Positions 1 to 64,000 of a stretch of 64,000 nt of DNA are shown here, one piece after another. This DNA is from Candidatus Daviesbacteria bacterium. GTDB lineage: Bacteria > Patescibacteriota > Microgenomatia > Daviesbacterales > UBA10151. The notes beneath the pieces are model-generated. The model was not told the origin of the DNA. It searched no databases and saw only the letters and a list, made by a program, of their open reading frames with translations. The translations under genes and the position numbers were made by a program. The stretch spans positions 1,824 to 65,823 of the forward strand of contig JACOXD010000003.1 in NCBI GenBank assembly GCA_016176465.1, in the 5' to 3' direction. Each line of letters starts with the position of its first letter. Position 1 is the first letter of the stretch.

Positions 1-1293
1 CTCTTGTACTAATGAAGGAGCTTCTTTTAGCTGTTTTGGCCCTTTTACTCTTTTAATCCTATACCTTACCAACTCAACAGGAATTGCTCTTTTCCCAAAC
101 CATCCATTATGAGGATTTAAAACTTCTTCAACTTGCTCTTTAGTTACTTCTTTTCCTGCATCAGCTACTGTTACTGCTGGATGGTTTAAAATTGCCTCTT
201 CTGCTACTCTACTTGCCTGCTCAACGCTCACAAACTCACCTTTTCTACTAATTTCTTCCTTTATTAAAGGAATTGTTCCATCTTCCCCTTCTTTAACTAA
301 TCCACTTGTTTGGGCTCTATTACCAACTAAAACCGATGCAACTTTTCTGGCATCAATTTTTTCATCGCCTGCTGCCTGCCTTAAAACCTCTCCTCCTACA
401 TCTTTTATTCTTTGCTCAATTACCTGCCCATCTTCTACTAATTTTCTAACTTCTGCTTCTACTTGAACTCTATCTCCAGTTATTTCTTCTTTTTCTTTAT
501 TTCCCTCAGCAATAATAACTTCTTCCTCAACATCTTCTTCCAGCGCCAAAGCAGTTGCTTCCAAAGGTTTTACTGAAATTTTAGGAGCTGTTGATCCAGC
601 TGGTTGAGTTTCCACACCCACCTCATCTAAAGTTCCAACTTCTATACCTGCCTTGGCAAAAGCTTCTCTAACAACTTGTACTTGTCTGGCATTGGCTTGT
701 GCTTCAAGCGCTGCCACTGCCTGGGTAACTAATTCAACTTGAGCATTTCTTTGTGGAACTTCAACGCGAGTCGGTCTTTCCAAACTTACTATTTTTGGCT
801 CTACTTCTGCTTGTGGGTTTTCTACTAACTCCTCCACCTTTGCTACCAGCTCTTCTTTTTTACTTAAATGTTCTGGAAAAGTTTGAGCAACAATAAACTC
901 ATTTGGGTCAAACCCTCTAACAGATTTCTCTTCAACAATTGGTACAGGTATATAAAGAGTAGCAATTTTAGCACTCAAAGGGTTTTCTAAATTTAAAAAG
1001 TTTTCTACAGGAGCAATGTATCTTTCAAATTCTGAAATATTAAATACAGGTTTTGCATCAGATAAGAGAATGGTATTCCAAAGCTCACTTCTCCCAATTG
1101 GAGAATCAACACCTAAAGGAGATGGAAAATTCAAGGGATTTGCAAAAGTTTCCGCTTTAAAACCACCGGTTGGCGTTAATCCTGGGGTGTTTAAGGAAAT
1201 TGATGGAGATGCGACAAAACTCTCTCTTCCGCCTGCTATGGCGGCCGGAGCTGCCGCTACTTGACCTAATCCTGGGCTAATCTCTGCGCCCAT
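1..1293 (-). CDS. hypothetical protein, truncated by the window edge (Met at 1293; RBS aaggagg just upstream on the minus strand)
   Basis: Continuous minus-strand reading frame from 1293 to the window start, read by eye. Acidic, Val/Glu-rich product with no recognisable motif. Absent from the ORF track because no stop codon falls inside the window. Confidence 0.4.
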   Translation of the reverse strand, partial: MGAEISPGLGQVAAAPAAIAGGRESFVASPSISLNTPGLTPTGGFKAETFANPLNFPSPLGVDSPIGRSELWNTILLSDAKPVFNISEFERYIAPVENFLNLENPLSAKIATLYIPVPIVEEKSVRGFDPNEFIVAQTFPEHLSKKEELVAKVEELVENPQAEVEPKIVSLERPTRVEVPQRNAQVELVTQAVAALEAQANARQVQVVREAFAKAGIEVGTLDEVGVETQPAGSTAPKISVKPLEATALALEEDVEEEVIIAEGNKEKEEITGDRVQVEAEVRKLVEDGQVIEQRIKDVGGEVLRQAAGDEKIDARKVASVLVGNRAQTSGLVKEGEDGTIPLIKEEISRKGEFVSVEQASRVAEEAILNHPAVTVADAGKEVTKEQVEEVLNPHNGWFGKRAIPVELVRYRIKRVKGPKQLKEAPSLVQE

Positions 1294-1406
1294 TTTGGTT
1301 CCTCCTTTTGTAGCTAAATGCTACCATAAAATCCCGAAATAGCAAGCAAATACTTAAGTGTAATCGAAGTATTGACATTTAATTAAATAAAGCCAATAGT
1401 TAATAC

Positions 1407-2627
1407 ATGCGGGGTTTTGCCCATCTGGGTTTATTAATATTGCTTTTAATTGGGATTATAGCAGGAGTTTACTTGGTGACATCAGGCAATTTAAACTTTT
1501 TACCCATAGCCAAAAATGGAGAGATAAAGTTTGTTGATTACAATAATCCTAGCCAAGAGATAACCAGTACTTATATCCCTAGGGTAAAGGTGCGCTTAAG
1601 CGCTCCCTGGCCATTTAAAACAATTAGCTCCCCTATTAAAGATGTAACCACAGTTAAAATTACCCTTGCTGAGGATCCTAAATTTAGTAGAAATACAAAA
1701 TCTCTGGAATCACCATTTGATTTAACAAACAAAGGGCAACTAATTGTTGATTACTCCTTCAGCGAGGCGACTACAAGTACAAAAACTAATACCAAAAAAA
1801 CTAAAAAGGAAGAAAAGCCCAAAGGGGAGAAAAAAGTTTTATACGCCAAATTTGAGTCATCAAATAATAAAAGTAAAGTAAAAAATGCTACCATCAAGCT
1901 TTTGCCCGCTCCAGATAGTATTGCAAACCTCCTTTTAAGTACAACTGCGGCTGATTTATTACCTGATGAAGAATTTAGTGTTAACCTATTAGCAAGGTCG
2001 GACCAGGCTGAGGCTAATTTATTTGTAGCCAAATTAAATTTTAGCAAAGAATTTGCCGAGGTCACCTCCATAGAGACATCTGATTCATTTATCAGCCCTT
2101 CTTTTTTTACTGAGAAAAAATTTGATAACAGTGAGGGGACAATTTCTTTGGTAGGCGGAGTCCCAGCTCCAGGCTATAAAACCCAAGGGGAAGATAAAGT
2201 AATGGCAAAAATCAACTTTAAAGCTAAAAACAATGGTCTTTTTGACTTGCAATTTGCTAGTGATTCAGCAATCTATCGCAACTTAGACAATAAAAATATT
2301 TTGGATCTTAAAAACGGTATTAAAATCCCCATAGGTGGTGTAACAGTTTCTCCTTCCCCGCAATCCTCAGACACTGAATCCTCAACTAGCCCCACTCCTT
2401 CTTCCAGCCCTGGGGAAGGTGGCTCAACAGATGGCTCAACTAAGGGTGATGGCAATGGTGATGGAAAAATTGACTTGGAAGACTTATCTATTTTACTCAC
2501 CTATTTTGGATCAAGTGATTTGGATGAAAATATCATTAACTTGGATATAAATAATGATGGAAAAATAAATACCTTTGATTATTCAGGTTTGGTAGCTCTT
2601 CTCAAAAGTTCTGGGGTAATATCTTAA
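1407..2627 (+). CDS. secreted or membrane-anchored protein with a C-terminal type-I dockerin-like duplicated Ca-binding repeat
   Basis: N-terminal hydrophobic helix (LGLLILLLIGIIAGVYLV). Ser/Thr/Pro-rich linker. C-terminus DGNGDGKIDLEDLSILLTYF ... DINNDGKINTFDYSGLVALL matches the dockerin DxNxDGxIxxxD tandem loops. Confidence 0.6.
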   Translation: MRGFAHLGLLILLLIGIIAGVYLVTSGNLNFLPIAKNGEIKFVDYNNPSQEITSTYIPRVKVRLSAPWPFKTISSPIKDVTTVKITLAEDPKFSRNTKSLESPFDLTNKGQLIVDYSFSEATTSTKTNTKKTKKEEKPKGEKKVLYAKFESSNNKSKVKNATIKLLPAPDSIANLLLSTTAADLLPDEEFSVNLLARSDQAEANLFVAKLNFSKEFAEVTSIETSDSFISPSFFTEKKFDNSEGTISLVGGVPAPGYKTQGEDKVMAKINFKAKNNGLFDLQFASDSAIYRNLDNKNILDLKNGIKIPIGGVTVSPSPQSSDTESSTSPTPSSSPGEGGSTDGSTKGDGNGDGKIDLEDLSILLTYFGSSDLDENIINLDINNDGKINTFDYSGLVALLKSSGVIS

Positions 2628-3235
2628 TTATTTTTTTCTAACACCTCATATAGTACTATCCCCAAACTAACAATGACATTCAAGCTTTTATTTACTCCAA
2701 ACATAGGCAATTCTACTATTGCATCAGAGGCGTCTAGTACTTCTTTTGATACCCCTGTTGATTCATTTCCCACAACAAGACATACAGGTAATTTGTACTC
2801 AAATTTATCATAAAGAACTGATTTAGAGGTTTGTTCAACAGAAATTACTTGTAAATTTGAAATTTTAAGTTTTAAGTTTGAAATTGCCTCACTTGCCGAG
2901 GCACAATACTCCCAGTCTACCCACTCGGTTGTATTAATAGAAGCTTTTTTTATCCGATGATTAGGTGGGGTCTCTGTTGCCCCACAAAGGTAAATTTTTT
3001 TAGCTGCCACAGCATCAGCTAACCTAAAAATAGAGCCTATATTATAAGTGTCCAAAACATTGTCCAAAATAATATAGATATTTTGCTTTTTAAGTTTTTT
3101 ATTCATCCCTCGTAGCTTTAGCGAGGTGGGACCCTTTCTCAGTTGATCTGCGTTTAGCTTTAATTTCATTGCAAAATTATATATTTTTATAAATCTAAGC
3201 TCAACTTTCTTGACTAATAATCTTGATTGAGTCAC
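2624..3235 (-). CDS. SpoU/TrmH-family RNA 2'-O-methyltransferase
   Basis: Motifs LDNVLDTYNIGSIFRLADA, LVVGNESTGVS and LPMFGVNKSLNVIVSLGIVLYE are typical of SPOUT methyltransferases. Confidence 0.75.
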   Translation of the reverse strand: MTQSRLLVKKVELRFIKIYNFAMKLKLNADQLRKGPTSLKLRGMNKKLKKQNIYIILDNVLDTYNIGSIFRLADAVAAKKIYLCGATETPPNHRIKKASINTTEWVDWEYCASASEAISNLKLKISNLQVISVEQTSKSVLYDKFEYKLPVCLVVGNESTGVSKEVLDASDAIVELPMFGVNKSLNVIVSLGIVLYEVLEKNN

Positions 3236-5961
3236 AATTAAAATTAATGAGTGCTGCCCGACTATTATCCACTGTTGTGACCTTGGTTTTATTTTTCTTT
3301 TTTCTTCCTAAGCTTTCTCACGCTGAAACAATTAGCTCGTATAATGGTTCACAAGAGCATATATATTCCTTAGCTGAATATAATGGTAAGCTATATGCTG
3401 GGCAAGGTGCTGGCGGAGGTGATGGAGATATTTATGTTTGTACTTCTGGTATTAATTTAACGTGTGATCCATCAGATTGGGCTATCTCTTACAATGGAAC
3501 CCAGGAAGCAATTTATGATTTAGTAGTTTTTAATGGCAAACTTTATGCCGGACAAGGAGATAGTACTGGTGATGGAGATGTTTTAGTTTTTGATGGTACT
3601 TCCTGGACTACATCCTTTAATGGCTCTCAAGAAAGAATTTATAGCCTAGTTGTATTTAATAATAAGTTATATGCGGGTCAAGGAAGTGGTGGTGGAGATG
3701 GAGATATCTTTGTTTGTAACCCCGCAACCTCTAGTAACTCTACAAGTTGTGAAGCTGGAGATTGGACAAAAAGTTATGAGGGTGGCCAAAATGACATCCT
3801 CTCTCTGGCAGTATTTAACAATAAACTCTATGCTGGTCAAGGAAGTGGTGGCGGAGATGGAGATGTTTTAGTTTTTGATGGTACTTCCTGGACTACCTCA
3901 TATAATGGTGCACAAGAAACAATTAGATCTTTGGGTGTATTTAGTGGCAAACTTTATGCGGGAGTAGGACTTAACGGTGGAGATGGGGATATTCTAAAAT
4001 TTGATGGTACTTCCTGGAGTACTTCTTATGATGGAGGCAATGAGGAGATTCGTTCCTTTGCGGTTTATAACAATAGATTGTACGCAGGACAAGGAGTCAG
4101 TGGTAATGATGCAATTGTATTGGTTTGTAATCCAGGAGGAACTACCTGTGATCCAGGAGATTGGTCCCAGTATGAAAATTATCCAGAGGAAACGATTGAT
4201 GATCTTATAGTGTTTAATGATAAACTTTACGGTGGTCAAGGAAAAGATACTAATAACGGAGATATTTTTATTGTCGCCCAAGCTCCGGGCGCCTTTACCC
4301 TAGAACAACCCACCGCTATATGTAAAATACCTCCTCCAGTAATCTGGTCAACTTCCTTTGATAGTAGTCACAACGAGGTTAATAACCCCACAGCTTTCAA
4401 CAATAAATTATATGTTGGAGAGGGCACTGGCAATAATGAAGGAGACATATGGGCTTGTAACCCAGGGACAAATGGGCTTTGTGATCAACAGTCAGAGTGG
4501 ACTAAATCCTATGACGGACCTGACTCTAAAGACTCTATTGAAGCTATAGAAGTTTTGAAAGACAGATTATACGCAGGTGAAGGCAGCCAAGAAGGCGACG
4601 GTGATACCCAACTATTGAACTCTAGTGGAACATCTTGGAGTAAAGTCCATGATCCAGGATCACCAGATCAGATGCGAGCTTTTGTTGAGTATAAAGGCAA
4701 GTTGTACTCTGGTACAGGAGGTGGAGATGATGAAGGAGATTTATATGTTTGTACACCAGCTGCAGATGGATCCTGTACTTCTTGGAGTAAAACCAAGGAT
4801 TTTGGAAGCGGTATTAGAAAAGTGGAATCACTTCTGGCATACAACGAATATCTATATGTTGGACTTGGTAATCAAGGAGGAGATTCAGATGTTCAAAGAT
4901 TTGATGGGACAACCTGGACTAAAGTTTATGATGGAAGTGTTCAAAGAGTAAAATCACTGATTGAGTATAATGGCATACTTTATTTAGGACTCGAAGGTGG
5001 GGCTAATGAAGGAGATATTATGGCTTGTAATCCAGGACCAAATGGAGCTTGTGACTCTGGGGAGTGGAATATTACTGCGTTTGACGGGAACAATAGTTCA
5101 GTTGATGCTATGACTATATTCGAGAATAAGCTTTATATTGTTGAAGGTACAAATGTCCGCTATTGTACACTGGATGCAGATGGCATTTGTAATACTGATG
5201 ATTGGATAAATATTGACAACTTTCCAGGAGACAATGGTCGAGGTATTGAAGTATTCCAGGATAATCTTTATGTAGCAGGTGGAGACAAGTTGTATTTAGG
5301 TACCCCAAATCCTCAAACCAACCCTTATCCTAGTATAACCCTTGATTGGAGTGCCTCTTTGGGCCTTGATACCAATTCTAGACCCGCCAGTGATTATTAT
5401 GAAGTTTACCGCTCAACTAATGGTATTGACTATAGCTTTGTTGCCTCAACCGGTGCTACCTCCTATGTTGATGAAAATAGTTTACTTCCTAACACTTTAT
5501 ATTATTACTATATCAGAGCAGTCAACCAAATTGGTTCAATTAACTCAAACTCGATCTCTATTCTCAGTACTAATTGTGATACTATTCCACCTTCAGGCTC
5601 TATCAGTTTAGTTGATGAGGAGTGTTATACAAAAGTTACTTTTCCTAATCCTTTAAAAATATACGCGCAAGACGACTACAAAGTAACTGAGGTTACTTAT
5701 AATTTGAGGGGTCCGATAGACCAAAACGGATCTGCAAGTTTAGGTGAGGGTAGCGCTCAAGCAGGCTATTGGTATATTCCAAACCTTGTTAATAATTTAA
5801 TCAATGGTTATTATAGATTGCAAGCGCACATAAAAGACATTGGCGGGAATACTTCTGGAACCCAACCTAGGAATTTCACAATTGCTGATAAGTGTAAGAT
5901 TCCTTTTTTAGAAACCACAGGCGGGAATATTCATTCAAATGAGTCAATAGATTTGCCTTAG
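3223..5961 (+). CDS. large secreted repeat protein: about 15 tandem ~47-aa repeats (beta-propeller-like) followed by FN3-like and Ig-like C-terminal modules
   Basis: Signal/TM segment (LLSTVVTLVLFFFFLP). Repeat unit roughly YNG.QE.IYSL.VFN.KLYAGQG.GGGDGDI.V. The C-terminal ~130 aa are paralogous to the end of CDS 6510..7808 and finish with PFLETTGGNIHSNESIDLP at the stop. Confidence 0.7.
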   Translation: MIESQLKLMSAARLLSTVVTLVLFFFFLPKLSHAETISSYNGSQEHIYSLAEYNGKLYAGQGAGGGDGDIYVCTSGINLTCDPSDWAISYNGTQEAIYDLVVFNGKLYAGQGDSTGDGDVLVFDGTSWTTSFNGSQERIYSLVVFNNKLYAGQGSGGGDGDIFVCNPATSSNSTSCEAGDWTKSYEGGQNDILSLAVFNNKLYAGQGSGGGDGDVLVFDGTSWTTSYNGAQETIRSLGVFSGKLYAGVGLNGGDGDILKFDGTSWSTSYDGGNEEIRSFAVYNNRLYAGQGVSGNDAIVLVCNPGGTTCDPGDWSQYENYPEETIDDLIVFNDKLYGGQGKDTNNGDIFIVAQAPGAFTLEQPTAICKIPPPVIWSTSFDSSHNEVNNPTAFNNKLYVGEGTGNNEGDIWACNPGTNGLCDQQSEWTKSYDGPDSKDSIEAIEVLKDRLYAGEGSQEGDGDTQLLNSSGTSWSKVHDPGSPDQMRAFVEYKGKLYSGTGGGDDEGDLYVCTPAADGSCTSWSKTKDFGSGIRKVESLLAYNEYLYVGLGNQGGDSDVQRFDGTTWTKVYDGSVQRVKSLIEYNGILYLGLEGGANEGDIMACNPGPNGACDSGEWNITAFDGNNSSVDAMTIFENKLYIVEGTNVRYCTLDADGICNTDDWINIDNFPGDNGRGIEVFQDNLYVAGGDKLYLGTPNPQTNPYPSITLDWSASLGLDTNSRPASDYYEVYRSTNGIDYSFVASTGATSYVDENSLLPNTLYYYYIRAVNQIGSINSNSISILSTNCDTIPPSGSISLVDEECYTKVTFPNPLKIYAQDDYKVTEVTYNLRGPIDQNGSASLGEGSAQAGYWYIPNLVNNLINGYYRLQAHIKDIGGNTSGTQPRNFTIADKCKIPFLETTGGNIHSNESIDLP

Positions 5962-6010
5962 TCCTGAGCGTACCTGTACTGAGTGAAGTCGAAGTAGTCG
6001 AAGGATTGAC
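5959..6010. repeat. intergenic, degenerate copy of the short palindromic repeat family (tcctgagcg...cgaaggattgac)
   Basis: GC-rich island directly after the stop at 5961. It shares ctgagcg, gtgaagtcgaag and cgaaggat with the intragenic copies in TatD, PolA and SucC. Confidence 0.4.
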
Positions 6011-6041
6011 AAGAAGGCTGAGTTGAGCAACAATTAAAGTA

Positions 6042-6506
6042 ATGGAACAAACTGCCCCAGTAAAATCTAATTCCAACCTAGGATGGATTGTTGGTATTGT
6101 CCTTACCCTCGCAGCTTTGGCTTTAGGTTTTTTTATGGGAAGAGGATTACTAGCAACTAATCCAGGAAGCATTAATAACCAGGCTTCAGGCAGTGCCACC
6201 ATGGTGAAAACCTCACCTTTATTTAAAGCCCAAACAGCAACTATCCAGGGAAAAATAACTAAAATTGACGGATCAACCATCACTGTAACCTCCCAAGATA
6301 ACCAGGCTGAAACTTTTCCTCTTGATAGCAATTTTACTATTTATAAACATACCTCAGGTACATCTTTTGCAGCAGCCTTACCCGGCTCTGATAAGCAGAT
6401 TGAACTAAATAAAGATTCAATAATTGTTTTAAACGTCAAAGATGGTGATTATAAAGTCTCCTCTATCTCATATCTTTCTCCCCCACCAAAACCGCCGGGG
6501 AGGTAA
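6042..6506 (+). CDS. membrane-anchored hypothetical protein
   Basis: N-terminal TM helix (LGWIVGIVLTLAALALGFFMG) and a Pro-rich C-terminus (PPPKPPGR). Lies in the plus-strand secreted-protein gene string. Confidence 0.5.
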   Translation: MEQTAPVKSNSNLGWIVGIVLTLAALALGFFMGRGLLATNPGSINNQASGSATMVKTSPLFKAQTATIQGKITKIDGSTITVTSQDNQAETFPLDSNFTIYKHTSGTSFAAALPGSDKQIELNKDSIIVLNVKDGDYKVSSISYLSPPPKPPGR

Positions 6507-6509
6507 AAA

Positions 6510-7808
6510 GTGAAATTTTTTTGGGCAATTTTTTTATCCTCATTTTTATTTTCGGGATACCTTTTTTTAACACCATTAAAAGTAAATGCAGACTTTAAAG
6601 GGGAAGGATGTACTATTAAACTTACTGACCCTGGAACAAATAGAGAACCAACCTCTTTGGTAATTGGCAAAACTTATGATTTGGAATCTAGCTTAATTGG
6701 CAGCTGGCAACAGGGCTGCTCTGATTGTGGGAATAGCCATAGTATTAGCTTTAGGGAAGTCAGCGAAAGCTATAATGGAATCTACAGTGATGGTGCGCCT
6801 AGATTACCTGTGCCTGGGACTTCGAAAAAAGCGAAGGGGGATTATATCTCACATGGGCAGTGGGACCCTAGTATAATTGTAAATGGACAGTGTAGAGCAG
6901 GAGGAAAAAGAGCTAGTGGTAAGCGTAATCATGAAGCATGTATTGTCTTTAAGAGTTTTAGTCCAGGAAAAGCTCCTCTTGCTCCAGGCGGCAATGGCAA
7001 AAATGGACCCTGGAGAATTAAATTTACCCCCACAGAAGAAGGGACAACAGCTTTTAATGTCAGAATGTCCAATAACATTAATAACTACTCTGGCGGAGCG
7101 AAATGTTTACGAACAACCCGGGTCTTTAATATCATTGGCCAAAATCTTAGTATAAGATCTAATACTAGCTGTAACTTGGGAACTCCTATTGTTAATTTAA
7201 GCTGGGATGCTAACTCTGGAACTGATCCTCAAAACAGACCAGATTCGGATTACTACGAAGTTTATCGCTTGAGTGGCAATAACTATAGTTTATTGGGTAA
7301 TACCCCAAATTTAAATTACCAGGACCGCTCAAATTTAAACCAAAATTCATCTTATAATTACTACATTCGTGCTGTCAATCCAAATGTCTCTACTAATTAT
7401 CCTGCAATGTCAATCAGAACTCCAAATTGCAGCTCCCCTACTATTGTATCAGTGGAGTTAACCAATAAATGTTATAACCGCTCTACATTTCCTAACCCTT
7501 TAAGGATTTATGCCCAAAACGCCTCAGGCATCAATCGAGTAACTTATGAGCTAATTGGAGACCAAAATGCATCCGGTAGCGCCTCATTAAGAGAAGGAAC
7601 TGCAGAGTCAGGTTATTGGCACACTCCCTTTAACTTAAGCAACCTAACTTTTGGGGAATACCAAATATCTGCGCAGGCTAGTGATAATACAGGGGGCTTA
7701 ACTTCCTCAGCGCCCATTGATTTTAGCTTTGCCCAAAGCTGTGAGCAACCCTTCTTGGAAACAACAGGTGGAAATGTTCACTCAAATAGAGAGATTAATC
7801 TACCTTAA
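6510..7808 (+). CDS. secreted protein, paralog of the C-terminal FN3/Ig module of CDS 3223..5961
   Basis: Signal peptide (FFWAIFLSSFLFSGYLFL). C-terminus (SDYYEVYR ... YYIRAVN ... FPNPLRIYAQ ... PFLETTGGNVHSNREINLP) aligns along its full length with the end of the 912-aa protein. Confidence 0.7.
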   Translation: MKFFWAIFLSSFLFSGYLFLTPLKVNADFKGEGCTIKLTDPGTNREPTSLVIGKTYDLESSLIGSWQQGCSDCGNSHSISFREVSESYNGIYSDGAPRLPVPGTSKKAKGDYISHGQWDPSIIVNGQCRAGGKRASGKRNHEACIVFKSFSPGKAPLAPGGNGKNGPWRIKFTPTEEGTTAFNVRMSNNINNYSGGAKCLRTTRVFNIIGQNLSIRSNTSCNLGTPIVNLSWDANSGTDPQNRPDSDYYEVYRLSGNNYSLLGNTPNLNYQDRSNLNQNSSYNYYIRAVNPNVSTNYPAMSIRTPNCSSPTIVSVELTNKCYNRSTFPNPLRIYAQNASGINRVTYELIGDQNASGSASLREGTAESGYWHTPFNLSNLTFGEYQISAQASDNTGGLTSSAPIDFSFAQSCEQPFLETTGGNVHSNREINLP

Positions 7809-8659
7809 TGAATTTAATTACTGTTAAAAAATTTTTAATTACTTTTCTTTTGTTTCTTGAAACAGCTATTTTATTTTTCATGGTTTATTATAGTCAAGTT
7901 TTTGCCCAAAGTTCGGGCAATTGCCTAAAAGATAATATTGGAGCGAGGGTTGATGGTTTGGTCTCTACCCCCAATTTAGTAAGCGATTTAAAAACAAAAA
8001 CTGGTGAATGTATCATTGACAATGCTGCTATCTCTCCATTACAAGAAGCCAGGATAACCAAAATCAAATCTTATGCTGATTTAAAATCTATCTTTTATGA
8101 TCAGGCAAAAACCACATCATTTGTAGAAAAACACCCCCCATTAGTTGGAAACAAAACTCATTCTGATTTAGATTTAGGAGCACTTGGCGGAAAAGATCAC
8201 CTCTATTTAATTCAAGGAGATCTCTCAATAACTGGAAATATTTCTGGAAGCTCAACTGGAATCATATTTGTTGATGGAAACTTAACTATTGGGGATCCAA
8301 CTTTGCCAAGTTATAAATTGCAGTATGGAAATGATGCATCTGGTTTGGTCTTTGTTGTGGGTAAAGATATAAGAATAGATAAGCTTGTCTCACAAATTGA
8401 CGGGGTGATGATCTCCTCAGGAACTATTTGCACTGCTTGGGATAATGGGGTCTGTCCCCAAGGGGATGTGTTGGTTAATGAAGCACTAGTAATTTATGGT
8501 AGCTTAATCTCCTTAGATGAAAGTAAACCTATTAAGTTTAAAAGAACTTTAACAATAAATACAGATGCATCTGAAATAATTAAGACTCAATTTAAATATT
8601 TGGTAATTTTAAAAAACTCTTTTTCTCAGGATTTATTAATTTCTACAGAGATAAATTAA
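7808..8659 (+). CDS. secreted hypothetical protein (possible beta-helix repeats)
   Basis: N-terminal TM/signal segment. Start overlaps the upstream stop (TAATG). Gly/Ser-rich repetitive strands (GNISGSSTGIIFVDGNLTIGD). Confidence 0.5.
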   Translation: MNLITVKKFLITFLLFLETAILFFMVYYSQVFAQSSGNCLKDNIGARVDGLVSTPNLVSDLKTKTGECIIDNAAISPLQEARITKIKSYADLKSIFYDQAKTTSFVEKHPPLVGNKTHSDLDLGALGGKDHLYLIQGDLSITGNISGSSTGIIFVDGNLTIGDPTLPSYKLQYGNDASGLVFVVGKDIRIDKLVSQIDGVMISSGTICTAWDNGVCPQGDVLVNEALVIYGSLISLDESKPIKFKRTLTINTDASEIIKTQFKYLVILKNSFSQDLLISTEIN

Positions 8660-8664
8660 ATTTA

Positions 8665-9210
8665 TCACTTTCCAAAATTCCTTATTTGCTGCTGATACCA
8701 AACAATCGCTTTTTTTAATTCAATCTTATTAAAATCAGGCCATAAAACTTTAGTGAAATTTTTTACTGCTCGCAATATCTCTGATCTGCCACCATATGAT
8801 AGAGCTAAATTAACTGTAATTGTCTTATTATTAGATGTAGCCTGAATAGTTTCTTTTAAAATTTCCTGAATATCTTGTGGAAAGCGCTCAATCTCGCCAA
8901 TTACAAGTAACCTCACCCCATTTTTTTGCAAATCAGATAATACTCTTTTGCCATGTCGGCGCAGGATATTAAAAATAGCCTCTTTCTCCTCATCTGATCG
9001 GTTCCAATTCTCCGTTGAAAATGCCCAAAAAGTTAAAAATTTTACTCCTAATTTAGCAGCCTCCCTAATGACTGGTTTTAGTTGCCTCCTACCAAATTCA
9101 TGCCCCATAAATGATGGCATTAATCTTTTTTTGGCCCATCTTCTATTACCATCCATAATAATTGCAATATGGGAGGGAATATTATTAGGATCAAGCTTTA
9201 AATTAGACAT
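8665..9210 (-). CDS. uppS: undecaprenyl-diphosphate synthase (cis-isoprenyl transferase), short form
   Basis: Signature motifs HIAIIMDGNRRWAKK, FLTFWAFSTENWNR and the RR-x-G region. At 181 aa it is shorter than the canonical ~250 aa. Confidence 0.75.
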   Translation of the reverse strand: MSNLKLDPNNIPSHIAIIMDGNRRWAKKRLMPSFMGHEFGRRQLKPVIREAAKLGVKFLTFWAFSTENWNRSDEEKEAIFNILRRHGKRVLSDLQKNGVRLLVIGEIERFPQDIQEILKETIQATSNNKTITVNLALSYGGRSEILRAVKNFTKVLWPDFNKIELKKAIVWYQQQIRNFGK

Positions 9211-9227
9211 AAGAGAATTTTACACTT

Positions 9228-9773
9228 TTAGAGGTAGGTTATGCGGGGTACAGAAAAAATCCATATTTGTACAACCCTCTCTCTTAAAGGATTAACTCCT
9301 TGCCCATTTCTGCCATCAAATTCAAAAATACCCACCTGTTGATACCTTCCAAGCTCTAATGCTCCATTTTTAAATGGTATCCAAACAGTTGGGTTCGCAA
9401 AAATTAAAGCCCTTATGTGCCTACCAGTATTATGGTCATTATCCAGTTCAGTAGGTGGTCTAAGAGGGCTGTCAGCACAGTTGTGGGTAAAGTCTAGTGT
9501 CGGATAAGGATAGGGAGGTTCCTGCCCCACAACCCACGTTGATCTGGCATCCTCCGGAACTAACACCCTAGAAAACCTTAAAATATCATCTAGCAACTTC
9601 GTTTCTGCTAGTTCATTTACTAACATCCCTAGCGTAGTGTGCTTTGAATGAACCCCTAATATGCCATGCTTCGCTTTTGATTTTTTCAAAGCCGCGTCCA
9701 CATCAGCGGTTAAATCCCAAATAGCACTAGGATTAGGCGATTCAAAATGTAGTTCTTTTATATACAGACCCAT
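9228..9773 (-). CDS. YjbQ/UPF0047-family protein
   Basis: HTTLGMLVNE ... ALELGRYQQVGIFEFDGRNGQ resembles the YjbQ signature (HTSASL...LGTWQGIYLCEFDG). Confidence 0.5.
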   Translation of the reverse strand: MGLYIKELHFESPNPSAIWDLTADVDAALKKSKAKHGILGVHSKHTTLGMLVNELAETKLLDDILRFSRVLVPEDARSTWVVGQEPPYPYPTLDFTHNCADSPLRPPTELDNDHNTGRHIRALIFANPTVWIPFKNGALELGRYQQVGIFEFDGRNGQGVNPLRERVVQIWIFSVPRITYL

Positions 9774-9814
9774 TTAGTTGCAGGTTATGTTACACTATCT
9801 AATTAGACGATTCT

Positions 9815-10393
9815 ATGAGTAAAGACCCACAATTGCCGGATCCGAAATCTATAACTCATCAAAGCTTTGAAATCTTATATAAAAAATTTGCTCTGCCTTT
9901 AATGAAATTTTTAGTTAAAAGAATGGGTGGCAATATGGATGCTGCTGAGGAGGTTTTTTCTCACACTGTGATGGCTGCCTGGAGGGGGTATCACACTTTT
10001 GAACATAAGAGTAAATTTTTTACCTGGCTTTGTAGGATTGGCTTAAATAAAATGGCTGATTATTATAGAGCTGAGATTAATAGAAGATCAGGTTGGATTG
10101 CACCAGGATTAGAAGAACTAGCTAATATTGGTAGTAAAGAGATCTCTCATGAGGAAAGATTAATCTTAAACGAGCTTCGCCAGTCTGTTAAAGATTGTAT
10201 TGCACTGCTACCACCTGAAAAACAACAACTTCTTCATCTTCGCTACTATAAGGAGATGACTCTTAAAAAAATTGCCGAGGCTTTGGGGATCTCTGAGCGA
10301 GCTGCAGAGGGAAAATTATATAGAGCAAGGATTGAGCTAAGAGAGATTATAATTAATAAATATCCTGAATACTCCCCATTTTCCAAAAAATAA
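9815..10393 (+). CDS. RNA polymerase sigma-70 family (ECF-type) sigma factor
   Basis: Region 2 helix (RIGLNKMADYYRAE) and region 4 HTH (LRYYKEMTLKKIAEALGISERAAEGKLYRAR). Confidence 0.8.
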   Translation: MSKDPQLPDPKSITHQSFEILYKKFALPLMKFLVKRMGGNMDAAEEVFSHTVMAAWRGYHTFEHKSKFFTWLCRIGLNKMADYYRAEINRRSGWIAPGLEELANIGSKEISHEERLILNELRQSVKDCIALLPPEKQQLLHLRYYKEMTLKKIAEALGISERAAEGKLYRARIELREIIINKYPEYSPFSKK

Positions 10394-10433
10394 ATTAGCA
10401 ATCTTTTAAAAATAAATATATAATCGGCCGGTT

Positions 10434-11237
10434 ATGAAAAAGGATTTAATTGTTATTAAAGTGGGTGGGAGTGTTGTAACAGATAAGGATAAGGTCAACC
10501 CTACCCCTAGGTTAGACGTTATTACCAATTTAACTAAGCAAGTAAAAAAAGTTTATTCATCTAAAAAATATAGTTTAGTTTTAGTACACGGGGCTGGCTC
10601 TTTTGCTCATCCATTAGCTAAAAAATATAACTTGCATCAAGGTATGAAAACCAAAGAGCAAAAATTAGGAATGGCTTTGACTCATCAATCACTATATAAC
10701 CTAAATAAATTGGTTCTTTCCGCTTTAATAAAACAATCCCTACCGGCAATAACACTAACCCCCCACTCTTTTATTACGCAATCAGGAGGTAAACTAAATG
10801 ACTTTAATTATCAAATTATTAAAGATTTATTAGGAAAAGATTTAATACCGCTACTTTATGGAGATGTAGTGCTAGATAATAAATGGGGATGCTCTATTCT
10901 TTCAGGAGATACTATTGTTTCTTATTTAGCAAAAAAACTTAAAGCGAAAAAGGTAATTTTTTTATCAGATGTTGATGGAATATATGATTGCGATCCTAAA
11001 AAAAATCCTCACGCTAAATTAATTCCTTTAATAAATAATCAAAATTTTAAAAAAGTTTTAGCGGGAATAACTTCAACAAATAAAGATGATGTAACTGATG
11101 AAATGAGAGGAAAAATTTTATCTATTAAAAATAATCTTGCAGGAGCAAAAGTTATAATTATAAACGGTTTTAAGCAGATAAGCCTAGACCTGGTTGTAGA
11201 TGGACACCAATTGGGGACAAGACTGGAATTCTCCTAG
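10434..11237 (+). CDS. isopentenyl phosphate kinase (amino-acid-kinase fold)
   Basis: IKVGGSVVTDK and LVLVHGAGSFAHP are the IPK / amino-acid-kinase glycine-rich and His motifs. About 267 aa. Confidence 0.6.
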   Translation: MKKDLIVIKVGGSVVTDKDKVNPTPRLDVITNLTKQVKKVYSSKKYSLVLVHGAGSFAHPLAKKYNLHQGMKTKEQKLGMALTHQSLYNLNKLVLSALIKQSLPAITLTPHSFITQSGGKLNDFNYQIIKDLLGKDLIPLLYGDVVLDNKWGCSILSGDTIVSYLAKKLKAKKVIFLSDVDGIYDCDPKKNPHAKLIPLINNQNFKKVLAGITSTNKDDVTDEMRGKILSIKNNLAGAKVIIINGFKQISLDLVVDGHQLGTRLEFS

Positions 11238-11823
11238 CATCAACTTCTAGTTGATCAAACACTTCTTGAGGAATTTGATTGCGCACTTCGTAATGCCTAT
11301 AAACTCCAGGAATAAAGTGTGAATTTGATGATTTAAAAGCTAAATAACCTGTAACTACCTCAAATACTCCTGGTCTAAAACTAAGATTGCCTAGCGGCAA
11401 ATTTAAAACCTCATCTATCCTTGCCCAACGAGGACTATCTACTTCATGAGAATGGGATCCAAGGGACAATCTTGCTCCAGGTGCAGTCTCGATTAGGTAG
11501 GCATGTAAGACTATTCCAGGGCTCAACTCGCACGCTCCTAGTCTGATCGAGGCTAAATCATCAGGATCTTTTAATCCCTTAACTTGCAGTTCTTCTCTAA
11601 AAATCCTCTCTGCTGCACTTTGATGGCTCTCTCCTGGCTCAACAGTCTCACAAGGTATCGCCCACATACCCCTAAGTTTGGCTGTCGCCCTTTTATCTTC
11701 TCGTTCTCTCACTGCTGCGAATTGTCCGGGTCTAGCTGGATCAACTACAAAAGCTCCTACGCCTGCAACTCGCTCTAATACTGCGCCCATATATATTAGT
11801 CGTTTAATATTACAAATCCCCAT
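11170..11823 (-). CDS. Nudix hydrolase
   Basis: Nudix box-like GMWAIPCETVEPGESHQSAAERIFREELQV. GC content is visibly higher than the flanks. The 3' end overlaps the convergent IPK gene by 68 nt. Confidence 0.5.
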   Translation of the reverse strand: MGICNIKRLIYMGAVLERVAGVGAFVVDPARPGQFAAVREREDKRATAKLRGMWAIPCETVEPGESHQSAAERIFREELQVKGLKDPDDLASIRLGACELSPGIVLHAYLIETAPGARLSLGSHSHEVDSPRWARIDEVLNLPLGNLSFRPGVFEVVTGYLAFKSSNSHFIPGVYRHYEVRNQIPQEVFDQLEVDARRIPVLSPIGVHLQPGLGLSA

Positions 11824-11890
11824 AATATTGTGTAAAGCAACAAAATTTTTCGTCTAATTAGAGATGGAGCGTTATAGAAAAAGCTCTTAA

Positions 11891-12427
11891 TCAAAAAAAT
11901 TTTTTTTCTTTTAATAAAGTTATTGCTTTGATAGCCCAAGGTGTATAGTTTTGGGGATTTTTTTCTATATCTTTTAAAAAATTATTTTTATCTTCCCACC
12001 TATATTCATAAGCTACTTGCAGATTTAGCCTAACTTCACCATCATATCTGGCTGTAAAAATAATATCATGCTCGTTCTCACAAAAGTCTCCATACTCTGC
12101 AAAATAATTCACTCCCCCATAATTTTTTAAATTTTCAACTTTTTTTATTCCATATTCTTTACCTAAACAACGCAAAGTTGCCTCCTCATCAGTTTCATCC
12201 TTACCATCTTTTTTATGAAGTTGGTGAGTTGAACCTGTAATATCCCAAATATTGTCAAATATTTGATGTTTTCTTCTCTGTAACAATATTTCTCCCTGGG
12301 AGTTATAGACTAAAACAGTGATAGCAAAATGTCGTTTACCTAATCCAGTATGTCCTACACTTTTGGGAAAATACTCACCGCTAAACTTCCCGTTTTCATC
12401 AGCACCCAAAATTATCTGATCAATCAT
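11891..12427 (-). CDS. idi: isopentenyl-diphosphate delta-isomerase, type 1 (Nudix-fold), divergent
   Basis: Aligns with E. coli Idi: [19 protein letters not shown] against [32 protein letters not shown] against NEVCPVFAAR, and a C-terminal PWA. The catalytic Cys position is Ser here. Confidence 0.6.
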   Translation of the reverse strand: [178 protein letters not shown]

Positions 12428-12430
12428 AGG

Positions 12431-13435
12431 TTAAAAAATTTTCCGTGGATTTTTTTCAACAGGAGCAAACCTGATCCTTCTTTCTCTTTCTACTAATTCA
12501 GCTAAACCATCCTCTCTTATATCTTGGACTCCCATCTGCCAGAAAAAGTTTACTACACCTTCCACTAAAACTTCAGGAGTTGAGGCAGCAGAGGTAACAG
12601 CAACTACTTGAGTACCATACATTTCAGGACTTAGATCTTGCCAGCCAGCAATCAACTGTGCAGGAGTTCCCTCTTGCCAAGAAGTCTTGCCTAGCATTTT
12701 ACCATTATGACTTCTTGTACCTGTTACTACTAAAAATTTACCTGCTTTTTTGGCAAGAAATCTCACAGCTTCTTGCCTATCGTCAGTAGCATGACATATA
12801 CCATCGACAATCACCGCATGAGGAAATATTTTACATAAAGCAGATCTCGTTGCCTCAGTTTCAGTCGTACTTAATGTAGTTTGATTCGTAATAATAATCC
12901 CTCTTTCTGTATGATCGTTAGGAAGTTGTAAATTACGAGCTTGATCTATATCCTCTACTGGATAAACTCTATCCGGTGCTACCCCATAAACAGCTAACTG
13001 CTCGGGATGTCCTCTTTTAGAAATATCAATCACATAAGACCCATTTTGGGAAGCCCTTTGCCAAACAATTCTTTGTCTAGTCATAACATAAGGACAAGCA
13101 GTATTAGCCCAGTCTAGTCCTAACTCATCAGCTAACTTAAATTGATAAGGAGGAGTTCCGTGGGCTCTAAAAATTGTTCGGGAACCTTGGGGAATTGAGG
13201 CTAGATCTTCTGGTTCTACCACCCTTACCCCTAATGCTTTTAACCTAGCTATCTCATACTCATTATGAATTGGTTGACCTACGACAGTAGGTCCAGGTTT
13301 CCCTTCTTCTCTTGCTTTTATTGCCTCACCTTCAATAAATTCAACTGTGCGAATTACACCTGCACATTGACCACGAGGATTGGCAAGAAGTATTGTTTCC
13401 GGAATAATTCCCCATGGACGAATTATTTCTGCCAT
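12431..13435 (-). CDS. ispH: 4-hydroxy-3-methylbut-2-enyl diphosphate reductase
   Basis: LLANPRGQCAGV (first Fe-S Cys motif), IFRAHGTPP and NTACPYV match the LytB/IspH signatures. Confidence 0.85.
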   Translation of the reverse strand: MAEIIRPWGIIPETILLANPRGQCAGVIRTVEFIEGEAIKAREEGKPGPTVVGQPIHNEYEIARLKALGVRVVEPEDLASIPQGSRTIFRAHGTPPYQFKLADELGLDWANTACPYVMTRQRIVWQRASQNGSYVIDISKRGHPEQLAVYGVAPDRVYPVEDIDQARNLQLPNDHTERGIIITNQTTLSTTETEATRSALCKIFPHAVIVDGICHATDDRQEAVRFLAKKAGKFLVVTGTRSHNGKMLGKTSWQEGTPAQLIAGWQDLSPEMYGTQVVAVTSAASTPEVLVEGVVNFFWQMGVQDIREDGLAELVERERRIRFAPVEKNPRKIF

Positions 13436-13454
13436 ATATTATTAGTCTTAAAAC

Positions 13455-14210
13455 TTAATTAGATCCCTCAAGCAGGGAAACAGCAAAATAAACCACTAAA
13501 ACCCCAAGGATTAAAAGACAAACTTGGATAAAAGATACACTTCTTTTATCCTGGCTGTGAATCTCTGGGATTAAATCTGAGGCTGCTATATAAATAAAAA
13601 AACCTGCAGATATTGCCAGCACTATTGGCAATAATCCCTCTATGGAATCTTTTATAAAAAAAGTAAGTACTGCTCCAACCATGGCAGTCAGCGCAGAAAA
13701 AAAGTTCCAAAATAAAACTTTTTTAGGTTTAATTCCCCGATGCAACATTACACCAAAGTCCCCTATTTCTTGAGGAATTTCATGAGCTGCAACAGCTAGT
13801 GAGGTTATAACTCCTAAAGGAATATTCACTAAAAAAGTAGCTGCGATAACCACTCCATCTATAAAATTATGGATTGAATCCCCAAAAATAATTAAAGGAA
13901 CAGTTGAGGGTTTTTCCTTGGGAGAATGCTCGTGATGATGGTGAAACCAGGAGATAAAGTGCTCTAAGATAAAAAAGGTTAATATTCCAAAAAGCACCCA
14001 GAAAAATATATTAACTTCCTTTTCTGCTTCAAAAGCTTCAGGCATTAAATCAAAAAAAGCAGTTCCAAGCAAAGTTCCAGCTGCAAAAGAAGCTAAGAAG
14101 TGAGAAATATTGGTAGCAATTTTTTCCTTTGCTATAAGCAATACTCCCCCAACTAGGGAGACCACACTTCCTATAAAACTAAACACTAAAATATATGTAA
14201 AAGTATCCAT
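13455..14210 (-). CDS. ZIP-family metal (Zn/Fe) transporter
   Basis: Multi-TM protein with a His-rich loop (HHHHEHSPKEK) and the ZIP signature AHEIPQEIGDFGVML. Confidence 0.75.
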   Translation of the reverse strand: MDTFTYILVFSFIGSVVSLVGGVLLIAKEKIATNISHFLASFAAGTLLGTAFFDLMPEAFEAEKEVNIFFWVLFGILTFFILEHFISWFHHHHEHSPKEKPSTVPLIIFGDSIHNFIDGVVIAATFLVNIPLGVITSLAVAAHEIPQEIGDFGVMLHRGIKPKKVLFWNFFSALTAMVGAVLTFFIKDSIEGLLPIVLAISAGFFIYIAASDLIPEIHSQDKRSVSFIQVCLLILGVLVVYFAVSLLEGSN

Positions 14211-14219
14211 TAAATTAAT

Positions 14220-14855
14220 TTACTCCATTGTCTGTTCAGGACCTTTATCTCTTAATTTATCAATAAATACTCCAACTCTATTTTCATCAAATTGATCAAA
14301 TTTATCCATTCTCCCCCAGGCAGTTAGAGCAATTTGAGTATCCAGATTAGGTCTTGGGGTAATAATAATTTTTCTCTTACCCTTTTTCTCATAAATTGAG
14401 ATTAACTTATCAACTAAATCATGGCACTCTTTGGATCTAAAATTTAAAGATAATACAGCAGAACTTGTAGCCTCAGTGGCTGAACTTGTTGCCTCATTTA
14501 CTTTATCTTCAATACCATGTGCTTTAGCTTGGGGAATTAACCTAAAACTGCTTATTTTTTTATCACAGTTATAGGAAATAATTATATAACCATGTTCAAG
14601 GGAGTGAACTAAGTTTCTATCATCTTGTGGCTCTGAATAAACTCCTGGCTTTGTCCAAACTTCATAATGGGGTCCTGAGGTAGGAGGATTTGAGTTGTAA
14701 TCTATTTTGCTACCTTCAGCTACATGCCCTCTTCCTAGATCCGCAATTAATTCTCCAGGTAGTGGTTTTGCTGATTCAATAAATGCCCAACCTAAAATAG
14801 CTGCAATGATTACTCCTGTACTTATAAAAACATGAATTTTTTTAATTTTGCTCAT
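14220..14855 (-). CDS. DUF3105-family exported protein
   Basis: Signal/TM N-terminus. The PPTSGPHY ... HSLEHGY motif pair is characteristic of DUF3105. Confidence 0.5.
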   Translation of the reverse strand: MSKIKKIHVFISTGVIIAAILGWAFIESAKPLPGELIADLGRGHVAEGSKIDYNSNPPTSGPHYEVWTKPGVYSEPQDDRNLVHSLEHGYIIISYNCDKKISSFRLIPQAKAHGIEDKVNEATSSATEATSSAVLSLNFRSKECHDLVDKLISIYEKKGKRKIIITPRPNLDTQIALTAWGRMDKFDQFDENRVGVFIDKLRDKGPEQTME

Positions 14856-15454
14856 TAGTTATACTGATTTTGTACTTTTTCCAAACCTTCATCAATTAGA
14901 GTTTGTAAGGCTTTAATTGAATGTTTAATCATCTGTTTTACTTTTGATTTATCCCTTGTGTGAAAAGGAGTTAGTACAAACTGATCAGCTGAAAAATGCT
15001 CCCCTCCACGCTCTCCTAATTTTGACCTTAAATTACCAATGCCTAACCTTATCCTAATAAATTTATCATTCTGTAGCGATTTAATGATTGATTCTACACC
15101 ATGATGACCAGCTGCTGCACCACCTAGGCGGATTTTAATTTTACCCAAAGGCAAATCAAGTTCATCATGAACTATAACTAAATCCTCCAAACCTATTTTA
15201 AAATAATCCGCCAGCAATCTGACTGCCATACCTGAGTTATTCATAAAGGTAAGGGGTTTAACCAATAAAGTATTATCTAATTTAATAATCTCAGATTTAA
15301 ATTTTTCCTCTTTAGTCCAAATCCCCCTACCAGCTGGGGTGTGTTTTTGAACATATTCATCTAAAACATCAAAGCCTAAATTATGTTTAGTACCAGCATA
15401 CTTTTCTTCAGGATTTCCCAATCCTACAATGATTTTCATATTAACTATTAACAA
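14855..15454 (-). CDS. pth: peptidyl-tRNA hydrolase
   Basis: N-terminal IIVGLGNPEEKYAGTKHNLGFDVLD is the canonical Pth motif. Confidence 0.85.
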   Translation of the reverse strand: MLIVNMKIIVGLGNPEEKYAGTKHNLGFDVLDEYVQKHTPAGRGIWTKEEKFKSEIIKLDNTLLVKPLTFMNNSGMAVRLLADYFKIGLEDLVIVHDELDLPLGKIKIRLGGAAAGHHGVESIIKSLQNDKFIRIRLGIGNLRSKLGERGGEHFSADQFVLTPFHTRDKSKVKQMIKHSIKALQTLIDEGLEKVQNQYN

Positions 15455-16090
15455 TTAACTACTAGCCATTAATGCTATTACTTCCTCATCTGAGATTGGA
15501 TGAAAATCCTCATAAAAACTTCCTACAGCTCCCAGGTATTCTACGAGTTGTAAAATTATCATCTCATCAATATTCGAATCGAGAATATTTAAAACTTCTT
15601 TAGACAAAACAGGGATAGCTAAAATTATTCTACCCGCTTTAAGATATTTTAGATAATTAATTGCAGCTTGGACTGTAGCACCTGTTGCTATTCCATCATC
15701 TACTAAAATAACCACTTTTCCTGTAATATCTAAAGGAAGTCTGTCTTTTCTATATAGAGTTTCTCTTCTTTGAATTTCCTTTTTTTGCGCCTCAATCTCA
15801 TCTACTAATTGATCCTTCTTAATTCCAAGTTCCATCAATAAATTTTGATCCCAAAAAACCTCTCCCCTGGGATCAAGTGCACCTAATGCTAGTTCAGGTT
15901 GAGTTGGGGCACCAATTTTGCGGGTAATAACAATATCTAATGGTATATTTAATTTTTTGGCAATTTGGTACGCTACAACAACCCCACCTCTGGGAATGCC
16001 TAAAACTAAGGTATTTTCTTTATTAGCATAATTACTTAACCTCAAAGCAAGCAACTGTCCAGCAGCTTCTCTATTTTTATAAATTTGCAT
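15455..16090 (-). CDS. type I phosphoribosyltransferase-domain protein
   Basis: PRPP-binding motif VVILVDDGIATGAT. Confidence 0.65.
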   Translation of the reverse strand: MQIYKNREAAGQLLALRLSNYANKENTLVLGIPRGGVVVAYQIAKKLNIPLDIVITRKIGAPTQPELALGALDPRGEVFWDQNLLMELGIKKDQLVDEIEAQKKEIQRRETLYRKDRLPLDITGKVVILVDDGIATGATVQAAINYLKYLKAGRIILAIPVLSKEVLNILDSNIDEMIILQLVEYLGAVGSFYEDFHPISDEEVIALMASS

Positions 16091-17361
16091 TAAAACATAC
16101 TAATTTGTGCTTCTTCAACAGATTTTTCTTCTTTATCCCAAATTTTTACTACACCATAAGTATTATCAAAACCAGGTTTTATTTTTAATTTTCCTTCCCT
16201 TACTCTTTTTACTCCTTCTGCTACCTTTTCCCCTGCTACTTTGGCAATTTCTTCGATCTTTCTTTTAGTTAAAATCATTAATTCATTATCAAAAGTTTTT
16301 ACTAATCTTACGTATTCATTTTTGACCTTTTGGGTTGATACGCTAGTATTAAACGCTTCTGCTAAAATTTCCTCCAGTTGCACTAACATTCTAAATCCTG
16401 ATCTTTTGGGAAATTCTTTAGATTTTATTATTCCTTCCTTATCGCTCATTACTCCTATCTCATCACTAGATCTATCTGCTAAATCTTCCACCCTAGTCAT
16501 TACCCCTACAGTTAATCTTCTTTTACATTTTGGGCAAATTTCACCCTTTTCTTTTAATTCCTTGGGAGAATAAACAATTCCACAACTTCTATGACCACTG
16601 TAGTGGTATTTTCCCTCTTCCGGGAAAAATTCAATTGTGCCAACTATATTTTGATTTTTTAAATCATATCTTAAGCTATCAAAAGTCAAATTTCCTCCCA
16701 TAATAGTCACCTCTCTTCCTAACCTAGGTAGTGAATGGGCATCAGAGAAAGAAACAATGGATTTTTTATCTAAATCTTTAATTCGCCAATTCATTGCAGG
16801 CTCACTGGATAATCCTGTTTCAATTGCATAAATTTGATCACTAAACTCTCCAAAACAATCTTCCAATAAGTCGTAGCCGGACTCTGATCCAAATAGAGAA
16901 AACCAGGGCGTAAAAATATGGGCTGGAATAATTAATGCGCCAGGTTCAATTTGAAATACTATTTCACATAAAGCCTTTGTAGATAAACCCAAAATGGGCC
17001 TGCCATCGGAGGAAAGATTCATTCCTTTTTTAGTTAATACACTTGATAAATTTATGGCAGATTCAAAACTGGGTAGCATTATTAAAGTATGGATTCTTCT
17101 TACTTTTCCACCCTCTGAGTAAATACAAGCTACCTCTGTTGTTAATACAAATTTGACTCCCTCAAATTCAAAAAAGCCATCTTGTTCTTTTTTTAATACA
17201 CTTTTTAACTCTGTTTGCCATAAAGGATGCAAACAATCCCCAGTTCCCATTAAATCTATTCCTTTATATTTGGCCCATAAAGATAAATTAGGGATATTTA
17301 AAGCGCTGGAGCAAGCTCTGGAGAATCTGGAGTGGATGTGCAAATCTGCAACATAAGCCAT
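16090..17361 (-). CDS. endonuclease Q-like protein (PHP domain plus C-terminal Zn finger)
   Basis: ADLHIHSRFS, MGTGDCLHPLW, IPAHIFTPWFSLF, SDAHSLPRLGRE and the CPKCKRR finger parallel the archaeal EndoQ motif order. About 423 aa. Confidence 0.65.
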   Translation of the reverse strand: MAYVADLHIHSRFSRACSSALNIPNLSLWAKYKGIDLMGTGDCLHPLWQTELKSVLKKEQDGFFEFEGVKFVLTTEVACIYSEGGKVRRIHTLIMLPSFESAINLSSVLTKKGMNLSSDGRPILGLSTKALCEIVFQIEPGALIIPAHIFTPWFSLFGSESGYDLLEDCFGEFSDQIYAIETGLSSEPAMNWRIKDLDKKSIVSFSDAHSLPRLGREVTIMGGNLTFDSLRYDLKNQNIVGTIEFFPEEGKYHYSGHRSCGIVYSPKELKEKGEICPKCKRRLTVGVMTRVEDLADRSSDEIGVMSDKEGIIKSKEFPKRSGFRMLVQLEEILAEAFNTSVSTQKVKNEYVRLVKTFDNELMILTKRKIEEIAKVAGEKVAEGVKRVREGKLKIKPGFDNTYGVVKIWDKEEKSVEEAQISMF

Positions 17362-17546
17362 AAATTAGCGATTAGCGTATAGGGTATAGCGTTAAGTACA
17401 AAAAAGCAATATTATTTATTGACGAAGAGGGTGGCAGGGAGGAGAGACTCAAAACGTACCGCAAACTTGCATTGTTTCGTAGAAATCAATACTTTAAGTT
17501 GAGGAACGGCTTTGAGAAACCGAGCTGACAGGACCCGGAGCCTAAG

Positions 17547-18407
17547 ATGCTTTTTGACACTCATACCCATTTAAACTTTAAAGCTTTTGAAAATAATTTT
17601 GATCAGGTAATTAAAGACTCTCTTAAAGCAGGGATTAGATACATAAACATTGTTGGAACAGATATAGATTCATCAAAAAAAGCAGTCGAAATTGCAGAGA
17701 AATATGTAGATACCTTTGCTTCAGTAGGCATACATCCTCATCACATTTTTAATTATCTAACCAGTAATGTCATTCTGAGTGAAACGAAGAATCTAGGTCC
17801 TTCCTCCCCTAAGGGGCCCGCGCTTCAGGATGACTTACAGGAATTAGAAAAATTGTTAAAGAATCCAAAAGTAATTGCTGTTGGTGAAACTGGAATGGAC
17901 CGGCATATATATAAAAAAACAAGATATAAGAGATACGGGATAAGTGATAAGTTAATAAACTTGCAAAAAAAGGCTTTTATTGCTCAAATAAAGTTAGCTT
18001 TAAAATACCAAAAATCTTTAATTATACATAACAGAGATGCAGTAAATGAGTTATTAGAAGTTCTTACATCACACCTCGGAGGTGTTACAAAACTTAGGGC
18101 AGTTTTTCATTGTTGTGAGCCTGATCAAAAACTCCTAGATTTTGCTATTAAAAATAAAATTTACATAGGAATAGATGGAGATGTTACATATGATAAAAAA
18201 AAACAAGAATTTATTAAAAAAATCCCTCTAGATTTATTAGTTTTAGAAACCGACTCCCCTTTTTTAACACCAGAGGGTTTAAAAAATCCAAATATACCAT
18301 CAAATTTAAATTATATAGCTGAATATATTGCAGAAAAGTTAAAAATTGATATAAAAAAGTTAAAAGAAGTTACTTTGAAGAATAGTAAAAAGTTATTTAA
18401 GCTTTAA
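17547..18407 (+). CDS. tatD: TatD-family metal-dependent DNase/hydrolase carrying an in-frame 22-codon palindromic insert
   Basis: MLFDTHTHLNF, GIHPHH and GETGMD motifs. The insert encodes VILSETKNLGPSSPKGPALQDD. Confidence 0.8.
   Translation: MLFDTHTHLNFKAFENNFDQVIKDSLKAGIRYINIVGTDIDSSKKAVEIAEKYVDTFASVGIHPHHIFNYLTSNVILSETKNLGPSSPKGPALQDDLQELEKLLKNPKVIAVGETGMDRHIYKKTRYKRYGISDKLINLQKKAFIAQIKLALKYQKSLIIHNRDAVNELLEVLTSHLGGVTKLRAVFHCCEPDQKLLDFAIKNKIYIGIDGDVTYDKKKQEFIKKIPLDLLVLETDSPFLTPEGLKNPNIPSNLNYIAEYIAEKLKIDIKKLKEVTLKNSKKLFKL
17769..17834. repeat. short palindromic repeat element, in frame in tatD
   Basis: gtcattctgagtgaaacgaagaatc...cttcaggatgac. The terminal inverted repeats gtcattctga / tcaggatgac flank a GC-rich core (cccctaaggggcccgcgc). 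66 nt, 22 codons. Confidence 0.6.
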
Positions 18408-18446
18408 GTTGTATAATCATTATAATTTTTATAATCGTTATAACTA

Positions 18447-20186
18447 TTATTTTTTAAATTGCATTTTATACATCTCTTTTAACTCTTTAACGGTAGTTGC
18501 ATCTTCTGCTACCTTGTCTTTTTCTCTAAATTTAACTAGCCTTGGAAATCTAAGGGCATAGCCTATCCCATCTTTATCTTTACCTGCACTATGGTTTGGG
18601 GATCTGGTTATTTCATCTGCTAAAACTTCAATTACAATTTCTGGTGCTATCCAAACAGAAGGTTCTAAAATAGAGTTGACTCTGGCAGGTTTTTTATCTA
18701 CCTTAATTTTATCTGCCCTCTTGTGAATCTCTCTCCATTCTTCATCCGTTAAACCTGTACCAATTTTGGAAACAGTTACAAATTCATCTTTTTGAGAATC
18801 ATAAACTCCAACAAGCAGTGCTCCTGCACCAAAGGATGCTCTTTTACCCCTACCATAGATATATCCCAAAATTACACAATCTATTGTATCTTTAAGCTCT
18901 CCATCTGAGTGTCTTTTTAGTTTTACCCAATTAAAATTTCTTGCCCCTGCCTCATATGTTGAATCCACTCTTTTTGCAATTATACCCTCTAAACCTTTTG
19001 TTAAAGCATCTTGAAAAAGCTCATTTAACCTTCTAATATCTGTCACAACTTCTCCAGGTTGTGGAATTAATACTTCATCCCCTTTAATGTTTTTTTCAAG
19101 AATTTTGATTCTTTCTTCTAGTGTCTCATCTATCAAAGATTTCCCATTTAGATACATTGCGTCAAAAACAAAAGCCCTAAGTGGAAGCTTTTTAGCCATT
19201 TCTTCTATGCCGTGTTTTCTTCTACGTTTTGTAGTTTCCTGAAATGGTAAAAATTCTTCAGACTCTGGATTAAAGGCTAGGGCTTCTGAATCAAAAATAG
19301 CTGAGTTGGCTTTAACTTGAGAGAGCACACCTTTAATAATATCAGGGAACATATGTGTTGTTTCCTCCAAATTCCTTGAAAAAAGTCTTACATCATTACC
19401 CTTTTTGTGAATTTGTACTCTAAAGCCATCGAATTTTTGCTGGATATGGGCGCGACCGCCAAATTTTTCCATTATTTTCTCAGCACTAGGCAATCTTTCA
19501 GCAAGCTGAGATCTTAATGGCTTTCCTACTTCTACTTTTAAATCCTTTACCCCTTTTAAGCCCTTTTTCCAAAGCGTTTCTCCAATTAACCCTAAATCAG
19601 AGACTTTATTATATGCTCCCTCCAAAAGTTTACGTTTTGATTTGTCCCCTAATTTTAGTTTTGCAAAAGAATCTAAAATTGTTGGATCACCAATGCCCAA
19701 TCTTGAGGTGCCCAGAGGAACTCTTATTAAATGCTTTGCCTCAATTGTGCTTGATTTTTTAAGTAAATCAGAAAGTGCTGAAACTTTATTTTCAACCGTG
19801 CCATCACCGGAAAATTTAGCGATTTTTAAAAGAGATTCAAAAACTTCTGTGACTGTCATCCCCGATTTAATCGGGGATCCATGTTTTTTTGAAGCGAGTT
19901 CCTCCGCCACAGATCCTAAATCCCCAACTCTTCCATATTTTTCCAAAACCTCTTCTCTATCAACGTTATATGCTCTGGCTATAGCAGCAGCAACCGACCT
20001 CTCCGCCATCCCTATCTCAACTGCCTCATAAAAAGGCCCTACTCTTCCTTGAAGTAAATAACTTACCATCGCAATCTCTTCTTTTTTAACCCTTCTGAAA
20101 AGCTCTCCTAAAATCTCAATCAATTTAAGTCTAGAGGAAGTTTCCTCTAACTTTTCAAAATACTCTGCTAATTTAGAAAAAGTCAT
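18447..20186 (-). CDS. ATP-dependent DNA ligase (archaeal/eukaryal Lig1-like)
   Basis: Motif I KFDGFRVQIH (KxDGxR), an adenylation domain, and an OB domain. About 579 aa. Confidence 0.85.
   Translation of the reverse strand: MTFSKLAEYFEKLEETSSRLKLIEILGELFRRVKKEEIAMVSYLLQGRVGPFYEAVEIGMAERSVAAAIARAYNVDREEVLEKYGRVGDLGSVAEELASKKHGSPIKSGMTVTEVFESLLKIAKFSGDGTVENKVSALSDLLKKSSTIEAKHLIRVPLGTSRLGIGDPTILDSFAKLKLGDKSKRKLLEGAYNKVSDLGLIGETLWKKGLKGVKDLKVEVGKPLRSQLAERLPSAEKIMEKFGGRAHIQQKFDGFRVQIHKKGNDVRLFSRNLEETTHMFPDIIKGVLSQVKANSAIFDSEALAFNPESEEFLPFQETTKRRRKHGIEEMAKKLPLRAFVFDAMYLNGKSLIDETLEERIKILEKNIKGDEVLIPQPGEVVTDIRRLNELFQDALTKGLEGIIAKRVDSTYEAGARNFNWVKLKRHSDGELKDTIDCVILGYIYGRGKRASFGAGALLVGVYDSQKDEFVTVSKIGTGLTDEEWREIHKRADKIKVDKKPARVNSILEPSVWIAPEIVIEVLADEITRSPNHSAGKDKDGIGYALRFPRLVKFREKDKVAEDATTVKELKEMYKMQFKK
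19855..19880. repeat. short palindromic repeat element (gtcatccccgatttaatcggggatcc), in frame in the ligase gene
   Basis: Near-perfect palindrome ccccgatt/aatcgggg after a gtcatc terminus. It encodes SPIKSGMT. The same KSGM(T/D) peptide and gtcatccccga motif recur in the GT4 gene. Confidence 0.5.
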
Positions 20187-20189
20187 AAT

Positions 20190-20759
20190 TTATTCAAGAT
20201 ATACTGTTAATCTTTTAGCCCCCTCTCTACTGTCAGGTAATGCTTCCGCAGTATAATGGATTCCAAGTCTATCATAAAGATTTATTGCCGCGGGCCGGGC
20301 ATTTGTCTGATAAATTTTAATTCCCAACCTCTTTAAGGTTTCAATTCTAATTCTTAAGATTTCTGTCCCAATACCCTGTTTTTGAACATCGGATCTTACA
20401 CTAATAAAAGTTTCATTTAGGGAATCTAGAGCACTATGAGGTGTTTTATTTATAACGACCATGCTATATCCCATTAGTTCACCCTGTTGATCCCTTGCTA
20501 AGACTATAGATGCAGGATTATTGTTGAGTTTTGCAGTTTTTACAGCAGTCAATGCTTTGCTATTTACATAGGCTGTTTCCCAGCTATCTTCCCATTTTTC
20601 AGTTTTACCTTCCACTTCCTCTAAAGCTAAGTTTATTGATTTGTCACTAAATTGACGTAAATCTTCTAGATCTTGATCAGTGATCTCCTGCGCTCCCTTT
20701 ACTTGAAATTGTATGCGGGTCAGTAACTCACTATTTTGCGGACTAGACTCATCAACCAT
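20190..20759 (-). CDS. GNAT-family N-acetyltransferase
   Basis: Acetyl-CoA-binding motif VRSDVQKQGIGTEIL (R/Q-x-x-G-x-G/A). Confidence 0.7.
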   Translation of the reverse strand: MVDESSPQNSELLTRIQFQVKGAQEITDQDLEDLRQFSDKSINLALEEVEGKTEKWEDSWETAYVNSKALTAVKTAKLNNNPASIVLARDQQGELMGYSMVVINKTPHSALDSLNETFISVRSDVQKQGIGTEILRIRIETLKRLGIKIYQTNARPAAINLYDRLGIHYTAEALPDSREGAKRLTVYLE

Positions 20760-20806
20760 ATTACTAAAGAGAAGTTGATTATATAACGAAAATCTTCAAA
20801 TATTAC

Positions 20807-21883
20807 CTACTTTAAAATATATATAGCTCTTTTAGTCCCCCCTACTTTTTTAAGTAATCCTTTTTTCCTTAAAAATCTAAGTTCCCTTAAAACTGTATCA
20901 TCTGAGAAATCTGGAAAGATTTTTCTAAAATCTTTATTCATCATTTTAGAATGGCGGTGTAAATACTCCATTATTGCCATTTGCCTTTCATTTAGTTCAA
21001 CCTGCTCTCCTAATTTATCTTTAACATGAGAATCAAGGGAAATTTTTCTGACCCTCTCTTTAATTCTATTTAACTCAATTGCCACCCCTTCTACAAAATA
21101 TTCTATCCAAGGAGTTAAATCCCGTTCATGAATATCTAAAACTAACTGATTAGAAACAGCTTGCAGTGTTAAGTAATAATCCATTGGATTAGAATCGAAA
21201 TATTCCTCAAATGAAAAAAACTTTCTGATATCGTATCCATCTAAAAATAAAATTAAGGTCGCAACAGCCCTAGCTGCCCTGCCATTACCATCCACAAAAG
21301 GGTGAATCCTGGCTAGTTCATAGTGAATAATTCCAGCTTTTACCACAGGATGTACATCCTTGCATTCGTCTGAGTTGATCCAATTAATTAAATCCTCAAC
21401 CAAATATGGTACTTCTGCTGCTGGAGGAGGAGTGTAGGAAATAGTTCCTGTTTTAGTATTTTTGATTACTACTTGTTTAGACCTAAATTGACCTGATTGT
21501 TCAGGAGCCAAAATTCTCTCTGTTGTAATCCGATGAATTTCAAGGAGTGTTTCAATTGTTAAAAAATATGGAGTTCCTGCACCAATTTTAGATGAGATCT
21601 CATCAATAAATTTTAAAACATTTCGATAGTTTATAACCTCTTGGATATCCCGCTCTCTGGCAATTACTTCTCTACCCTCTAAGACATCAATGACTTCTTC
21701 CTCGGATAACTTGTTACCTTCTAAATGAGTCCCATGGTGAATTGTTCTTTCAATTGCTTCTTTCCTAAATTTTGCTTCCCAAGCAGGGATTAAAGGAGAA
21801 TTTAAAATTACCTCCCTTGAGGCCTCGATTATTCCTATATTTTTTAAAATTTTATTAGTAATAGTAAATTTTGTTATAAACAT
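20807..21883 (-). CDS. Fic/DOC-family protein (putative AMPylase) with a C-terminal wHTH
   Basis: Canonical Fic motif HPFVDGNGRAARAV. Confidence 0.8.
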   Translation of the reverse strand: MFITKFTITNKILKNIGIIEASREVILNSPLIPAWEAKFRKEAIERTIHHGTHLEGNKLSEEEVIDVLEGREVIARERDIQEVINYRNVLKFIDEISSKIGAGTPYFLTIETLLEIHRITTERILAPEQSGQFRSKQVVIKNTKTGTISYTPPPAAEVPYLVEDLINWINSDECKDVHPVVKAGIIHYELARIHPFVDGNGRAARAVATLILFLDGYDIRKFFSFEEYFDSNPMDYYLTLQAVSNQLVLDIHERDLTPWIEYFVEGVAIELNRIKERVRKISLDSHVKDKLGEQVELNERQMAIMEYLHRHSKMMNKDFRKIFPDFSDDTVLRELRFLRKKGLLKKVGGTKRAIYILK

Positions 21884-21886
21884 AGC

Positions 21887-22603
21887 TTAATTTTGCCTCT
21901 TTAAACTTTTAGTTTTCCAAAATCTCATCAAGAAAATTCCCGCTATAACTATTATAAAGAATAAAATAGTATAGCGGATCAAAAGTAGGAGTAATATTTC
22001 TCCAAATATATAAAAAATCACTCCCCAGATACTCATCCAAAAAAGGGTTGAAATTAAAGACAGAGTAAAAAAATTATAAAATTTCATACCAGCTGTACCA
22101 GCAGCTAAAGATAAAAATGAGGCAATTGTTGGATTAATAAAGCCTAAAATTAACCCCCTATAGCCTAATTTATTCAGTTGATCCTCTGATGTTTGCAAAA
22201 AATTTTTATAGCCTAGTTTTTTGACAACTTCACCAAAACCATAATAACCTAATATATAATCTAAACTATAGCCTAAAACTACACCTGATGAGGCAGATAA
22301 AATAGATAAAGTTAAATCAACTTGACCGGTTCGCGCAAAGATTGCACCCATTGCCATGCCCAAAGTTCCAGGTACAAAAAAATTAACCAAGACTGAAGCT
22401 TCAAGTAAAGCTGAGGTAAAGATTATTTGATAGCCAAAGCTTTCATATAAATGCCCAAAACTTTTTACTACCTCAGATGCAGTTGGAAAATAACCTCTGG
22501 CAATTATTAAAAATACAATATATATAGTGAGTAAAAGAAGCGGTAGTATTAAATCTCCTTGAAAGATTTTGGCCAAAAAGGAACTTTTAGTATTCTTTTC
22601 CAT
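21887..22603 (-). CDS. DedA/TVP38-like integral membrane protein
   Basis: Polytopic protein. FFVPGTLGMAMGAIF resembles the DedA re-entrant loop motif. Confidence 0.4.
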   Translation of the reverse strand: MEKNTKSSFLAKIFQGDLILPLLLLTIYIVFLIIARGYFPTASEVVKSFGHLYESFGYQIIFTSALLEASVLVNFFVPGTLGMAMGAIFARTGQVDLTLSILSASSGVVLGYSLDYILGYYGFGEVVKKLGYKNFLQTSEDQLNKLGYRGLILGFINPTIASFLSLAAGTAGMKFYNFFTLSLISTLFWMSIWGVIFYIFGEILLLLLIRYTILFFIIVIAGIFLMRFWKTKSLKRQN

Positions 22604-22648
22604 TGTATAATCAGTTGATTATACAATTCCTGCAGAATTACCGCAAAA

Positions 22649-23071
22649 TTACCTCAGAGATCTCTCCTTTGTCTGTACGTGTCCATTTGTTGGATAGCCC
22701 TCCACCACAACTAGCCTATCCTCAGGTATGAACTGGGTAGCATCTGCCTGATGCGAAAGAAGTACTCTCCTCCTCTTGATTAGTTCCACCACTTCTAAAA
22801 TCGGTCTACCATCGCTATAATACCTAAATTCTTCGGGGGTTGCTAACTTACGATCATCCGGCGATATTAACTCATAAATAGAAGGTCGAGGTAATCCACT
22901 AGTTCGTCTAATACTGTCAATTACCTCCTTGAGTGATCTACCATCATATCTACCGAATCCACCGGTTAATACCTTAAGAGGTATCGGATTAGGGTTTCTT
23001 ATAGCTTCCAATGCATTTCTTTGTTGCTCTGTTAATCCTGTTGTTCCATCCTTAACTTCAACTGCAGGCAT
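22649..23071 (-). CDS. hypothetical protein (GC-rich ORF downstream of pyrB)
   Basis: 140-aa ORF with a clean coding frame. No Cys residues and no match to PyrI. GC content is higher than the surroundings. Confidence 0.4.
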   Translation of the reverse strand: MPAVEVKDGTTGLTEQQRNALEAIRNPNPIPLKVLTGGFGRYDGRSLKEVIDSIRRTSGLPRPSIYELISPDDRKLATPEEFRYYSDGRPILEVVELIKRRRVLLSHQADATQFIPEDRLVVVEGYPTNGHVQTKERSLR

Positions 23072-23086
23072 CTTTTTTACCTTTAA

Positions 23087-24028
23087 TTAAATCCTTCCTA
23101 AAACTAATGCTAGTAGTGCTTCTCTAATATACATCCCATTTCTGGCCTGTTTAAAATAAATTGCTTTGGGATTTGAATCTACCTCTGGATCCATTTCATC
23201 AACCCTAGGTAGTGGATGCATTAAAATACTATGCTTGGGCAATATATCCATAGTAGCCTTATTAATTAAATAAGAGAACTCTTTAACCTTTTTCTTCATA
23301 TATTCTTTGGGGATTCGACCGGCGTAAACCACATCTGGTTTAATCTGCTCTAAAGTTTTATCTAAATCTTTCATATTGATTGCAAGATCGTTATAACTTT
23401 CACTTTTAAACTGATTGTCCATCTCTAAACCAGCGGGAGAAATGCCAAATATTTTATTTTTGGCAAATTTAAATAAAGCAACTGCTAAACTTCTCATGGT
23501 GCGATAATGTTTTGGATCGCCTACAAAAGCAACTTTTAATCCCTCAAGTCTTTGAAAAACTTTTTGAATGGTATAAAGATCAAGCAGGGTTTGGGTTGGA
23601 TGCTGATTAGGACCATCACCGGCATTGATGACTGGAATTTCAGCGATATCGGCAGCTCTTTTTGCAGATCCGACCTCAGGATGTCTGATAATTAAGACAT
23701 TAGCGTAGGATTCCATAATTCTAATTGTGTCATTAAAGGTTTCCCCTTTATGCATTGAAGTTACATTTAAGTCGTTAAACCCAATGACTCCCATTCCTAT
23801 TTTTTGGGCGGCCGATCTAAAGGATTGTTCAGTTCTGGTTGATGGTTCAAAAAAAAGATGAGCTGCAATTTCACCTTGAGCTATAGTGTAGTTAGATCTT
23901 TTAGACCTTTTTAAAAAATCCGGATCAAATTTTCTGGCTATTTTTAAAAGAAAAAGCAACTCCTCTTTTGAAAAATCATTAATATCTATTATGTCCCTAC
24001 CTTCAAATGCCTTCGATAGTTTCACCAT
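23087..24028 (-). CDS. pyrB: aspartate carbamoyltransferase catalytic subunit
   Basis: STRTEQSF (STRTR-type carbamoyl-phosphate site) and HPTQTLLDLYTI (HPxQ) motifs. Confidence 0.85.
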   Translation of the reverse strand: MVKLSKAFEGRDIIDINDFSKEELLFLLKIARKFDPDFLKRSKRSNYTIAQGEIAAHLFFEPSTRTEQSFRSAAQKIGMGVIGFNDLNVTSMHKGETFNDTIRIMESYANVLIIRHPEVGSAKRAADIAEIPVINAGDGPNQHPTQTLLDLYTIQKVFQRLEGLKVAFVGDPKHYRTMRSLAVALFKFAKNKIFGISPAGLEMDNQFKSESYNDLAINMKDLDKTLEQIKPDVVYAGRIPKEYMKKKVKEFSYLINKATMDILPKHSILMHPLPRVDEMDPEVDSNPKAIYFKQARNGMYIREALLALVLGRI

Positions 24029-24083
24029 ATCTTTTTATCGTTAAAGTATCTGCAAAGCCTGTTGCGAAAATGCCAAAAATCCT

Positions 24084-24106
24084 AAAAAAAACCGCCTCCT
24101 CGGCGG
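24084..24106 (-). terminator. rho-independent terminator downstream of recF
   Basis: Minus-strand hairpin ccgcc-gagga-ggcgg followed immediately by UUUUUUUU. Confidence 0.55.
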
Positions 24107-24392
24107 TCAATATTTATTAAATCAATCAAGTATTAAATTTTTGATACATTTTACTTAAAGGTAAGTTTACAAAAAAAATAAACTCTCTGTCAAGTAGTTT
24201 TTTGCAATCAAAACAATAATTTATTAAAATCTTGGCATGGCACAAAAAGAAACCCAAAAAGAGAAAGCTTTTCACCAACAATTAATAACTCAACTTATAA
24301 CTTTATCTACCTCAGGGAACCTAGTATTCCAGGTTCAGGATTAATCTATAAACTGCTCTATGCTCTTTTGGTAACACTTTTAGCAGTTTTCA

Positions 24393-25505
24393 TTACTTAT
24401 CAGTTATCTCGTTTAGCTGCCCGTTTTCAACACTAAAAATATTTGCCTCTTTCAGCTTATCTTTCAAATAATAATCCAATTCTATAGCAGTAATTATAGT
24501 TTGTTGTAACTCAGTTAAAGCAATTACATGCTCTCTATGATTTAAATCTAACTCAGAGAATACATCATCCAAAAGTAAAATAGGACGCTTACCTAAAATT
24601 TTTTCTACAAATGAAGCTTCAGCTATTTTTAGATCTAAAACTGCTGTCCTTTGTTCTCCTCTAGATCCAAAATGCGCTAGGTCTTTATTTTCTCCATTAT
24701 CTAGTGCAATAAATTTGAAATCATCCCTGTGCGGTCCTATCAAAGAAGAAGCAGATGCTATTTCTCTTGGAAGATACTCCTCTAACCTTTCTTTTGAAGT
24801 TTCACTTTTTAAATATTCAAACTGATAATCTCCAAATTTTTTCTCAACACTGTTAATGAATTTAAAAAAATCTGCCCTCTTGAGAGTAACAATTTGCCCT
24901 AAATTAATTTGTTGGTTTAGCCAAAAAGTTAGCTCATCCATTTTGCCAAGCCCTTCTTTAATTTTTTTTAAGATTCTATTTTTTTTAATTACAACTTCTT
25001 CATACTGCGTTAAAACTTTTTTATACTCCTTATCAATTTGGGCTAAAGTTAAATCAATATGCCAGCGCCGCAAAGACGGGGCTCCTGTAACTAAATTAAT
25101 ATCTTCAGGTGAAAAACTAACCACAGCTAAATTTCCAATATAGTCTAAAATTCTTTTTGGAATCTTATTTACCTTTACTCTTTTTGTTAATCCTCTTTGT
25201 TTATCCTGAGGGCTTCGACTGAGCTCAGCCGAATGTCCGGAGCCGAAGGACATCATTACAATTTCTAAAGATGTTTTATCTTCCAACTCCCCCTCCACCC
25301 TTAAAACAACTTGTCTTTTTTTAATTAACTCCTCATCTTTATCCGCTTTAGGGGATTTCGTAGTTGCTAAAAAATAAATGCTTTCCAAAAAATTAGATTT
25401 TCCCTTTGCATTATCCCCAACTAAAATAGTTAAGGGAGATTTAAATTTAAAATCCAATTTAGAATAAGTTCTAAAATTAGTAAGTTTTAGAGAATTTAAA
25501 AACAT
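24393..25505 (-). CDS. recF: DNA replication and repair protein RecF (carries an in-frame palindromic insert)
   Basis: N-terminus LTNFRTYSKLDFKFKSPLTILVGDNAKGKSNFLESI (Walker A) and an ABC-ATPase signature region. Confidence 0.85.
   Translation of the reverse strand: MFLNSLKLTNFRTYSKLDFKFKSPLTILVGDNAKGKSNFLESIYFLATTKSPKADKDEELIKKRQVVLRVEGELEDKTSLEIVMMSFGSGHSAELSRSPQDKQRGLTKRVKVNKIPKRILDYIGNLAVVSFSPEDINLVTGAPSLRRWHIDLTLAQIDKEYKKVLTQYEEVVIKKNRILKKIKEGLGKMDELTFWLNQQINLGQIVTLKRADFFKFINSVEKKFGDYQFEYLKSETSKERLEEYLPREIASASSLIGPHRDDFKFIALDNGENKDLAHFGSRGEQRTAVLDLKIAEASFVEKILGKRPILLLDDVFSELDLNHREHVIALTELQQTIITAIELDYYLKDKLKEANIFSVENGQLNEITDK
25204..25254. repeat. GC-rich palindromic repeat element, in frame in recF
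   Basis: tcctgagggcttcgactgagctcagccgaatgtccggagccgaaggacatc, with a perfect ctgagctcag palindrome. It shares ctgagctca / cgaagggctt with the PolA copy at 34250. It encodes SFGSGHSAELSRSPQDK. Confidence 0.5.
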
Positions 25506-25506
25506 C

Positions 25507-26874
25507 CTACTTTTCCCAGTGTCCCAATCCTAAAAATTCCCTTACTTTAAAGGGTAAGTGTTTTTTCTCAAAATAAAAATCTGGTTTTAAAATTAAAAGT
25601 CCAAATAAAATTATAAATCCTCCAATTCCAATAAATATAGGAATTGTCCCTACTTTATCCGCCACTACTCCTGTTAACAAAACAGGGATTAAAGATAAAC
25701 CAGACATTAGGGCAATTAAAGCACCATATACCTTTCCTCTATTTTCCTCAGGAGTATTTTGCTGCAGTACGGTTTGGGATGGAATAATAATAGCAACTAC
25801 CGCAGCGCCTATTAGAAAAGATCCCAAAGACATCACTCCTGATAAAAAAGGCTGGGAGAAAAAAGGTGCTGGTTGAGTAGGAATATATTTAATAGCAGGA
25901 GAAAGTAGTGGAACTAACCCAATTAGAAAAAGGAATAACCCTCCTGCCAAAATTGCTCTTCCAACCAAAATTCTTTTTGGAAAAAAATGACCAAACTTTC
26001 CAATAAGGAATGCTCCTAAAACAGTACCCAAACCTAACGGTAATATAACAATATATGATGCATCTGTGGCACTTACCTTTAACCTAGTTTCTAAGAAAGC
26101 GGGCAGTAATGTAGCAGATACACCAATCACAGTTTGGACACCAGCTAAGATAATAATAGAGTATAAAACAGCTAATTTCCCTTTAATCATTTGGAGGGTT
26201 TTTTTAATTTGAACAGTTGAGTGATCAAACAATTTAGCTAAATTTCTTTTTTGAATATCTTTGATTAGTCTTTTATTATATGAATCTGCCTTGGCAGTAA
26301 TGGATGGAAACTTCAGCGCTAAAATAAAGGCTATTACTAAAGAGACTCCCCCGATTATAAAAACAAAATCAATTCCCAAGTATACAATTATTGGACCGGA
26401 AAGTCCAAAACCGATTAAAAACATGGCAAAAAGTGTAATAGAAAATAAAGAATTGGCCCTGAAAAATTGATTTGGTCTAACTATTAAAGGGAGTGCTGAT
26501 GATTCAGCAGGAATATAAAATTGAACTAAAGAATTTACTAAAAAAACCAAAATTAAAATAGCCGGGAAATAAAACTTAAGGAACAAAAATAAAAAAAATA
26601 GTATAGCTAGTAAAATATCAATAGATAAAATAATTTTTTTACGATCAATTAAATCAGCTAAAACACCAGAGATCACTCCAAATAAAGTGGCCGGTAAATA
26701 GATACAAAAAAGTAGTGCAGCAACTGCTAGATTAGAACTTGTTAAATAATATACCCAAAAAAGGAGGGCAAAGTTTAAGCTATTTTGAGAAAATTGGACT
26801 AGGATTTGATTTAACCAAAGATTTAAAAATCCCCTATTTTTAAGTACCGGGCTGAAAGATTGAACATTTTCCAT
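25507..26874 (-). CDS. MFS-type transporter
   Basis: About 12 predicted TM helices in a 6+6 arrangement with a basic central loop. Confidence 0.55.
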   Translation of the reverse strand: MENVQSFSPVLKNRGFLNLWLNQILVQFSQNSLNFALLFWVYYLTSSNLAVAALLFCIYLPATLFGVISGVLADLIDRKKIILSIDILLAILFFLFLFLKFYFPAILILVFLVNSLVQFYIPAESSALPLIVRPNQFFRANSLFSITLFAMFLIGFGLSGPIIVYLGIDFVFIIGGVSLVIAFILALKFPSITAKADSYNKRLIKDIQKRNLAKLFDHSTVQIKKTLQMIKGKLAVLYSIIILAGVQTVIGVSATLLPAFLETRLKVSATDASYIVILPLGLGTVLGAFLIGKFGHFFPKRILVGRAILAGGLFLFLIGLVPLLSPAIKYIPTQPAPFFSQPFLSGVMSLGSFLIGAAVVAIIIPSQTVLQQNTPEENRGKVYGALIALMSGLSLIPVLLTGVVADKVGTIPIFIGIGGFIILFGLLILKPDFYFEKKHLPFKVREFLGLGHWEK

Positions 26875-26934
26875 ACTGGATTTTTTATTGTCTTAAAATT
26901 TTGGAAGCTTTGGTATTGGGGTATTTTAGCACTT

Positions 26935-27279
26935 CTAGAATAAGCCAGCTCTACTTGCAAAAAGTGATGCCCGGCATACAGCAGACACTGCTCTTTCTGG
27001 CAAATTCTGAAGACTTGCAAGTAATGGCCTCAAAGTTGATGTAGGTTGCCCAAAAAGCTCATTTATAATCTCATCTACAGGAGGTAAATCTTCCTCTTTA
27101 ATAAAAGGAAGATCTATTTTTTTGATTCCATTTGTAGGATCCCATAAACTGGAATCAACCATATCTTTTGGATCTTGTGTAGATGAAGCAAACCCTTCTA
27201 TTTTCAATTCCCTAACAACCGGTCCCATACCCGAGAAAACTCTAGCTATTGTTTCTCCATCTTCCATAATAAATGCCAT
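26935..27279 (-). CDS. hypothetical protein
   Basis: 114-aa ORF with no recognisable motifs. Confidence 0.35.
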   Translation of the reverse strand: MAFIMEDGETIARVFSGMGPVVRELKIEGFASSTQDPKDMVDSSLWDPTNGIKKIDLPFIKEEDLPPVDEIINELFGQPTSTLRPLLASLQNLPERAVSAVCRASLFASRAGLF

Positions 27280-27314
27280 ATATATTTAGTCTAAACCCTA
27301 ATATCCTTTTTCTG

Positions 27315-28490
27315 TCAAGACTTAATATTTTCATTTACTAACTCTAAAACTTCCTTTTTAAACTTATTCTTAGAAAATTTTTCTGCATGTTTTCTAAGAA
27401 AAGATGAACTATACTTATCTTGATCAAATTTTTCTAATACCTTAACTAGTTCCTCTACTTTTGCCTCCTTGAAAAACTCACCTGTTTTCCCATTAATCAT
27501 AGTTTCTAAATACCCTCCTGCTTTAACAGCTATTACAGGGGTACCTGAGGCAAATGCTTCGACTACTGTTATTCCAAAATCCTCATCCTCAGATGAGACA
27601 ATTAACGCCTTAGCATTGGAAAGTAAACTTACTCTTTCTTCATCCGTTACTTCTCCTAAAAACTCAACATTTTTCCCTGCAAAAGCTTTTAACTCATCCA
27701 TTTGTGGCCCCACTCCTGCCACTTTTAATGGTAAATTCAATTTAGTTGCTGCTGCAACAGCTATCTCGGTCCCTTTCCCTCTCACTAATCTTCCCAGTGA
27801 TAAGAAATACTCACCTTTATCTGTCATCCCCGACTTGACAACCGAAGGTTGCAAGGTTTTAAGCGTAGCGAGAGTTCTTATCGGGGATCTATTAGATTCC
27901 CGCTTTCGCGGGAATGACGAAATATCAACCGGCGGATAAATTACCAAAGAGTCTCTTCTATAGAATTTTTTAATTCTTTCTTGAACATTTTTAGAATTAG
28001 CCACTAAGATACTTGGCCGCTGTGATACTTCAAAATCCCAAATTCTTAAAAAGTGGTTTAAAATTTCCCCTCCAATTCTGGTTAGCATATGCTTTTTATA
28101 GTTAAAAGAAGTGGTATATCCATATAAATATCTGGGAGGAGTATGGATGTAGCTAATGTGTAGTTGACTGGGTTTAGTTAAAACAGCTTTAGCAAAGTAA
28201 GTATTACAAGATGAAATCACTACATCAAAGGAAGATAAATCAAAACTTTCAAAAATTTTCTTTGCAAAAATCCTAGAGGGTGAAATAAATTTTGAGGCAA
28301 ATGGAAAGTTTTGCAGCCAGGAGGATCTTAAATCCCAATTTTTTATCCTATTTTTATGAGGGCCTAACTTATCTAAATTATAGTAAGCAGTAAAAATTGG
28401 AGCTTGCGGGAAAATTTCATGTAAAGCCTCTAGAACTCGCTCAGCCCCACCAAATTCCCATAAATAATCATGTACCAAGGCAACTTTCAC
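27315..28490 (-). CDS. GT4-family glycosyltransferase with a 32-codon palindromic insert
   Basis: MKVALVHDYL ... GGAERV at the N-terminus. The E-x7-E region (VSSEDEDFGITVVEAFASGTPVIA). Confidence 0.75.
   Translation of the reverse strand: MKVALVHDYLWEFGGAERVLEALHEIFPQAPIFTAYYNLDKLGPHKNRIKNWDLRSSWLQNFPFASKFISPSRIFAKKIFESFDLSSFDVVISSCNTYFAKAVLTKPSQLHISYIHTPPRYLYGYTTSFNYKKHMLTRIGGEILNHFLRIWDFEVSQRPSILVANSKNVQERIKKFYRRDSLVIYPPVDISSFPRKRESNRSPIRTLATLKTLQPSVVKSGMTDKGEYFLSLGRLVRGKGTEIAVAAATKLNLPLKVAGVGPQMDELKAFAGKNVEFLGEVTDEERVSLLSNAKALIVSSEDEDFGITVVEAFASGTPVIAVKAGGYLETMINGKTGEFFKEAKVEELVKVLEKFDQDKYSSSFLRKHAEKFSKNKFKKEVLELVNENIKS
27823..27918. repeat. palindromic repeat element, in frame in the GT4 gene
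   Basis: gtcatccccgacttgac...tcggggatc...ttcccgctttcgcgggaatgac. Terminal inverted repeats gtcatcccc / gggaatgac, with an internal perfect palindrome ttcccgc-tttc-gcgggaa. 96 nt, 32 codons. Confidence 0.55.
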
Positions 28491-28507
28491 TTCTAAATTG
28501 TAGCAAA

Positions 28508-29260
28508 TTAAAGGCCCCTAAATTCATCTAAAGTAAGCGAAGCAACCTGATCCTCCAAATAAGCAGTAAAACCTCTAAAAGTTAACCGGCCGGCAACTTG
28601 TTTTTTTACCTGATTAAAAGTAGTTGGTGGGCCCAGTAAAATTCGAATTGGTATTAATAAATCCAGCGGAGATCTAACTTTATTATGGAAAATCCTAAAA
28701 GCTTGAAAAGGAACATCAGGATTTTGATGAGCTATAAATGCTACCCCTCTCATAAATCCTCTCACTTCCCCTACCGGATAGCGAGTCCCTTGGGGAAAGA
28801 TTCCTAACATTTGATCTGAAGCGAATACGGCATTTACAGCTTCAAAAAATTCCTCGGTATACTCTAATCTATCTACTGCCAGTGGAGCTCCGATGTTTAA
28901 AGTAGCAGCTATAACTTTACGCACTAAAGGAGGAGCATTATTTAAAGAATCATTTTTATTACCTGCCCACTCCTTTACTTTAGGATCTTCTTGATAGTTA
29001 GGATCAACTAAATCTCTTCTAGCAACTCCTCTTATAGATCTTCTTGCTTTAGAGGCAGCTAGCCAATATAAAATAAGTGGATCACTCTCATCATGATGTG
29101 GACCATACAAAACTGCAGGCCCCTCCCTAGGGATTCTATGACCTCTTACACTCGCTCCTCTAAGTACCGCTAAAACTTCTGAAACGCAAATAAAAGCAGT
29201 TGCTCCAACTGCAGGAATGCTTTCCTCTTCTATCCTAACTCCTAAAATCCTACGTTCCAT
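28508..29260 (-). CDS. PlsC-like lysophospholipid acyltransferase
   Basis: HHDESD matches the acyltransferase H(x4)D motif. Relatively GC-rich. Confidence 0.45.
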   Translation of the reverse strand: MERRILGVRIEEESIPAVGATAFICVSEVLAVLRGASVRGHRIPREGPAVLYGPHHDESDPLILYWLAASKARRSIRGVARRDLVDPNYQEDPKVKEWAGNKNDSLNNAPPLVRKVIAATLNIGAPLAVDRLEYTEEFFEAVNAVFASDQMLGIFPQGTRYPVGEVRGFMRGVAFIAHQNPDVPFQAFRIFHNKVRSPLDLLIPIRILLGPPTTFNQVKKQVAGRLTFRGFTAYLEDQVASLTLDEFRGL

Positions 29261-29269
29261 AGTAAATTA

Positions 29270-29911
29270 TTAAATCTCTGTTTCCTCACCAAAGTTTAAA
29301 ACCCTTACTTCTATTCCATTAATTCTAGCCATTTCTTTAAGTTTCTCCGTATTGGCTTCATATACATCGTAGTGTATAGGAATAACTACTTTAGCCTTTA
29401 AGCTTCTAGCAAAATTTATAGAATCCTCTAAAGTAATCGCGGGATGAGCAATTGGTATAGCTGCATTTGGAGAGGTTAATCCTTCCAGTTTTATCCCATC
29501 CCCAGCATGAAAGAATACTCCATTAATTAAAAAACCAGTATTGTGAGGTCCCGGTTTATTTGGCCCGATAGGAAAATGAGGTAGGTCGAAAGCTTTTATT
29601 TTAAATCCTGCTACTTCAAACTCATCTCCATTATTAACTGGATTGACATTTATTCCCTGATTAAAAAAATGCCCTAATGCTGCACAAACATCATTATTTC
29701 CATACACTGGTTTATCTCCTACTACTTCTTTAATGTTAGCTGAATCAACATGGTCCCTATGAATATGGGTTATTAAGTAAGCATCCGCATTTTGAAATTC
29801 TTGGGGTTTGAATCCTTTCTCAAATGTGGGGTATCCTGGATCAATAATTAATTTTTTACCTAAAGAATTTGTAATTATAAGATGTGATTGAGGAAACTTC
29901 TTAATTTTCAT
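29270..29911 (-). CDS. MBL-fold metallo-hydrolase
   Basis: THIHRDHVD is the HxHxDH motif. Confidence 0.7.
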   Translation of the reverse strand: MKIKKFPQSHLIITNSLGKKLIIDPGYPTFEKGFKPQEFQNADAYLITHIHRDHVDSANIKEVVGDKPVYGNNDVCAALGHFFNQGINVNPVNNGDEFEVAGFKIKAFDLPHFPIGPNKPGPHNTGFLINGVFFHAGDGIKLEGLTSPNAAIPIAHPAITLEDSINFARSLKAKVVIPIHYDVYEANTEKLKEMARINGIEVRVLNFGEETEI

Positions 29912-30386
29912 TTAATTTTTTTCTTTTTAGCAAATAAAGAACAAATAACCCTAGACCTAATCCACCTAAAGCTGCTACTAAGATTAAATTAGTTCTACTA
30001 CCTTCCCCTAAACTTTTTACCTCCTCTTCATTATTAAGCTCTCTATTTCCCATACATGAGTTAGTTTTTAAAATTCCCTCAGTCGATTGTTTTAGAAAAA
30101 GTAGATATTTTTTATCTTCTTCAAATGTAAAATCTACGGAAGTAATGGCTTCTTTGCTTTCCTGTCCTGTTATCTTAATTTCTTTTTCTCCTTGACTTTT
30201 TAAATATTTTTCTACCTCAAAGTTTGCAAAGCTATTATTTATGGAAGTTACCTTTCCTACAACGACTACATCTGCCATGTTTTTATACTCGTTTAAAGAA
30301 AATGGCCCAGCGCAAGATGCAAAAGCTGTGGGTGCAAAAAAAGTTAAGAAGAAAGATATTAGTAATATAGTTACTAGTTTCTTCAT
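29901..30386 (-). CDS. exported protein with a C-terminal TM anchor and basic tail
   Basis: N-terminal signal peptide. C-terminus LILVAALGGLGLGLFVLYLLKRKK. Confidence 0.45.
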   Translation of the reverse strand: MKKLVTILLISFFLTFFAPTAFASCAGPFSLNEYKNMADVVVVGKVTSINNSFANFEVEKYLKSQGEKEIKITGQESKEAITSVDFTFEEDKKYLLFLKQSTEGILKTNSCMGNRELNNEEEVKSLGEGSRTNLILVAALGGLGLGLFVLYLLKRKKLNEN

Positions 30387-31195
30387 AATGTTTTGACTGT
30401 TTCTATTAACTGCTCAAAAGAAAGCTTTGTTTTTTTAGAATCAGGTGCAGAGCCTGAACCACAAATAACCATATGATGTGATTGGTGTAAGAACCAATCT
30501 GCATCAGGATCTAGATCTTTTAGCTTTTTATAAATTGGTTCTAAATCTATATCTTTAGGGCTAAAGTATTGGACTGATTTAAATTTTGGATCATACATTA
30601 AAAAAAGATCCCCTTCTATACTTTTGCAAAAAGCCCTATCTATAGTTTCAGATATTACTGCAAAACTTTGTCCAAATTTTGATTCAAAATTAACTCTTTC
30701 TTCCCAATCTAACTTAGATTGCTGTTTTTTTATTAAGCTTTTTAAAACTCTATTTAAAATTTCCTCACCTAATTTAATTGATTCTTGTGAGCTTTCATTG
30801 GTTGATTCATCAGCCCTTATAAAACTTTGTACGCTATATTCTGAGAATTCATAACTGGGAGCTTTGCCTGTATCAATCAAAGTATTCCACTCTACTAATT
30901 CATCAAGGGCTCTAGTTTCCAGCTCATTTTTAGGTGCCAAATTTTTACTCTTTATATCTTTCCAAACTAAAGATCCAGCACTCTCATCCTTGTCTCCTTT
31001 ATGTTCATCATATTTGCCCATCCCTACCCCAACATACAATCTATTTTCGCTATCTTCAAAACCACTTTTTCCTTTATCAGCACTAATAAATTCTATACTT
31101 GCATTAGCAAAATTTGGGATAAACTTTTTTATTAACCAAATACCAACAATATCATCCAAATGTGGGTTAATATGTGTTATTAATGTCTTTACCAT
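30383..31195 (-). CDS. hypothetical protein (possibly MYG1/UPF0160-like metal-dependent hydrolase)
   Basis: N-terminus THINPHLDDIVGIWLI is His/Asp-rich. The assignment is weak. Confidence 0.4.
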   Translation of the reverse strand: MVKTLITHINPHLDDIVGIWLIKKFIPNFANASIEFISADKGKSGFEDSENRLYVGVGMGKYDEHKGDKDESAGSLVWKDIKSKNLAPKNELETRALDELVEWNTLIDTGKAPSYEFSEYSVQSFIRADESTNESSQESIKLGEEILNRVLKSLIKKQQSKLDWEERVNFESKFGQSFAVISETIDRAFCKSIEGDLFLMYDPKFKSVQYFSPKDIDLEPIYKKLKDLDPDADWFLHQSHHMVICGSGSAPDSKKTKLSFEQLIETVKTL

Positions 31196-31236
31196 TATTA
31201 ATTCTCAAATAGTATAGCAAATGCTAGTATTAAATA

Positions 31237-32130
31237 ATGGATCTAGCTAAAAAATTAGCCTTTGCTCCAATATTTTTAATCTTTTTAGCATTATTTTTCT
31301 ACCTATTAAACCCTTTGCTTAAATCAACAGATTTACTTTTTTTAACTGATTTGAGTAATTTAACTCAGATTTTATTTTTAGTATTAACCTTGGTTTTGAC
31401 TTCCCTCTTTTTTGCAGTATTTGCATCTCTTGCCTCTGATCTAAAAATAGTTTTAGCAATTGGAGCGATAGCTTCCAGCCTATCTATTATCCTACTTCCT
31501 TTACCCATTAACTTTTTAATAGCAGTTTTAATTTTTGCTTCTATTTTTTTAAGTTATTATTTACTTTCACAAAAATTAAAAAGTTATCTAACTTTTCAAC
31601 CCACACTTTTAATTTCTCCCACCGCAAAACACTTTGCAGCAACATTAATAATTTTATCCTCTCTAGCTTATTTTTTATCTGTTAACCAGGAAATCAAACA
31701 AAATGGATTTAAAATTCCAGATAGTTTACTAGAAACTGCCTTAAAGTTTATACCTCAACCTCAAGAAAGCGATCTTAACCTACCCACAATAAACTCAAAT
31801 CAACTAGATTTATTAAGAGAAAATTCAAATCTTCTGGAGCAGCTTGGTTTGGGCTCTGGTGTTTTAGATTCCCTTCCCTCTAAAACTGATAGTACTCAGG
31901 ATTTAATAAAACAAACTATTAATTCTCAAATTCAAAGTTTAATTAAACCCTACTTAGATTGGATTCCCCTAATACTAGCTTTACTCTTTTTTATCACTTT
32001 ACAATCAATATTTTTTATCTTTTCTTTTTTAATATCTCCTTTGATTTGGTTAACTTTTTATCTTTTAGAAAAAACAGGCTATATTAGGTTTGAGATAGAG
32101 ATGAGAGAAGCTAAAAAAATGATGGTTTAA
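31237..32130 (+). CDS. polytopic membrane protein, hypothetical
   Basis: Multiple hydrophobic helices. Leu/Ile/Phe-rich. Confidence 0.5.
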   Translation: MDLAKKLAFAPIFLIFLALFFYLLNPLLKSTDLLFLTDLSNLTQILFLVLTLVLTSLFFAVFASLASDLKIVLAIGAIASSLSIILLPLPINFLIAVLIFASIFLSYYLLSQKLKSYLTFQPTLLISPTAKHFAATLIILSSLAYFLSVNQEIKQNGFKIPDSLLETALKFIPQPQESDLNLPTINSNQLDLLRENSNLLEQLGLGSGVLDSLPSKTDSTQDLIKQTINSQIQSLIKPYLDWIPLILALLFFITLQSIFFIFSFLISPLIWLTFYLLEKTGYIRFEIEMREAKKMMV

Positions 32131-32169
32131 ATTTCTAGCTTTTCCATCTCTCCCCAGTTTGGGCAATTA

Positions 32170-32550
32170 CTATATTAGCTTTAACCTACTAATTCCTTTA
32201 AAATCTTTTTTGTTTAAAGTAAAAAGTTTGGCTTTATTCAAAATAGCAGTAGCAGCAATTGCTGCATCTGCAAATTGGACTCTCGGTCTAATATCTCTCA
32301 TGATTTCTCCAGCTAGTTTGGCTACTTCGTATTCATATGGTAATATCGTCAACATATTGATTAATTTCAGGAAGAATTCTTCTTTACGAGCCACTTTACT
32401 GCTTTCACCTACATAGAGTTCTTGGATGGTAATTATTGAAACAGCAAAGTCCTGTGCTGGCATAAACTCGAGTAATTTTGCTAAATGACTATTTTTGTTT
32501 CCTAGCTGTCTGATGTAGTCAATTATTAAATCTGTATCTAATATTACCAT
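32170..32550 (-). CDS. vapC: PIN-domain toxin VapC
   Basis: MVILDTDLIIDY (conserved Asp), FADAAIAATA, and a size of ~126 aa. Confidence 0.75.
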   Translation of the reverse strand: MVILDTDLIIDYIRQLGNKNSHLAKLLEFMPAQDFAVSIITIQELYVGESSKVARKEEFFLKLINMLTILPYEYEVAKLAGEIMRDIRPRVQFADAAIAATAILNKAKLFTLNKKDFKGISRLKLI

Positions 32551-32729
32551 GCCCTTCTCATCTTCTTAGCAGCTTCAATTTCTAACTTTCTCCTTATTTT
32601 TTGCTCCTTATCATACGCTTCCCAGTCTTCGTCTTTAAAGATCCCCTTTGCTTCTTCTAAAATCTCCAGTAAACTTTGCTTTTTTTCTAACTTTAAAGTG
32701 GCTCCATTTTTAGATTTTTTAATTTCCAT
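32544..32729 (-). CDS. VapB-like antitoxin (putative)
   Basis: 61-aa charged protein whose stop overlaps the vapC start by 7 nt (translationally coupled pair). Confidence 0.5.
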   Translation of the reverse strand: MEIKKSKNGATLKLEKKQSLLEILEEAKGIFKDEDWEAYDKEQKIRRKLEIEAAKKMRRAW

Positions 32730-32777
32730 CTTTGTCCCAGGTTTAATCCCTCCATTTCTCCCCAGCTATTATATCCC

Positions 32778-33455
32778 TTAAAGCTCATAATAGGGAATAT
32801 TAGCAACCCCTGATATATTATAATCCTCCAAAAGAATATGAATTTTTCTTTGATAAGTTTCCCATTGAGTTGCTAATCTTTTTCTCAAATCATCATTTAC
32901 TACAGAAGGTGCACTGTCAAAAAAGGCATGACAAACTAAACCTAATAATTGATAGACACTTGCTCTGAATTTGAGACTTTCTCTATTCACCTCTACTAAA
33001 TTATATTTATTCTCTTGTTCACGAATAACGGCTGAACCTTCATGCTCCTTTATAACTAATCCTTCAGGCTCAACAACTCTGGGTAAACGTTCAATAAAAT
33101 CTGTTCTTCCGTCAACATTTTTCCAATGAGGGTTTAGCGAGCGCCATGTCCTCCCCCCATCGTGGACTAAAGGAGCAAACCTTGCCCATGGCTTATCAAA
33201 AAATGGCTCCTCCCAATTATTTAAATATGTTCCAGTTAAGAGTAACCCTATGGCGCTGTATTTGAAAGCATCCGGCAACCTACCCTGAACTGTCAACTGA
33301 TGCATAACATCATCAACAGTTCCATATTCTCCTAATAAAGAAAGAGCATCTTCTGCATGCTCAAGAGCAGTTGTCCTAGCAGAAAGAATCCTTAGCTCCT
33401 CTTTTTTGCCTATTTTTACTGAAAGTTTCCCACCTAAAGGTGGAAGATAATTCAA
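32778..33455 (-). CDS. hypothetical protein
   Basis: 225-aa ORF with no clear motif. Confidence 0.4.
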   Translation of the reverse strand: MNYLPPLGGKLSVKIGKKEELRILSARTTALEHAEDALSLLGEYGTVDDVMHQLTVQGRLPDAFKYSAIGLLLTGTYLNNWEEPFFDKPWARFAPLVHDGGRTWRSLNPHWKNVDGRTDFIERLPRVVEPEGLVIKEHEGSAVIREQENKYNLVEVNRESLKFRASVYQLLGLVCHAFFDSAPSVVNDDLRKRLATQWETYQRKIHILLEDYNISGVANIPYYEL

Positions 33456-33547
33456 AGCATCAAAAAAAGCATAAACTTCACTACGAGAAGGACGGAATAC
33501 ATCCCATTCTGGGTGATAAAGCGAAACTAATTTATCATGATATGCAT

Positions 33548-34102
33548 CTAATTTTTCTTGATGAGATTGTTTTTTTCAAGAGTTTCACTAGTAGCTATCG
33601 ATACTCCTCCTATTGCAATTAATGTTCCACTAATAACACCTACGAAATCTAAGACAGACCTCCAAAATGTCCATTCACTATTTTCTATCCTTGATCTAAA
33701 ACTTTGATATAATTGCCAACGTGCCTTTTCTTGGATTTTTAAATCATAGGCCTTTTTAAATTCTTCAGATGAAATTATTTCTCTTGCTTTTCCAGGGTTT
33801 TGATTAACATATTCACTTGCAGCCTGATTATCTAATTCACCCAGAGTTTGTTCAGATTTCTCAACTTCTACTGGTTTTGAAGGAGGAATAGCCTCATCAA
33901 TTTGAGACCCAATATGAAGTTCTTGCTTACGAGATTCACCCAGCATTCTTGCAAAATCTATTATTGATGCGCAGTCAAGCGCAACTCCTCCTAATACCAC
34001 CCAACCTGCTGTTAAAAATTTTCTTCTGGATCTATTATAATTTTCGTTTTGAGCAGCACTTGAGTGTTCTCGAGAATTACCCATGAGGAGATTATAGGAC
34101 AT
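33548..34102 (-). CDS. hypothetical membrane protein
   Basis: Two TM segments near the N-terminus and one at the C-terminus. Confidence 0.4.
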   Translation of the reverse strand: MSYNLLMGNSREHSSAAQNENYNRSRRKFLTAGWVVLGGVALDCASIIDFARMLGESRKQELHIGSQIDEAIPPSKPVEVEKSEQTLGELDNQAASEYVNQNPGKAREIISSEEFKKAYDLKIQEKARWQLYQSFRSRIENSEWTFWRSVLDFVGVISGTLIAIGGVSIATSETLEKNNLIKKN

Positions 34103-34114
34103 TCAAACTGGGAG

Positions 34115-36385
34115 TCAAATATCGAGCTTTTCCATCTCTCCCCAGTTTGGCCCTACTTTTAAATCTACAACCACTGGAACAGAAAGAGCTAGTGCATTTT
34201 CCATTTTTTCTCTAATCATTTTAGCAGCTTTTTGGACTTGTGGTGAGCAGTTCGGCCCTGAGCTCACTGCCGAAGGGCTTGTCGAACCATCACACTCAAA
34301 TAAAAGCTCATCATGAACCTGGAGGATCATTTGGCAGGAGGAAGATTGCTTCGCTTCGCTCGCAATGACGTCATTGCGAGGAGTCTTTGACGACGAAGCA
34401 ATCTTATTGAGCGCTTTCTCTATTTCCACCATAGCTTTTTTGATCATATCAGCAGCAGTCCCTTGTACTGGCATATTAATAGCCATCCTCTCTCCTGCTG
34501 CTTTGAGCATCTTATTAGCGGCTTGCAACTCTGGGATATATCTTTTTCTCCCCCAAATTGTTTCAACATATCCTTCCTTATATCCTTGATCCAAAATTTT
34601 CTCCATCCACTCTCTTACCTTTGGAAACTGGGCAAAATATTCTTCTATATAAAGTTTAGCAACTGCATACTCTACTCCTAGTTGTTGAGATAATGCTCTT
34701 GGACCTTGACCATATAAAGTGGCAAAGTTCATAGTTTTTCCAACCATTCTTTGTTCTTTAGTGACTTTCTCAATTGGTACTTTAAATATCTTTGAGGCTG
34801 TGCCTGCATGGATATCCAATCCTTCTTGGAACACTTTTTTTAATCCCGGATCATCTGCTAAATGAGCCATGACTCTAAGCTCAATTTGAGAATAATCAGC
34901 AGATAATAAGACTTTCCCTTTTGGAGCAATAAAAGCTTTTCTCATCTCCCCTCCTAAATCACCTTTAACAGGAATGTTTTGAAGATTCGGATTTTGGGAG
35001 GAAAGCCTTCCTGTGGCAGCACCTTCTACATTAAACGTAGAGTGGATTCTCCCCTTTTTATCAGTATATTTTGGGAGAGCATCAATATAGGTTGAGATTA
35101 GTTTAAATAAAAATCTATACTCTAAAATTAAGGGGATTGCTGGATGCGCAGCTTTTAGCTCATTTAGCGTTGCTTCATCTGTTGATCTTCCTGTTTTAGT
35201 TTTTCTAATAACTGGTAAATTTAATTCATCAAATAAAACTTCTGATAGTTGCTTTGGGCTATTTAGATTAAACTGATGTCCAATATATGAGTAAATTTTT
35301 TTCTCTAAGCCTTTTAATTGTCTCTTTAGTTTAACCTCAAGCCTTTTTAGAAATCTTAAATCTATTAAAACTCCAAACTTGCTCATTTTTTGTAAAACTT
35401 TATCTGTTTCTAAATCAAGGTCAGTGGTATAAGAGTTTTGTACTCTGTCATTCTGATGGTCCACTGGACCAGAAGAATCTAATTTAGATCCTTCGCTTTC
35501 GCTCAGGATGACACTTATTCCTGGTAATCTGGAAATTAAACTTTTAAATTCCAACTCCTCAAAGAGTTTCTTAGCTTGTTCTATATCATAATCAGAAACT
35601 CGACATTTGGCTAAATCCAACCTTATAGGTGCATTTAAATCCAGGGTAGCTAATTTTTTGGATAAGGTTGCTGATTCAGCACCTTCTGCAAGTAGAGTTT
35701 GCATTCGCTCTGGTAAAGTTTTTAAGTTTTCTTTCTTGTAGATTTTTTCAACTGTCTCAAATTGTTTAATTAACTTAGTTGCAGACACCTCACCAATTCC
35801 TGATACTCCTGGGATATTATCTGATTGGTCCCCTGCCAGGCCTTTATAATCCACCATTTGCTTTGGCATAAAGCCATACCTGGCTAAAAATTCATCAACC
35901 CCATAAATCCCAACATCTGCTAGAGTTTTCCTAGGCATCAAAACTTTTATTCTTTTATCAATAAGTTGCATAATATCTCGATCCCCTGTCACTACAATTA
36001 CTTCTAGATTTTTCTCTTTTTTAGTAGCCTGCAAAGCTAGGGTGCCTATTAGATCATCAGCTTCAAACCCAGAAAGAGAAAACTCCGGAATGTTTAAAGT
36101 AGAAATAACTTCATGAACTCTTTTATATTGAGAAGATAAACCATCATCTGCTGGGCCCCGGGTAGCTTTATACTGGGTATATTGCTGGTGTCTAAAGGTT
36201 GGTCCTTTCTCATCCCAAGCAATCCCAATAAAATCAGGTTTTAAATCATTAATGGACCTTAAAAGCATTGAGGTAAACCCATAAACAGCATTAACTAATT
36301 CCCCACTAGAGGTAGTTAATGGAGGTGTTGCATGATAAGCCCTATGCAGCAGCGCGTTGCCGTCTATCAAAACTAAACGTTTCAT
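34115..36385 (-). CDS. polA: DNA polymerase I (5'-3' exonuclease plus polymerase domains), carrying three in-frame palindromic inserts
   Basis: N-terminus MKRLVLIDGNALLHRAYHA (FEN domain). Motif A around SADYSQIELR, motif B KTMNFATLYG, motif C QVHDELLFE. Confidence 0.9.
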   Translation of the reverse strand: MKRLVLIDGNALLHRAYHATPPLTTSSGELVNAVYGFTSMLLRSINDLKPDFIGIAWDEKGPTFRHQQYTQYKATRGPADDGLSSQYKRVHEVISTLNIPEFSLSGFEADDLIGTLALQATKKEKNLEVIVVTGDRDIMQLIDKRIKVLMPRKTLADVGIYGVDEFLARYGFMPKQMVDYKGLAGDQSDNIPGVSGIGEVSATKLIKQFETVEKIYKKENLKTLPERMQTLLAEGAESATLSKKLATLDLNAPIRLDLAKCRVSDYDIEQAKKLFEELEFKSLISRLPGISVILSESEGSKLDSSGPVDHQNDRVQNSYTTDLDLETDKVLQKMSKFGVLIDLRFLKRLEVKLKRQLKGLEKKIYSYIGHQFNLNSPKQLSEVLFDELNLPVIRKTKTGRSTDEATLNELKAAHPAIPLILEYRFLFKLISTYIDALPKYTDKKGRIHSTFNVEGAATGRLSSQNPNLQNIPVKGDLGGEMRKAFIAPKGKVLLSADYSQIELRVMAHLADDPGLKKVFQEGLDIHAGTASKIFKVPIEKVTKEQRMVGKTMNFATLYGQGPRALSQQLGVEYAVAKLYIEEYFAQFPKVREWMEKILDQGYKEGYVETIWGRKRYIPELQAANKMLKAAGERMAINMPVQGTAADMIKKAMVEIEKALNKIASSSKTPRNDVIASEAKQSSSCQMILQVHDELLFECDGSTSPSAVSSGPNCSPQVQKAAKMIREKMENALALSVPVVVDLKVGPNWGEMEKLDI
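34250..34288. repeat. palindromic repeat element in polA
   Basis: gttcggccctgagctcactgccgaagggcttgtcgaacc, an imperfect inverted repeat (gttcggccc / gggcttgtcgaac). It shares ctgagctca with the recF copy. Confidence 0.45.
34344..34403. repeat. palindromic repeat element in polA (20 codons, in frame)
   Basis: gattgcttcgcttcgctcgcaatgacgtcattgcgaggagtctttgacgacgaagcaatc. Terminal inverted repeats gattgcttcg / cgaagcaatc, and a central perfect palindrome cgcaatgacgtcattgcg. It shares ttcgcttcgctcg with the SucC copy. Confidence 0.6.
35472..35512. repeat. palindromic repeat element in polA
   Basis: gaagaatctaatttagatccttcgctttcgctcaggatgac, about 90% identical to 46840..46880 in the SucC-like gene. 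It encodes SVILSESEGS. Confidence 0.65.
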
Positions 36386-36471
36386 TGAATGAATTTTAGT
36401 TTAAATAGCCTTTAAACTCAATCTAAAGTTATTGACAAATTTATTAAGACAGCTAAAATGCTAAAAGATAA

Positions 36472-37281
36472 ATGGAAAGTTATTTGCTTTTAATAATAGA
36501 AAAGATTATTTTAACCTTCCCCAGACAACTAAATTCCACTTTTTTTAATTTAATCTCTTTTTTTGATAAAGATAATCAAGTCAGAACCTTAAATTATGGA
36601 TTTGCCGGAAAATTAAAAATTACTCTTTCCAAAGATGAAGAATCTCTTCGCTTTGGATTGCAAATGTATCATCACGTTGCCTCTAAAGTTTCTTTAAACA
36701 ATAAAAAGATTTTGGAAGTTGGCTGTGGCAGAGGTGGCGGAGCAAGCTATATTGCCAAAACTTTTAAAGTTAAATCTTATCTGGGAGTGGATTTTAGCTC
36801 TAGTGCTATTAAATTTTGCCAAAAATATTACAAAAATCAAAAAAATCTTAAATTCTCTTTTGCAGAAGCACATAACCTGCCTAGAGTTAGAGGTGGTTTT
36901 GATATCTTAATCAATGTGGAATCATCACAAACCTATCATGATGAGGTTGGTTTTTTTAAGGAAGTCTTTAAAATATTAAAAAAAGGAGGTTATTTTTTAT
37001 TGGTTACACCTAGAGCATCAGAAAAGGTTGATCCTTTAATTAATGATCTAAAAGATGTGGGTTTTCAGGTTAAAAATGTAGAGGATATTACCCCAAATGT
37101 AATAAAGGCACTAGATATTGATAGCAAACGCAAAGCTTCTTTAATTAGACAATACGCCCCAAGTAGATTTTTAAAAAAATCAATGGAAATATTCTCTGCC
37201 ATGCCTGGAACTTACCATTATAATAATTTTAAAAAAAGAGACTTTGTTTATTTACTAAAAATTTTGCAAAAACCTACTTAA
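36472..37281 (+). CDS. class I SAM-dependent methyltransferase
   Basis: SAM-binding motif I LEVGCGRGGGASYIA. Confidence 0.75.
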   Translation: MESYLLLIIEKIILTFPRQLNSTFFNLISFFDKDNQVRTLNYGFAGKLKITLSKDEESLRFGLQMYHHVASKVSLNNKKILEVGCGRGGGASYIAKTFKVKSYLGVDFSSSAIKFCQKYYKNQKNLKFSFAEAHNLPRVRGGFDILINVESSQTYHDEVGFFKEVFKILKKGGYFLLVTPRASEKVDPLINDLKDVGFQVKNVEDITPNVIKALDIDSKRKASLIRQYAPSRFLKKSMEIFSAMPGTYHYNNFKKRDFVYLLKILQKPT

Positions 37282-38008
37282 AATTTCCAAATTCATACTC
37301 CATTGGATTTCCTCTATAACCTTTCCTGGTAACATAAAAAAATGATTTTATTATTTTAATAGTAAAATTAACCCTGCCCTCTCTATGAAATCTTCTAGAG
37401 GATGAATAAATTTTGGGATTTTTAACAAAGATAAACTTCCCTCCACTGTTTACTACATCTTGTACTAATTTATGATCTTCTCCTACCAGTAACTGATCAT
37501 CAAATCCTCCTACTTTATTAAATACCTTCCTTTTTATAAATATATTCCTCCCATCTGCTGCAGGCCAAAAGGGCTTAATAATTTGATAGACAATATAAAT
37601 TAATCCATAGAAAAATTTATCCTGCCAATTGGATTCCAGAGGATAATTTCTGGCAGCTGCAATATCCGGATTTTTTTCTTTTACCTCATTTATATATTTT
37701 TCCAAAGTTTGCGGATCTCTAAGTTCTATATCAGCATCCAAAAATAAAATATTTTCTGCGGAAGTTTTTGCAGCCCCTAAGTTCCTTTGTCTGGAAATAG
37801 TGTAGCGAGGGATTCTAAAATATTTAAGTTGAGGTAGAATTTTTTGCCTTTTTTTTACTTCTTCAATGGTTTTATCTTTAGAGTTAGCATCAATGATTAC
37901 TATTTCTCTAGGTTGGCCGCTCTGAGCATAAATTGAATCAAGCAAATTTCCAATAAATAATTGCTCATTTAGAGTTGGAATGATGATTGCTAAATTTAAG
38001 TTTCCCAT
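37274..38008 (-). CDS. GT2-family glycosyltransferase
   Basis: IIIPTLNE ... IVIIDANSKD ... LFLDADIEL (DxD). Confidence 0.75.
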   Translation of the reverse strand: MGNLNLAIIIPTLNEQLFIGNLLDSIYAQSGQPREIVIIDANSKDKTIEEVKKRQKILPQLKYFRIPRYTISRQRNLGAAKTSAENILFLDADIELRDPQTLEKYINEVKEKNPDIAAARNYPLESNWQDKFFYGLIYIVYQIIKPFWPAADGRNIFIKRKVFNKVGGFDDQLLVGEDHKLVQDVVNSGGKFIFVKNPKIYSSSRRFHREGRVNFTIKIIKSFFYVTRKGYRGNPMEYEFGNFK

Positions 38009-38028
38009 AGCTAAATTTTACTATACAT

Positions 38029-39774
38029 TTATTTTTTTAACTCACTTTGCTTGACAATTTGGCTATAAATACCATCTTTTTTTACTAACTCATCATGTGT
38101 GCCCATCTCAACTAATTTTCCTTTTTCCATCACTAAAATCTGATCTGCCCGCTGCACTGTAGATAATCTATGTGCAATGATAATTTTAGTCATTAAGCGT
38201 TCCTTAGATAAATTCTCCAATGCTTTTTGAATTAAACTCTCAGAGATAGTATCTAAATGAGAAGTTGGTTCATCCATTATTAAAATCTTAGGTTTTTCAA
38301 ATAAGCTTCGGGCAATTGCTAGCCGCTGCCTTTGTCCTCCTGATAGTTTAACTCCCCGCTCGCCAATTTCTGTAAGATAGCCATCTTCAAATTCCATAAT
38401 AAACTCATGAGCATAAGCTAATTTTGAAGCTTCGATAACTTGCTCATTAACAACCTCATATGGCTTATCTCCTGCAGCGTAAGAAATAACCTGATAGATT
38501 TTTCTATTAGGTACAGGTGCATCTTGGAAAACTACGGCGGTTTGTTTTCTATAAGTTTCTAAATCAAGCATTTTTAAATCATAACCATCAATCAAGACTT
38601 TCCCTTGCTGGGGATCATAGTAGCGGGATAATAATTTGGCGATAGTTGATTTACCGGATCCGGATTTTCCTACCAAAGCGGTAAATGAACCGGCAGGTAC
38701 TCTAAAAGAAACATTTTTTAAAACATTTCTTTTAGAGTACGCAAATGAAACATTTTGAAATTTAATCTCTCCTTTAATGTCAACAAAAATAGGGTTAGGA
38801 GAATTCTCAACGCTTGGCTTTGCATCTATTAGTTCACTTAAGCGATCAACTGGCTCTCTGGCTTCTGATATTCGAACATAAATCCTACCTAACCTAAAAA
38901 TATTAGAATAAGCCCGCTCGGTTAAGCTGATTAGAAAAACTAAACTTCCAATAGTCAATGCATTGGCTCTAACTTCAAATAAGCCAATAATTAATATAAA
39001 GATATAAAAAACCTCAATTAAGATATTCCTACTAAAAGAGGTAAAGACTCTTTTTCTAAATTCCTCTAAAGAAACATCACTAATATATTTACGAAGCATC
39101 CCAAAAGATTCATTCTCCCTATTTTCCTGAGCAAAACCTTTGACAACCGAGATATTGCTCATAGTATCTCCTATTTCAGAGGAGGAAAGTTCATAAGCTT
39201 CGTGGCGATCTTCTCTTAATTTCTGAGTAGATTTAAAAATATGGAAAGTAATTAAAACAAACGGTATTAGAGATAAAGAATAAATTAAACCAATTTTTAT
39301 ATTAGTTAAAAAAATTAAAACAGCAGTTACAAGAAGCTGCAGTACTGTTGGTTGAAATTCAAAGGTAAAATGATTAACTAATTCTATTAATTTATCTGTT
39401 CCTTTATTAAGCAAAGTAATCTTTTTACCAGTAGGTATTTTTTCATGATAATCTAGCGATAGATCAATCATTTTTTTATAAGCACTAGTTGAAATAAAGC
39501 GTTCTGTTTTAATTAAAAAATTTAAAATAATCCAATCTGCCAGGTGATCAATAACTAGAGAAATCACTCTTACTCCCCCCAAACCTGCTAAAACCACAAT
39601 TGCAGTTTCTATTGTTATTAAACCTTTAGTTGCAACCAATAAATCTAAGATTTTCCCAAAAAGATAAGGGCCTGTTAACCTAACAGCCTCAAAAATTACA
39701 GTTATAAAAAAGATAAAATATAGCCTTTTATGGAAGGGATTTAAAAGCTTCCATACTTTTTTAACAAATTCCAT
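38029..39774 (-). CDS. ABC transporter, fused permease/ATPase (MsbA-like exporter)
   Basis: Six TM helices. Walker A GKSGSGKST, signature LSGGQRQRLAIARS, Walker B ILIMDEPTS. Confidence 0.85.
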   Translation of the reverse strand: MEFVKKVWKLLNPFHKRLYFIFFITVIFEAVRLTGPYLFGKILDLLVATKGLITIETAIVVLAGLGGVRVISLVIDHLADWIILNFLIKTERFISTSAYKKMIDLSLDYHEKIPTGKKITLLNKGTDKLIELVNHFTFEFQPTVLQLLVTAVLIFLTNIKIGLIYSLSLIPFVLITFHIFKSTQKLREDRHEAYELSSSEIGDTMSNISVVKGFAQENRENESFGMLRKYISDVSLEEFRKRVFTSFSRNILIEVFYIFILIIGLFEVRANALTIGSLVFLISLTERAYSNIFRLGRIYVRISEAREPVDRLSELIDAKPSVENSPNPIFVDIKGEIKFQNVSFAYSKRNVLKNVSFRVPAGSFTALVGKSGSGKSTIAKLLSRYYDPQQGKVLIDGYDLKMLDLETYRKQTAVVFQDAPVPNRKIYQVISYAAGDKPYEVVNEQVIEASKLAYAHEFIMEFEDGYLTEIGERGVKLSGGQRQRLAIARSLFEKPKILIMDEPTSHLDTISESLIQKALENLSKERLMTKIIIAHRLSTVQRADQILVMEKGKLVEMGTHDELVKKDGIYSQIVKQSELKK

Positions 39775-39812
39775 ACATATATTTTCTCATAAATTGGAAG
39801 ATCAGGAGTGGA

Positions 39813-41768
39813 TTATGCCATCACCGGAGTGGCTGTAGCTCTACTATTACCGTTTCTTTTTTTACCGACAATTTTTTCAAACTCCGGAGTATCAAGAGTT
39901 TCTACCTCAAGTAGCTTTTTAGCAACTTTATCTAACTTTTCTCTATTTTTGCGTAAAATAGCTAATGCTTGCTGATAGGCTGTATCTATTATTTTTTTTA
40001 TTTCTACATCTATTTTAGATTGCAAAGCCTCAGATATACCTGATCCTTCATCAGGAGACCTTTGCCACATCCCAAACAAGGCTCTTGGTCTAATATTTAT
40101 AGGTCCAAGGGAGCTCATTCCATATTCCGTTACCATTTCCCTAGCAATATTAGTTGCTACCTCTAAATCATTAGCAGCCCCGGTTGAAATATCTTTAAAG
40201 ACTAACTCCTCGGCTGCTCTTCCTCCTAAAGCTGTGGCGATTTGCTCTAAGAGGCGTGATTTGGTCTCATTGGAGCGATCCTCGGTTGGTGGAAACATGG
40301 TGTGTCCCCCTGTCATACCACGAGATACTATAGTAATCCTATGGACAGGATCCACATGAGGCAGTGAGTGACCCACCATTGCATGCCCTCCTTCATGATA
40401 AGCAGCTAATTTTCTATCTTCTTCTGATTGCATTCTTTTTCTCTGTGGGCCTAACTTAACTTTAGTAGCTGCCTCTTCTAAATCTTTAGAATCAATTGCT
40501 TTTTTAGCTTCTCTGGCTGCTAAGATTGCTGCCTCATTTAACATATTAGCTAAATCAGCCCCAGAAAACCCAACAGTCCGCCTAGCAATCCTCTCAATAT
40601 CTACATCAGCAGTAAATGGTTTTCCCTTCATGTGCAGCTTAATAATTGCTTTTCTCTCTTCCAAATCAGGCATGTTTAAAACAACTCTTCGATCAAATCT
40701 ACCAGGTCTAACTAATGCCGGATCCAAGAGATCTGGTCTATTTGAGGCCCCGATTACGATTACAGATTCATTTGGAGCAAAACCATCCATCTCAACTAAT
40801 ATTTGATTTAGAGTTTGTTCCCGCTCATCATGCCCCCCAGAAAAACCCATGCCCCTCATCCTGCCAATACTCTCAATTTCATCTATAAAAATAATTGCCG
40901 GAGCGTTTTTCTTAGCCTGAGCAAACATATCCCTAACTCTTGCTGCTCCAACCCCAACCAACATCTCCATAAATTCAGATCCAGCTATAGAGTAAAAAGG
41001 TACCCCAGCCTCACCTGCTACACTGCGCGACAAGAGGGTTTTCCCCGTTCCGGGTGGACCCACCAGTAATACTCCTTTAGGAGTTCTGGCTCCTATCTCT
41101 TTATACTTTTGCGGGCTTTTTAAAAAGTCAACTATTTCTTCAAGCTCTTTTTTAGCCTCATTTACTCCGGCCACATCAGAAAATTTAATTTGTGGTTGAT
41201 CCTTGGTAAAAATTCTTGCTTTTGATTGACCAAATGAGAAAATTCCCTGAGCTCCTTCTCTGGCTTGGCGAATGATTAAAATAAAAAATATAACCATGAC
41301 AATAATAGGTAAAACAGTACCTAAAACTCCAAGCCATGCTTGCTGCATGGAGATATCCTTAACCTCAATTTCTACTTTTTTAGGATCAACTTTGGCACTT
41401 TCTAAAATTTTATAAATAGATTCCCCTGATTCTTTTCTGGAACTGGCAAATCTTTCCTCATCATTACCTTTTTTACCTTCGCTAGAAGGCAAGCTTTGCT
41501 TATATTCAACAAAAACTTTATCCCCCTCAAGGGTAATTTTTTTCACCTTTTCAGTTTTTATATCCGCTAAAACTTGAGATAATGGAACATCTTTGCCAGG
41601 GTTAATTCCACCTGTTAAATTAACAAAAAGAAAAAAAGCGACCAAGGCAATCAAGGCATAAATTCCAAAGCCTTTTAAAAAAGAAATTAAGCGGTTTTGG
41701 GGAAGTTTAGGAAGCTTTTTTTTACCATTATCAAAGGATAAAAAACCTTTTTTTCCGGGATTTACCAT
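39813..41768 (-). CDS. ftsH: ATP-dependent zinc metalloprotease FtsH
   Basis: AAA Walker [12 protein letters not shown] region, and zinc-binding HEGGHAMVG. Confidence 0.9.
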
Positions 41769-41823
41769 GGGCGAAATATACCATATTAGCCTTGGAAAAA
41801 CCAGGGGTCTAACTTAAAAAAAA

Positions 41824-42141
41824 TTAGCGAAGTTTGCTTCCTGCTGGAACCTTTTTAGAAGGTTTAATAATAATTGGTGGGTCTGTATCTGTTGCCAATA
41901 CCATAGCTTGTGACTCAATCCCCATTATTACTCTTGGCTCTAGATTAGTTACATATACAAATTGCTTGCCTACTAAATCTTTAGGTTTATACCATTTTTT
42001 AATTCCAGATAACACTTGTCTTTTTTCATCTCCAAAATCTACTATTTGTTTAATTAACTTATCAGATCCATCAACTGCCTCAGCTTCTACTACAGTTCCC
42101 ACTTTTAGTTCTAATTTTGCAAAATCATTGATGCTTATCAT
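41824..42141 (-). CDS. tRNA-binding domain protein (CsaA/Trbp111-like)
   Basis: FAKLELKVGTVVEAE ... LVGKQFVYVTNLEPRVIMGIESQAMVLA is an OB-fold tRNA-binding signature. Confidence 0.7.
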   Translation of the reverse strand: MISINDFAKLELKVGTVVEAEAVDGSDKLIKQIVDFGDEKRQVLSGIKKWYKPKDLVGKQFVYVTNLEPRVIMGIESQAMVLATDTDPPIIIKPSKKVPAGSKLR

Positions 42142-43159
42142 GGTAAAAATAATCTATCTTCATTGCAATTTTTACTTCCTTCATAGTTTTTTCTGCCTCT
42201 GCTATTGCTTTTTTTGTACCTTCCTTTAAGATTTTTTCTATTAAATGAGGTTGATTCTCATACTCTTTTCTTTTTTCCCTAATGGGATCTAAAAAATTAT
42301 TTAATACTTTTACTAAGTATTGTTTTACCTCCACATCCCCTACTTTACCCTCTTTGTACCTAGATTTAAAATCATCTAGCTTATGTTTATCAGTCTCAGT
42401 GGTAAAAGCATCTAAATAAATAAAGACAGGGTTTCCCTCAACAGTTCCTAGATCTGTTGGTTTAATCCTTTTGGGGTCTGTATACATATCCATTACTTTT
42501 TTTTCAACCTCTTCAGAAGAATCAGCTAAAAAAATTGCATTATTTAACGATTTACTCATTTTAGCTTGGCCATCAGTACCAACTAAGCGGGGAAAATCTC
42601 CAACTAAAGGCTCTGGTTCCACTAAAATCTGCCCATAAATACTATTAAATTTACGGACAATTTCTCTTGTTTGCTCAATCATTGGTACTTGATCTGCTCC
42701 AACGGGTACTAAATCTGCTTTGCAAAAAGTAATATCAGCAGCTTGGGATACAGGGTAAGCTAAAAACCCTAAAGTTACATTTTCTTCGATCCCTTTTTGT
42801 TTCATCTCCTCTTTAACTGTGGGGTTTCTATATAACCTAGCAACTGTTACTAAGTTCATATAAAAAACAGTTAATTCTGCAATTTGGGGAATTTGGGATT
42901 GGATAAAAATTGTGGTTTTTTGAGGATCAATACCTACAGATAAATAGTCTAAGGTAACTTCTTTAATAGAATCCCTTACTTTTTGGGGATTATCAAAGTT
43001 ATCAGTTAGAGCTTGAACATCTGCAAGCATTACAAACTGATCATATTCATCTTGCAGCTTGACTCTATTTTTTAATGAACCAACAAAGTGGCCCAAATGC
43101 AGCCTTCCTGTTGGCCTATCACCAGTTAGGATTCTCTTCATACTTATGTAGAATATCAC
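42125..43159 (-). CDS. trpS: tryptophanyl-tRNA synthetase
   Basis: HIGH-type motif TGDRPTGRLHLGHFVG and KMSKS. Confidence 0.9.
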   Translation of the reverse strand: MIFYISMKRILTGDRPTGRLHLGHFVGSLKNRVKLQDEYDQFVMLADVQALTDNFDNPQKVRDSIKEVTLDYLSVGIDPQKTTIFIQSQIPQIAELTVFYMNLVTVARLYRNPTVKEEMKQKGIEENVTLGFLAYPVSQAADITFCKADLVPVGADQVPMIEQTREIVRKFNSIYGQILVEPEPLVGDFPRLVGTDGQAKMSKSLNNAIFLADSSEEVEKKVMDMYTDPKRIKPTDLGTVEGNPVFIYLDAFTTETDKHKLDDFKSRYKEGKVGDVEVKQYLVKVLNNFLDPIREKRKEYENQPHLIEKILKEGTKKAIAEAEKTMKEVKIAMKIDYFYHDKHQ

Positions 43160-43179
43160 TTGAGGCTAAAAAAAGCGAA

Positions 43180-43797
43180 TTAGGATCTTGCAGTTTGTTT
43201 AGTTTGGCTAAGGACTCTCTGTTTGACTGCATTAACTACTGCTGAAACTTTGCCTGTCCATGATCTTTTAGGAGCAACTCCATCTACCCTTTTACCGCGC
43301 ATTTCTACCCCATTAATTTTAGGTTCAGGAAACCCTTCAATAACTCCATTTGCAACATGGATTCTGACAAGACCTGTACGCTGAAAAGTAAGCACTGCTG
43401 CATCTACTGGAGGTGGTTCATTGGGAGCTGTTTTGATCCCATTTATACGAACAAAAGACTCTCCATCTGGCAACCTAGCAATTAAAGAATCAAATCTAAG
43501 TATACCGTTTCTCCCATCAAAAAATAATTCTTTCGCGGTTACATATAATAATCTCTCTGATCCAGTTAAGCCTTCTGTACCACTAGGGTATAAGTTTAGG
43601 CCATAAACAAACTCACCTGATTCATTAACTCCTACTAATTCCACAGGAAGTCTTACTCCTGCCTGCTCCTCTGTAATCTGGCTACCAAGAGGGTAATCAA
43701 ATCTCCCTCTAATAACATCACCGACATTAATATCCGCAGGCGAGACCTGGTTTAAAGGAAGTTCAATAGTTTGTAATGACTCAACTTTTAAAGACAT
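43180..43797 (-). CDS. hypothetical protein
   Basis: 205-aa ORF with no motif. Confidence 0.4.
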   Translation of the reverse strand: MSLKVESLQTIELPLNQVSPADINVGDVIRGRFDYPLGSQITEEQAGVRLPVELVGVNESGEFVYGLNLYPSGTEGLTGSERLLYVTAKELFFDGRNGILRFDSLIARLPDGESFVRINGIKTAPNEPPPVDAAVLTFQRTGLVRIHVANGVIEGFPEPKINGVEMRGKRVDGVAPKRSWTGKVSAVVNAVKQRVLSQTKQTARS

Positions 43798-43867
43798 AAT
43801 TTTAATTTAACCTATAGTGCTATTATAGCACAAGGAGTAAACTTTGGTCAAGCTAAAGTTAACTTCA

Positions 43868-44566
43868 TTAGGGTGAACTTATGGGGCTAGCAGTATTGTT
43901 AAGGTAATGAGCACAAAGCCCAGGTGTTCTGGCAATAATAAACACTGCATTAGCTAACTTTGCTTCCCAGCCAAAGCTACAAAGTACAACAGCAATAGCT
44001 GCATCTATATTAGCAGGCAAAGTTATCCCTTTTTGAGCTTTAAGCTCTGCTTCTAAATCTTTAGCTACTTTAATAAATTCCCCACCAAGTCCTGCTTCCT
44101 CAAGCTTTTTAAAAATTAGCTGGGTCCTAGGATCAGCCTCTTTGTAAACTCTATGCCCAAACCCAGGCATCCTTTTCCCCTCTTTTAAATATTCTTCTAC
44201 CAAATTTCCTATTTCGTATTTCGTATTTCGTATTTTATATAGAATCTCCATACAAGGTTCTATTGCACCCCCATGAGACTCATTTATCTGTAAAATCCCA
44301 GCTGCAATAGCCTCAGATAAAGTTTTTCCATCTTTTGCAGCATTAACTGTTGCTACTCCAGATGGAGAGTTTGGACCATGATCTATAGAAAGATTTAAAA
44401 TAAGCTCAAATATTTTTTCTTCCTGCTTAGAAGGAGTTTTTTCTGATAAAAGTTCAAAAATTAGTGAGGCAAAGCTTCTCTGCTGAGAGATCTCCAAATG
44501 ATTTTCTTCCCCAAACAATGCGGGTTTGCTTTCATCATTATCTTGATGTGTTATTGTCCTAGCCAT
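43868..44566 (-). CDS. truncated citrate-synthase-fold protein (citryl-CoA lyase-like module)
   Basis: Citrate synthase signature MPGFGHRVYK and GPNSPSGVA. At 232 aa it is about half a citrate synthase, like the ATP-citrate-lyase CCL module. Confidence 0.6.
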   Translation of the reverse strand: MARTITHQDNDESKPALFGEENHLEISQQRSFASLIFELLSEKTPSKQEEKIFELILNLSIDHGPNSPSGVATVNAAKDGKTLSEAIAAGILQINESHGGAIEPCMEILYKIRNTKYEIGNLVEEYLKEGKRMPGFGHRVYKEADPRTQLIFKKLEEAGLGGEFIKVAKDLEAELKAQKGITLPANIDAAIAVVLCSFGWEAKLANAVFIIARTPGLCAHYLNNTASPISSP

Positions 44567-45460
44567 TTATAATGCTCCTTTCACTAAACTTGCTATTTGA
44601 TCAAAATCATCAGCTACTAAAACTCCTGCATCTTTTAAAATTTGCCTTTTTATATCTGGTTTCCCTCTATCCCCTTCAATTATTGCTCCTGCGTGTCCAA
44701 ATTGTACATCAGATGGCAAGCGTTCTGTAAATTCCCCACCAATATATGCAACCACAGGCTTTTTAATTTTACCCTGTTTTTTTAAGATACTTACTCTCTC
44801 CTCATAAGTTCCACCTAATTCACCAAAAATAACAGAGGCTTTTGTTTTAGGATCATCTTCAAGGGCCAACAAAAAGTCCCCAAAGTCAGTGCCAATTATC
44901 CTATCTCCACCAATCCCAACAGCCCAAGATATACCTAAACCATGGTTTTTTAAATGAATCCCAATTTCAGATGTCATCCCTCCTGATTTAGAAATAATAG
45001 CTACTTCTCCATCTATAAATGCTCTCTCAGGAGTTGCACCTCCAATTGAGCCTATCTTTATTTTTCTACTTGGACAAATCATCCCAACTGAGCTTGGGCC
45101 AACTAAGCTAATTCCATTTTTTTTAGCTAAAGCATAGATATAAGATTCATCCTTAGTAGGGACTTTTTCTGTAACAATGAGTATAAATTTTACTCCAGCC
45201 TCTATTGCCTCTACTGCTGCACCTTTTACAAAAAGAGGTGGTACATAAAGGACTGTTCCATCAATTTCCCCCACAACTTCTTTGGCTTCTCCAACTGAAT
45301 TAAAAACTGGTAAACCTAAGATTTCTTGTCCACCTTTTCTAGGAGTTACCCCAGCCATAACTTTTGTTCCATAATCAAGCATGGTTGGTAAGGCAGTAGA
45401 CCCTTCAGAACCTGTAATACCTTGACCAATAATTTTTGCTCCCTCTGGTAAAAGTAACAT
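44567..45460 (-). CDS. succinyl-CoA synthetase alpha-like subunit (CoA-binding, phospho-His)
   Basis: GITGSEGS (CoA-binding Gly loop) and the phosphohistidine loop QFGHAGAII. Confidence 0.8.
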   Translation of the reverse strand: MLLLPEGAKIIGQGITGSEGSTALPTMLDYGTKVMAGVTPRKGGQEILGLPVFNSVGEAKEVVGEIDGTVLYVPPLFVKGAAVEAIEAGVKFILIVTEKVPTKDESYIYALAKKNGISLVGPSSVGMICPSRKIKIGSIGGATPERAFIDGEVAIISKSGGMTSEIGIHLKNHGLGISWAVGIGGDRIIGTDFGDFLLALEDDPKTKASVIFGELGGTYEERVSILKKQGKIKKPVVAYIGGEFTERLPSDVQFGHAGAIIEGDRGKPDIKRQILKDAGVLVADDFDQIASLVKGAL

Positions 45461-46095
45461 TATTTAACAACCTCCTGTGCTTGTATACTGTAAAGTTGAG
45501 AAGGCTTTTTTTCTGGATATTTTTCTAAGTACTTCTTAACTATATTGAAACCTAAAGTATAACCAGTCCATTTAGGAATGTTTCTATCCCCCATTCCAAA
45601 AAACCATTCGTTATGATCGTATTCTTTTGTAAATTCCTTTTTAGCTAACTCACTAAACTTTTGTAGTTGTTTTTCAGTTAATGCTAAGTCCCATTTTTCT
45701 GGTTCGCCATCTAAATATTCCATTTCAAAATGGTCTGCCAAACCTTCGCTTACAAGAGCTTCAAGTAAAGTCTTACCATACCCAGGATTTTGCCAGCGAA
45801 TTGCATGATGAAGTTCATGTGCAAGAATTCTAGGCAAATTTTTAGCAATAGAGTTATTAATATTAGGGAATTTGGGATCTAAATAAAGATTAATAAGATA
45901 AGTGTTTTGAGCATATCCTCCAATTCCTAGATGTTCTATCGCTCCCAATGGATTGTCTTCAACAATAACGTCTAAATCAGGCAAAGGAAGTAATTGTACA
46001 ACTTCACTTTTAACTTTTTTTATAATTTCTTCAATTTTTTTTGAGAATGGAATTAATCTACCGCTAGCTTTTAATATATAGATTCCTCCGTTCAT
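45460..46095 (-). CDS. HExxH-motif protein (DUF2268-like putative Zn hydrolase)
   Basis: The only motif is LAHELHHAIRW. It sits between the SucC-like and SucD-like genes with a start/stop overlap. Confidence 0.4.
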   Translation of the reverse strand: MNGGIYILKASGRLIPFSKKIEEIIKKVKSEVVQLLPLPDLDVIVEDNPLGAIEHLGIGGYAQNTYLINLYLDPKFPNINNSIAKNLPRILAHELHHAIRWQNPGYGKTLLEALVSEGLADHFEMEYLDGEPEKWDLALTEKQLQKFSELAKKEFTKEYDHNEWFFGMGDRNIPKWTGYTLGFNIVKKYLEKYPEKKPSQLYSIQAQEVVK

Positions 46096-47306
46096 AAATT
46101 TTTCCTTTGGGCATATTCTTTAGCTAAATCAACTATTACTTTTGCACTCTCAGCTATAGATGTTTCTTGACCATAAAGGTGCAAATCAAAATCTTTTACT
46201 TTTTTTAACATCTCAAATGCTTCCTCGTCCCTTGGTCCTCCTCTTCTTATCACAATAGGATAATCAGGTTTTGAAGTAATTTTTCTTAATGCGTCTAAAA
46301 ATCCAGATAAAGTTTCATAGATATCTGTAAAGTTAGCTACTCCTCCAACTACCCATAATCCATTTAAATTAGGCTTAGAAAGTACAATTTGAGTTAATTT
46401 TTCCACCTTCTCTTTGGGAGGATTGCCAGAGTACTCTGTATAGTTTGCAGGCTTTCCACCTATTTTAAATAAAGCATCCATTGCAGTTAAGGATGCCCCA
46501 CCACCTGAAGCTAAAACTGCTATATCACCATCAAAATCAAAATAAGTTGAACCTGCTACTCCTCTATAATCTTCTTCATCTATTTTTTTAGCTTCAATTT
46601 CTCTATCTGATGGAGTATAACCTGGGACTGCTCGAGGTGGATACTGTTGCCACTCCTCATGTCTTTTGATAGCACTATCATCTAATTTTATCTTTGCATC
46701 TAGTGCTACCCAACCATTTTTTGTTTTAACCAAAGGATTAATCTCTAAAAGTAAACAATCTTGTTCAAAAAAAAGGTTAATCAGCTTTTCTAAGATGTCA
46801 TTCTGAACCCTTCGCTTCGCTCGAGGGTAAACTCCGTGAAGAATCTCTAAGTTGGATCCTTCGCTTTCGCTCAGGATGACAGATTGAGTAATTGGATCTA
46901 CCGGAAAACTTTTTACTCCTCTTTCTTCTATTCCTATCCCTCCTTTATTGGAAATATTTAACACAGGTCCCCTTGTATCAGTATCATAAGAAAGAGAAAC
47001 ATAGTATTCCTTTGCTATATCTACTTTTTCTTCTACCAACACCTTCTCAACTTTTTCTTTATTGATTACTTTACTAAAAAGATCCTTTAAACTAGACGCT
47101 ACACCCTCTATGCTATCCTCTACTATTATTCCTCCTGCATCTGCTCTTTTTCCTGATAGCACTTGGGCTTTTAAAACTACTTCTCCTGTCATTCTGAGGG
47201 CGAAGCCTGAAGAATCTAAATCAGAGGATTCAATAAGTTGGAAGTTGGGAATATTTATCCCAGCATCTTTAAGTAGTTTTTTCCCCTCATATTCATAAAG
47301 AATCAT
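46092..47306 (-). CDS. succinyl-CoA synthetase beta / ACL-beta-like ATP-grasp subunit with two in-frame palindromic inserts
   Basis: MILYEYEGKKLL (ATP-grasp N-terminus), LLEINPL, GGGASL...PANYTEYSGNP. Confidence 0.75.
   Translation of the reverse strand: MILYEYEGKKLLKDAGINIPNFQLIESSDLDSSGFALRMTGEVVLKAQVLSGKRADAGGIIVEDSIEGVASSLKDLFSKVINKEKVEKVLVEEKVDIAKEYYVSLSYDTDTRGPVLNISNKGGIGIEERGVKSFPVDPITQSVILSESEGSNLEILHGVYPRAKRRVQNDILEKLINLFFEQDCLLLEINPLVKTKNGWVALDAKIKLDDSAIKRHEEWQQYPPRAVPGYTPSDREIEAKKIDEEDYRGVAGSTYFDFDGDIAVLASGGGASLTAMDALFKIGGKPANYTEYSGNPPKEKVEKLTQIVLSKPNLNGLWVVGGVANFTDIYETLSGFLDALRKITSKPDYPIVIRRGGPRDEEAFEMLKKVKDFDLHLYGQETSIAESAKVIVDLAKEYAQRKNL
46797..46880. repeat. composite palindromic repeat element (28 codons) in the sucC-like gene
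   Basis: gtcattctgaacccttcgcttcgctcgagggtaaactccgtgaagaatctctaagttggatccttcgctttcgctcaggatgac. Terminal inverted repeats gtcattctga / tcaggatgac. It encodes SVILSESEGSNLEILHGVYPRAKRRVQN. Confidence 0.65.
47188..47216. repeat. short palindromic repeat unit in the sucC-like gene
   Basis: gtcattctgagggcgaagcctgaagaatc is the same unit as the tatD copy gtcattctgagtgaaacgaagaatc. It encodes (L)DSSGFALRMT. Confidence 0.55.
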
Positions 47307-47351
47307 GGGTATATATTAGGGTAATAGGTTATAGGTAGCAAGTAATAGATG

Positions 47352-47423
47352 TGGCAGCGACAGGGATCGGACCTGTGACCTAAGCTTTATGAGGGCTCCG
47401 CTCTACCACTGAGCTACGCTGCC
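47352..47423 (-). tRNA. tRNA-Met (anticodon CAU), elongator-type (could instead be Ile2/lysidine)
   Basis: Hand-folded cloverleaf. Acceptor GGCAGCG/CGCUGCC is perfect. D-arm GCUC-AGUGGUA-GAGC. Anticodon loop CUCAUAA. T-loop UCCGAUC is atypical. Confidence 0.65.
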
Positions 47424-47463
47424 ATTCATTTGAATTTTAGCACAATTTGAGGCTAAAAGATAT

Positions 47464-47790
47464 TTAAGAAGGCTTAACTGCTTGTTCTTTTTGATATTCT
47501 TGTAAAAACCCTTCTGCAAAATTATCAAAAAATTTTAATGCTTCCTGATCTGGATCTTTATTTGTTCTTAATTTATATCTTTTTCTTATCTCCTCATTAG
47601 CCTGCCTTTGATCAATGCATTTTTCAATTGCTTTAAAATCCTCATCAGTAAATGAAAGCATAGCTTCAGAGTAAAGTTTAGAAAAAGAAGTGCTGGTTAA
47701 ATCTTGGGTAAACTCTACAATTTGTGAATCACTGTAACCTTTTTCTTTTAAAACAGCTATTACTTGCTGATACTTAGTTGATTGATCCAT
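47464..47790 (-). CDS. hypothetical protein
   Basis: 108-aa acidic, helical ORF immediately downstream of the 648-aa gene. Confidence 0.4.
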   Translation of the reverse strand: MDQSTKYQQVIAVLKEKGYSDSQIVEFTQDLTSTSFSKLYSEAMLSFTDEDFKAIEKCIDQRQANEEIRKRYKLRTNKDPDQEALKFFDNFAEGFLQEYQKEQAVKPS

Positions 47791-47792
47791 AA

Positions 47793-49739
47793 TTACTTTA
47801 CTCTCAAAGCTGCTTCTTTTGCTTTTAGATAGGCTTCCCAGACTGCATTGACTTTACCTGGATGTACTAACTTGATTTGGTCATTTACCATAATATAATG
47901 ATTCGCTTCTATTAATTTTTTCATTGCTGCGTGAGCCACTACTGGATCAGAGCTTTGTGATTGCTCCACCAACTGATCCAAGTTGTTAATATCTACTGGA
48001 AAATGCGCTCCCTCTGGTAAATGCCCTGCCTCTGCCATCGCTCCCCAATTGTCAATGAAAGTATCTTTATTGGCAAGGATATGTACAGCAAAAGTTTTAG
48101 CATCCTGCGGCCCCCAAGTTATATTATGCCCATGATCTATCAAGATTTGTCCCATGGTATTCCCTTGATGAACTTCTACTATATTGCCCATTTCTGGATG
48201 AGCATCGAAATCTGTAATTTCATTTATCTTGTTCAATATCAAATGCTGTTGGTATAAGTAATCCCTTAAAGCCTCCTTCGCAGTGTCCTGAAGGTGTTGG
48301 GAATAGAATGAGTCTGGAGATTTTAACTTATTTTCTAGGTACTCCTTACCTAAACTTTTTATTTCTTCAAAATTATCAAGATCGGGATTAGATGTATCCT
48401 CAGCTGCCTGTATAAGGTTTGCTCCAGCACTAGCTCTTAACTGCCCATAAGTATCCTGCCAGATTTGAGAGTAAGCTTCATTAGAGATTTGATCTGGAAC
48501 CATTCCTTTGGCTCTAATAGTTTCATCAACTATTTTATTAACTGTCTGAAAATTAGCCCTAGCTAACTCATCTTTTGCCTGAGCAAATTCAGGACTTTTA
48601 ATCATTTCTTTAACTGCTTCTGTTTCCGATGGAGTAAGAGCATCTTTATCTGGGTCAATAAGAGCTCCTGAGGTACCCACATTCTCATCTACTGGAGCAC
48701 CTTGGCCTACTACTTCATGAGGTTCGCTTATACCACTTCCTAACCTGCCTAAACTTTCCCTAACGCTAATTTGAGTTTCAGGAGCAGCGGGCACGGGTTC
48801 TGGAACATTAGGAAATTTAGGTGTTTCAGCCAATTCCCTTATAGGAGTAGTCACTGGAGTTGGTGTACCTTCAATAGTTGGTGTGGTTGGAGGAGTAGCA
48901 CTTTCAGTAGGAACTGGAGTTTCTACAGTAGTCGGAGTACTTTCAGGAGTTGGTGTATTCTCCAAAGCTTCTGCAGTAACAGTATCTGTAGGTTCTGGTG
49001 TGAGAGTAGCTGGCACTGTAGCAGTTGATGTAGCTTCAGGGGAAGGAGTGGCCTCTGGGGTAGGGGTTGCATCAGCAACAGTCTCAGAACTAGACCCTAT
49101 TGAACGAATGCTTCTTAATAAATTTCCTCCACTGTCCATTACATTTTGAAGTACATTACCAGGAGAAGGGAGGGAAACTTTTGGTAGTCTTTCTGCTGCG
49201 ACAGCCAAATTAATTCTAGAGATATACTCACTAATAGGAACACTTAAACCCATCTCAGCACTAATCTCTGGAGCAACAGCTGCAAAAACTCCCTCAATTG
49301 AAACTAAAGCAGCTCCTGCTGAAACTCCCAAAGCAAATTCTTTTAGATGGTGTGCAACTTTAGGATGGCTACTCTCAAGTACGCTTATCTTACTTAACAC
49401 TCCTCTTTCGCTTGCAAATACTGCTCCACTTAAAGCAAGCCTAAGACCAGTTCTTGCCAAAGGACTACCATTAAGCAAAACGCCACTCCCTACTCCAATG
49501 CCATATCCCACTCCCCAGGAATACCTACCTTCAGTAAATACTTTACGGGGAGCATCTAGAGGATTTGCATTTTGGGCCCATTTACCTAAACCTCTAGCAA
49601 AAGCTTTGCCAATACCGGCTGCAGAAATTCCTCTTCTTTCTGCTATAGGATTTTGGGCGGCATTTTCTGCTTCTATTTGGGCTGCAAAATTACCCCAGTC
49701 ATCTGCTCCTGGATTTGGCGCTTCTGCTGTTCTTGCCAT
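47793..49739 (-). CDS. large hypothetical protein with a Thr/Pro-rich low-complexity linker
   Basis: 648 aa. Gly-rich hydrophobic N-terminal region (GVGYGIGVGSGVLL...), a central (TPxPE)n linker, and a C-terminal domain with an HQGNTMGQILIDHGHNITWG motif of unknown function. Confidence 0.5.
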   Translation of the reverse strand: MARTAEAPNPGADDWGNFAAQIEAENAAQNPIAERRGISAAGIGKAFARGLGKWAQNANPLDAPRKVFTEGRYSWGVGYGIGVGSGVLLNGSPLARTGLRLALSGAVFASERGVLSKISVLESSHPKVAHHLKEFALGVSAGAALVSIEGVFAAVAPEISAEMGLSVPISEYISRINLAVAAERLPKVSLPSPGNVLQNVMDSGGNLLRSIRSIGSSSETVADATPTPEATPSPEATSTATVPATLTPEPTDTVTAEALENTPTPESTPTTVETPVPTESATPPTTPTIEGTPTPVTTPIRELAETPKFPNVPEPVPAAPETQISVRESLGRLGSGISEPHEVVGQGAPVDENVGTSGALIDPDKDALTPSETEAVKEMIKSPEFAQAKDELARANFQTVNKIVDETIRAKGMVPDQISNEAYSQIWQDTYGQLRASAGANLIQAAEDTSNPDLDNFEEIKSLGKEYLENKLKSPDSFYSQHLQDTAKEALRDYLYQQHLILNKINEITDFDAHPEMGNIVEVHQGNTMGQILIDHGHNITWGPQDAKTFAVHILANKDTFIDNWGAMAEAGHLPEGAHFPVDINNLDQLVEQSQSSDPVVAHAAMKKLIEANHYIMVNDQIKLVHPGKVNAVWEAYLKAKEAALRVK

Positions 49740-49789
49740 AATTTGCTTCCTATCTATAAATTACTATATACTAATGATACAGTATTCAT

Positions 49790-52700
49790 ATGGCTATGGC
49801 AAATGAAACCCAACATGAAGGAGAAAGTATTCAACCTCCTGTGTTTACAGAGGTGATGAGTAGTATCGGTGAAAAAATTAGTGCAGGGATTACTGATCAA
49901 AATGCTGCTTCTTTATTAAAAGATGTGTTAAATTTAGATCAAACTTTTCTACCTAATGGCAATAAAGCTACAACCAATGAAAAAGTACTAGCAAGAATAA
50001 GAGAGCCTCTATCTGGAAACCCAAGTGTTTTAAAAGAATTGGGAAAAAGGGGCTCAACAGCTATCTCTCTTGATCAATTGAGGCAAGTTGTTCGTCTTGC
50101 TGAAATTTTAGATATTAAAAATTTAGATGAATATCCCGGATTACTTGCAGCAATTAAAAGAGATATTGCTAGGGAGGAGTCTGCTCAAACTTCTCCTTCC
50201 CAAGCACATAAAGCAGCTATTCCCATTACCCCAGCTGAACCAGTTGTTACTTCTGCTTCTGAATTAAAACTAGAAGAATATTTATTACAAGAACTATTTA
50301 GGGAAGCTGCTCAACAAATAACAGAAAATGGTAGAGCAGAAATTCCTGCAAGTACTAAAATGCTTGGATGGTTAGTAGATGGAGCCTTAACAAGAGCTCT
50401 TGAAGAAAGAAGTATCCAACTTAGAGAACACTATGTTGATGCTTTTATTTTAGATCCTAAAACCCCTGGATTAATAAGATTTCAAACTAATATAGAGATG
50501 CAGAAACCTAATAAAATCATCAATTTAGATTTCGATGCCGTGATATCAGGAGCAAACTTAAGCGCAATATATTTCGTAAGTGATAAGGTAAGACAAGGAG
50601 TGCTTAGTAGAATAGCTAAACCATTTTTTAAAGACAGGTTTACAGAAGAACAGGAAATAAAGGAGATGCTTAGAACTAGGAAAGAAGCAAGAGCAAGTGG
50701 CGAAACTCCTCCCCTTCATAAAATTGTAGAATACTATCTTGCTTATCAATTCCAAAATTTGGGAGTAAAATTTGCTGGTTTGCAACTTAGGTGGGAAGGC
50801 CGACAATTAAAACTAATTTTTCAAGGCTCTGATTTATCTTCTACTATAGATGTCCCTGCTGATAGAGGTTCAACTAGGTTGGGGATCCCAGAAGATGGTT
50901 CTAGGGTTGTATTAGCTGATGCTACATCCCCTGAAGCAATATCTTCTCCTGCAGAAGAGGTTGAAGTGATTCCAGAAAATGTTAGAAAAATTATTGAGGA
51001 TTTAAGGAGTGCATACAAGGCTTATAATGATGCCTACTCCACTCAACCTGGAACGCAAACAGAGGAAGCCCTAGCAGATGTTCGTACCAAAGAAAGAGAG
51101 CTTAGTGAGGCATTAGGTTTAACAGGTGCTGAAAGTTATAAAGAGGTTGAGCTACTAAAAAAACTAGAATTGGAAGCTAAATATAATGATCTAGCATTAA
51201 CAGACACGAATAGAACATCTACATACCCTAATCCTCACTTAATCCTTGAGCTTTTTTCAGGTGCCCCCAATTACCTACGGCAAGCTGCTGCAGATTACTT
51301 CCAACATGCTAAATTGGCCACTCCTGCGGAGCACAGTGCCCAACTTGAGGAAGATTTAATGAAAATAGAAAAACTAACTAAACAGGCTGCAGTTGATATG
51401 GCCAAAAGAGCTGGTAGAGTGATAGGCGATATACTTTCATGGCGTATGTCAGTAGGACCATCATTTGATTATGACCAGGCCTTACGTAGATCAGACACTA
51501 TTCCCGAGCAGATAATAGCACTTTTTAAAGCTAAAAATAAAGCGGAATATAATAAGCTTAAACCAGCAGTAGATTTACAACAAGCAGTGAATGAGTTTAT
51601 TGATAGCTTAGCCAATCGAGCGCTACTTCGATTAGAATCCACCAATTTTCACTACCGGGATTTAATTGATCCATTTGAGAGTCATCAAGGACACGTTATT
51701 AAACTATTTGGTTGGATTAGAGATTCATATGGAGACCTAAAAACATATCCTCCCGAGTCCGATAATTATAATAATATTAAAAAAGGTATTAGAGCAGATG
51801 AGGAACAAATTTTAAATATCCTAGGTGTTACAATGCACCCTGAATATAGACAGCTTCTGTATGCTCATATAGGAGTTTTGCAGAAAATCTCTGAAGATAC
51901 TCCTCAAGAAAAATCTAATAAAGAACTTAATGATAAGTATACAAAAGCCTTAGAAAATTATAAAAAACTTCTTTTATCTGATAGTCCAAATTTTAAGAAT
52001 GTAGCTAGAGCTTTAAAGGTTGCCAGTATGGCCAGGATGAGAATGGAAAACGAGATGATGGAACGGGCTTTAGCTGCTCCAACACTCCGAGATGAATATA
52101 ATAGTGCTGATGGCGCTCGAAGGGCAGTTTTAGAAGATGAGTTAAGTACTCTTCTAGGATTATCCCCTGAAGATAATGGAAGAAGAATACACGAATTATA
52201 TATGCAATATAAATCTACAATTTTTAAAACTTTTGATCTCTCAGCTGAAATACCAATCCCTCCTGATGATTTTACAGGAAGGTTATTTAAGAAAGACACC
52301 GGAACTACAGATGCCTTTTTCAGATATCAATACATCTCAAAGAATATACTAGCTTTGCAAGCACAAGGAATAGAAGTATCGGATGAAGAATTGGCAGAAT
52401 ATCAAAGGGTTTTAGAAGAGCTAATAAATCTTTTTTATTTTGAAGCTGATGTTTCAGGAAGGCCTATATACTACAAACAAGGTGGGGAGTGGGCTGGTCA
52501 AGATTTAGTTGCAGCTATTGAGGGAGGAGAAAGTGAAGAAATGATCAAAACACTCTACATTAGGAGAAACCAGAGTATGATTAGGTTTTATCAGGAATTA
52601 TTAGATCAATCTACCTCCACAAAAATTAATGAGTACTTAAAAAATTTAGCACATGATGCAGGATTAGAATTTAGAACCTCAAGTATCCCTGGCCAACCAG

Positions 52701-53308
52701 CAAAATTAGTGGAGCTCCCTCCTTTGCCACAGCCCATTGTTGTGCCCCCACAAGCTCCAGCAATCGAACCTGCTCCAGCTGAGAGGAGATTGGATATTGA
52801 TATTGTTAATGTCATCAGCCAACTTGGAAAGCTTTATAAGGGTAAATCTGCAAAAACCTTGGAAGAAAGAGAGCAGCTGGAAGATCAAATTGCCAAATCC
52901 TTTGGGTTTGATGCAGACCGCGGATATCGCTCTTTGGTTGAGACCCTCAAATATCTCACGGACTTAATATCTTCTCGGGGATTAAAATTACCTAAGGCAA
53001 ACGAAGATTTAGGAATAATGTTTGTTACAAATAGAGATGAATATCTATCTTTGTTAGAGCAGGTTATACAGAAATTAGAAAAAAATGAGGATATTAAGCA
53101 AGATATACCACTTTTAGTAGGGGCTTTGCGAGATAGAAATTATGCTTTCCTTGCCAGAGAAATCGACAGATATGAACGTGCACTTCCCCCTGAGGAAAGA
53201 GAAAGGCTAATCACTGCTGGCATACTTCCTACACCAGCCGCAGTTTTATCTGAAAGTGGCTTTGTTCTAGGTAATGCCCACTTAGGTGAGCCTCAATCAG
53301 GAGAATAA
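49790..53308 (+). CDS. very large hypothetical protein (1172 aa), predominantly helical
   Basis: Uninterrupted ORF with no TM segments, signal peptide or catalytic motifs. Divergent from the 648-aa gene. Confidence 0.5.
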   Translation: MAMANETQHEGESIQPPVFTEVMSSIGEKISAGITDQNAASLLKDVLNLDQTFLPNGNKATTNEKVLARIREPLSGNPSVLKELGKRGSTAISLDQLRQVVRLAEILDIKNLDEYPGLLAAIKRDIAREESAQTSPSQAHKAAIPITPAEPVVTSASELKLEEYLLQELFREAAQQITENGRAEIPASTKMLGWLVDGALTRALEERSIQLREHYVDAFILDPKTPGLIRFQTNIEMQKPNKIINLDFDAVISGANLSAIYFVSDKVRQGVLSRIAKPFFKDRFTEEQEIKEMLRTRKEARASGETPPLHKIVEYYLAYQFQNLGVKFAGLQLRWEGRQLKLIFQGSDLSSTIDVPADRGSTRLGIPEDGSRVVLADATSPEAISSPAEEVEVIPENVRKIIEDLRSAYKAYNDAYSTQPGTQTEEALADVRTKERELSEALGLTGAESYKEVELLKKLELEAKYNDLALTDTNRTSTYPNPHLILELFSGAPNYLRQAAADYFQHAKLATPAEHSAQLEEDLMKIEKLTKQAAVDMAKRAGRVIGDILSWRMSVGPSFDYDQALRRSDTIPEQIIALFKAKNKAEYNKLKPAVDLQQAVNEFIDSLANRALLRLESTNFHYRDLIDPFESHQGHVIKLFGWIRDSYGDLKTYPPESDNYNNIKKGIRADEEQILNILGVTMHPEYRQLLYAHIGVLQKISEDTPQEKSNKELNDKYTKALENYKKLLLSDSPNFKNVARALKVASMARMRMENEMMERALAAPTLRDEYNSADGARRAVLEDELSTLLGLSPEDNGRRIHELYMQYKSTIFKTFDLSAEIPIPPDDFTGRLFKKDTGTTDAFFRYQYISKNILALQAQGIEVSDEELAEYQRVLEELINLFYFEADVSGRPIYYKQGGEWAGQDLVAAIEGGESEEMIKTLYIRRNQSMIRFYQELLDQSTSTKINEYLKNLAHDAGLEFRTSSIPGQPAKLVELPPLPQPIVVPPQAPAIEPAPAERRLDIDIVNVISQLGKLYKGKSAKTLEEREQLEDQIAKSFGFDADRGYRSLVETLKYLTDLISSRGLKLPKANEDLGIMFVTNRDEYLSLLEQVIQKLEKNEDIKQDIPLLVGALRDRNYAFLAREIDRYERALPPEERERLITAGILPTPAAVLSESGFVLGNAHLGEPQSGE

Positions 53309-53319
53309 TTAATTTTTTG

Positions 53320-53636
53320 TTGCGGGGGTTGGATTCGAACCAACGACCTCGAGATTATGCCTAGATATCTAGTTAGACTATACCTTCACCCCGATGTTAT
53401 ATATCGGGGGCTCGGCGTTTAATGGGAGTTTATATTCCAAAATATTTGGTACCTTCCATATAAGCAAAGCTTGATGCTTCGCATTAAGTCGTTACGGGGT
53501 CCGATGTTACATCGGACTTCCCACGGTATTATCCTTTAACTTAAGATTTCACCGTTATGAGCCGAGTTATCATTAAAGATTACTCTCTAATGAGCCCAAT
53601 TTTGAGCCTCGCGAGCTACCACTGCTCTACCCCGCG
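53320..53636 (-). tRNA. initiator tRNA-fMet (CAU) interrupted by a group I intron (exon 1 = 53605..53636; exon 2 = 53320..53359)
   Basis: Exon 1 CGCGGGG-UA-GAGC-AGUGGUA-GCUC-G-CGAGG-CU and exon 2 CAUAA-UCUCG-AGGUC-GUUGG-UUCGAAU-CCAAC-CCCCGCA-A fold into a cloverleaf. C1·A72 mismatch (initiator hallmark), U8, canonical T-loop. Confidence 0.65.
53360..53604 (-). other. group I self-splicing intron (~245 nt) in the anticodon loop of tRNA-fMet, between positions 33 and 34
   Basis: 5' exon ends in U. The intron starts CAAAAUUGGGCUC, an IGS-like sequence complementary to exon GAGGCU. P7-like pair GACUUAAUG ... GGUAUAGUC. Hairpins UCCGAUGUAACAUCGGA and CCCCGAUAUAUAACAUCGGGG. Terminal hairpin CUAGAUAUCUAG then omega-G. 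No ORF inside. Confidence 0.6.
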
Positions 53637-53675
53637 GTATAAGCTTTGACAGTATACAGGAATAAGGTATTGTTT

Positions 53676-54032
53676 TCAATAGAAGCCAAATAATTTTAGC
53701 CAGCCCTGCCAATTAGATAGTTTAATTTCTTCTTTCCCTTTATTTAAACTCAAAACCTTTTTCACCTCAGATTCGGGAATTATTACTATAACCTCATTTT
53801 CCTTGGCTAAACCAAGCTTATCGCGAGCCTGCTCCTCAATAAAATCTAACCTTTGGGTATCTTTTAATTTTTCCTTTAATAACCTATTTTCCTGCTGCAG
53901 CCTAACTAAGCGCTCAGTAGTAGTATCAAGCCTATCTCCAGCCTGCAATGCTCCTATAATCTGCCTTCCCAGACTGATTATTACTAAGATTATGAGCAAA
54001 GTTATGACAATAATTACTGCTTTTCTAATCAT
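53676..54032 (-). CDS. septum-formation initiator family protein (FtsB/DivIC-like)
   Basis: Single N-terminal TM, a coiled coil (LQQENRLLKEKL), then the FIEEQARDKLGLAKENEVIV motif. Confidence 0.55.
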   Translation of the reverse strand: MIRKAVIIVITLLIILVIISLGRQIIGALQAGDRLDTTTERLVRLQQENRLLKEKLKDTQRLDFIEEQARDKLGLAKENEVIVIIPESEVKKVLSLNKGKEEIKLSNWQGWLKLFGFY

Positions 54033-54063
54033 CTTTTTACCCTTAAGTTGCTAAACTTGCTGC

Positions 54064-55005
54064 TTGACAATAATATCCTTTTTTAATATTATATGGGATA
54101 ATAGATACATAAGTATGGTTACTCTGCGTGATGCCCATCAACAATTTATTGGCCATTTAAAGGGGCGCTCACGTGCCTCAGCTACTATCTTAGCTTATGG
54201 TAAGGATATTGAGCAACTCGTCTCCTATTTAGTCGAACAAGGCAAACAAAATGCCCAGGATATTATCTTAGAGGATTTGAATGCCTTCATGGCTAAACTC
54301 TCTAAAGAAGGCTATACCGCTAAATCAATCTCCAGGAAGACTAATTCCACAAAAACTTTCTTTAAATTCTTAAAAACTTCTAATTTAATTGAAAATGATC
54401 CAGCCGGCGCACTTGAGCATCCAAAATTTGAGAATAAACCTCCCAGAATTTTATCTAAATTAGAATATCGAGCGCTAAGAGATGCAGCCAGAGGGGATCT
54501 TCGAATTTTTGCCATTATTGAGCTACTTTTGCAAACCGGGATTAGAATTGGAGAACTAGCCCAACTTAGTGTAGATGATTTGGATTTATCCTCTGATTCC
54601 CCCACTCTTCATGTCCCAGAAGGTGAAGGCAGCAATGCCAGAGATATTCCACTTAATAAACCAGCAGTTGAAGCAGTACAAAAGTATTTAGAGGTTAGGC
54701 CTAAAACTCCAAATGATAGAAGCTCATCTTTGACTAAAGCATTATTTGTAACCAAAACAGGAAGGCCCTTACTTGTTAGAAATATAAGAACTGCAATTGA
54801 TAGATACTTTAAGTTAGCAGGGATAAAAGATGCTAAGGTAAATGATTTAAGACATACTTGGGTAGCTCATCATTTAGAGGCTGGCACTTCTTTGACTTTA
54901 ATCTCCAAACTAGCTGGGCATAAAAGAGTTTCTACTACTGAAAGATACCTACAATTTATCCAAAACCGCTCAACTGATAGCAAAGTAAAGCTAGAAGAAC
55001 TCTGA
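54064..55005 (+). CDS. tyrosine-type site-specific recombinase/integrase
   Basis: C-terminal catalytic region LRHTWVAHHLEAGTSLTLISKLAGHKRVSTTERYLQ (R...HxxR...Y), plus an N-terminal SAM-like domain. Confidence 0.8.
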   Translation: MTIISFFNIIWDNRYISMVTLRDAHQQFIGHLKGRSRASATILAYGKDIEQLVSYLVEQGKQNAQDIILEDLNAFMAKLSKEGYTAKSISRKTNSTKTFFKFLKTSNLIENDPAGALEHPKFENKPPRILSKLEYRALRDAARGDLRIFAIIELLLQTGIRIGELAQLSVDDLDLSSDSPTLHVPEGEGSNARDIPLNKPAVEAVQKYLEVRPKTPNDRSSSLTKALFVTKTGRPLLVRNIRTAIDRYFKLAGIKDAKVNDLRHTWVAHHLEAGTSLTLISKLAGHKRVSTTERYLQFIQNRSTDSKVKLEEL

Positions 55006-55107
55006 AATGGAACGCATTATTTGCCCACTTAATCGTAGTGCAGATTGTATACAAGTTCACACCCTCAGGGTGGGTTACGTTCACACCTTACTATACTAAT
55101 ACCCTAC

Positions 55108-55139
55108 TGGCGGACCCGGACTCGATCGAACCAGGAACC
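55108..55139 (-). repeat. degenerate duplicate of the tRNA-Ile 3' half (att-like direct repeat)
   Basis: ggcggacccggactcgatcgaaccaggaacc is near-identical to ggcggacctggactcgaaccaggaacc at 55444..55471, apart from a small internal insertion. It lies 100 bp downstream of the integrase gene. Confidence 0.5.
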
Positions 55140-55157
55140 AACCCTGCACTATAATAA

Positions 55158-55424
55158 CTAAACTGAATAGACTAATGTTCCTGGTTTGGTGGGCTGTGAA
55201 ACTTTTAGACCAAAGGAGTCACCTTTTTTAACAGAGTCTACCTGTTGATGATCAACTTGTAGTGATTCCACATTTTGATTAAACTCTTCCTCTTCCCCTC
55301 TTTTAAACTTTAGCTTATCTCCCACTTTTAATCCTCCAGAATCTAAATCTATAATTGCTACTCCTAATTTGTCATAGTAGTGGGTAACTTTACCTATTTG
55401 TTTATCCAAATTTCTCACCCCCAA
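55158..55424 (-). CDS. small hypothetical protein (beta-barrel-like)
   Basis: 88-aa ORF lying between the tRNA-fragment repeat and the intact tRNA. Confidence 0.3.
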   Translation of the reverse strand: MGVRNLDKQIGKVTHYYDKLGVAIIDLDSGGLKVGDKLKFKRGEEEEFNQNVESLQVDHQQVDSVKKGDSFGLKVSQPTKPGTLVYSV

Positions 55425-55442
55425 TCAAAATAGAGCCTGTTG

Positions 55443-55516
55443 TGGGCGGACCTGGACTCGAACCAGGAACCGGAAATGTATAAGATTTCTGCGCTAACCA
55501 ATTGCGCCATCCGCCC
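55443..55516 (-). tRNA. tRNA-Ile (anticodon UAU)
   Basis: Clean cloverleaf. Acceptor GGGCGGA/UCCGCCC. D-arm GCGC-AAUUGGUUA-GCGC. Anticodon stem GAAAU/AUUUC with loop CUUAUAC (U33, anticodon UAU, A37). T-loop UUCGAGU. A73. Confidence 0.75.
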
Positions 55517-55525
55517 TACCAGGGG

Positions 55526-56230
55526 CTAATTATACCAAAAGATTTCATCTTTAACTCCATAATAATTTGATACAGCTTTTATAGACATAGCTATTTTCTC
55601 ACTTAAATTAACCCTATGCGTATAAATCTGACATGTACCATACCCAAAGCTTTTATATATTAAACCTTCTCTAGTTGAGTCTTTAATATAAGGTCCTCCA
55701 AATTGATTTTTTGGCAAGTTTAAATGGTTTGACCAGAAATTAGTGACTTCTTCAAAATTCATATCTTTATAAATGTGTAGGCGTACTTTTATGGAGTTTT
55801 TTGGAACACCCAAAACCTTAGTCATCCAATATAGCGCAAACTTAATAACTCTTGGGTCCGTATTACTAATCGAGAATCTTCCATGTTTTTTCTCTCCCTC
55901 ACCCCAATACAAAAATACCCCTGCCAAAAAAAGCTCTTTTTTAGACAAAGGTAATAATTCTTTAACTTGTTTTTCAAAAACCTGCTTCAATCTAAATAAT
56001 CGCTTACTCTTGAACGTTTCAATAAACTTTTCTCTTGATAAATCTCTAGATAACATTTTGTTTTTTAGAAGTTTTACCTGTTGAGTTTTGTTTAAAGGAA
56101 GTCTTTTTAACCAATCACTTAATGTACTTTTGGAAACACCTAATTCTTTTTTAATTTGACCATAGGTTTTTCCTCTTAATCGAAGTTTAATCGCCTGCTC
56201 ACGAAGAAATATTTTAGACATCGTACCCAT
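55526..56230 (-). CDS. HTH-domain protein (possible LAGLIDADG-like C-terminal region)
   Basis: N-terminal HTH (YGQIKKELGVSKSTLSDWLKRL). C-terminal FLAGVFLYWGEGEKKHGRF only loosely resembles the LAGLIDADG core. Confidence 0.45.
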   Translation of the reverse strand: MGTMSKIFLREQAIKLRLRGKTYGQIKKELGVSKSTLSDWLKRLPLNKTQQVKLLKNKMLSRDLSREKFIETFKSKRLFRLKQVFEKQVKELLPLSKKELFLAGVFLYWGEGEKKHGRFSISNTDPRVIKFALYWMTKVLGVPKNSIKVRLHIYKDMNFEEVTNFWSNHLNLPKNQFGGPYIKDSTREGLIYKSFGYGTCQIYTHRVNLSEKIAMSIKAVSNYYGVKDEIFWYN

Positions 56231-56267
56231 AGATTGTATCCCCCAAGACAGTCAATGTAAAGTACAA

Positions 56268-58631
56268 TTATAGTTTTGCCCTAGATGCTATCTCTGCCTC
56301 TACTGCTCTTTTATCCCTTCCATAAGTTAACCTGGATAACTCTTTAATTGCCCTTCCCACCTCTGGCCTCATCATGGCATACCAAGCTTTCATATCTTTT
56401 TGAACGTTTAGAGAAAAAGGTGGAATTGGCTCTCCATGAACTTGGGTTTTAACATATAAAGTGTGAGCAGCAATATTAACTAAATCTTGTTCATTAAAAA
56501 TGGGTGCAAATTCATGTTGTAAAAAGTTAGCATCTGTTACACCTACCCTATATGCCATGACAGTTCCAACATTTCCAAAGATAGCATTTTTAATATTTTC
56601 ATCAATTTGTCCAATAAACTGGTTAGCTACTATTAAATTTAATTTATACTTTCTGGCTTCAGATAAAATGGAAGCAAAAGTGTCAGTGGCAAAGTTTTGG
56701 AATTCATCTACATAAAGGTAAAAATCCCGCCTTTTGTTCTCAGGTGTATCAGCCCGAGACATTGCTGTTGCTAAAATCCGAGGAACTAAAACTAATCCCA
56801 AAAAGTTAGAGTTATCCTCACCCATTTTTCCCTTGGATAAATTAACTATCAAGATTTTGCCATCATCCATAATTTTTCGTAAATCAAATGAAGGTTTTGA
56901 TTGACCAATTATATTTCTAATCATCATATTGGTAACAAATTTTCCAAACTTGGAAACAAAATAATCAAGCGTTTCAGATTTGTGAAACTCAGTTGTTTGA
57001 GCTATTTGATCTGTCCAGTATCTTCTAACAATAGGATCTGCTACTAAGGGCAAAATCTCTCTAACAAATTGTGGATCAGTTAGTGCCCTAACAACCTCAA
57101 TTAAAGTCCCACCAGGCATGGACATAACTGTTAAAAGCGAGTTTCGAACAGCATGCTCTAAGCGGGGACCAATAATCCCGGTATGGTTTGGATCATAAAG
57201 TTTATAAAGCAAACCAATGATTGATTCCACCACAAAATGTTTTTGCTGTTCGCTTATATGCTCCAGCATATTCATTCCAAAAGGACGCTCAACATCAGAG
57301 GGGTCCCAATAAACTACATCTTTTGCCCGATTTGGTGGAATTAAATTCAAAAGTTCATCTGCAGCATCACCGTGTGGATCAATAAAAGCCAAACCTTTAT
57401 TAGCTAAAACATCTTGCAAAGCAAGTGATAATAAAAACTGTGATTTACCAACGCCGGTTCTTCCAATAATGTACATATGACGCTGGCGATCGGAATCGGA
57501 AATATAAACCGGACGCTGTGTCCCTCTAAAAATAGACTTACCAAGGTATAGTCCAAACATTGGGATTTTCTCTGAAGCTGGAGCATGCCTGGCCGGAAGC
57601 CAGTAGATAAAGGGGGTTTCAATAGATTTATTTGGAAAATGAAAAATGGAGGCAATTTCATCTGATGTTAAAACAGGCAATTTTGAAAACATTGGCTGAT
57701 ACCGATAGATAAAATCAACCATGAATCCTTTTTCCGATCTAATTTTTGCCCCACTAAACCCATTGTAAGCTCCTGAGAATTGCTCAAAGGCTGAGCGTAT
57801 GTTAGATAAATGAGCTTTAGCAGTATCTTTGCTACTTGAGGAAACTACAATCCTTACTGCTACATTAAACCCAGGCTTAGAGAGTTTATTTTCTACAGCT
57901 TCCAGCTGTTTTTGATCAGGAGGAGCTTTAGGTTTATCTCCTGTTCCAGGATCCTTTTCTTTTTTCAAAAATGATTTACCCGAATCTTTCCAGTTACCCT
58001 CTGCTGGAGAGATCATAATTTGAATAGCGGCTCCCTCACCTGGTTGCATTTTGGCTAAGGCGGAGGTAATCGCGGATAAAGGATCAGTTGGTAATTCCCT
58101 ATATGTTTTAATTGGGAAGTAGTTGGTATTTTTTAGTTTTAACATGGCATAAGCTACTTGACCTTCTTCTGAGAAAATATTGTATTCTTGAACTTCCTTT
58201 ACTTCAGCATCAGGATAAGCTCCATTAATTTGTTTTTCGACTAAATCCTGGTGTTTTTTATGGCAAGCGATGTAAAATTTAATTGATTCATTTAAAGCAA
58301 TAATTTCAAAAGATAAATGCGGTTGGGGTTTTAAAAATCCAAATATTCCCCCGCCTGTTTTTATAGAATAAAAAGTAGCGAGAAGTTGCTCTGCGGCATC
58401 AATTTTTATCTCATTTCCCCTGGGAACCGATATTTGAAGTAAAACAAACTCCAAGGAATCTCTTTCTCTATTTTTATACTTAATCCAACCAATAATTAAA
58501 GGAGATAAAAAATATAAAGCTAAAGCTACACCTGCAAAAATAAATAAGAAAATAAAAATAGATCCCAGTAAGGATAAGAAATCTATGTTAGTAGTGGTGG
58601 TTTGACTTGTAACTGCTCCGGTATATTCCAT
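56268..58631 (-). CDS. TraG/VirD4/TraD-like (AAA_10) membrane-associated ATPase, conjugation-coupling-protein-like
   Basis: Two N-terminal TM helices. Walker A IIGRTGVGKSQFL followed by IDPHGD. Walker B-like LYVDEFQNF. About 787 aa. Confidence 0.55.
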   Translation of the reverse strand: MEYTGAVTSQTTTTNIDFLSLLGSIFIFLFIFAGVALALYFLSPLIIGWIKYKNRERDSLEFVLLQISVPRGNEIKIDAAEQLLATFYSIKTGGGIFGFLKPQPHLSFEIIALNESIKFYIACHKKHQDLVEKQINGAYPDAEVKEVQEYNIFSEEGQVAYAMLKLKNTNYFPIKTYRELPTDPLSAITSALAKMQPGEGAAIQIMISPAEGNWKDSGKSFLKKEKDPGTGDKPKAPPDQKQLEAVENKLSKPGFNVAVRIVVSSSSKDTAKAHLSNIRSAFEQFSGAYNGFSGAKIRSEKGFMVDFIYRYQPMFSKLPVLTSDEIASIFHFPNKSIETPFIYWLPARHAPASEKIPMFGLYLGKSIFRGTQRPVYISDSDRQRHMYIIGRTGVGKSQFLLSLALQDVLANKGLAFIDPHGDAADELLNLIPPNRAKDVVYWDPSDVERPFGMNMLEHISEQQKHFVVESIIGLLYKLYDPNHTGIIGPRLEHAVRNSLLTVMSMPGGTLIEVVRALTDPQFVREILPLVADPIVRRYWTDQIAQTTEFHKSETLDYFVSKFGKFVTNMMIRNIIGQSKPSFDLRKIMDDGKILIVNLSKGKMGEDNSNFLGLVLVPRILATAMSRADTPENKRRDFYLYVDEFQNFATDTFASILSEARKYKLNLIVANQFIGQIDENIKNAIFGNVGTVMAYRVGVTDANFLQHEFAPIFNEQDLVNIAAHTLYVKTQVHGEPIPPFSLNVQKDMKAWYAMMRPEVGRAIKELSRLTYGRDKRAVEAEIASRAKL

Positions 58632-59108
58632 TTATGCTGCTCCCCTTTGACCTTGGGATTTTAATTTATTTGGATCTACTAAAACAACTTTTGAACCTGG
58701 GTGGCGTTTATACATTTTCCCTTTTAATAATGTAAGGAAGGGTTTGTTCGCTCCGGTTTTGTCAGTGTGAGTAGGATCACCACTTTTTGTTAACTTATCA
58801 ATTGGATCACTGGCTACACTTCCTAAAACCTCTAAATGACCCTTTACTATATCAATTGGACCTTCTGACTCCTGAGCGCCTACACTTGTTTCTCCATCAT
58901 ATTGTGAACTTGTCTCAACTACTTCTTGAGTTGCTGGAGGTCTGGAATTATGTATTTCACTGGTAGCTTCCCTGGCTTGCTGATCTATTTTTTTATGAGA
59001 CTCTTCCAATTCCTCATCAACAACTGTTAAATAAGGAACTCTTTTTTCTTTTACAGATAGAGTATCACTTTCTTTTAGGGCAGATGACATAAAATAATTA
59101 TAGCGCAA
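58632..59108 (-). CDS. hypothetical protein
   Basis: 158-aa acidic ORF adjacent to the ATPase gene. Confidence 0.35.
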   Translation of the reverse strand: MRYNYFMSSALKESDTLSVKEKRVPYLTVVDEELEESHKKIDQQAREATSEIHNSRPPATQEVVETSSQYDGETSVGAQESEGPIDIVKGHLEVLGSVASDPIDKLTKSGDPTHTDKTGANKPFLTLLKGKMYKRHPGSKVVLVDPNKLKSQGQRGAA

Positions 59109-59150
59109 CAGAGTAAAAGTAAGGAGAACTAGCTTATTAATTATACTATT

Positions 59151-59957
59151 TTAAAGCTGCTCTAGACCTTCTAGAACCCTTATCCATCTTTGCACCTCAG
59201 GTTTTTGTGCCATTTCCGGAGACCACATTCTTCCTTCTTGTATATATCTATCCATCCCCACTCTCTCTGAAACAAACCCATATATAGTTTCATTAACCCT
59301 ACTTTTATATCCTTGGCTATCCCAGCGAAGTTGCCAAGGAGTACAGCCAGCAATAGTATCTAGCACAAAAAGCATGAATTCAGTAAGCTGAATAGCCCGT
59401 CGGTTATAGGCCGGGCTAGCCGATGAATGATGATAAAATTTAACAGCAAGTGTTTGTTTTACAAAATCCTTACTACTATTAAACCCATCTACAAATCTAG
59501 TCCAACTAAAGCGATCTTCGGGAAACTTCGATAGATTTACTATTGTTTCTGGATCTAAAATCGGAGGTTTAATCTCGGGTAACCGATTAAGCTGTTGCCA
59601 TGCCTGATCCAAGCTATCTTTTACCTTTGCAGGTAATTGCTGAAAGTTTTGAGCTCGCTCCAGCACCTCAGCAATCATATGTCGTCGTAACACCTGTAGG
59701 TTAGTATGTAGTAGGACAAACGGACTATTTATAAATGCCCCCACCGGATCCTCTACAGCTACCAGTCCACCACTATTCTCCATAACATAGGTAGCAACCT
59801 CTATAGTGGGGAATACTCCTACTATCAATTGCTCATAATATCCGCTCATCAACCTATCATCTCTAGGACTAACTGTTTTGACATTTAATCCATGTTCCCG
59901 CTGAGCCTGTCTCCATTCCAAAACTCGATCTAGCGCTTCTAAATAACCCCCATTCAT
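59151..59957 (-). CDS. hypothetical protein
   Basis: 268-aa ORF with GC content above the local mean. Contains a small palindrome agcccgtcgg...ccgggct. Confidence 0.4.
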   Translation of the reverse strand: MNGGYLEALDRVLEWRQAQREHGLNVKTVSPRDDRLMSGYYEQLIVGVFPTIEVATYVMENSGGLVAVEDPVGAFINSPFVLLHTNLQVLRRHMIAEVLERAQNFQQLPAKVKDSLDQAWQQLNRLPEIKPPILDPETIVNLSKFPEDRFSWTRFVDGFNSSKDFVKQTLAVKFYHHSSASPAYNRRAIQLTEFMLFVLDTIAGCTPWQLRWDSQGYKSRVNETIYGFVSERVGMDRYIQEGRMWSPEMAQKPEVQRWIRVLEGLEQL

Positions 59958-59990
59958 TGAGGCTGATAATATACTTAACTATAAGATATG

Positions 59991-60896
59991 TCAATCTAAA
60001 TATTCTTCTACATCTAAGGCTGCCATACACCCTGCTCCAGCTGCTGTTACTGCTTGCCTGTAGTGATGATCTGAAACATCCCCAGCTGCAAAAATCCCAT
60101 TTATGGATGTTTTAGTATGATTCTTAACAACTATATAGCCTTTTTCATCAAGCTCTATTTCTCCTGTTAAAAAGAAAGTGTTGGGTTTATGACCAATTGC
60201 GATAAATACTCCATCCATCTCTAGCTTACTAATCTTTCCTGTTTGAGTATTTTTTAATCTCACTCCCTTAACTTTTTCTTCTCCCAAAACTTCCTCTAAA
60301 GTAGTGTTCATCATAAATTCCACATTAGGTTTACTCCTAACCAAACTAACTAAAACAGGCTGAGCCCTAAACTCTTCACGACGATGGATTAAAATTATTT
60401 TTTTACCAAACTTGGCTAAATGTTGAGCCTCTCTCATTGCAGTATCTCCTCCTCCAACAACCAAAATATTTTTTTCCTTGAAAAAAAACCCATCACAAAC
60501 AGCACAGGCGGAAACCCCTTTACCAATAAGGCGTTGCTCCGATTCTAAATTCAACCACATTGCTGATGCTCCTGTGGCAATGATAACGCTTTTGGTTTTT
60601 AGCGTTTGGCTTTCGGTTTGGATTTCAAAAGGCCTATTCTTAAAATTAACTGACAAAACATCTTCATCTAAAAATTTTGTTTTGAATCTCTCTGCCTGGG
60701 CGCGCATTTTTAGCATTAAATCAGGACCCTGGATCCCCTCCGGAAATCCCGGGAAATCATCAACATCAGTTGTTAACATTAACTGCCCCCCAGCTCCTCT
60801 TCCAGAAATAACCAAAGGATCCAAATTTCCCCGGGATGCATAGATAGCAGCTGTTAAGCCAGCCGGACCAGAACCAATAATAACTACTTTTTCCAT
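59991..60896 (-). CDS. trxB: thioredoxin-disulfide reductase
   Basis: FAD-binding motif GSGPAGLTAAIY, redox-active CAVCDG, NADPH-binding motif GGGDTA. Confidence 0.9.
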   Translation of the reverse strand: MEKVVIIGSGPAGLTAAIYASRGNLDPLVISGRGAGGQLMLTTDVDDFPGFPEGIQGPDLMLKMRAQAERFKTKFLDEDVLSVNFKNRPFEIQTESQTLKTKSVIIATGASAMWLNLESEQRLIGKGVSACAVCDGFFFKEKNILVVGGGDTAMREAQHLAKFGKKIILIHRREEFRAQPVLVSLVRSKPNVEFMMNTTLEEVLGEEKVKGVRLKNTQTGKISKLEMDGVFIAIGHKPNTFFLTGEIELDEKGYIVVKNHTKTSINGIFAAGDVSDHHYRQAVTAAGAGCMAALDVEEYLD

Positions 60897-60960
60897 GAGA
60901 ATCTATCTTACTCTCATCTTTTTAAGAGAGCAACCTGGTAATCTATTTTGATTACCTAAT

Positions 60961-61224
60961 TTAACGAGGCGAAGCAGAAGTAGTGGCAACTATACCCGAG
61001 CTACTAGCTGGACTTCCCTTAGGAGTGATCTTAGGTGTAGCGCTGGGAGATGGTGATGGGCTAACCTGTATTGAGGGTGATGGACTTATCGTTACTTCTG
61101 GTTGTGGTGTCGGCGTCAGACTAACCTCGCCGGGGCTTAATACATAATTTCTTAGCCACCATAAATATAAGGCTAGCAAAACAACAATAACTATAATAAA
61201 TACTATTGTTAGGTTGCGGCTCAA
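60961..61224 (-). CDS. small membrane-anchored Ser/Pro-rich protein
   Basis: N-terminal TM (IVFIIVIVVLLALYLWW) followed by a (SPSP)n tail. Confidence 0.35.
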   Translation of the reverse strand: MSRNLTIVFIIVIVVLLALYLWWLRNYVLSPGEVSLTPTPQPEVTISPSPSIQVSPSPSPSATPKITPKGSPASSSGIVATTSASPR

Positions 61225-61354
61225 GTCAGATCACCCCCCTTAGGCAGAAATTTTCTCAAGTATATGATACCCTTGCAAATTTAGCAAAGCTTATTCGTAG
61301 AAAAGCTCTGCTTATTCCTGCTTGATTTTTTGACTTTGATATAATCTTAAAATC

Positions 61355-62062
61355 GTGAAGCTAAAACTAGTTAATAAAAAAGAGGAAACCCCCGGGGTTA
61401 TCTCTTTTTATTTTGCAAGCGAAATTCCAATTAATTGGACTGCCGGACAATTTTTATATTATGAAATATCTGATCCCAAACCAGATGATCGCTTAACCAG
61501 AAGATATTTCAGTATTTCCTCAGCTCCTTTTGAAAAATTAATCAGGCTAACTACCAAGTTTGTACCAGGAGATGGATCTACTTTTAAGAAAGACTTACTC
61601 AATTTAAAAATTGGTGATTTGGTTGAGGCTAGAGGGCCTAGCGGGGACTTTATACTGGAAGACACTAATGAGCAAAGTTCTCCTACGGATAAGGATTATG
61701 TATTTATAGCAGGAGGAATTGGTATTACCCCATTCCATTCTATTATTTTAGATCTAAATTATAAAAACTTACCCATTAATATTACCCTTTTATATGCCAA
61801 TAGAGATCAAAATATTTTATTTAAAAATGATTTAGAAGGAATTGCTAAATCCCACCCTGAATTTAAGATCTATTATGTTTTAGATCCACAAAGAATTGAT
61901 GCAAATATTATTAAACAATACATACCTGATATTTTAAAACCTATATACTATGTCTCTGGTCCTGAACCCATGGTTGAGGCAATGGAAAAAATAGTTTATG
62001 AGATGGGAGTGCCTAAAGAGCAGGTAAAAAGAGATTACTTCCCAGGATATACCTGGCCCTAG
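61355..62062 (+). CDS. FNR-like FAD/NAD(P)-binding oxidoreductase
   Basis: RRYFSISS (RxYS FAD motif) and FIAGGIGITPFHSI (NAD(P)-binding GxGxxP). Confidence 0.7.
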   Translation: MKLKLVNKKEETPGVISFYFASEIPINWTAGQFLYYEISDPKPDDRLTRRYFSISSAPFEKLIRLTTKFVPGDGSTFKKDLLNLKIGDLVEARGPSGDFILEDTNEQSSPTDKDYVFIAGGIGITPFHSIILDLNYKNLPINITLLYANRDQNILFKNDLEGIAKSHPEFKIYYVLDPQRIDANIIKQYIPDILKPIYYVSGPEPMVEAMEKIVYEMGVPKEQVKRDYFPGYTWP

Positions 62063-62820
62063 GCTACTTTCTTTAGCTCTGCTTGCTTTGGTATTTCTTT
62101 TGAATCTAATACCTTTTCCAACTCTTTTTCTTTCATAACTCCTACTTTAGTACTCAATGGTGGTAGCAGAGGAGTCTCTTTGGGTGGACTAATATCAGCT
62201 GGCTGGATGAGTCTTTGAATTTCTGCTCCTAGTTCTATCCTTTTTAAAGGGTTATCGTTATTTAAATCATCAACATATTTAGTTATTTGCTCCTCAGCAG
62301 CCAACATAAATGGTCTTACTCTTTTTAGGGTTGTTGTCTCATCAAACTCGCCTTGGTCATTAATTGCAACCAAGATTTCTATTCTGGGGCTAGCGGGATC
62401 TTCAAAACTATAGTCTGCTATTTTATGATTATCTTTGCCGTGATAGAGGGAACCAATCCTAGGGTCACCATTCAAAAGAGTCTTTGCTTGCCAACCATGA
62501 ACTGCCTGTACCATAAAACGGTTTAGCTCAGAAGAGATCTTTAAAGGCAAATAAAATGGTTTAAAGCTTTGGGTTTGTTCTTGTCCTTTTTGCTGCCTCT
62601 CATAATCTTCAGTTAAAAACCAATCAGCACTATAATCATCTGGGGTAGGTTTAACTATAAAACTTTTAATCCGTTTTATAAATTCTTCTTCAACTTTTCT
62701 AACTATTTCATACCTACACATTTGTCCAACTAATTCATCCGCTTCAGTTTCATCTTTTCTGGGATTTGGGTTTTCAACAGCTGGATCCATATGACGAGGT
62801 GTTAATTCCAAAACAGCCAT
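62059..62820 (-). CDS. hypothetical protein
   Basis: 253-aa ORF with no motif. Confidence 0.4.
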   Translation of the reverse strand: MAVLELTPRHMDPAVENPNPRKDETEADELVGQMCRYEIVRKVEEEFIKRIKSFIVKPTPDDYSADWFLTEDYERQQKGQEQTQSFKPFYLPLKISSELNRFMVQAVHGWQAKTLLNGDPRIGSLYHGKDNHKIADYSFEDPASPRIEILVAINDQGEFDETTTLKRVRPFMLAAEEQITKYVDDLNNDNPLKRIELGAEIQRLIQPADISPPKETPLLPPLSTKVGVMKEKELEKVLDSKEIPKQAELKKVA

Positions 62821-62903
62821 AAACTAAAGCCATTCCATCAGGGGGCAAATCTCTGCTCGTATATATAATAGCAAACCACTTTTTAGGATTCTTGTCAAGA
62901 AAG

Positions 62904-63110
62904 TTAAACAAGTTCTTCAATATAGGATTTTCTCTGATTATTAGCTCTTTTCTTGCCTCCAATTCTACCAATGTCAGAATAAAAAGTTTCACCTTGAGAC
63001 TTGGCTGTAGCTTGTCCTCCTAGCCTACCTGCGCTAGCATGACCTTTGGAATTTCCATGCCAACCCCGACCCTTTGAGGAGCTTGATCTTAATCTTTGCA
63101 TGTCCCTCAC
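62904..63110 (-). CDS. KGG-repeat small stress-protein-like
   Basis: 68-aa basic protein with SKGRGWHGNSKGH ... GRLGG ... IGGKK, which are KGG/GG repeats. Confidence 0.4.
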   Translation of the reverse strand: MRDMQRLRSSSSKGRGWHGNSKGHASAGRLGGQATAKSQGETFYSDIGRIGGKKRANNQRKSYIEELV

Positions 63111-63212
63111 CTCCTTAAAAAATTCTCTCTTAAGTTAGGATAATTAAAAAAGTTATGATAGTCACAAAAAATGGGTAAGGGTTTAGCAAGAAAATCTCTT
63201 AAAGGATTTTCA

Positions 63213-63563
63213 CTATACATGGACATGGCGATGCTTATCAGGATGTTCGTCTATAACGCGTGTTCTTCCGGCAGTTAGCGAATCAATAATTGCCATCAAT
63301 AGATAGCCAACTAATAAGTAAGCCAGAAGTGCCACAACTGCTACAGTATCTAGTATTGAATTGCCCTGTAATGATAGATTTGGGAAAATTCCAGAGAAAG
63401 GATAGACAAGCGTATCGCTAATAATATTAATCCAAGAAACTAAAGGAGTCGCTGGATTAGCACCAAATAGCCTTAAAACTATCCTCGCTCCCAAAAAAGC
63501 TACTACAACCAAAAGTACTAAATTAACTAATCTTGTTGCAGTTGATCTTATATCCCAGGCCAT
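63213..63563 (-). CDS. YggT-family membrane protein
   Basis: Two TM helices, with FGANPATPLVSWINIISDTLVYPF typical of YggT/Ycf19. Confidence 0.6.
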   Translation of the reverse strand: MAWDIRSTATRLVNLVLLVVVAFLGARIVLRLFGANPATPLVSWINIISDTLVYPFSGIFPNLSLQGNSILDTVAVVALLAYLLVGYLLMAIIDSLTAGRTRVIDEHPDKHRHVHV

Positions 63564-63655
63564 TTATCTATCACCTCCCATTTAGCTATTAGTTTAACTC
63601 TCATAAGATAAGTTTTTGCTAAGAGTTGGTAAGAATTAAGAAAGAATTTGCTTGC

Positions 63656-64000
63656 TTAAATTTTAGATAAAATACTACTAGATGAGTGGTTGGAAACTGA
63701 GGGAACTAACACTAGTTTACCTCCCACTTTTTGAGCGCTTCTTTTTAAATATTTTATATCACTATTTCCTTTAGTTGAAACTATTATCTGAGGCTTTATT
63801 TTAACAACCAGTTCATCATATTCTCTTTCACTATCTAAAAAAGGTAGCAATATAATAAAATCAATGCTTTGCAATCCTGATAAGACTATTGCCCTGCTTA
63901 ATTGATCATTAACAGGTCGATTTAGCCCTTTTAGTCTTTTAATTTTTTCATCTGACTCTAGTAAAACTAAAAGCTTATCCCCTTTTTCTTTAGCTTTCTC
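63656..64000 (-). CDS. cytidylyltransferase-like nucleotidyltransferase, N-terminal part lies beyond the window
   Basis: The reading frame continues upstream of the track's Met to the window edge (…LVLLESDEKIKRLKGLNRPVNDQLSRAIVLSGLQSIDFIILLPF…), resembling RfaE-domain-II / cytidylyltransferase C-termini. Confidence 0.4.
   Translation of the reverse strand, partial: EKAKEKGDKLLVLLESDEKIKRLKGLNRPVNDQLSRAIVLSGLQSIDFIILLPFLDSEREYDELVVKIKPQIIVSTKGNSDIKYLKRSAQKVGGKLVLVPSVSNHSSSSILSKI

Follow-up and report, generated by a model that had tools for sequence, protein, structure and literature searches.

Organization of the locus

Do three neighbouring genes in the 64-kb stretch of DNA analysed here (hereafter the window), which comes from a Daviesbacteria bacterium, a member of the CPR with a tiny genome, encode an ordinary succinyl-CoA synthetase (SCS, SucCD) beside a decaying citrate synthase fragment, both left over from a lost TCA cycle, or do they encode a citryl-CoA synthetase (CCS, CcsA and CcsB) and a citryl-CoA lyase (CCL, Ccl), and what would such a module do for the cell? 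A preliminary description of this sequence had reported three such genes in a minus-strand string with an HExxH gene inserted among them, and four open reading frames were indeed found at the positions concerned. The features of the locus are as follows.

47351..47423, minus strand: tRNA-Met(CAT), detected by ARAGORN and Rfam, 44 nt ahead of ccsA and co-oriented with it
46092-47306, minus strand: ccsA-like gene, citryl-CoA synthetase large subunit, 404 aa, ATP-grasp and citrate-binding domain
46797..46880, minus strand: 84-nt palindromic repeat element, an in-frame insert in ccsA coding for residues 143-170, VILSESEGSNLEILHGVYPRAKRRVQND
45460-46095, minus strand: DUF2268/YjaZ-like HExxH gene, 211 aa, between ccsA and ccsB
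44567-45460, minus strand: ccsB-like gene, citryl-CoA synthetase small subunit, 297 aa, CoA-binding and phospho-His
43868-44566, minus strand: ccl, citryl-CoA lyase, short "tail-less" form, 232 aa
43822..43851, minus strand: promoter-like candidate site, TTGACC-18-TATAAT (11/12, with TG), from a consensus scan only

The four genes are translationally coupled, in turn by an ATGA overlap, a TAATG overlap and a TAA followed immediately by ATG; at this last junction, between ccsB and ccl, the stop codon separates the two products into individual polypeptides. A consensus scan detected no sigma-70-like site between the tRNA-Met(CAT) gene and ccsA, and it is possible that the tRNA gene is the upstream boundary of the operon or is co-transcribed with ccsA. 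The candidate promoter-like site lies between ccl and the next gene and may mark the downstream end of the operon. The repeat element inside ccsA, which has the terminal inverted repeats GTCATCCTGA/TCAGAATGAC, is an insertion compared with close homologues; its motif occurs in 7 copies in the window against 0.9 expected, every copy being located within coding sequence.

The synthetase subunits

The large subunit matches the Pfam domains ATP-grasp_2 (PF08442, 3e-31) and Citrate_bind (PF16114, 3e-24), the latter being the citrate-binding domain of ATP-citrate lyase (ACL), and no match to the succinate-binding, SucC-type Ligase_CoA domain (PF00549) was obtained on it with Pfam. Its top PDB match is CcsA (6hxq_B, 4e-60), followed by AclB (2e-40) and SucC (8e-36), and for its substrate-binding C-terminal half all 14 CCS/ACL sequences rank above every SCS beta chain. 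The motifs GGGAS, EYSGNP, ANFT (residues 324-327, followed by D) and RRGGP (residues 354-358) align to ACLY G281-283, S308/G309, N346-T348 and R379, respectively, of which we take N346, T348 and R379 to be citrate-site residues, whereas E. coli SucC has GAGLAM, DVGGGA, IVRCD and RLEGNN. ANFT, RR and GGG are kept in 78 of 78 family members and the S308 equivalent in 74 of them, and E. coli SucC/SucD-type motifs were found in none of the 78. In ACLY, the residues of the catalytic centre and the citrate site include G281-283, S308, E599, S663-G665 and H760 (PMC11365397). The preliminary description had named the ACL citrate-binding residues as something to look for; the window protein has both these and the catalytic-centre residues, and they hardly vary among its 78 relatives.

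The small subunit contains the Pfam domains CoA_binding and Succ_CoA_lig/Ligase_CoA. The His of its phospho-His loop, GHAGA (residues 255-259), is kept throughout the family (78/78), and the catalytic Glu, which lies in GELGG, is kept as GE.GG in 76 of the 78 members. Its K-S-G-G-M segment is the SGG of the CCS/ACL type, the family having SGG or SGS where SucD has SGT. The top PDB match is CcsB (6hxq_A, 7e-65), with SucD as a close second (1e-62).

This near tie speaks for an ordinary SucCD, as do the best named NCBIfam matches of the two subunits, which are the SucC and SucD models. The window proteins share with SucCD the superfamily, the two-subunit architecture and the phospho-His mechanism, and identity between the small subunit and SucD is about 42%. 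However, both subunits fall far below the model cut-offs (205 bits against 375 for SucC and 264 bits against 353 for SucD), ACL/CCS motifs take the place of the SucC succinate-site motifs in all 78 members, and the window module, unlike SucCD, is coupled to a lyase gene. The PDB ranking, the ranking of the C-terminal half and the motifs together support the original reading of the locus as an ACL-like CcsA/CcsB plus Ccl system and not a canonical SCS.

The citryl-CoA lyase

The product of the third gene had been taken for a truncated citrate synthase, a view that has to be corrected. Its AF2 model (pLDDT 92) presents a complete citryl-CoA-lyase fold with a Foldseek TM of 0.89 to the CCL of Hydrogenobacter thermophilus (6HXP), and in the Foldseek ranking 6HXP is followed by about 39 CCL-module chains of ACL and only then by citrate synthases, for which TM is 0.65-0.74. 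Sequence comparison with PDB gives the same order (CCL 6hxp_A, 3e-39; top citrate synthase, 1e-19), and the NCBI annotation of the 232-aa protein is citryl-CoA lyase. The protein shares with citrate synthase and 2-methylcitrate synthase (PF00285) the fold of the catalytic core and the His/His/Asp triad; unlike them, it lacks the N-terminal 140 or so residues of the Pfam model and a C-terminal arm, its match to Citrate_synt (1e-34) covering the C-terminal part of the domain, positions 140-347 of 357. The signature GFGHRVYK occupies residues 135-142. H98, H138 and D188 are equivalent to the catalytic triad of pig citrate synthase (H274, H320 and D375) and are kept in 73/73, 73/73 and 72/73 family members, respectively.

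The chain terminates about 19 residues past R213 and has no Arg-bearing C-terminal arm. This form is found in 25 of the 73 family members and additionally at locus L013, and an arm with REKPxRR is present in 47 of the 73. H98, H138 and D188 are invariant in the short lineage. The arm aligns with the segment of E. coli GltA that holds R407 (pig R421), which we take to be a substrate-binding arginine that helps to bind the carboxylate of oxaloacetate or citrate; its presence in H. thermophilus Ccl is deduced from the length of that protein and from relatives that share 45-55% identity with it. The absence of the arm from the Ccl lineage of the window, in contrast to the other CCL, ACL and citrate synthase sequences compared, appears to be new.

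Because this segment is missing, the activity or the substrate of the window Ccl could differ. The module might act on a related hydroxy-acid (e.g. malate, citramalate or 2-methylcitrate), forming its acyl-CoA and splitting this into acetyl- or propionyl-CoA and a smaller 2-oxo acid, especially in the tail-less lineage. Such a shift would also agree with the low identity of the window Ccl to H. thermophilus Ccl (merely 36%) and with its NCBIfam matches, the best of which are citryl-CoA lyase models (9e-46) that all stay below their cut-offs (156 bits against 212 for the top match, NF004869). We nevertheless regard it as unlikely, since the large subunit, at which the selection of substrate begins, shares its citrate residues with ACLY, and since the oxaloacetate-binding residues H63, R147 and R213 of Ccl are present in the window and invariant across the short lineage.

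Comparison with H. thermophilus CCS/CCL and ACL

The closest known system is the CCS/CCL of H. thermophilus, which likewise consists of three separate polypeptides with the same domains and to which all three window proteins have their closest matches in sequence and structure. Both systems keep the His/His/Asp triad of the lyase as well as the phospho-His, the Glu and the citrate-site residues of the synthetase, although identities are only 40% for CcsA and 45% for CcsB besides the value for Ccl given above. The large subunit of H. thermophilus reads DIGG, ANNTR and RRNGP at the positions of the ACL-like EYSG, ANFTD and RRGGP in the window protein. Also unlike H. thermophilus, the window has the DUF2268 gene, the in-frame repeat element, an arm-less Ccl and no recognisable reductive TCA (rTCA) context.

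ACL (AclB/AclA of Chlorobium limicola, PDB 6HXJ; eukaryotic ACLY) resembles the window module in its chemistry, its homologous modules, PF16114 and the ACLY citrate-site residues. In ACL, however, a single polypeptide (AclA) holds both the CcsB-like and the Ccl-like part, whereas these are separate genes in the window and in all 76 informative loci, and the scores of the window proteins to ACL are much lower than those to CCS/CCL. The position of pig H274 is His in the window Ccl, as in CCL and citrate synthase, and Phe in C. limicola AclA.

Distribution of the operon

The ccsA-ccsB-ccl operon occurs widely among CPR bacteria and DPANN archaea: all 76 of the 76 informative species loci, from Microgenomates, DPANN archaea and a small number of Parcubacteria, have the three genes in collinear order. 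Trees of the module proteins were small neighbour-joining trees with few and partly truncated references, and the ancestral ACL-like form suggested in the preliminary description is speculative. Complete or near-complete genomes with the operon measure no more than about 0.6-1.2 Mb, and the complete ones include OY970314.1, OZ246414.1 and OZ242164.1. An intact and syntenic trio in every informative locus is the opposite of what was expected from SucCD with a pseudogenised citrate synthase fragment, the outcome that the preliminary description had named as fatal to its reading; together with the C-terminal-half ranking, the motifs and the match of the 232-aa protein to a complete, confidently predicted CCL fold, this synteny effectively refutes the SucCD explanation, to which we assign next to no probability.

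The preliminary description had considered citrate cleavage notable in an organism of this type, and here the surprise is smaller. Such genes in CPR and DPANN have already been noted (2022 preprint, 10.1101/2022.10.25.513756; PMC8091004), and the NCBI name of the lyase also came first. By itself, the presence of a CCS/CCL module in CPR/DPANN is not a discovery, being preceded by public annotation and one preprint.

The HExxH protein encoded between ccsA and ccsB belongs to DUF2268 (PF10026, "predicted Zn-dependent protease", 2e-34), and its HExxH motif, at residues 93-97, reads HELHH. The 80 related operon loci contain no DUF2268 homologue, and in relatives the gene stands in other, unrelated surroundings, at a distance of more than 20 kb from the operon. 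This distribution marks it as a passenger specific to the lineage and not a subunit of the module. The same operon junctions hold toxin-antitoxin, reverse-transcriptase, Fic and phosphate-transporter insertions in other loci.

Gene neighbourhood

In about 34 of the 80 loci, genes of GlmU-type, acetyl-CoA-dependent acetyltransferases lie in the gene string of the operon, in at least four architectures: full-length archaeal-type GlmU-like genes upstream of the operon; stand-alone bacterial-type LbH acetyltransferase domains adjoining ccsA; stand-alone archaeal-type LbH domains adjoining ccsA, one Nanoarchaeia locus among them; and full-length copies immediately downstream of ccl. GNAT acetyltransferases are located upstream of the operon in 7 loci, and NeuB and a GFO/IDH/MocA sugar oxidoreductase adjoin it in others. 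The linkage to GlmU is much weaker in the sub-lineage of the window, with a co-directional gene only at L030 and divergent ones at L023 and L028, and tblastn detected no GlmU-like gene near the operon in the window itself. The recurrent placement of GlmU-type acetyltransferases of two different origins beside the operon appears to be new. Because genes of both origins recur there, the arrangement points to a supply of acetyl-CoA from citrate.

A Pfam survey of the larger open reading frames of the window revealed no other TCA or rTCA enzymes, in agreement with what had been said of this DNA before. In the window and in the 6-kb flanks of the 80 loci, 2-oxoglutarate:ferredoxin oxidoreductase, fumarate reductase, aconitase and IDH were all absent. 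No citrate transporter was identified. TCA enzymes or other sources of acetyl-CoA may be encoded elsewhere in the genome.

These absences bear on the possibility that the module cleaves citrate within an rTCA cycle that fixes CO2, as it does in Aquificaceae. That role is favoured by the status of CCS/CCL as a marker for the rTCA cycle of the Hydrogenobacter type, and by the DPANN literature, where CCS/CCL genes are placed under the rTCA cycle (PMC8091004). Yet no other gene of the cycle accompanies the module in the window or the 80 neighbourhoods, the genomes that carry it are as small as given above, and a TCA cycle is, according to most reports, missing from the genomes of CPR and DPANN organisms (PMC8091004). 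We consider a role in carbon fixation highly improbable.

The neighbourhoods also bear on the direction of flux. Operating in reverse, Ccl would condense acetyl-CoA with oxaloacetate to citryl-CoA and CcsAB would make citrate, ATP and CoA from citryl-CoA, ADP and Pi, so that the module would serve a fermentative cell as an ATP-conserving "citrate synthase". The ACL/CCS reaction is close to reversible, that of ACL being near equilibrium, and the ACL of Desulfobacter postgatei was reported by Moller et al. in 1987 to run in the citrate-forming, ATP-yielding direction. CPR bacteria, moreover, are thought to depend on substrate-level phosphorylation, and the catalytic residues for either direction are all present. 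On the other hand, one C4 acid would be spent per ATP, neither aconitase, IDH nor citrate-export genes were seen in the window or the 80 neighbourhoods, and the recurrent coupling to GlmU-type and GNAT genes fits a producer and its consumer better than two competing consumers. Reverse operation thus appears improbable to us.

Proposed function

With somewhat better than even confidence, we propose that the locus is a Hydrogenobacter-type two-enzyme citrate-cleavage module that works alone, outside the rTCA cycle, and converts citrate to acetyl-CoA for acetylations, with DUF2268 as a passenger. Gene structure, family assignment, the conservation of catalytic and citrate residues and of the operon, and the neighbourhood statistics are observations; we infer the enzymatic activity, flux direction, citrate source and link to UDP-GlcNAc synthesis as follows. 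Citrate would be taken up from the surroundings or from a host. CcsA and CcsB would form citryl-CoA synthetase, in which ATP would phosphorylate the CcsB histidine; the phosphate would then move to citrate, giving citryl-phosphate, and attack by CoA would give citryl-CoA, the predicted net reaction being citrate + ATP + CoA -> citryl-CoA + ADP + Pi. The separate short Ccl, of citrate-synthase fold, would split citryl-CoA into acetyl-CoA and oxaloacetate via its His/His/Asp triad. The cell could use the acetyl-CoA to N-acetylate amino sugars and in further acetylation reactions, and oxaloacetate, the second product, for example to make aspartate. The DUF2268 gene would be co-transcribed with the module without being part of the enzyme. 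Because the operon is often linked to sugar acetyltransferases that use acetyl-CoA, the acetyl-CoA made from citrate probably serves the cell envelope and not carbon fixation. The role proposed here resembles that of cytosolic ACLY, which provides acetyl-CoA from imported citrate outside the TCA cycle.

A wider scheme is conceivable, although we put it forward tentatively and think it rather doubtful as a whole: in the episymbionts of CPR and DPANN, citrate from the host or the environment might be the carrier of acetyl groups, stand-alone CCS/CCL might be the main or only source of acetyl-CoA and be wired directly to GlmU-type acetyltransferases that make N-acetyl sugars for the cell envelope, oxaloacetate might go to aspartate, and the lineage of the window might do this with an undescribed, minimal, arm-less Ccl. 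If this were true, ultra-small episymbionts of both domains would use citrate as the eukaryotic cytosol does with ACLY.

Organization of the operon

Four ORFs were found on the minus strand of the window, exactly at the positions that a preliminary description, made by a model from the sequence alone, had assigned to them. Their coordinates and Pfam matches are as follows.

46092-47306, minus strand: ccsA-like gene (citryl-CoA synthetase large subunit); ATP-grasp_2 (3e-31) and PF16114, the ATP-citrate-lyase citrate-binding domain (3e-24)
45460-46095, minus strand: DUF2268 gene, "predicted Zn-dependent protease"; DUF2268 (2e-34); HELHH at residues 93-97
44567-45460, minus strand: ccsB-like gene (small subunit); CoA_binding and Succ_CoA_lig/Ligase_CoA
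43868-44566, minus strand: ccl gene (citryl-CoA lyase), 232 aa; citrate-synthase model, C-terminal two-thirds (1e-34); GFGHRVYK at residues 135-142

The four genes are translationally coupled: an ATGA overlap joins ccsA and the DUF2268 gene, a TAATG overlap joins the latter and ccsB, and the ATG of ccl directly follows the TAA of ccsB. A tRNA-Met gene lies 44 nt upstream of ccsA on the same strand. Since a strong promoter-like site (a consensus match only) follows ccl, the operon probably ends there. The HExxH protein noted in the preliminary description between the large- and small-subunit genes is indeed present and is the DUF2268 protein. By a Pfam survey, the remaining ORFs of at least 120 aa in the 64 kb were housekeeping, envelope and mobile-element genes, and no other enzyme of the TCA or reductive TCA (rTCA) cycle was detected in the window, in agreement with the preliminary description. 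The assignment of the contig to Candidatus Daviesbacteria (CPR, Microgenomates) is backed by three NCBI proteins that are 100% identical.

Identity of the synthetase subunits

The closest solved structures for all three enzyme proteins were those of the Hydrogenobacter thermophilus citryl-CoA synthetase (CCS) and citryl-CoA lyase (CCL). CcsA of the window matched 6hxq_B CcsA at 4e-60, AclB of ATP-citrate lyase (ACL) at 2e-40 and the best SucC at 8e-36, and CcsB matched 6hxq_A CcsB at 7e-65, with SucD near-equal at 1e-62. When the substrate-binding half of CcsA alone was used as the query, 14 of 14 CCS/ACL sequences outranked every beta chain of succinyl-CoA synthetase (SCS). In an alignment of this half, from which the human ACLY numbering was taken, G281-283, S308/G309, N346-F347-T348 and R379 of ACLY correspond to GGGAS, EYSGNP, ANFT and RRGGP in the window CcsA; the citrate-binding residues of ACL, which the preliminary description had proposed to look for, thus have equivalents here. 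In ACLY, N346, T348 and R379 reportedly contact citrate (Sun et al. 2010). At the positions of the four motifs E. coli SucC differs, having GAGLAM, DVGGGA, IVRCD and RLEGNN. The list of catalytic-centre residues was that of PMC11365397. In CcsB the phospho-His loop GHAGA and the catalytic Glu are present, together with the S-G-G motif of CcsB and ACLY, where SucD has S-G-T. Both subunits scored far under the NCBIfam cut-offs for SucC and SucD.

Distribution and conservation of the module

In a pattern-seeded scan that took one genome for each GTDB species, 170 loci were found to encode relatives of the large subunit, and 80 of these loci were kept. They belong to Microgenomates (Daviesbacteria, Woykebacteria, Woesebacteria, Curtissbacteria and others), to a few Parcubacteria and to DPANN archaea (Woesearchaeota, Nanoarchaeia), the large subunits of the archaeal loci showing 44-47% identity. 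In all 76 loci with enough sequence, ccsA, ccsB and ccl have the same order and strand, and the downstream genes for TrpRS, a tRNA-binding protein and FtsH are often conserved too. The key residues are essentially invariant across the 78/78/73 family members, and SucC- or SucD-type motifs were found in none of them. In neighbour-joining trees E. coli SucC, SucD and GltA fell outside the CPR/DPANN clade, and H. thermophilus CcsB and Ccl fell inside it. These trees are small, with few and partly truncated references; they are consistent with the CCS/CCL assignment but are not a resolved phylogeny, and for this reason we draw no conclusion from them on an "ancestral" status or on the branching order of CCS and ACL.

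The CPR-type operon also occurs in many MAG records whose titles read "uncultured Gammaproteobacteria" or "uncultured Pseudomonadales" (related loci L013-L020, L025, L026, L029, L030 and others). Several of these MAGs share the TrpRS/tRNA-bind/FtsH synteny and are 58-64% identical to the Daviesbacteria window; their titles are probably placeholders or taxonomically wrong.

The citryl-CoA lyase and its tail-less form

The window Ccl matched the solved CCL structure 6hxp_A at 3e-39 and the best citrate synthase at 1e-19, and its top NCBIfam matches were citryl-CoA lyase models. The protein keeps the equivalents of the citrate-synthase catalytic triad (H98, H138 and D188) as well as the oxaloacetate-binding residues H63, R147 and R213. 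An AlphaFold2 model built with 61 homologues (pLDDT 92.1, pTM 0.88) had H. thermophilus CCL as its top Foldseek match (TM 0.89 over the query), followed by about 39 ACL lyase-module chains and then by citrate and methylcitrate synthases (TM 0.65-0.74). We therefore concluded that the 232-aa protein is a complete citryl-CoA-lyase fold; the preliminary description had called it a truncated citrate-synthase-fold protein, and this part of it does not hold. With the fold complete, the residues kept and the operon order conserved, a pseudogene or a truncated citrate synthase was rejected. The larger alternative, an ordinary SucCD pair beside a pseudogene, would fit the near-equal SucD match of CcsB, but the lack of SucC and SucD motifs, the complete Ccl fold and the collinearity of the trio in 76 of 76 loci disfavour or refute it. 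The proposal of the preliminary description that the genes have the content of ACL or CCS/CCL rather than of a canonical SCS is thereby borne out, in the form of CCS/CCL.

Two lineages of Ccl were observed in the family. Proteins of the short one, which includes that of the window, have 220-232 aa; they are 50-65% identical to one another and about 36% to H. thermophilus Ccl. Those of the longer one, which come from Curtissbacteria, DPANN and a second Daviesbacteria group, have 245-263 aa and share 45-55% of their residues with H. thermophilus Ccl. The short proteins stop about 13-19 residues past the position of R213 (pig R401) and lack a C-terminal arm of about 25 residues with the consensus REKPvRRl...EYDGPxPRK, which aligns with the segment of E. 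coli GltA bearing R407 (pig R421). In citrate synthase this arginine is supplied by the partner subunit and binds substrate. The arm is present in 47 of 73 Ccl and absent from 25, plus the Ccl of locus L013, which was counted as tail-less since its apparent tail crosses a stretch of Ns. Nearly all of the best 120 database homologues have 218-240 aa, so that the tail-less form is a selected trait of the lineage and no product of faulty assembly. It is conceivable that the tail-less lyase acts on a shifted substrate, the missing arm being the one that aligns with the R407 segment; the fully conserved citrate site of the synthetase speaks against this. The tail-less Ccl represents a natural minimal form of the lyase module that underlies ACL and citrate synthase, and it therefore bears on substrate binding and oligomerisation of that fold.

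In the longer lineage, Asn replaces the oxaloacetate-binding His (window H63, pig citrate synthase H238) in 25 of 73 Ccl (L034-L061 and others). The same 25 have Lys for Arg after the catalytic His (GHK vs GHR), as do 10 further members, and these Asn/GHK variants are conserved in the second Daviesbacteria-labelled group.

The inserted DUF2268 gene

None of the 80 related operon loci contains a DUF2268 homologue, and in the closest relative (CcsA 71% identical) ccsB comes directly after ccsA. DUF2268 homologues, of at most 55% identity, are scattered over CPR, DPANN and other phyla; two relatives have them in unrelated surroundings, and in the genome that contains locus L018 the homologue is more than 20 kb from the CCS operon. 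Extra ORFs, mostly co-directional, occur at the ccsA-ccsB junction in 8 of 80 loci and at the ccsB-ccl junction in 21 of 76. They are mutually unrelated: a recurrent BrnT/CopG toxin-antitoxin pair, Fic (L078), a reverse transcriptase (L041), PHO4 with PhoU_div (L046) and several without a Pfam match. The two junctions are insertion hot spots. Because of this, and because no homologue occurs in the 80 loci, the best reading of the DUF2268 gene is a co-transcribed passenger. A functional subunit or a maturation protease of the module was considered and rejected, given its absence from all the loci and the unrelated contexts of its homologues.

Repeat element and other features of the window

A palindromic repeat element with the terminal inverted repeats GTCATYCTGAG.../...CTCAGAATGAC, which resembles the Rickettsia palindromic elements, forms in-frame insertions within coding regions. 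Its motif was observed 7 times against 0.9 expected, with every copy within coding sequence. Copies are located as follows.

46797-46880 and 47188-47215: inside ccsA
17769: TatD gene
34357, 35447 and 35500: PolA gene

The 84-nt copy at 46797-46880 adds 28 residues (VILSESEGSNLEILHGVYPRAKRRVQND) to CcsA compared with close homologues. In L012, L013, L015 and L017, inserts of other lengths with the same "VILSE...QND" signature occupy the same ATP-grasp loop.

Between the tRNA-Met gene and an integrase gene (54064-55005), the stretch 47464-53308 contains two very large ORFs without Pfam match, one of 648 aa on the minus strand (Thr/Pro/Glu-rich) and one of 1172 aa on the plus strand, in the highest-GC stretch of the window (0.41 vs about 0.35). 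In the relatives L004 and L008, ccsA is directly preceded by integrase-DivIC at this place, so the stretch may be a lineage-specific insertion with genes for surface or secreted proteins. A tRNA-Ile gene with anticodon TAT (UAU) at 55442-55516 adjoins an HTH gene, a DUF87/TraG-like ATPase gene (56268-58631) and a tyrosine recombinase gene. Such a tRNA is uncommon in bacteria, where AUA is usually decoded by a lysidine-modified CAU tRNA. An ATP-dependent DNA ligase of archaeal/eukaryotic type, with N, M and C domains, is encoded at 18447-20186 of this bacterial genome.

Linkage to acetyltransferases and proposed function

Clustering of the flanks of the 80 loci showed that the commonest neighbour besides the operon genes is a GlmU-type protein. 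About 22 loci have, upstream and on the same strand, the gene for a full-length bifunctional sugar-1-phosphate nucleotidylyltransferase/acetyltransferase of the archaeal type (TIGR03992, 253 bits). A stand-alone left-handed-beta-helix acetyltransferase domain adjoins ccsA in 8 loci, with gaps of -40 to +65 nt; four are of the bacterial GlmU type (233-246 bits on TIGR01173 for the two scanned, L061 and L068) and four of the archaeal type, one of these in a Nanoarchaeia locus. In 3 loci a full-length GlmU-type copy comes right after ccl and in 2 it is a divergent neighbour; GNAT acetyltransferases are found just upstream in 7 further loci. Elsewhere NeuB, a GFO/IDH/MocA sugar oxidoreductase, a sortase or an Asn-synthase-like gene adjoins the operon. 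In the sub-lineage of the window itself this linkage is weaker, and the 64 kb of the window contain no GlmU-like gene.

Clustering of these flanks brought up no citrate transporter; an NRAMP metal transporter was present at 15 of the 80 loci, with no obvious link to the operon. The Daviesbacteria MAG GCA_016183225.1, which carries CCS/CCL (L056), also has an HMGL-like/LeuA_dimer gene (L091, 1-1194) of the acetyl-CoA-consuming 2-isopropylmalate, citramalate or homocitrate synthase type.

The reaction chemistry of the module follows from its family membership: the CcsB histidine would be phosphorylated by ATP, the phosphate would be passed to CcsA-bound citrate, CoA would displace it to give citryl-CoA, and Ccl would split this into acetyl-CoA and oxaloacetate. 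Because the acetyltransferase linkage recurs in several independent arrangements and in both domains, the operon is most likely an acetyl-CoA producer, converting citrate to acetyl-CoA and oxaloacetate for N-acetyl-sugar and envelope synthesis, a role that would be analogous to that of the eukaryotic cytosolic ACLY. Run in reverse, the module could chemically serve as an ATP-conserving citrate synthase, but it would then require a source of oxaloacetate and a sink for citrate, neither of which was seen, and the acetyltransferase coupling fits it less well than it fits acetyl-CoA production. As far as the available sequence goes, the role does not appear to be in the reductive TCA cycle, and carbon fixation of this kind is disfavoured by the data.

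The presence of CCS/CCL genes in CPR and DPANN is already known and is not new. In NCBI the short protein of the window already bears the name citryl-CoA lyase, and some relatives are annotated as citryl-CoA synthetase large subunit by JGI and NCBI. CPR and DPANN sequences labelled SCS or citrate synthase group with CCS/CCL in a 2022 preprint (10.1101/2022.10.25.513756), and ACL/CCS/CCL genes were reported in a few DPANN MAGs, with carbon fixation left "unclear" (PMC8091004). Among open-access papers and preprints, we found none dedicated to CCS/CCL function in CPR or proposing a role of the module in CPR/DPANN, and no description of the tail-less lyase or the GlmU linkage.

CPR bacteria and DPANN archaea account for much of microbial diversity. 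Matches to ccsA, ccsB and ccl in metagenome surveys of these groups are unsafe as evidence of rTCA carbon fixation. The conservation of a putative citrate-cleaving operon outside any TCA cycle, and its repeated coupling to GlmU-type acetyltransferases, lead to the testable hypothesis that citrate is a scavenged acetyl donor for synthesis of the cell envelope, and the main interest of the locus lies in this possible provisioning of acetyl-CoA in reduced-genome symbionts.

Follow-up and report, generated by a model that had tools for sequence, protein, structure and literature searches.

Lineage-restricted orphan genes between two methionine tRNA genes of an uncultured Candidatus Daviesbacteria bacterium: a candidate envelope operon and a large singleton

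In an uncultured bacterium of Candidatus Daviesbacteria, within the Candidate Phyla Radiation (CPR), the chromosomal gene for a 648-aa protein and the gene for a 108-aa protein behind it form a conserved unit that is also found in a few further uncultured bacteria, and the divergently transcribed gene next to them encodes an 1172-aa singleton orphan without detectable relatives. All three genes are lineage-restricted orphans, which are commonplace in such bacteria. We tentatively favour the reading that the block combines two unrelated sets of long-resident lineage-restricted genes, namely an envelope operon of the 648-aa and 108-aa genes and the 1172-aa singleton.

The block was analysed within a window of 64,000 nucleotides, the whole stretch of DNA under study (Table 1). 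A preliminary description of this DNA had placed the 648-aa and 1172-aa genes back to back across about 50 bp, with a 108-aa gene following the former. This layout was confirmed: the spacer measures exactly 50 bp, carries an AGGAAG ribosome-binding site ahead of the 648-aa gene, and only 2 nt separate the stop codon of this gene from the start of the 108-aa gene. The three ORFs are genuine genes and not chance open frames, since 648 and 1172 codons stay open in DNA of 37-42% G+C, with native GC3 and codon preference. Compared with the 52 other ORFs of the window, GC3 is 0.17-0.24 (mean of the others 0.248) and the codon score 0.18-0.32 (mean 0.205); the higher G+C of the block arises at codon positions 1 and 2, reflecting its Ala/Pro/Gly/Thr content. 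Searches of Pfam, NCBIfam, PHROGs, PADLOC and PDB sequences gave no match for any of the three proteins, which bears out the earlier impression that no family or motif can be recognised in them. The remote-homology check turned up no housekeeping relatives either, and the genes are not conserved core genes, as the 1172-aa protein is without detectable relatives and the 648-aa and 108-aa proteins have a handful of distant ones.

Table 1. Features of the block and its borders (positions counted from the first nucleotide of the window)
Feature	Position	Strand	Basis or remark
Elongator-type tRNA-Met(CAT)	47351-47423	-	ARAGORN; Rfam RF00005, 64.3 bits
108-aa ORF	47464-47790	-	HYS91_00640 (NCBI)
648-aa ORF	47793-49739	-	HYS91_00645, MBI2011252.1
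Conserved C-terminal domain, 648-aa residues 515-648	47796-48197	-	Three-sequence alignment, 28 invariant columns
Acidic Thr/Pro/Glu-rich low-complexity linker, 648-aa residues 223-365, pI 4.05	48645-49073	-	Translation
Presumed membrane anchor, Gly/Ala-rich hydrophobic segments, 648-aa residues 74-160	49260-49520	-	Hydropathy
Divergent intergenic spacer, 50 bp	49740-49789		Between 648-aa and 1172-aa genes
1172-aa ORF	49790-53308	+	HYS91_00650; NCBI annotation begins at second Met
Motif copy 1, 1172-aa residues 434-453	51089-51148	+	Motif search
Motif copy 2, 1172-aa residues 670-689	51797-51856	+	Motif search
Motif copy 3, 1172-aa residues 781-800	52130-52189	+	Motif search
Motif copy 4, 1172-aa residues 1030-1049	52877-52936	+	Motif search
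Initiator tRNA-fMet, intron-split	53321-53636	-	Sequence reading, RF00028, in-silico splicing and ARAGORN
tRNA-fMet 3' exon	53321-53359	-
tRNA-fMet group I intron (245 nt)	53360-53604	-
tRNA-fMet 5' exon	53605-53636	-
XerC/D-like recombinase	54064-55005		172 and 166 bits, below equivalog cut-offs

Relatives of the 648-aa protein were found in other metagenomes, one of them full-length and one a C-terminal fragment. The full-length homologue (P0003, 695 aa, E 2e-30) has its parts in the same order and is followed, with a 1-nt overlap, by a 106-aa gene (locus L001), the product of which is 53% identical to the 108-aa protein. The fragment (L003, L005, L006) is the third homologue of the C-terminal domain and has a 111-aa helical gene next to it, at 2 nt, so that behind each 648-like gene, at a distance of 0-2 nt, lies a small helical gene (about 106-111 aa). 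Two overlapping contigs cover roughly 3.9 kb around P0003, and no relative of the 1172-aa gene is found on them. Because the small gene trails the 648 relatives and no 1172 relative lies beside the full-length one, the conserved unit is the 648-aa gene with its small partner, and not the divergent pair that had been singled out at first. Since the 111-aa protein of L003 shows no detectable similarity to the 108-aa protein, the small partners may represent more than one family. In addition, all homologue searches with the 648-aa and 108-aa proteins used word or pattern prefilters, and since the 53%-identical 106-aa protein escaped them, the family may have more members than were detected. The flanks of the P0003 locus hold a possible glycosidase fragment (a by-eye reading, with no Pfam match) and a possible LCP-like gene. 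In L004, the gene after the pair encodes an N-terminal region, one hydrophobic segment, a Thr/Pro linker and the apparent start of an LCP (LytR-CpsA-Psr) domain, a match that is cut by the contig end and stays below threshold (Pfam E 0.037). LCP domains are extracytoplasmic, and the plan of this gene counts in favour of the topology proposed below for the 648-aa protein.

The 648-aa protein consists of a basic N-terminal region, two to three moderately hydrophobic segments, a Thr/Pro-rich linker, a helical middle part and the conserved C-terminal domain. A Gly-rich hydrophobic N-terminal region had been noticed before, and hydrophobic Gly/Ala-rich segments indeed occupy residues 74-160, with Kyte-Doolittle maxima of 1.81 (residues 137-155, the strongest), 1.05 (77-95) and 1.0 (103-121); two of these three segments contain a Glu. 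The linker, initially written as (T-P-x-P-E)n, stands as a Thr/Pro-rich stretch (about residues 223-365) but not as a regular repeat: TRF finds no regular tandem array, only three imperfect 24-nt copies are present, and the stretch is a compositional bias. Likewise, nine His residues do occur in the C-terminal domain described as His-rich (the final 134 residues), yet just two of them are invariant in all three known homologues. Pairwise identity of this domain among the three is 35-50%, with the motifs G-x-T-x-G-Q-x-L, T-W-G, H-I-x-A-N-x-D and P-x-x-x-x-F-P, and no Pfam family is matched even at E 10; judged by its sequence, this domain of about 130 aa belongs to no known family and would be new. 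The structure models of the two large proteins (mean pLDDT 38.7 and 38.3) are unusable, and fold searches gave nothing under E 0.02.

For the 648-aa protein, the most likely topology that we infer has a cytoplasmic N-terminus, a membrane anchor, a Thr/Pro stalk and an extracellular C-terminal domain. Residues 1-134 are basic (pI 9.8, 15 K+R), in P0003 an Arg cluster (RRTRTNQRIRN) stands immediately ahead of the last hydrophobic segment, and all sequence beyond the last segment is acidic. The three hydrophobic segments are common to both full-length proteins, and P0003 carries an equivalent Thr/Pro linker. In both proteins the hydropathy and the charge distribution are compatible with an N-in/C-out orientation, with segments that are just moderately hydrophobic (1.0-1.8); two membrane spans, instead of one or three, would leave the C-terminus in the cytoplasm. 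The 108-aa protein is acidic (pI 4.9), has no hydrophobic segment and is probably helical.

The 1172-aa protein is acidic as well (pI 5.2) and shares no similarity with the 648-aa protein. It had been depicted as predominantly helical and free of transmembrane segments and known motifs. The second point holds, as no 19-residue window exceeds a Kyte-Doolittle hydropathy of 1.4, and so does the third, as neither the whole protein nor any of five pieces matches a family or a PDB entry; the helical character returns in a model, but this model is of low confidence. When 1.84 billion cluster representatives were scanned in full with phmmer, the protein hit nothing but itself, and the same is true among 5.8 billion clusters. 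Within the protein, a motif of about 20 aa, E-x-[EQ]-[LI]-x3-[LF]-G-[LVF]-[TSD], occurs four times. It was obtained without a preset pattern, the same four sites being found at widths 12 and 20, and at width 20 it reaches z = 4.85 against 40 shuffles; pairwise alignments among the four regions are not significant. The best PDB profile matches of the motif, each weak, are 8vd6 ('CAP REPEAT') and 8tac ('DBP48'), which we take to be designed proteins derived from helix-turn-helix (HTH) proteins; they cover the stretch E-[IL]-A-x-x-L-G-[LV]-S, which reads like an HTH turn. No Pfam HTH model matches the 1172-aa protein.

In the reading that we favour, the 648-aa and 108-aa genes would be a translationally coupled operon, and for their products we infer topology, surface exposure, partner binding and any function as follows. 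The 648-aa product would sit in the envelope in N-in/C-out orientation: a basic cytoplasmic region of about 130 aa would be followed by one or three membrane spans, and the acidic Thr/Pro stalk would reach through the wall, bringing the helical region and the new C-terminal domain (about 130 aa) to the cell surface. The acidic 108-aa protein, having no export signal, probably stays in the cytoplasm and there binds the conserved basic N-terminal part of its large partner. The exposed domain could bind a ligand of the cell wall or of a partner cell for anchoring, adhesion or sensing, which is a functional guess. The 1172-aa product is probably a cytoplasmic multi-domain helical protein with parts joined by Pro-rich linkers and with a four-copy short motif that resembles an HTH. 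We are more doubtful about a bolder version, in which the 648-aa and 108-aa proteins would be the first example of an envelope module not described before, from bacteria that are uncultured and probably episymbiotic; a new surface domain of about 130 aa, borne on a Thr/Pro stalk and connected across the membrane with the small cytoplasmic partner, would attach to or sense the host cell or its wall. In this version, the 1172-aa protein would be newly arisen or extremely fast-evolving and contain four HTH-like modules.

Besides, the operon could be a transmembrane signalling module, the external C-terminal domain of which senses a wall or host signal while the N-terminal region holds and releases the 108-aa protein as a small regulator, comparable to anti-sigma factors with a Thr/Pro linker and an external sensor domain. 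The order of cytoplasmic N-terminal region, membrane anchor, Thr/Pro linker and C-terminal domain is consistent with this, as are the translationally coupled small gene and the nearly equal conservation of the N-terminal region (31% identity) and the C-terminal domain (35%) between the 648-aa protein and P0003. Moreover, the N-terminus of the 108-aa protein (VIAVLKEKGYSDSQIVEF) resembles part of an HTH, and the protein has faint matches to a PHROG of unknown function (E 0.0013) and to a Q-like anti-terminator PHROG (E 0.029). However, no anti-sigma, sigma-factor (sigma-70) or HTH family matches the 648-aa or the 108-aa protein, 108 aa are too few for a sigma factor, and the small gene of L003 is not detectably related to the 108-aa gene. 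We consider a signalling role unlikely.

Less likely again is a toxin-immunity or effector-chaperone pair, in which the C-terminal domain would be delivered and the 108-aa protein would neutralise or chaperone it. A protein of variable length with a compact conserved end would suit such a pair, as would the small acidic gene that comes after it at 0-2 nt in each of the three loci, and the invariant polar residues of the domain (Gln, Thr, His, Asn, Asp) could be catalytic. Yet the proteins, searched whole or in pieces in Pfam, NCBIfam and PADLOC, show no known secretion/trafficking or toxin domain, and the 648-aa protein seems to be membrane-anchored, not released. Domain and partner also do not co-vary: between the block and the P0003 locus the domain is 35% and the partner 53% identical, whereas P0003 and L003 share 50% in the domain and have partners without detectable similarity.

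According to the preliminary description, the 648-aa and 1172-aa genes would form an accessory effector, scaffold or host-interaction system, which, co-regulated from the shared 50-bp spacer, would have been gained at a tRNA hotspot. Both proteins are lineage-restricted and tRNA genes lie at both sides, and the spacer has overlapping promoter-like hexamers on both strands, although such matches are no commoner there than in shuffled sequence. No 1172-aa gene lies beside the only 648 homologue with known flanks, and nothing in the genomic context points to an island. The genes flanking the block are housekeeping genes, family searches reveal no recombinase or integrase among the three proteins, neither Met tRNA end is repeated within 46800-56500, no att-like repeat occurs at the block borders, and GC3 and codon preference do not stand out from those of the other ORFs in the window. 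The position beside an "integrase island" was overstated, as the XerC/D-like recombinase is set apart from the block by the tRNA-fMet and a DivIC/FtsB gene. We regard such a co-regulated, acquired system as improbable; an effector, scaffold or host-interaction role is a guess that would fit nothing but the 648-aa protein's probable exposure at the surface.

A tRNA-targeted genomic island or integrative element was considered for the block but found no support, given the lack of an internal integrase and of a tRNA 3'-end repeat and the native codon usage. The sole duplication of a tRNA end nearby is partial, concerns the 3' end of a tRNA-Ile (55126-55139 and 55458-55471, 332 nt away) and lies outside the block, as do a transposase-like HTH protein and a TraD/VirD4-like ATPase. 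These elements, the tyrosine recombinase and the scarcity of relatives of all three genes might recall the cargo of a degraded integrative element or prophage that inserted between the tRNA genes and has become host-like in composition. We hold this to be very improbable, since the elements and the recombinase sit past the tRNA-fMet and DivIC genes, no border repeat exists, GC3 and codon usage are native, tblastn against phages and plasmids gave no match, no PHROG scored better than E 0.001, and no viral contig was matched.

Our data also allow insights into the tRNA genes that had been reported on either side of the block. Both are present: the elongator-type tRNA-Met, encoded on the same strand as the 108-aa gene, lies 40 nt downstream of it, and the tRNA-fMet gene, ending 12 nt beyond the 1172-aa stop codon, is interrupted in the anticodon loop between U33 and C34. 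ARAGORN and Rfam at the gathering threshold report no second tRNA, because a group I intron splits the gene. The insertion matches the whole length of the group I intron model (E 2.5e-9; its 41.8 bits stay under the gathering score of 50), a U precedes the 5' splice site and G is the last intron base, features by which it is classed as a group I intron. Joined in silico, the exons fold in ARAGORN as a canonical 72-nt tRNA-Met(CAT) with a C1xA72 mismatch, as is typical of initiator tRNAs in bacteria. In two related samples, contigs break off at the points expected if intron-containing and intron-less copies co-occur, which is suggestive only. Insertions have been described in the rRNA genes of CPR bacteria, in a report that does not mention tRNA introns (PMC11270868).

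The main use of the finding is to guide structure prediction from deeper alignments and the collection of expression data. CPR genomes are small and yet devote a large share of their genes to proteins without known function, and little is understood of how these bacteria attach to their partner cells and live off them. A conserved operon for a probably surface-exposed protein with an apparently new terminal domain is a reasonable candidate for the interface with the partner cell, and with the 1172-residue protein, which has no relative in 1.84 billion cluster representatives, the block offers a clear-cut case of a large orphan gene. The intron-split initiator tRNA gene is the more concrete by-product; standard tRNA and Rfam scans overlook it.

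In comparison with known systems, the 648-aa protein resembles Gram-positive-type surface proteins with a Thr/Pro stalk, such as LCP enzymes and RsgI-type anti-sigma factors, with which it shares the order of N-terminal region, hydrophobic anchor, Thr/Pro linker and C-terminal globular domain. The L004 gene adjoining a homologous pair has the same plan and a possible LCP domain. The likeness is one of architecture only, as the protein has no sequence relationship to these families and its C-terminal domain appears new; no sigma factor lies beside it and the partner is a small acidic protein. A 32-residue stretch of the C-terminal domain profile (W-G-x-x-D-A ... I-A-A-N ... W) aligns to both repeats of the Microcystis viridis mannan-binding lectin MVL (PDB 1zhq), including both Trp, but the match is non-significant (whole-sequence E 0.033, stretches E 22 and 40), no MVL model was among the Pfam matches, as the domain had none, and the rest of the C-terminal domain has no counterpart. 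In the 1172-aa protein, the motif E-L-x-x-x-L-G-L-S/T with the helix behind it is patterned like helix 2, the turn and helix 3 of an HTH, whereas four copies spread within 1172 residues fit no known HTH protein family. Finally, group I introns are known from anticodon loops of bacterial tRNAs, e.g. cyanobacterial tRNA-fMet and tRNA-Leu(UAA). The tRNA-fMet intron of the window differs from known group I introns in scoring below the Rfam gathering score; it shares with the bacterial tRNA introns the location in the anticodon loop, the U before the 5' splice site and the terminal G.

The three genes of the block have the coordinates given in the preliminary description, with the two large ones diverging from a 50-bp spacer, and the 108-aa gene starts 2 nt behind the stop codon of the 648-aa gene. 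The HYS91 names in the table are those used in the databases, where the genes are placed on a 69.7-kb contig of Candidatus Daviesbacteria bacterium. Judged by their length in DNA of 37-42% G+C, these open frames cannot have arisen by chance. None of the three proteins belongs to a recognisable family: whether whole or in eight pieces, they gave nothing useful in Pfam, NCBIfam, PHROGs or PADLOC, and PDB sequence searches with the single proteins returned no match. A housekeeping homologue was looked for and none was found; the genes are new and lineage-restricted.

Features of the block and of the surrounding window (window positions)
Feature	Position	Strand	Details
Dockerin type I domain protein	1407-2627	+	
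DUF6242 protein	3223-5961	+	912 aa
ATP-dependent DNA ligase	18447-20186	-	N-terminal, adenylation and C-terminal domains
Fic/DOC protein	20807-21883	-	
Class I Trp/Tyr-type aminoacyl-tRNA synthetase	42125-43159	-	
Cluster resembling ATP-citrate lyase or citryl-CoA synthetase	43868-47306	-	ATP-grasp + citrate-binding protein, 404 aa; CoA-binding ligase subunit, 297 aa; citrate-synthase C-terminal-domain protein, 232 aa
tRNA-Met(CAT)	47351-47423	-	ARAGORN, Rfam at gathering threshold
108-aa ORF	47464-47790	-	HYS91_00640
648-aa ORF	47793-49739	-	HYS91_00645, MBI2011252.1
Tandem duplication in 648-aa ORF	47996-48034		18 nt, 2.2 copies
Divergent spacer between 648-aa and 1172-aa genes	49740-49789		50 bp
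1172-aa ORF	49790-53308	+	HYS91_00650
Initiator tRNA-fMet, intron-split	53321-53636	-	sequence reading of 53280-54080 and in-silico exon joining
tRNA-fMet exons	53605-53636 and 53321-53359	-	
tRNA-fMet group I intron	53360-53604		245 nt, between U33 and C34
XerC/D-like recombinase	54064-55005		outside block; XerC 172 bits, XerD 166 bits
Partial copy of tRNA-Ile 3' end	55100-55145	-	about 30 nt
88-aa ORF	55158-55424	-	
tRNA-Ile(TAT)	55442-55516	-	ARAGORN, Rfam at gathering threshold
HTH protein and TraD/VirD4/HerA-like ATPase	55526-58631	-	234 aa and 787 aa
Two proteins beyond the ATPase	58632-59108 and 59151-59957		no Pfam or PADLOC match

A word-indexed search of 5.8 billion clusters returned only the queries themselves for the 1172-aa and 108-aa proteins and one distant match for the 648-aa protein. 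A full phmmer search of 1.84 billion cluster representatives likewise retrieved nothing but the 1172-aa protein itself, which is a singleton. For the 648-aa and 108-aa proteins, the searches went through prefilters based on words or patterns, and these passed over a 53%-identical relative. When genomes were scanned with an alignment of the 108-aa protein or of the C-terminal domain of the 648-aa protein, nothing was found; a metagenome scan with the 108-aa alignment and two viral-contig scans were likewise negative, and tblastn gave no match for the 648-aa or 108-aa protein in phage records and none for the 1172-aa protein in plasmid records. A second metagenome scan, a pattern scan with the C-terminal alignment trimmed to its most conserved stretch, detected a single further homologue, the third, as a C-terminal fragment present in three assemblies.

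The one full-length relative of the 648-aa protein is P0003 (695 aa, E 2e-30, 22-28% identity), encoded on two overlapping metagenomic contigs (L001 and L004). It is built in the same order, from an N-terminal region through hydrophobic segments, a Thr/Pro-rich linker and a helical middle to the conserved C-terminal domain. Its gene is followed, with an overlap of 1 nt, by a 106-aa gene whose product is 53% identical to the 108-aa protein, and behind the third homologue, at a distance of 2 nt, comes a gene for a helical protein of 111 aa. Since a small downstream gene recurs after 648-like genes, the conserved unit consists of these two, and the 1172-aa gene is not part of it. The divergent 648/1172 pair is therefore not a conserved system: no relative of the 1172-aa protein lies beside P0003 within the roughly 3.9 kb that L001 and L004 span, the pairing is that of the 648-aa gene with the small gene, and the two large proteins are unrelated to each other. 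Homology of the 111-aa gene of L003, one of the three assemblies with the third homologue, to the 108-aa gene was not supported (hhalign E 0.23; Smith-Waterman z 0.9). On L001/L004 the pair is flanked by a possible glycosidase-like fragment, noticed by eye and with no Pfam match, and by another gene that follows the pair; the latter was considered as a 1172 homologue and has no similarity to the 1172-aa protein.

The 648-aa protein has hydropathy maxima at residues 137-155 (1.81), 77-95 (1.05) and 103-121 (1.0), and P0003 has the same three hydrophobic segments. Residues 1-134 are basic (pI 9.8), an arginine run immediately precedes the last hydrophobic segment in P0003, and everything downstream of this segment is acidic (linker pI 4.05). 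By the positive-inside rule, the last segment would run from inside to outside, and the Thr/Pro-rich stretch at about 223-365, together with the final 280 residues of the protein, is predicted to lie outside the cell. This Thr/Pro-rich stretch, earlier described as a (T-P-x-P-E)n linker, shows a compositional bias and no regular repeat. The C-terminal domain (residues 515-648) had been called His-rich and contains nine His by translation count, but just two of them are invariant among the three sequences, and therefore a His-based metal site is not indicated. Its 28 invariant columns in three sequences include the motifs G-x-T-x-G-Q-x-L, T-W-G and H-I-x-A-N-x-D. The tandem duplication inside the domain, which codes for EAGHLP/EGAHFP, is old, since AGNFPEGMHFP stands at the equivalent place in P0003.

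The 108-aa protein (pI 4.9) has no hydrophobic segment and is thus probably cytoplasmic. Between the window and P0003, identity is 35% for the C-terminal domain and 53% for the small partner; between P0003 and L003 it is 50% for the C-terminal domain, and the small partners are not detectably similar. Judged from these values, the partner does not co-vary with the C-terminal domain, which argues against a toxin-immunity pair. A partner that would contact another part of the 648-aa protein fits better, and the conserved basic N-terminal region would be the simplest choice. In our best, tentative reading, the 648+108 operon encodes a surface protein that is anchored in the membrane and ends in a new C-terminal domain, and a partner in the cytoplasm, an architecture that we regard as plausible though somewhat short of probable, and a functional reading is more doubtful still.

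The 1172-aa gene is an orphan unrelated to this operon. Its product (pI 5.2, no Cys) is split into four parts by Pro-rich linkers at about 130-155, 355-400 and 965-1000. It had been described as helical without transmembrane segments; the absence of any hydrophobic segment agrees with this, and a low-confidence model shows helices along nearly the whole chain, with a short strand-rich stretch at 331-392. Motif discovery without a preset pattern (width 20, z = 4.85 against 40 shuffles) detected a motif of about 20 aa, E-x-[EQ]-[LI]-x3-[LF]-G-[LVF]-[TSD], in four copies starting at 434, 670, 781 and 1030. Internal repeats emerged from this four-way search only, as self-BLAST and pairwise Smith-Waterman showed none and pairwise alignments of the regions around the four copies were not significant. 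The AlphaFold2 models reached a mean pLDDT of 38.7 (648-aa protein, two-sequence alignment) and 38.3 (1172-aa protein, single sequence), so that structural inference from either is not possible; Foldseek of both against the PDB gave nothing below E 0.02, and matches are meaningless with such low-pLDDT models.

An accessory location beside an "integrase island" had also been proposed, and this was not borne out. The recombinase is XerC/D-like and lies outside the block, no recombinase was found inside it, and no repeat of either Met tRNA was found at its borders. Codon usage is native, with GC3 (0.17-0.24) and codon-preference score (0.18-0.32) of the three genes inside the distributions of the other 52 window ORFs (means 0.248 and 0.205), and the slightly raised G+C of the block derives from codon positions 1 and 2 (Ala, Pro, Gly, Thr content). 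The block is surrounded by housekeeping genes of the chromosome. FtsH, a Trp/Tyr-type tRNA synthetase, a citrate-synthase-like protein, a CoA-ligase subunit and an ATP-grasp/citrate-binding protein are encoded on one side, DivIC/FtsB, the XerC/D-like recombinase and thioredoxin-reductase-like enzymes on the other, and DNA polymerase I, a DNA ligase and RecF farther off. Exact-protein look-ups of the flanking genes, aimed at strains without the block, gave no contigs other than short ones that match the window exactly. No feature points to the block as an island of recent acquisition.

A partial copy of the 3' end of tRNA-Ile (T arm and acceptor) is present 332 nt downstream of this tRNA and, together with the adjoining recombinase, has the appearance of a scar left by integration. 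The 88-aa ORF between tRNA and copy weakly matches EF-Tu domain 2 (E 2e-4). Nearby, the gene for the TraD/VirD4/HerA-like ATPase comes after that of the HTH protein, whose N-terminal HTH is transposase-like, and these genes may form a coupling-protein or DNA-translocation module with the two proteins beyond. Neither the integration trace nor the HTH protein or the ATPase touches the three genes. The tRNA-Ile itself has the anticodon TAT (UAU). In most bacteria AUA is read by a lysidine-modified CAU tRNA and a UAU tRNA-Ile is uncommon, so that this gene may bear on AUA decoding in the lineage.

The bracketing by two methionine tRNAs was confirmed. The second, initiator tRNA-fMet, whose end lies 12 nt from the 1172-aa stop, was missed by both ARAGORN and Rfam at gathering threshold. 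Sequence reading revealed two minus-strand tRNA halves with an insertion between them, which matches the group I intron RF00028 over its full length (41.8 bits, E 2.5e-9 in Rfam E-value mode; gathering score 50). The joined exons form a canonical 72-nt tRNA-Met(CAT) with the C1xA72 mismatch that marks bacterial initiators, and therefore the bracketing is real. Cyanobacteria are known to carry group I introns in tRNA-fMet. For the Candidate Phyla Radiation (CPR), a paper on rRNA gene insertions makes no mention of tRNA introns (PMC11270868). The short contig L007 (SRR12113424, same run series) is 100% identical to window positions 53603-55386 and breaks off at 53603, a point that corresponds to the exon/intron junction extended by the dinucleotide "CA", with which both the intron and the 3' exon begin. 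According to its gene table only, with the sequence not compared, L008 (SRR12113420) ends at the same 73 bp beyond DivIC. Such a break would be expected in an assembly where alleles with and without the intron co-occur, or where the sequence is a repeat, and is suggestive only. Among the by-products of our analysis, the initiator tRNA split by an intron is the most concrete.

Next to the block, the cluster resembling ATP-citrate lyase or citryl-CoA synthetase, with an interspersed gene for a DUF2268 putative Zn-protease, represents unexpected central carbon metabolism for a small CPR genome. With regard to the neighbouring synthetase, archaeal-type TyrRS and TrpRS identities have been reported for some CPR bacteria in a study that mentions Daviesbacteria (PMC5370408).

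Overall, the initial observation is confirmed, second tRNA included, and its interpretation is partly supported; orphans of this kind are common in CPR genomes, which makes the significance modest. LysM-like and SAP/HeH-like readings of two motifs were considered; they had no Pfam match, and no SAP protein occurs among the PDB profile matches. As regards known systems, the best PDB matches of the motif profile of the 1172-aa protein are "CAP REPEAT" and "DBP48", with a stretch like a helix-turn-helix turn, which we take only as a lead, and no HTH model in Pfam matches the protein. Likewise only a lead, the profile of the C-terminal domain of the 648-aa protein weakly matches both repeats of the lectin MVL (E 0.033). 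In the product of the gene following the pair on L004, an N-terminal region with a single hydrophobic segment behind it leads through a Thr/Pro linker to a possible LytR-CpsA-Psr (LCP) start (PF03816, E 0.037, below threshold and interrupted by the contig end). This LCP-like neighbour of P0003 shares the plan of the 648-aa protein, and LCP domains act outside the membrane.

What the first reader, a model, noticed from the sequence alone, without database searches (positions are those of the whole stretch)
53320..53636. Initiator tRNA-fMet split by a ~245-nt group I intron between anticodon-loop positions 33 and 34
The two exons fold into a canonical initiator tRNA with the C1·A72 mismatch and a CAU anticodon. 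Evidence that the intervening 245 nt are a group I intron:
- 5' exon ends in U.
- IGS-like GGGCUC sits near the intron 5' end.
- P7-like GACUUAAUG / GGUAUAGUC.
- Several perfect hairpins.
- A terminal CUAGAUAUCUAG hairpin followed by omega-G.
Group I introns in tRNA-fMet are known from a few cyanobacteria and plastids. One here would be unusual, and if it is the only initiator tRNA gene, splicing would be essential.
Basis: partly seen in the sequence, partly recalled or inferred. Interest (0 to 1): 0.7.

Follow-up and report, generated by a model that had tools for sequence, protein, structure and literature searches.

The report
Group I intron in initiator tRNA
The initiator-type methionine tRNA gene of this Candidatus Daviesbacteria (Patescibacteria) genome is split in its anticodon loop by a real 245-nt group I intron; it is a further example of a documented kind, and standard annotation tools miss it.

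Summary
Confirmed. On the minus strand, 53636-53605 and 53359-53320 are the two halves of a CAU-anticodon tRNA with a C1xA72 mismatch and an A11-U24 pair. They are separated by a 245-nt intron (53604-53360) between positions 33 and 34. The 5' exon ends in U and the intron ends in G.

- **Intron model:** Rfam RF00028 matches over its full length at 41.8 bits (whole-window E 3e-7), below the gathering score of 50.
- **tRNA call:** default ARAGORN misses the gene. The joined exons give tRNA-Met(cat), 73 nt.
- **Relatives:** twelve further loci (11 distinct sequences: one GTDB Daviesbacteria genome, the rest metagenome contigs) carry the same split gene. Several share the neighbouring genes at 38-74% protein identity.
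- **Covariation:** compensatory changes support the tRNA stems, including the anticodon stem formed across the intron, and intron helices P2, P3, P5, P8, P9 and an arm between P7 and P3'.

Position 33/34 in tRNA-fMet is a classical insertion site, and Met(CAU) 33/34 introns are already published for Microgenomatia (PMC13011429). This intron looks IA-like rather than IC3. It is a new member of a known kind, of low to moderate interest.

The parts
53651..53679 (-). Promoter-like site (TTGAAA, 17-nt spacer, TATACT) ending 14 nt upstream of tRNA position 1
   Evidence: 10 of 12 consensus matches. This is a consensus match only. The region had 4 such sites against 3.0 expected from shuffles, so the evidence is weak.
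53605..53636 (-). 5' exon of tRNA-fMet: positions 1-33 (acceptor 5' strand, D arm with A11-U24, 5' strand of the anticodon stem, C32, U33)
   Evidence: Nearly identical in all 11 full-length aligned genes. The D arm and acceptor stem pair in all of them.
53360..53604 (-). Group I intron, 245 nt, no ORF
   Evidence: RF00028 at 41.8 bits over model positions 1-253, E 2.5e-9 local and 3e-7 for the window. All six reading frames are full of stop codons. Covariation.
53593..53608 (-). P1: exon G30 G31 C32 U33 plus intron C+1 (53608-53604) paired with guide sequence GGGCU (53597-53593); the U33.G wobble marks the 5' splice site
   Evidence: 100% paired in 11 of 11 genes. Two pairs vary on one side only (G-C to G-U, C-G to U-G). 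RNAalifold recovers it independently.
53571..53592 (-). P2 hairpin (CAUUAGAG / CUUUAAUG)
   Evidence: 8 pairs, 5 with compensatory changes, 90.9% of cells paired.
53561..53566 (-). P3, 5' strand (CUCGGC)
   Evidence: Pairs with 53416-53411. 6 pairs, 3 with compensatory changes, 98.5% paired.
53496..53555 (-). P4-P5-P6 domain: P4 ACGGUG/UACCGU, A-rich J4/5 and J5/4, P5, P6/P6a
   Evidence: P4 is 100% paired and almost invariant. P5 covaries. The segment folds alone as predicted. AUAACGGUGAA...AAUACCGUGGGAA is shared with published Patescibacteria tRNA-Asn and tRNA-Tyr introns.
53487..53490 (-). P7, 5' strand (GACU), preceded by the invariant J6/7 GUAAC
   Evidence: Pairs with 53379-53376. Invariant and 100% paired in 12 of 12. 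Matches the RF00028 consensus.
53420..53486 (-). Insertion between P7 and P3' (P7.1/P7.2-like, named by analogy). It holds a hairpin AAGCA/UGCUU (about 53479-53462) found only in some relatives. It also holds an arm with outer stem AUGGAAG/CUCCCAU (53459-53453 with 53428-53422) and inner hairpin CCAAA/UUUGG (53449-53437).
   Evidence: Rfam treats it as an insertion. The outer stem has 7 pairs, 4 with compensatory changes; the inner stem has 5 pairs, 3 compensatory. It is absent from the four published Patescibacteria Met, Asn and Tyr introns aligned. Internal-loop bases AGGU.C and AAACU are invariant.
53411..53416 (-). P3, 3' strand (GCCGAG)
   Evidence: helix 3.
53389..53409 (-). P8 hairpin (CCCCGAU / AUCGGGG)
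   Evidence: Perfect 7-bp stem. RNAalifold finds P8 with compensatory changes in all 6 predicted pairs; its length varies among relatives.
53376..53388 (-). J8/7 (UGAAGGUAU) and P7 3' strand (AGUC)
   Evidence: Nearly invariant across the family. Matches the RF00028 consensus AAGAUAUAGUC.
53360..53372 (-). P9 hairpin CUAG-AUAU-CUAG and the terminal G (omega-G) at 53360
   Evidence: G immediately precedes CAUAA in all 12 aligned sequences. P9 covaries.
53320..53359 (-). 3' exon of tRNA-fMet: C34 A35 U36 anticodon, A37 A38, 3' strand of the anticodon stem, variable loop, T arm, acceptor 3' strand, A72, discriminator A73; no CCA encoded
   Evidence: ARAGORN on the joined exons. Anticodon-stem pairs 27-43 and 28-42 covary between the two exons (U-A 8, G-C 2, C-G 1; and G-C 7, C-G 4). 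The T stem has 3 compensatory pairs.

Best explanation
This is a functional gene for the initiator-type tRNA(CAU) of a Candidatus Daviesbacteria bacterium, interrupted between U33 and C34 by a self-splicing group I intron with an IA-like architecture.

Proposed mechanism, with each step marked:

1. The gene is transcribed, probably from its own promoter-like site (inferred).
2. In the precursor, exon GGCU plus intron C+1 pair with the guide sequence GGGCU to form P1, with a U33.G wobble (shown by sequence and conservation).
3. The core folds: P3-P8, the P3/P7 pseudoknot, the P4-P6 domain, and a lineage-specific arm between P7 and P3' (shown by covariation).
4. An exogenous guanosine bound in P7 attacks after U33. 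The terminal G at 53360 then takes its place, and the free 3'-OH of U33 attacks after it. This joins the exons into the loop CU-CAU-AA (inferred from established group I chemistry).
5. End trimming and CCA addition give a 73-nt core tRNA that is charged with methionine and used for initiation (inferred from C1xA72, A11-U24, G30-C40 and discriminator A73).

The intron has no homing endonuclease gene and sits in conserved gene order, so it is most likely inherited vertically within this lineage.
For: - **Intron model:** full-length RF00028 match at 41.8 bits, E 2.5e-9 and 3e-7 for the whole window.
- **Spliced product:** the joined exons are called tRNA-Met(cat), 73 nt, with 1x72 unpaired.
- **Relatives:** 12 related loci (11 distinct sequences) with the same architecture, L033 from a GTDB Daviesbacteria genome and L121-L131 from metagenomes.
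- **tRNA structure:** 95.3% of cells paired, covariation score 0.263 against 0.065 in shuffles (0 of 500 reach it). This includes compensatory changes between the two exons.
- **Intron core with P3/P7 pseudoknot:** 91.9% paired, 14 pairs with compensatory changes against 6.8 expected (0 of 500). Sliding the partners drops pairing to 31-48%.
- **Independent fold:** RNAalifold predicts 71 pairs, 34 compensatory, and recovers P1, P2, P3, P4, P5, the arm, P8, P9 and most tRNA stem pairs.
- **Source and context:** the window's proteins are NCBI Candidatus Daviesbacteria entries. DivIC, XerC-like and VirD4-like neighbours are shared with five or six of these loci at 38-74% identity.
- **No coding capacity:** no ORF in the intron.
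- **Published precedent:** related Patescibacteria tRNA introns self-splice in vitro, and 33/34 in tRNA-fMet is an established site (PMC13011429).
Against: - The RF00028 score is below Rfam's gathering score (41.8 against 50).
- No expression or splicing data exist for this locus.
- The anticodon stem lacks two of the three G-C pairs typical of bacterial initiators.
- The window copy has an A.C mismatch in the outer stem of the arm between P7 and P3'.
- The promoter match is a weak consensus hit.
- Subgroup assignment (IA) rests on architecture and motif similarity, not on subgroup covariance models.
Confidence: 0.88

Rival explanations
1. The interrupted tRNA is not the initiator. It would be an elongator tRNA-Met or a tRNA-Ile2 whose C34 is modified to lysidine.
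For: - Pairs 29-41 and 31-39 are A-U and G.U instead of G-C.
- PMC13011429 labels the two related Microgenomatia genes simply 'Met (CAU)'.
Against: - Position 1 is unpaired with A72 in all 11 full-length genes (C.A in 10, A.A in 1), and A11-U24 is invariant.
- au/GC/gu is a documented natural initiator variant that keeps the critical G30-C40 pair (PMC5389676).
- The window and related loci have a separate CAU tRNA with a paired 1-72 (G-C or G.U) and C11-G24, which fits an elongator.
- A tRNA-Ile(UAU) is also present and can read AUA, so a tRNA-Ile2 is less needed.
Confidence: 0.07
2. The intron is a decayed, non-splicing relic and the gene is a pseudogene.
For: - RF00028 is below the gathering score.
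- There is one A.C mismatch in the arm.
- No splicing data exist.
Against: - Splice-site nucleotides, P1, P4, P7, J6/7 and J8/7 are invariant or nearly so, and helices keep pairing through compensatory changes. This holds in organisms whose neighbouring proteins are only 38-74% identical.
- Exon-exon covariation shows selection on the spliced product.
- No other initiator-type tRNA is present in the window.
Confidence: 0.03
3. The splice sites lie elsewhere, as in ARAGORN's intron-mode call of tRNA-Leu(caa) with the intron after position 35.
For: With its intron option, ARAGORN reports tRNA-Leu(caa) i(36,245) on the precursor.
Against: - That reading puts A at -1 and U at the intron's 3' end, which violates the U(-1) and terminal-G rule.
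- It takes the anticodon from the first three intron bases. These are CAA in most relatives but CGA in L124 and UAA in L129.
- The 33/34 reading gives CAU in all 12.
- PMC13011429 Table 1 records the same ARAGORN mis-call for a related gene.
Confidence: 0.01
4. The intron is genuine, but efficient splicing in the cell needs a host protein or chaperone rather than being fully autonomous.
For: - Many IA-type introns in other systems fold slowly or need protein help (general knowledge, not tested here).
- P1 is short (5 bp), and the intron carries a peripheral insertion of unknown role.
Against: [quoted passage not shown] An Asn intron from the same study shares this intron's P4-P6 core.
- The peripheral arm has conserved internal-loop bases, which suggests RNA-RNA tertiary contacts.
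Confidence: 0.15

Closest known systems
Met(CAU) 33/34 group I introns of Microgenomatia (GCA_001029755.1, GCA_013426185.1) in Nakagawa et al. 2026, mSystems (PMC13011429)
   Same: - Same phylum and class-level group.
- Same insertion site (33/34) and same anticodon arm (CGAGGCU|CAUAAUCUCG in one of them).
- Similar guide region (AAAAUGGGCU), J7/3-P3' (CUACACGCCGAGC) and J8/7-P7 (GAUGAAGAUAUAGUCC).
- No homing endonuclease gene.
   Different: - The published introns are 190-216 nt and lack the roughly 45-70-nt arm between P7 and P3'.
- Their P4 differs (AUAUCGGGGAA or AUAUCGGCGAA against AUAACGGUGAA).
- Their host tRNAs have U1-A72 and an aberrant D arm, whereas this one has C1xA72 and a standard D arm.
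Classical bacterial tRNA-fMet group I intron at 33/34 (cyanobacteria and other phyla; class 'fMet 33/34' in PMC13011429, found with tFind, bioRxiv 10.1101/2020.01.27.920355)
   Same: - Same host tRNA type.
- Same insertion point between U33 and C34, with U at -1 and G at the intron's 3' end.
- Same dependence of the mature initiator on splicing.
   Different: - All fMet 33/34 introns outside Patescibacteria visible in Table S5 are labelled IC3 (Bacteroidota, Desulfobacterota, Nitrospirota, Omnitrophota).
- They carry AAGGUGUAGAGACU-type cores and long P2 regions.
- This intron has GUAACGACU / GAAGGUAUAGUC and an arm between P7 and P3', so it is IA-like. The same site is therefore used by a different structural lineage.
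Patescibacteria tRNA-Asn and tRNA-Asp group I introns at 35/36, shown to self-splice in vitro (PMC13011429)
   Same: - The P4-P6 core sequence (AUAACGGUGAA...AAUACCGUGGGAA) is shared with a tRNA-Asn and a tRNA-Tyr intron from that study.
- J8/7-P7 is similar.
- Small size, no ORF, IA-type rather than IC.
   Different: - Different host tRNA and insertion site (35/36 against 33/34).
- No arm between P7 and P3' in the Asn and Tyr introns aligned.
Natural au/GC/gu initiator tRNA variants of some mycoplasmas and alpha-proteobacteria (PMC5389676)
   Same: The first pair is A-U, the middle pair G30-C40 is kept, and the third pair is G.U.
   Different: The phylum differs. Whether Daviesbacteria ribosomes or IF3 have adapted to this variant is unknown.

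Membership tests
Group I intron (Rfam RF00028) | Significant full-length match to the covariance model | tested here: met
   41.8 bits over model positions 1-253, E 2.5e-9 on 551 nt and 3e-7 on the whole window.
Group I intron (Rfam RF00028) | Score at or above Rfam's gathering score (50 bits) | tested here: not met
   41.8 is below 50. Among 11 related loci only L121 (61.6) passes. L129, L126 and L124 score 40-44, and the rest were not reported at E <= 0.001. About 67 nt between P7 and P3' are aligned as an insertion, which probably lowers the score.
Group I intron | U at -1 forming a G.U wobble in P1 with an internal guide sequence | tested here: met
   U33.G pairs in 11 of 11 genes, and P1 is 100% paired.
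Group I intron | [quoted passage not shown] | tested here: met
   G precedes CAUAA in 12 of 12 aligned sequences; window position 53360.
Group I intron | Conserved core P3-P8 with a P3/P7 pseudoknot, kept by compensatory changes | tested here: met
   91.9% paired, 14 compensatory pairs, 0 of 500 shuffles reach this; P3 has 3 compensatory pairs; P4 and P7 are invariant. RNAalifold agrees.
Group I intron | Guanosine-dependent self-splicing | not testable with these tools
   This needs in vitro transcription and a GTP-dependent splicing assay. It has been shown for other tRNA introns of the same phylum (PMC13011429).
Subgroup IA group I introns | Extra helices (P7.1/P7.2) between P7 and P3' | tested here: inconclusive
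   A covarying arm, plus an optional hairpin, lies exactly there. J6/7-P7 GUAACGACUACACGCC matches an intron labelled IA3 in PMC13011429 Table S5. Subgroup covariance models could not be run, and the helix names are by analogy from my own knowledge of IA introns.
Bacterial initiator tRNA (tRNA-fMet) | CAU anticodon in a cloverleaf after splicing | tested here: met
   ARAGORN calls tRNA-Met(cat), 73 nt, on the joined exons.
Bacterial initiator tRNA (tRNA-fMet) | Unpaired position 1x72 | tested here: met
   C1.A72 in the window. Not a standard pair in 11 of 11 full-length genes.
Bacterial initiator tRNA (tRNA-fMet) | A11-U24 pair in the D stem | tested here: met
   A-U in 11 of 11. The other CAU tRNAs nearby have C11-G24.
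Bacterial initiator tRNA (tRNA-fMet) | Three consecutive G-C pairs at 29-41, 30-40 and 31-39 | tested here: not met
   A-U, G-C and G.U, invariant in 11 of 11. The functionally critical middle pair G30-C40 is present, and au/GC/gu is a documented natural initiator variant (PMC5389676). The feature is therefore typical rather than absolute.
Bacterial initiator tRNA (tRNA-fMet) | Methionylation, formylation and use in the ribosomal P site | not testable with these tools
   This requires biochemistry.
Classical IC3 tRNA-fMet intron | Insertion between positions 33 and 34 of tRNA-fMet | tested here: met
   the site is described in PMC13011429.
Classical IC3 tRNA-fMet intron | IC3-type core with no P7.1/P7.2 and an AAGGUGUAGAGACU-type P7 region | tested here: not met
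   This intron has an arm between P7 and P3' and GUAACGACU / GAAGGUAUAGUC. This is a sequence and architecture comparison only.

The most novel reading that the evidence does not exclude
The interrupted gene may be the sole initiator tRNA gene throughout a clade of Daviesbacteria. All translation initiation would then depend on a guanosine-requiring ribozyme, and the conserved lineage-specific arm between P7 and P3' could tune splicing to cellular state (GTP, Mg2+ or a factor). That would make the intron an RNA-level control on initiator supply in a genome with few protein regulators.

The sole-copy part alone is fairly likely, about 0.6 by my own estimate, because reduced genomes usually carry one initiator gene; this was not tested beyond the window. 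The regulatory part is speculative.
Probability: 0.12. Interest if true: 0.6.

Novelty: new member of a known kind. Interest (0 to 1): 0.3.

Why it matters
**Annotation.** Default ARAGORN and Rfam at its gathering score both miss this gene, and ARAGORN's intron mode mis-calls it as tRNA-Leu(CAA). Genomes of this lineage may therefore appear to lack an initiator tRNA, which can distort tRNA-complement and completeness estimates. The 12-sequence alignment made here could seed a better model.

**Biology.** This adds a vertically inherited, IA-like lineage to the classical 33/34 site of tRNA-fMet, which is otherwise occupied by IC3 introns. It also extends the au/GC/gu initiator variant to Patescibacteria. 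If the gene is single-copy, ribozyme splicing is essential for translation initiation in these organisms.

Tried and rejected
- **Genome-collection scan wasted.** The pattern GAAGGTRTAGTC-N{8,38}-GCATAA was too loose. Of the 120 loci returned, 119 were chance or coding matches and only L033 was real.
- **Viral contigs.** The tighter pattern found nothing.
- **Phage collection.** blastn gave only a 36-nt match to the tRNA 5' half.
- **Source look-up.** An exact look-up of the XerC-like ORF failed, probably because the TTG start I chose differs from the called start. Other look-ups gave only short Logan contigs. The organism was finally identified with the listing of cluster members.
- **Mis-specified structure.** My first structure string used one bracket type for the crossing P3 and P7 helices, which gave false mismatches. 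It was corrected.
- **Wrong register for the arm.** My first pairing of the helix after P7 (UAAUG with CAUUA) was wrong for the family. RNAalifold showed the conserved outer stem is AUGGAAG/CUCCCAT.
- **Weak CRISPR-DR40 hit.** The match at 53720-53749 (E 2.8) lies inside the DivIC gene and was dismissed as noise.
- **Alternative splice register.** The Leu-CAA 36/37 reading was considered and rejected.
- **Family covariance model.** None was built, because the alignment (451 columns) exceeds the 400-column limit and only sequences already held could have been searched.
Full report
**1. What is in the sequence**

The feature lies on the minus strand. Reading from 53636 downward, it has three parts.

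- **5' exon:** 32 nt, CGCGGGGUAGAGCAGUGGUAGCUCGCGAGGCU (53636-53605).
- **Intron:** 245 nt, starting CAAAAUUGGGCUC and ending CUAGAUAUCUAGG (53604-53360).
- **3' exon:** CAUAAUCUCGAGGUCGUUGGUUCGAAUCCAACCCCCGCAA (53359-53320).

Default ARAGORN and Rfam at gathering thresholds report only two other tRNAs in the window: Met-CAU at 47351-47423 and Ile-UAU at 55442-55516. With E-value thresholds, Rfam's group I model RF00028 matches 53361-53614 on the minus strand over its whole length (positions 1-253). The score is 41.8 bits, with E 2.5e-9 for the 551-nt stretch and 3e-7 for the whole window. Rfam's gathering score is 50.

The 317-nt precursor folds 5.6 standard deviations better than dinucleotide shuffles, and the acceptor, D and T arms form across the intron. 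When the exons are joined at U33|C34, ARAGORN calls a 73-nt tRNA-Met(cat) with position 1 unpaired against A72.

**2. Splice sites**

Only the 33/34 junction puts U at -1 and G at the intron's 3' end while giving a 7-nt anticodon loop, CU-CAU-AA. The exon bases G30 G31 C32 U33 plus the first intron base pair with GGGCU (53597-53593). This forms a 5-bp P1 in which U33 makes the G.U wobble.

In intron mode ARAGORN calls tRNA-Leu(caa) with the intron three bases further 3'. That reading has A at -1 and U at the intron end. It also takes the anticodon from intron bases that differ among relatives (CGA in L124, UAA in L129). PMC13011429 Table 1 reports the same mis-call for a related gene.

**3. 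Related sequences**

My first scan of the genome collection used too loose a pattern, and only one of the 120 loci returned was real. That locus is L033, from a Candidatus Daviesbacteria MAG. A tighter pattern that links J8/7-P7, the terminal G, CAUAA and the T arm found 11 metagenome loci, L121-L131. It found none in viral contigs.

All of these loci have the same layout: the 5' exon ends ...AGGCU, the guide sequence GGGCUC follows a few bases later, and G precedes CAUAA. L122 and L127 are identical in sequence, so 11 distinct relatives were aligned with the window; one of them (L125) lacks the 5' part.

The window's own proteins are exact matches to NCBI entries named Candidatus Daviesbacteria bacterium (MBI20112xx, locus tags HYS91_, contig 69,688 bp). 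This organism belongs to the Microgenomates group of Patescibacteria.

The neighbouring genes are shared with several of the related loci:

| Neighbour | Loci with a match | Protein identity |
|---|---|---|
| DivIC | L121, L122, L123, L127, L130, L131 | 38-50% |
| XerC-like recombinase | L121, L122, L123, L127, L130 | 68-73% |
| VirD4-like ATPase | L121, L122, L130 | 72-74% |
| tRNA-Ile(UAU) | L121, L122, L127, L130 | (RNA gene) |

The interrupted gene is therefore old and vertically inherited in this lineage. The intron has no ORF, so it carries no homing endonuclease gene.

**4. Structure and covariation**

On a 12-sequence MAFFT alignment (A3), the tRNA cloverleaf is 95.3% paired.

- **Anticodon stem.** It forms only after the two exons come together. 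Two of its pairs show compensatory changes (27-43: U-A 8, G-C 2, C-G 1; 28-42: G-C 7, C-G 4).
- **T stem.** Three pairs show compensatory changes.
- **Overall.** The covariation score is 0.263 against 0.065 in shuffles, with 0 of 500 shuffles reaching it. Sliding the partners drops pairing to 37-46%.

For the intron I wrote P1, P2, P3, P4, P6, P7 and the helices after P7, with P7 in a second bracket type because it crosses P3.

- 91.9% of cells pair.
- 14 pairs have changes on both sides, against 6.8 expected, with 0 of 500 shuffles reaching this.
- Slid versions pair at 31-48%.
- P2 has 5 compensatory pairs and P3 has 3. P1, P4 and P7 are invariant or nearly so, which says nothing either way on its own but fits their catalytic roles.

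RNAalifold, run without my structure, predicts 71 pairs, 34 of them with compensatory changes. It recovers most tRNA stem pairs, P1, P2, P3, P4, P5, P8 and P9. It also recovers a two-stem arm between P7 and P3', with an outer stem AUGGAAG/CUCCCAU and an inner stem CCAAA/UUUGG. It corrected my first register for the outer stem.

The joining segments are invariant across the family: J3/4 AUAA, J4/5 and J5/4 adenines, J6/7 GUAAC, and J8/7 UGAAGGUAU. They match the RF00028 consensus where that model has them.

**5. Which kind of group I intron**

Between P7 (GACU) and P3' (GCCGAG) lie 67 nt that Rfam aligns as an insertion. They consist of an optional hairpin, present in the window, L124, L125 and L130, and the conserved arm described above. 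The arm's internal-loop bases AGGU.C and AAACU are invariant.

From my own knowledge, extra helices at this place (P7.1/P7.2) are the hallmark of subgroup IA. I could not run subgroup models, so I call the intron IA-like.

I aligned it with four published Patescibacteria introns from PMC13011429.

- The P4-P6 core AUAACGGUGAA...AAUACCGUGGGAA is shared with tRNA-Asn and tRNA-Tyr introns from that study.
- The guide region, CUACACGCCGAGC and GAUGAAGAUAUAGUCC are shared with the two Microgenomatia Met(CAU) 33/34 introns.
- None of those four has the arm.

The paper states that no Patescibacteria tRNA intron was IC and nearly all were IA. By contrast, the fMet 33/34 introns of other phyla visible in its Table S5 are all labelled IC3. 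An Elusimicrobiota intron labelled IA3 shares GUAACGACUACACGCC with this family.

**6. Is the tRNA an initiator?**

*For.*
- Position 1 is unpaired with A72 in all 11 full-length genes.
- A11-U24 is invariant and the discriminator is A73.
- The other CAU tRNAs in the window and in related loci have a paired 1-72 (G-C or G.U) and C11-G24.
- A tRNA-Ile(UAU) is present to read AUA.
- No second copy of either exon exists in the window.

*Against.* The anticodon stem is A29-U41, G30-C40, G31.U39 rather than three G-C pairs. This au/GC/gu pattern is a known natural variant in some mycoplasmas and alpha-proteobacteria. The middle G30-C40 pair is the part shown to be essential in E. coli (PMC5389676).

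I therefore accept the initiator assignment with about 0.9 confidence and correct 'canonical' to 'variant'.

**7. Mechanism**

*Shown here.* The anatomy of a group I intron, with P1 wobble, terminal G and a covarying core. Selection on the spliced tRNA, seen as covariation between the two exons.

*Inferred from established group I chemistry.* An exogenous guanosine bound in P7 attacks after U33. The terminal G replaces it, and U33's 3'-OH attacks after that G, joining the exons.

*Inferred from context.*
- Transcription from a promoter-like TTGAAA-17-TATACT that ends 14 nt upstream. This is a weak consensus match.
- End processing and CCA addition, since the gene ends GCAACAAAAA without CCA.
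- Splicing in vitro has been demonstrated for Asn and Asp introns of the same phylum, not for this one.

**8. Comparison with what is known, and novelty**

[quoted passage not shown] The tFind survey mapped 5,292 of them. PMC13011429 found 333 in 4,934 complete genomes from 18 phyla and names 33/34 in tRNA-fMet among the common, previously described sites. It lists two Met(CAU) 33/34 cases in Microgenomatia.

This locus is therefore a new member of a known kind. Four things are particular to it.

1. It has an IA-like core with an extra covarying arm at a site classically occupied by IC3 introns.
2. The lineage is vertically inherited in Daviesbacteria-like organisms.
3. Detection fails systematically. 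Only 1 of 11 related loci passes Rfam's gathering score, and default ARAGORN finds none of them.
4. The anticodon stem is au/GC/gu.

None of these sequences appears in the part of the paper's supplement that is held as text, but that file is truncated.

**9. Verdict**

Interest is 0.3. It is a solid and useful annotation, and a modest extension of a phenomenon described in 2020-2026, not a surprise to specialists.

Noticed in passing
window 55442-55516 (-); also L121 11978-12052, L122 4670-4744, L127 208-282, L130 1005-1079: A tRNA-Ile with anticodon UAU lies about 1.8 kb from the split tRNA-fMet gene and keeps that neighbourhood in four related loci. Most bacteria read AUA with a lysidine-modified CAU tRNA, so this lineage may lack TilS and tRNA-Ile2.
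   Followed up: partly
window 53300-53660 (-): With its intron option, ARAGORN calls the precursor tRNA-Leu(caa) i(36,245), a 3-nt mis-placement of the intron. PMC13011429 Table 1 reports the same error for GCA_013426185.1.
   Followed up: yes
L033, L121-L131: Rfam RF00028 at its gathering score (50) detects only 1 of 11 related introns (L121, 61.6 bits). Three score 40-44 bits and seven are not reported at E <= 0.001. Default ARAGORN finds none of these tRNA genes.
   Followed up: yes
L124 1124-1500: This relative carries about 30 extra nt after P1 containing a second copy of the guide/P2 start (GGGCUCAUU ... GGGUUCAUUAG). It looks like a local duplication, and it is unclear which copy serves as the guide sequence.
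   Followed up: no
L126 4549-4913; L130 3596-4002; L121 9408-9727: P8 is highly expandable: L126 and L130 have insertions of roughly 70-100 nt there. L121 and L130 share a hairpin of the form UCGAAGUCUACUAGACU(U/C)CGA inside P8, which may be a small mobile or repeated RNA module.
   Followed up: no
window 55158-55424 (-): An 88-aa ORF next to tRNA-Ile(UAU) has a weak hit to EF-Tu domain 2 (PF03144, E 2e-4, below the Pfam cut-off). It is 67% identical in L122 and L127, so it appears to be a conserved small protein of unknown role.
   Followed up: no
window 49790-53308 (+) and 47793-49739 (-): Two large ORFs (1172 and 648 aa) flanking the tRNA region have no Pfam match. The 1172-aa ORF ends 12 nt from the tRNA's 3' end, in convergent orientation.
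   Followed up: no
window 47351-47423 (-): The other CAU tRNA, elongator-like with G1-C72 and C11-G24, has a C31.A39 mismatch at the bottom of its anticodon stem; Rfam marks two non-standard pairs in that stem.
   Followed up: no
window 54064-55005 (+), 55526-56230 (-), 56268-58631 (-): A XerC-like tyrosine recombinase, an HTH protein and a VirD4/TraG-like coupling ATPase sit beside the tRNA cluster. That could suggest an integrated element, but all three have matches next to the split tRNA in several related loci, at 31-34% (HTH) to 68-74% identity. They look like stable chromosomal neighbours.
   Followed up: partly
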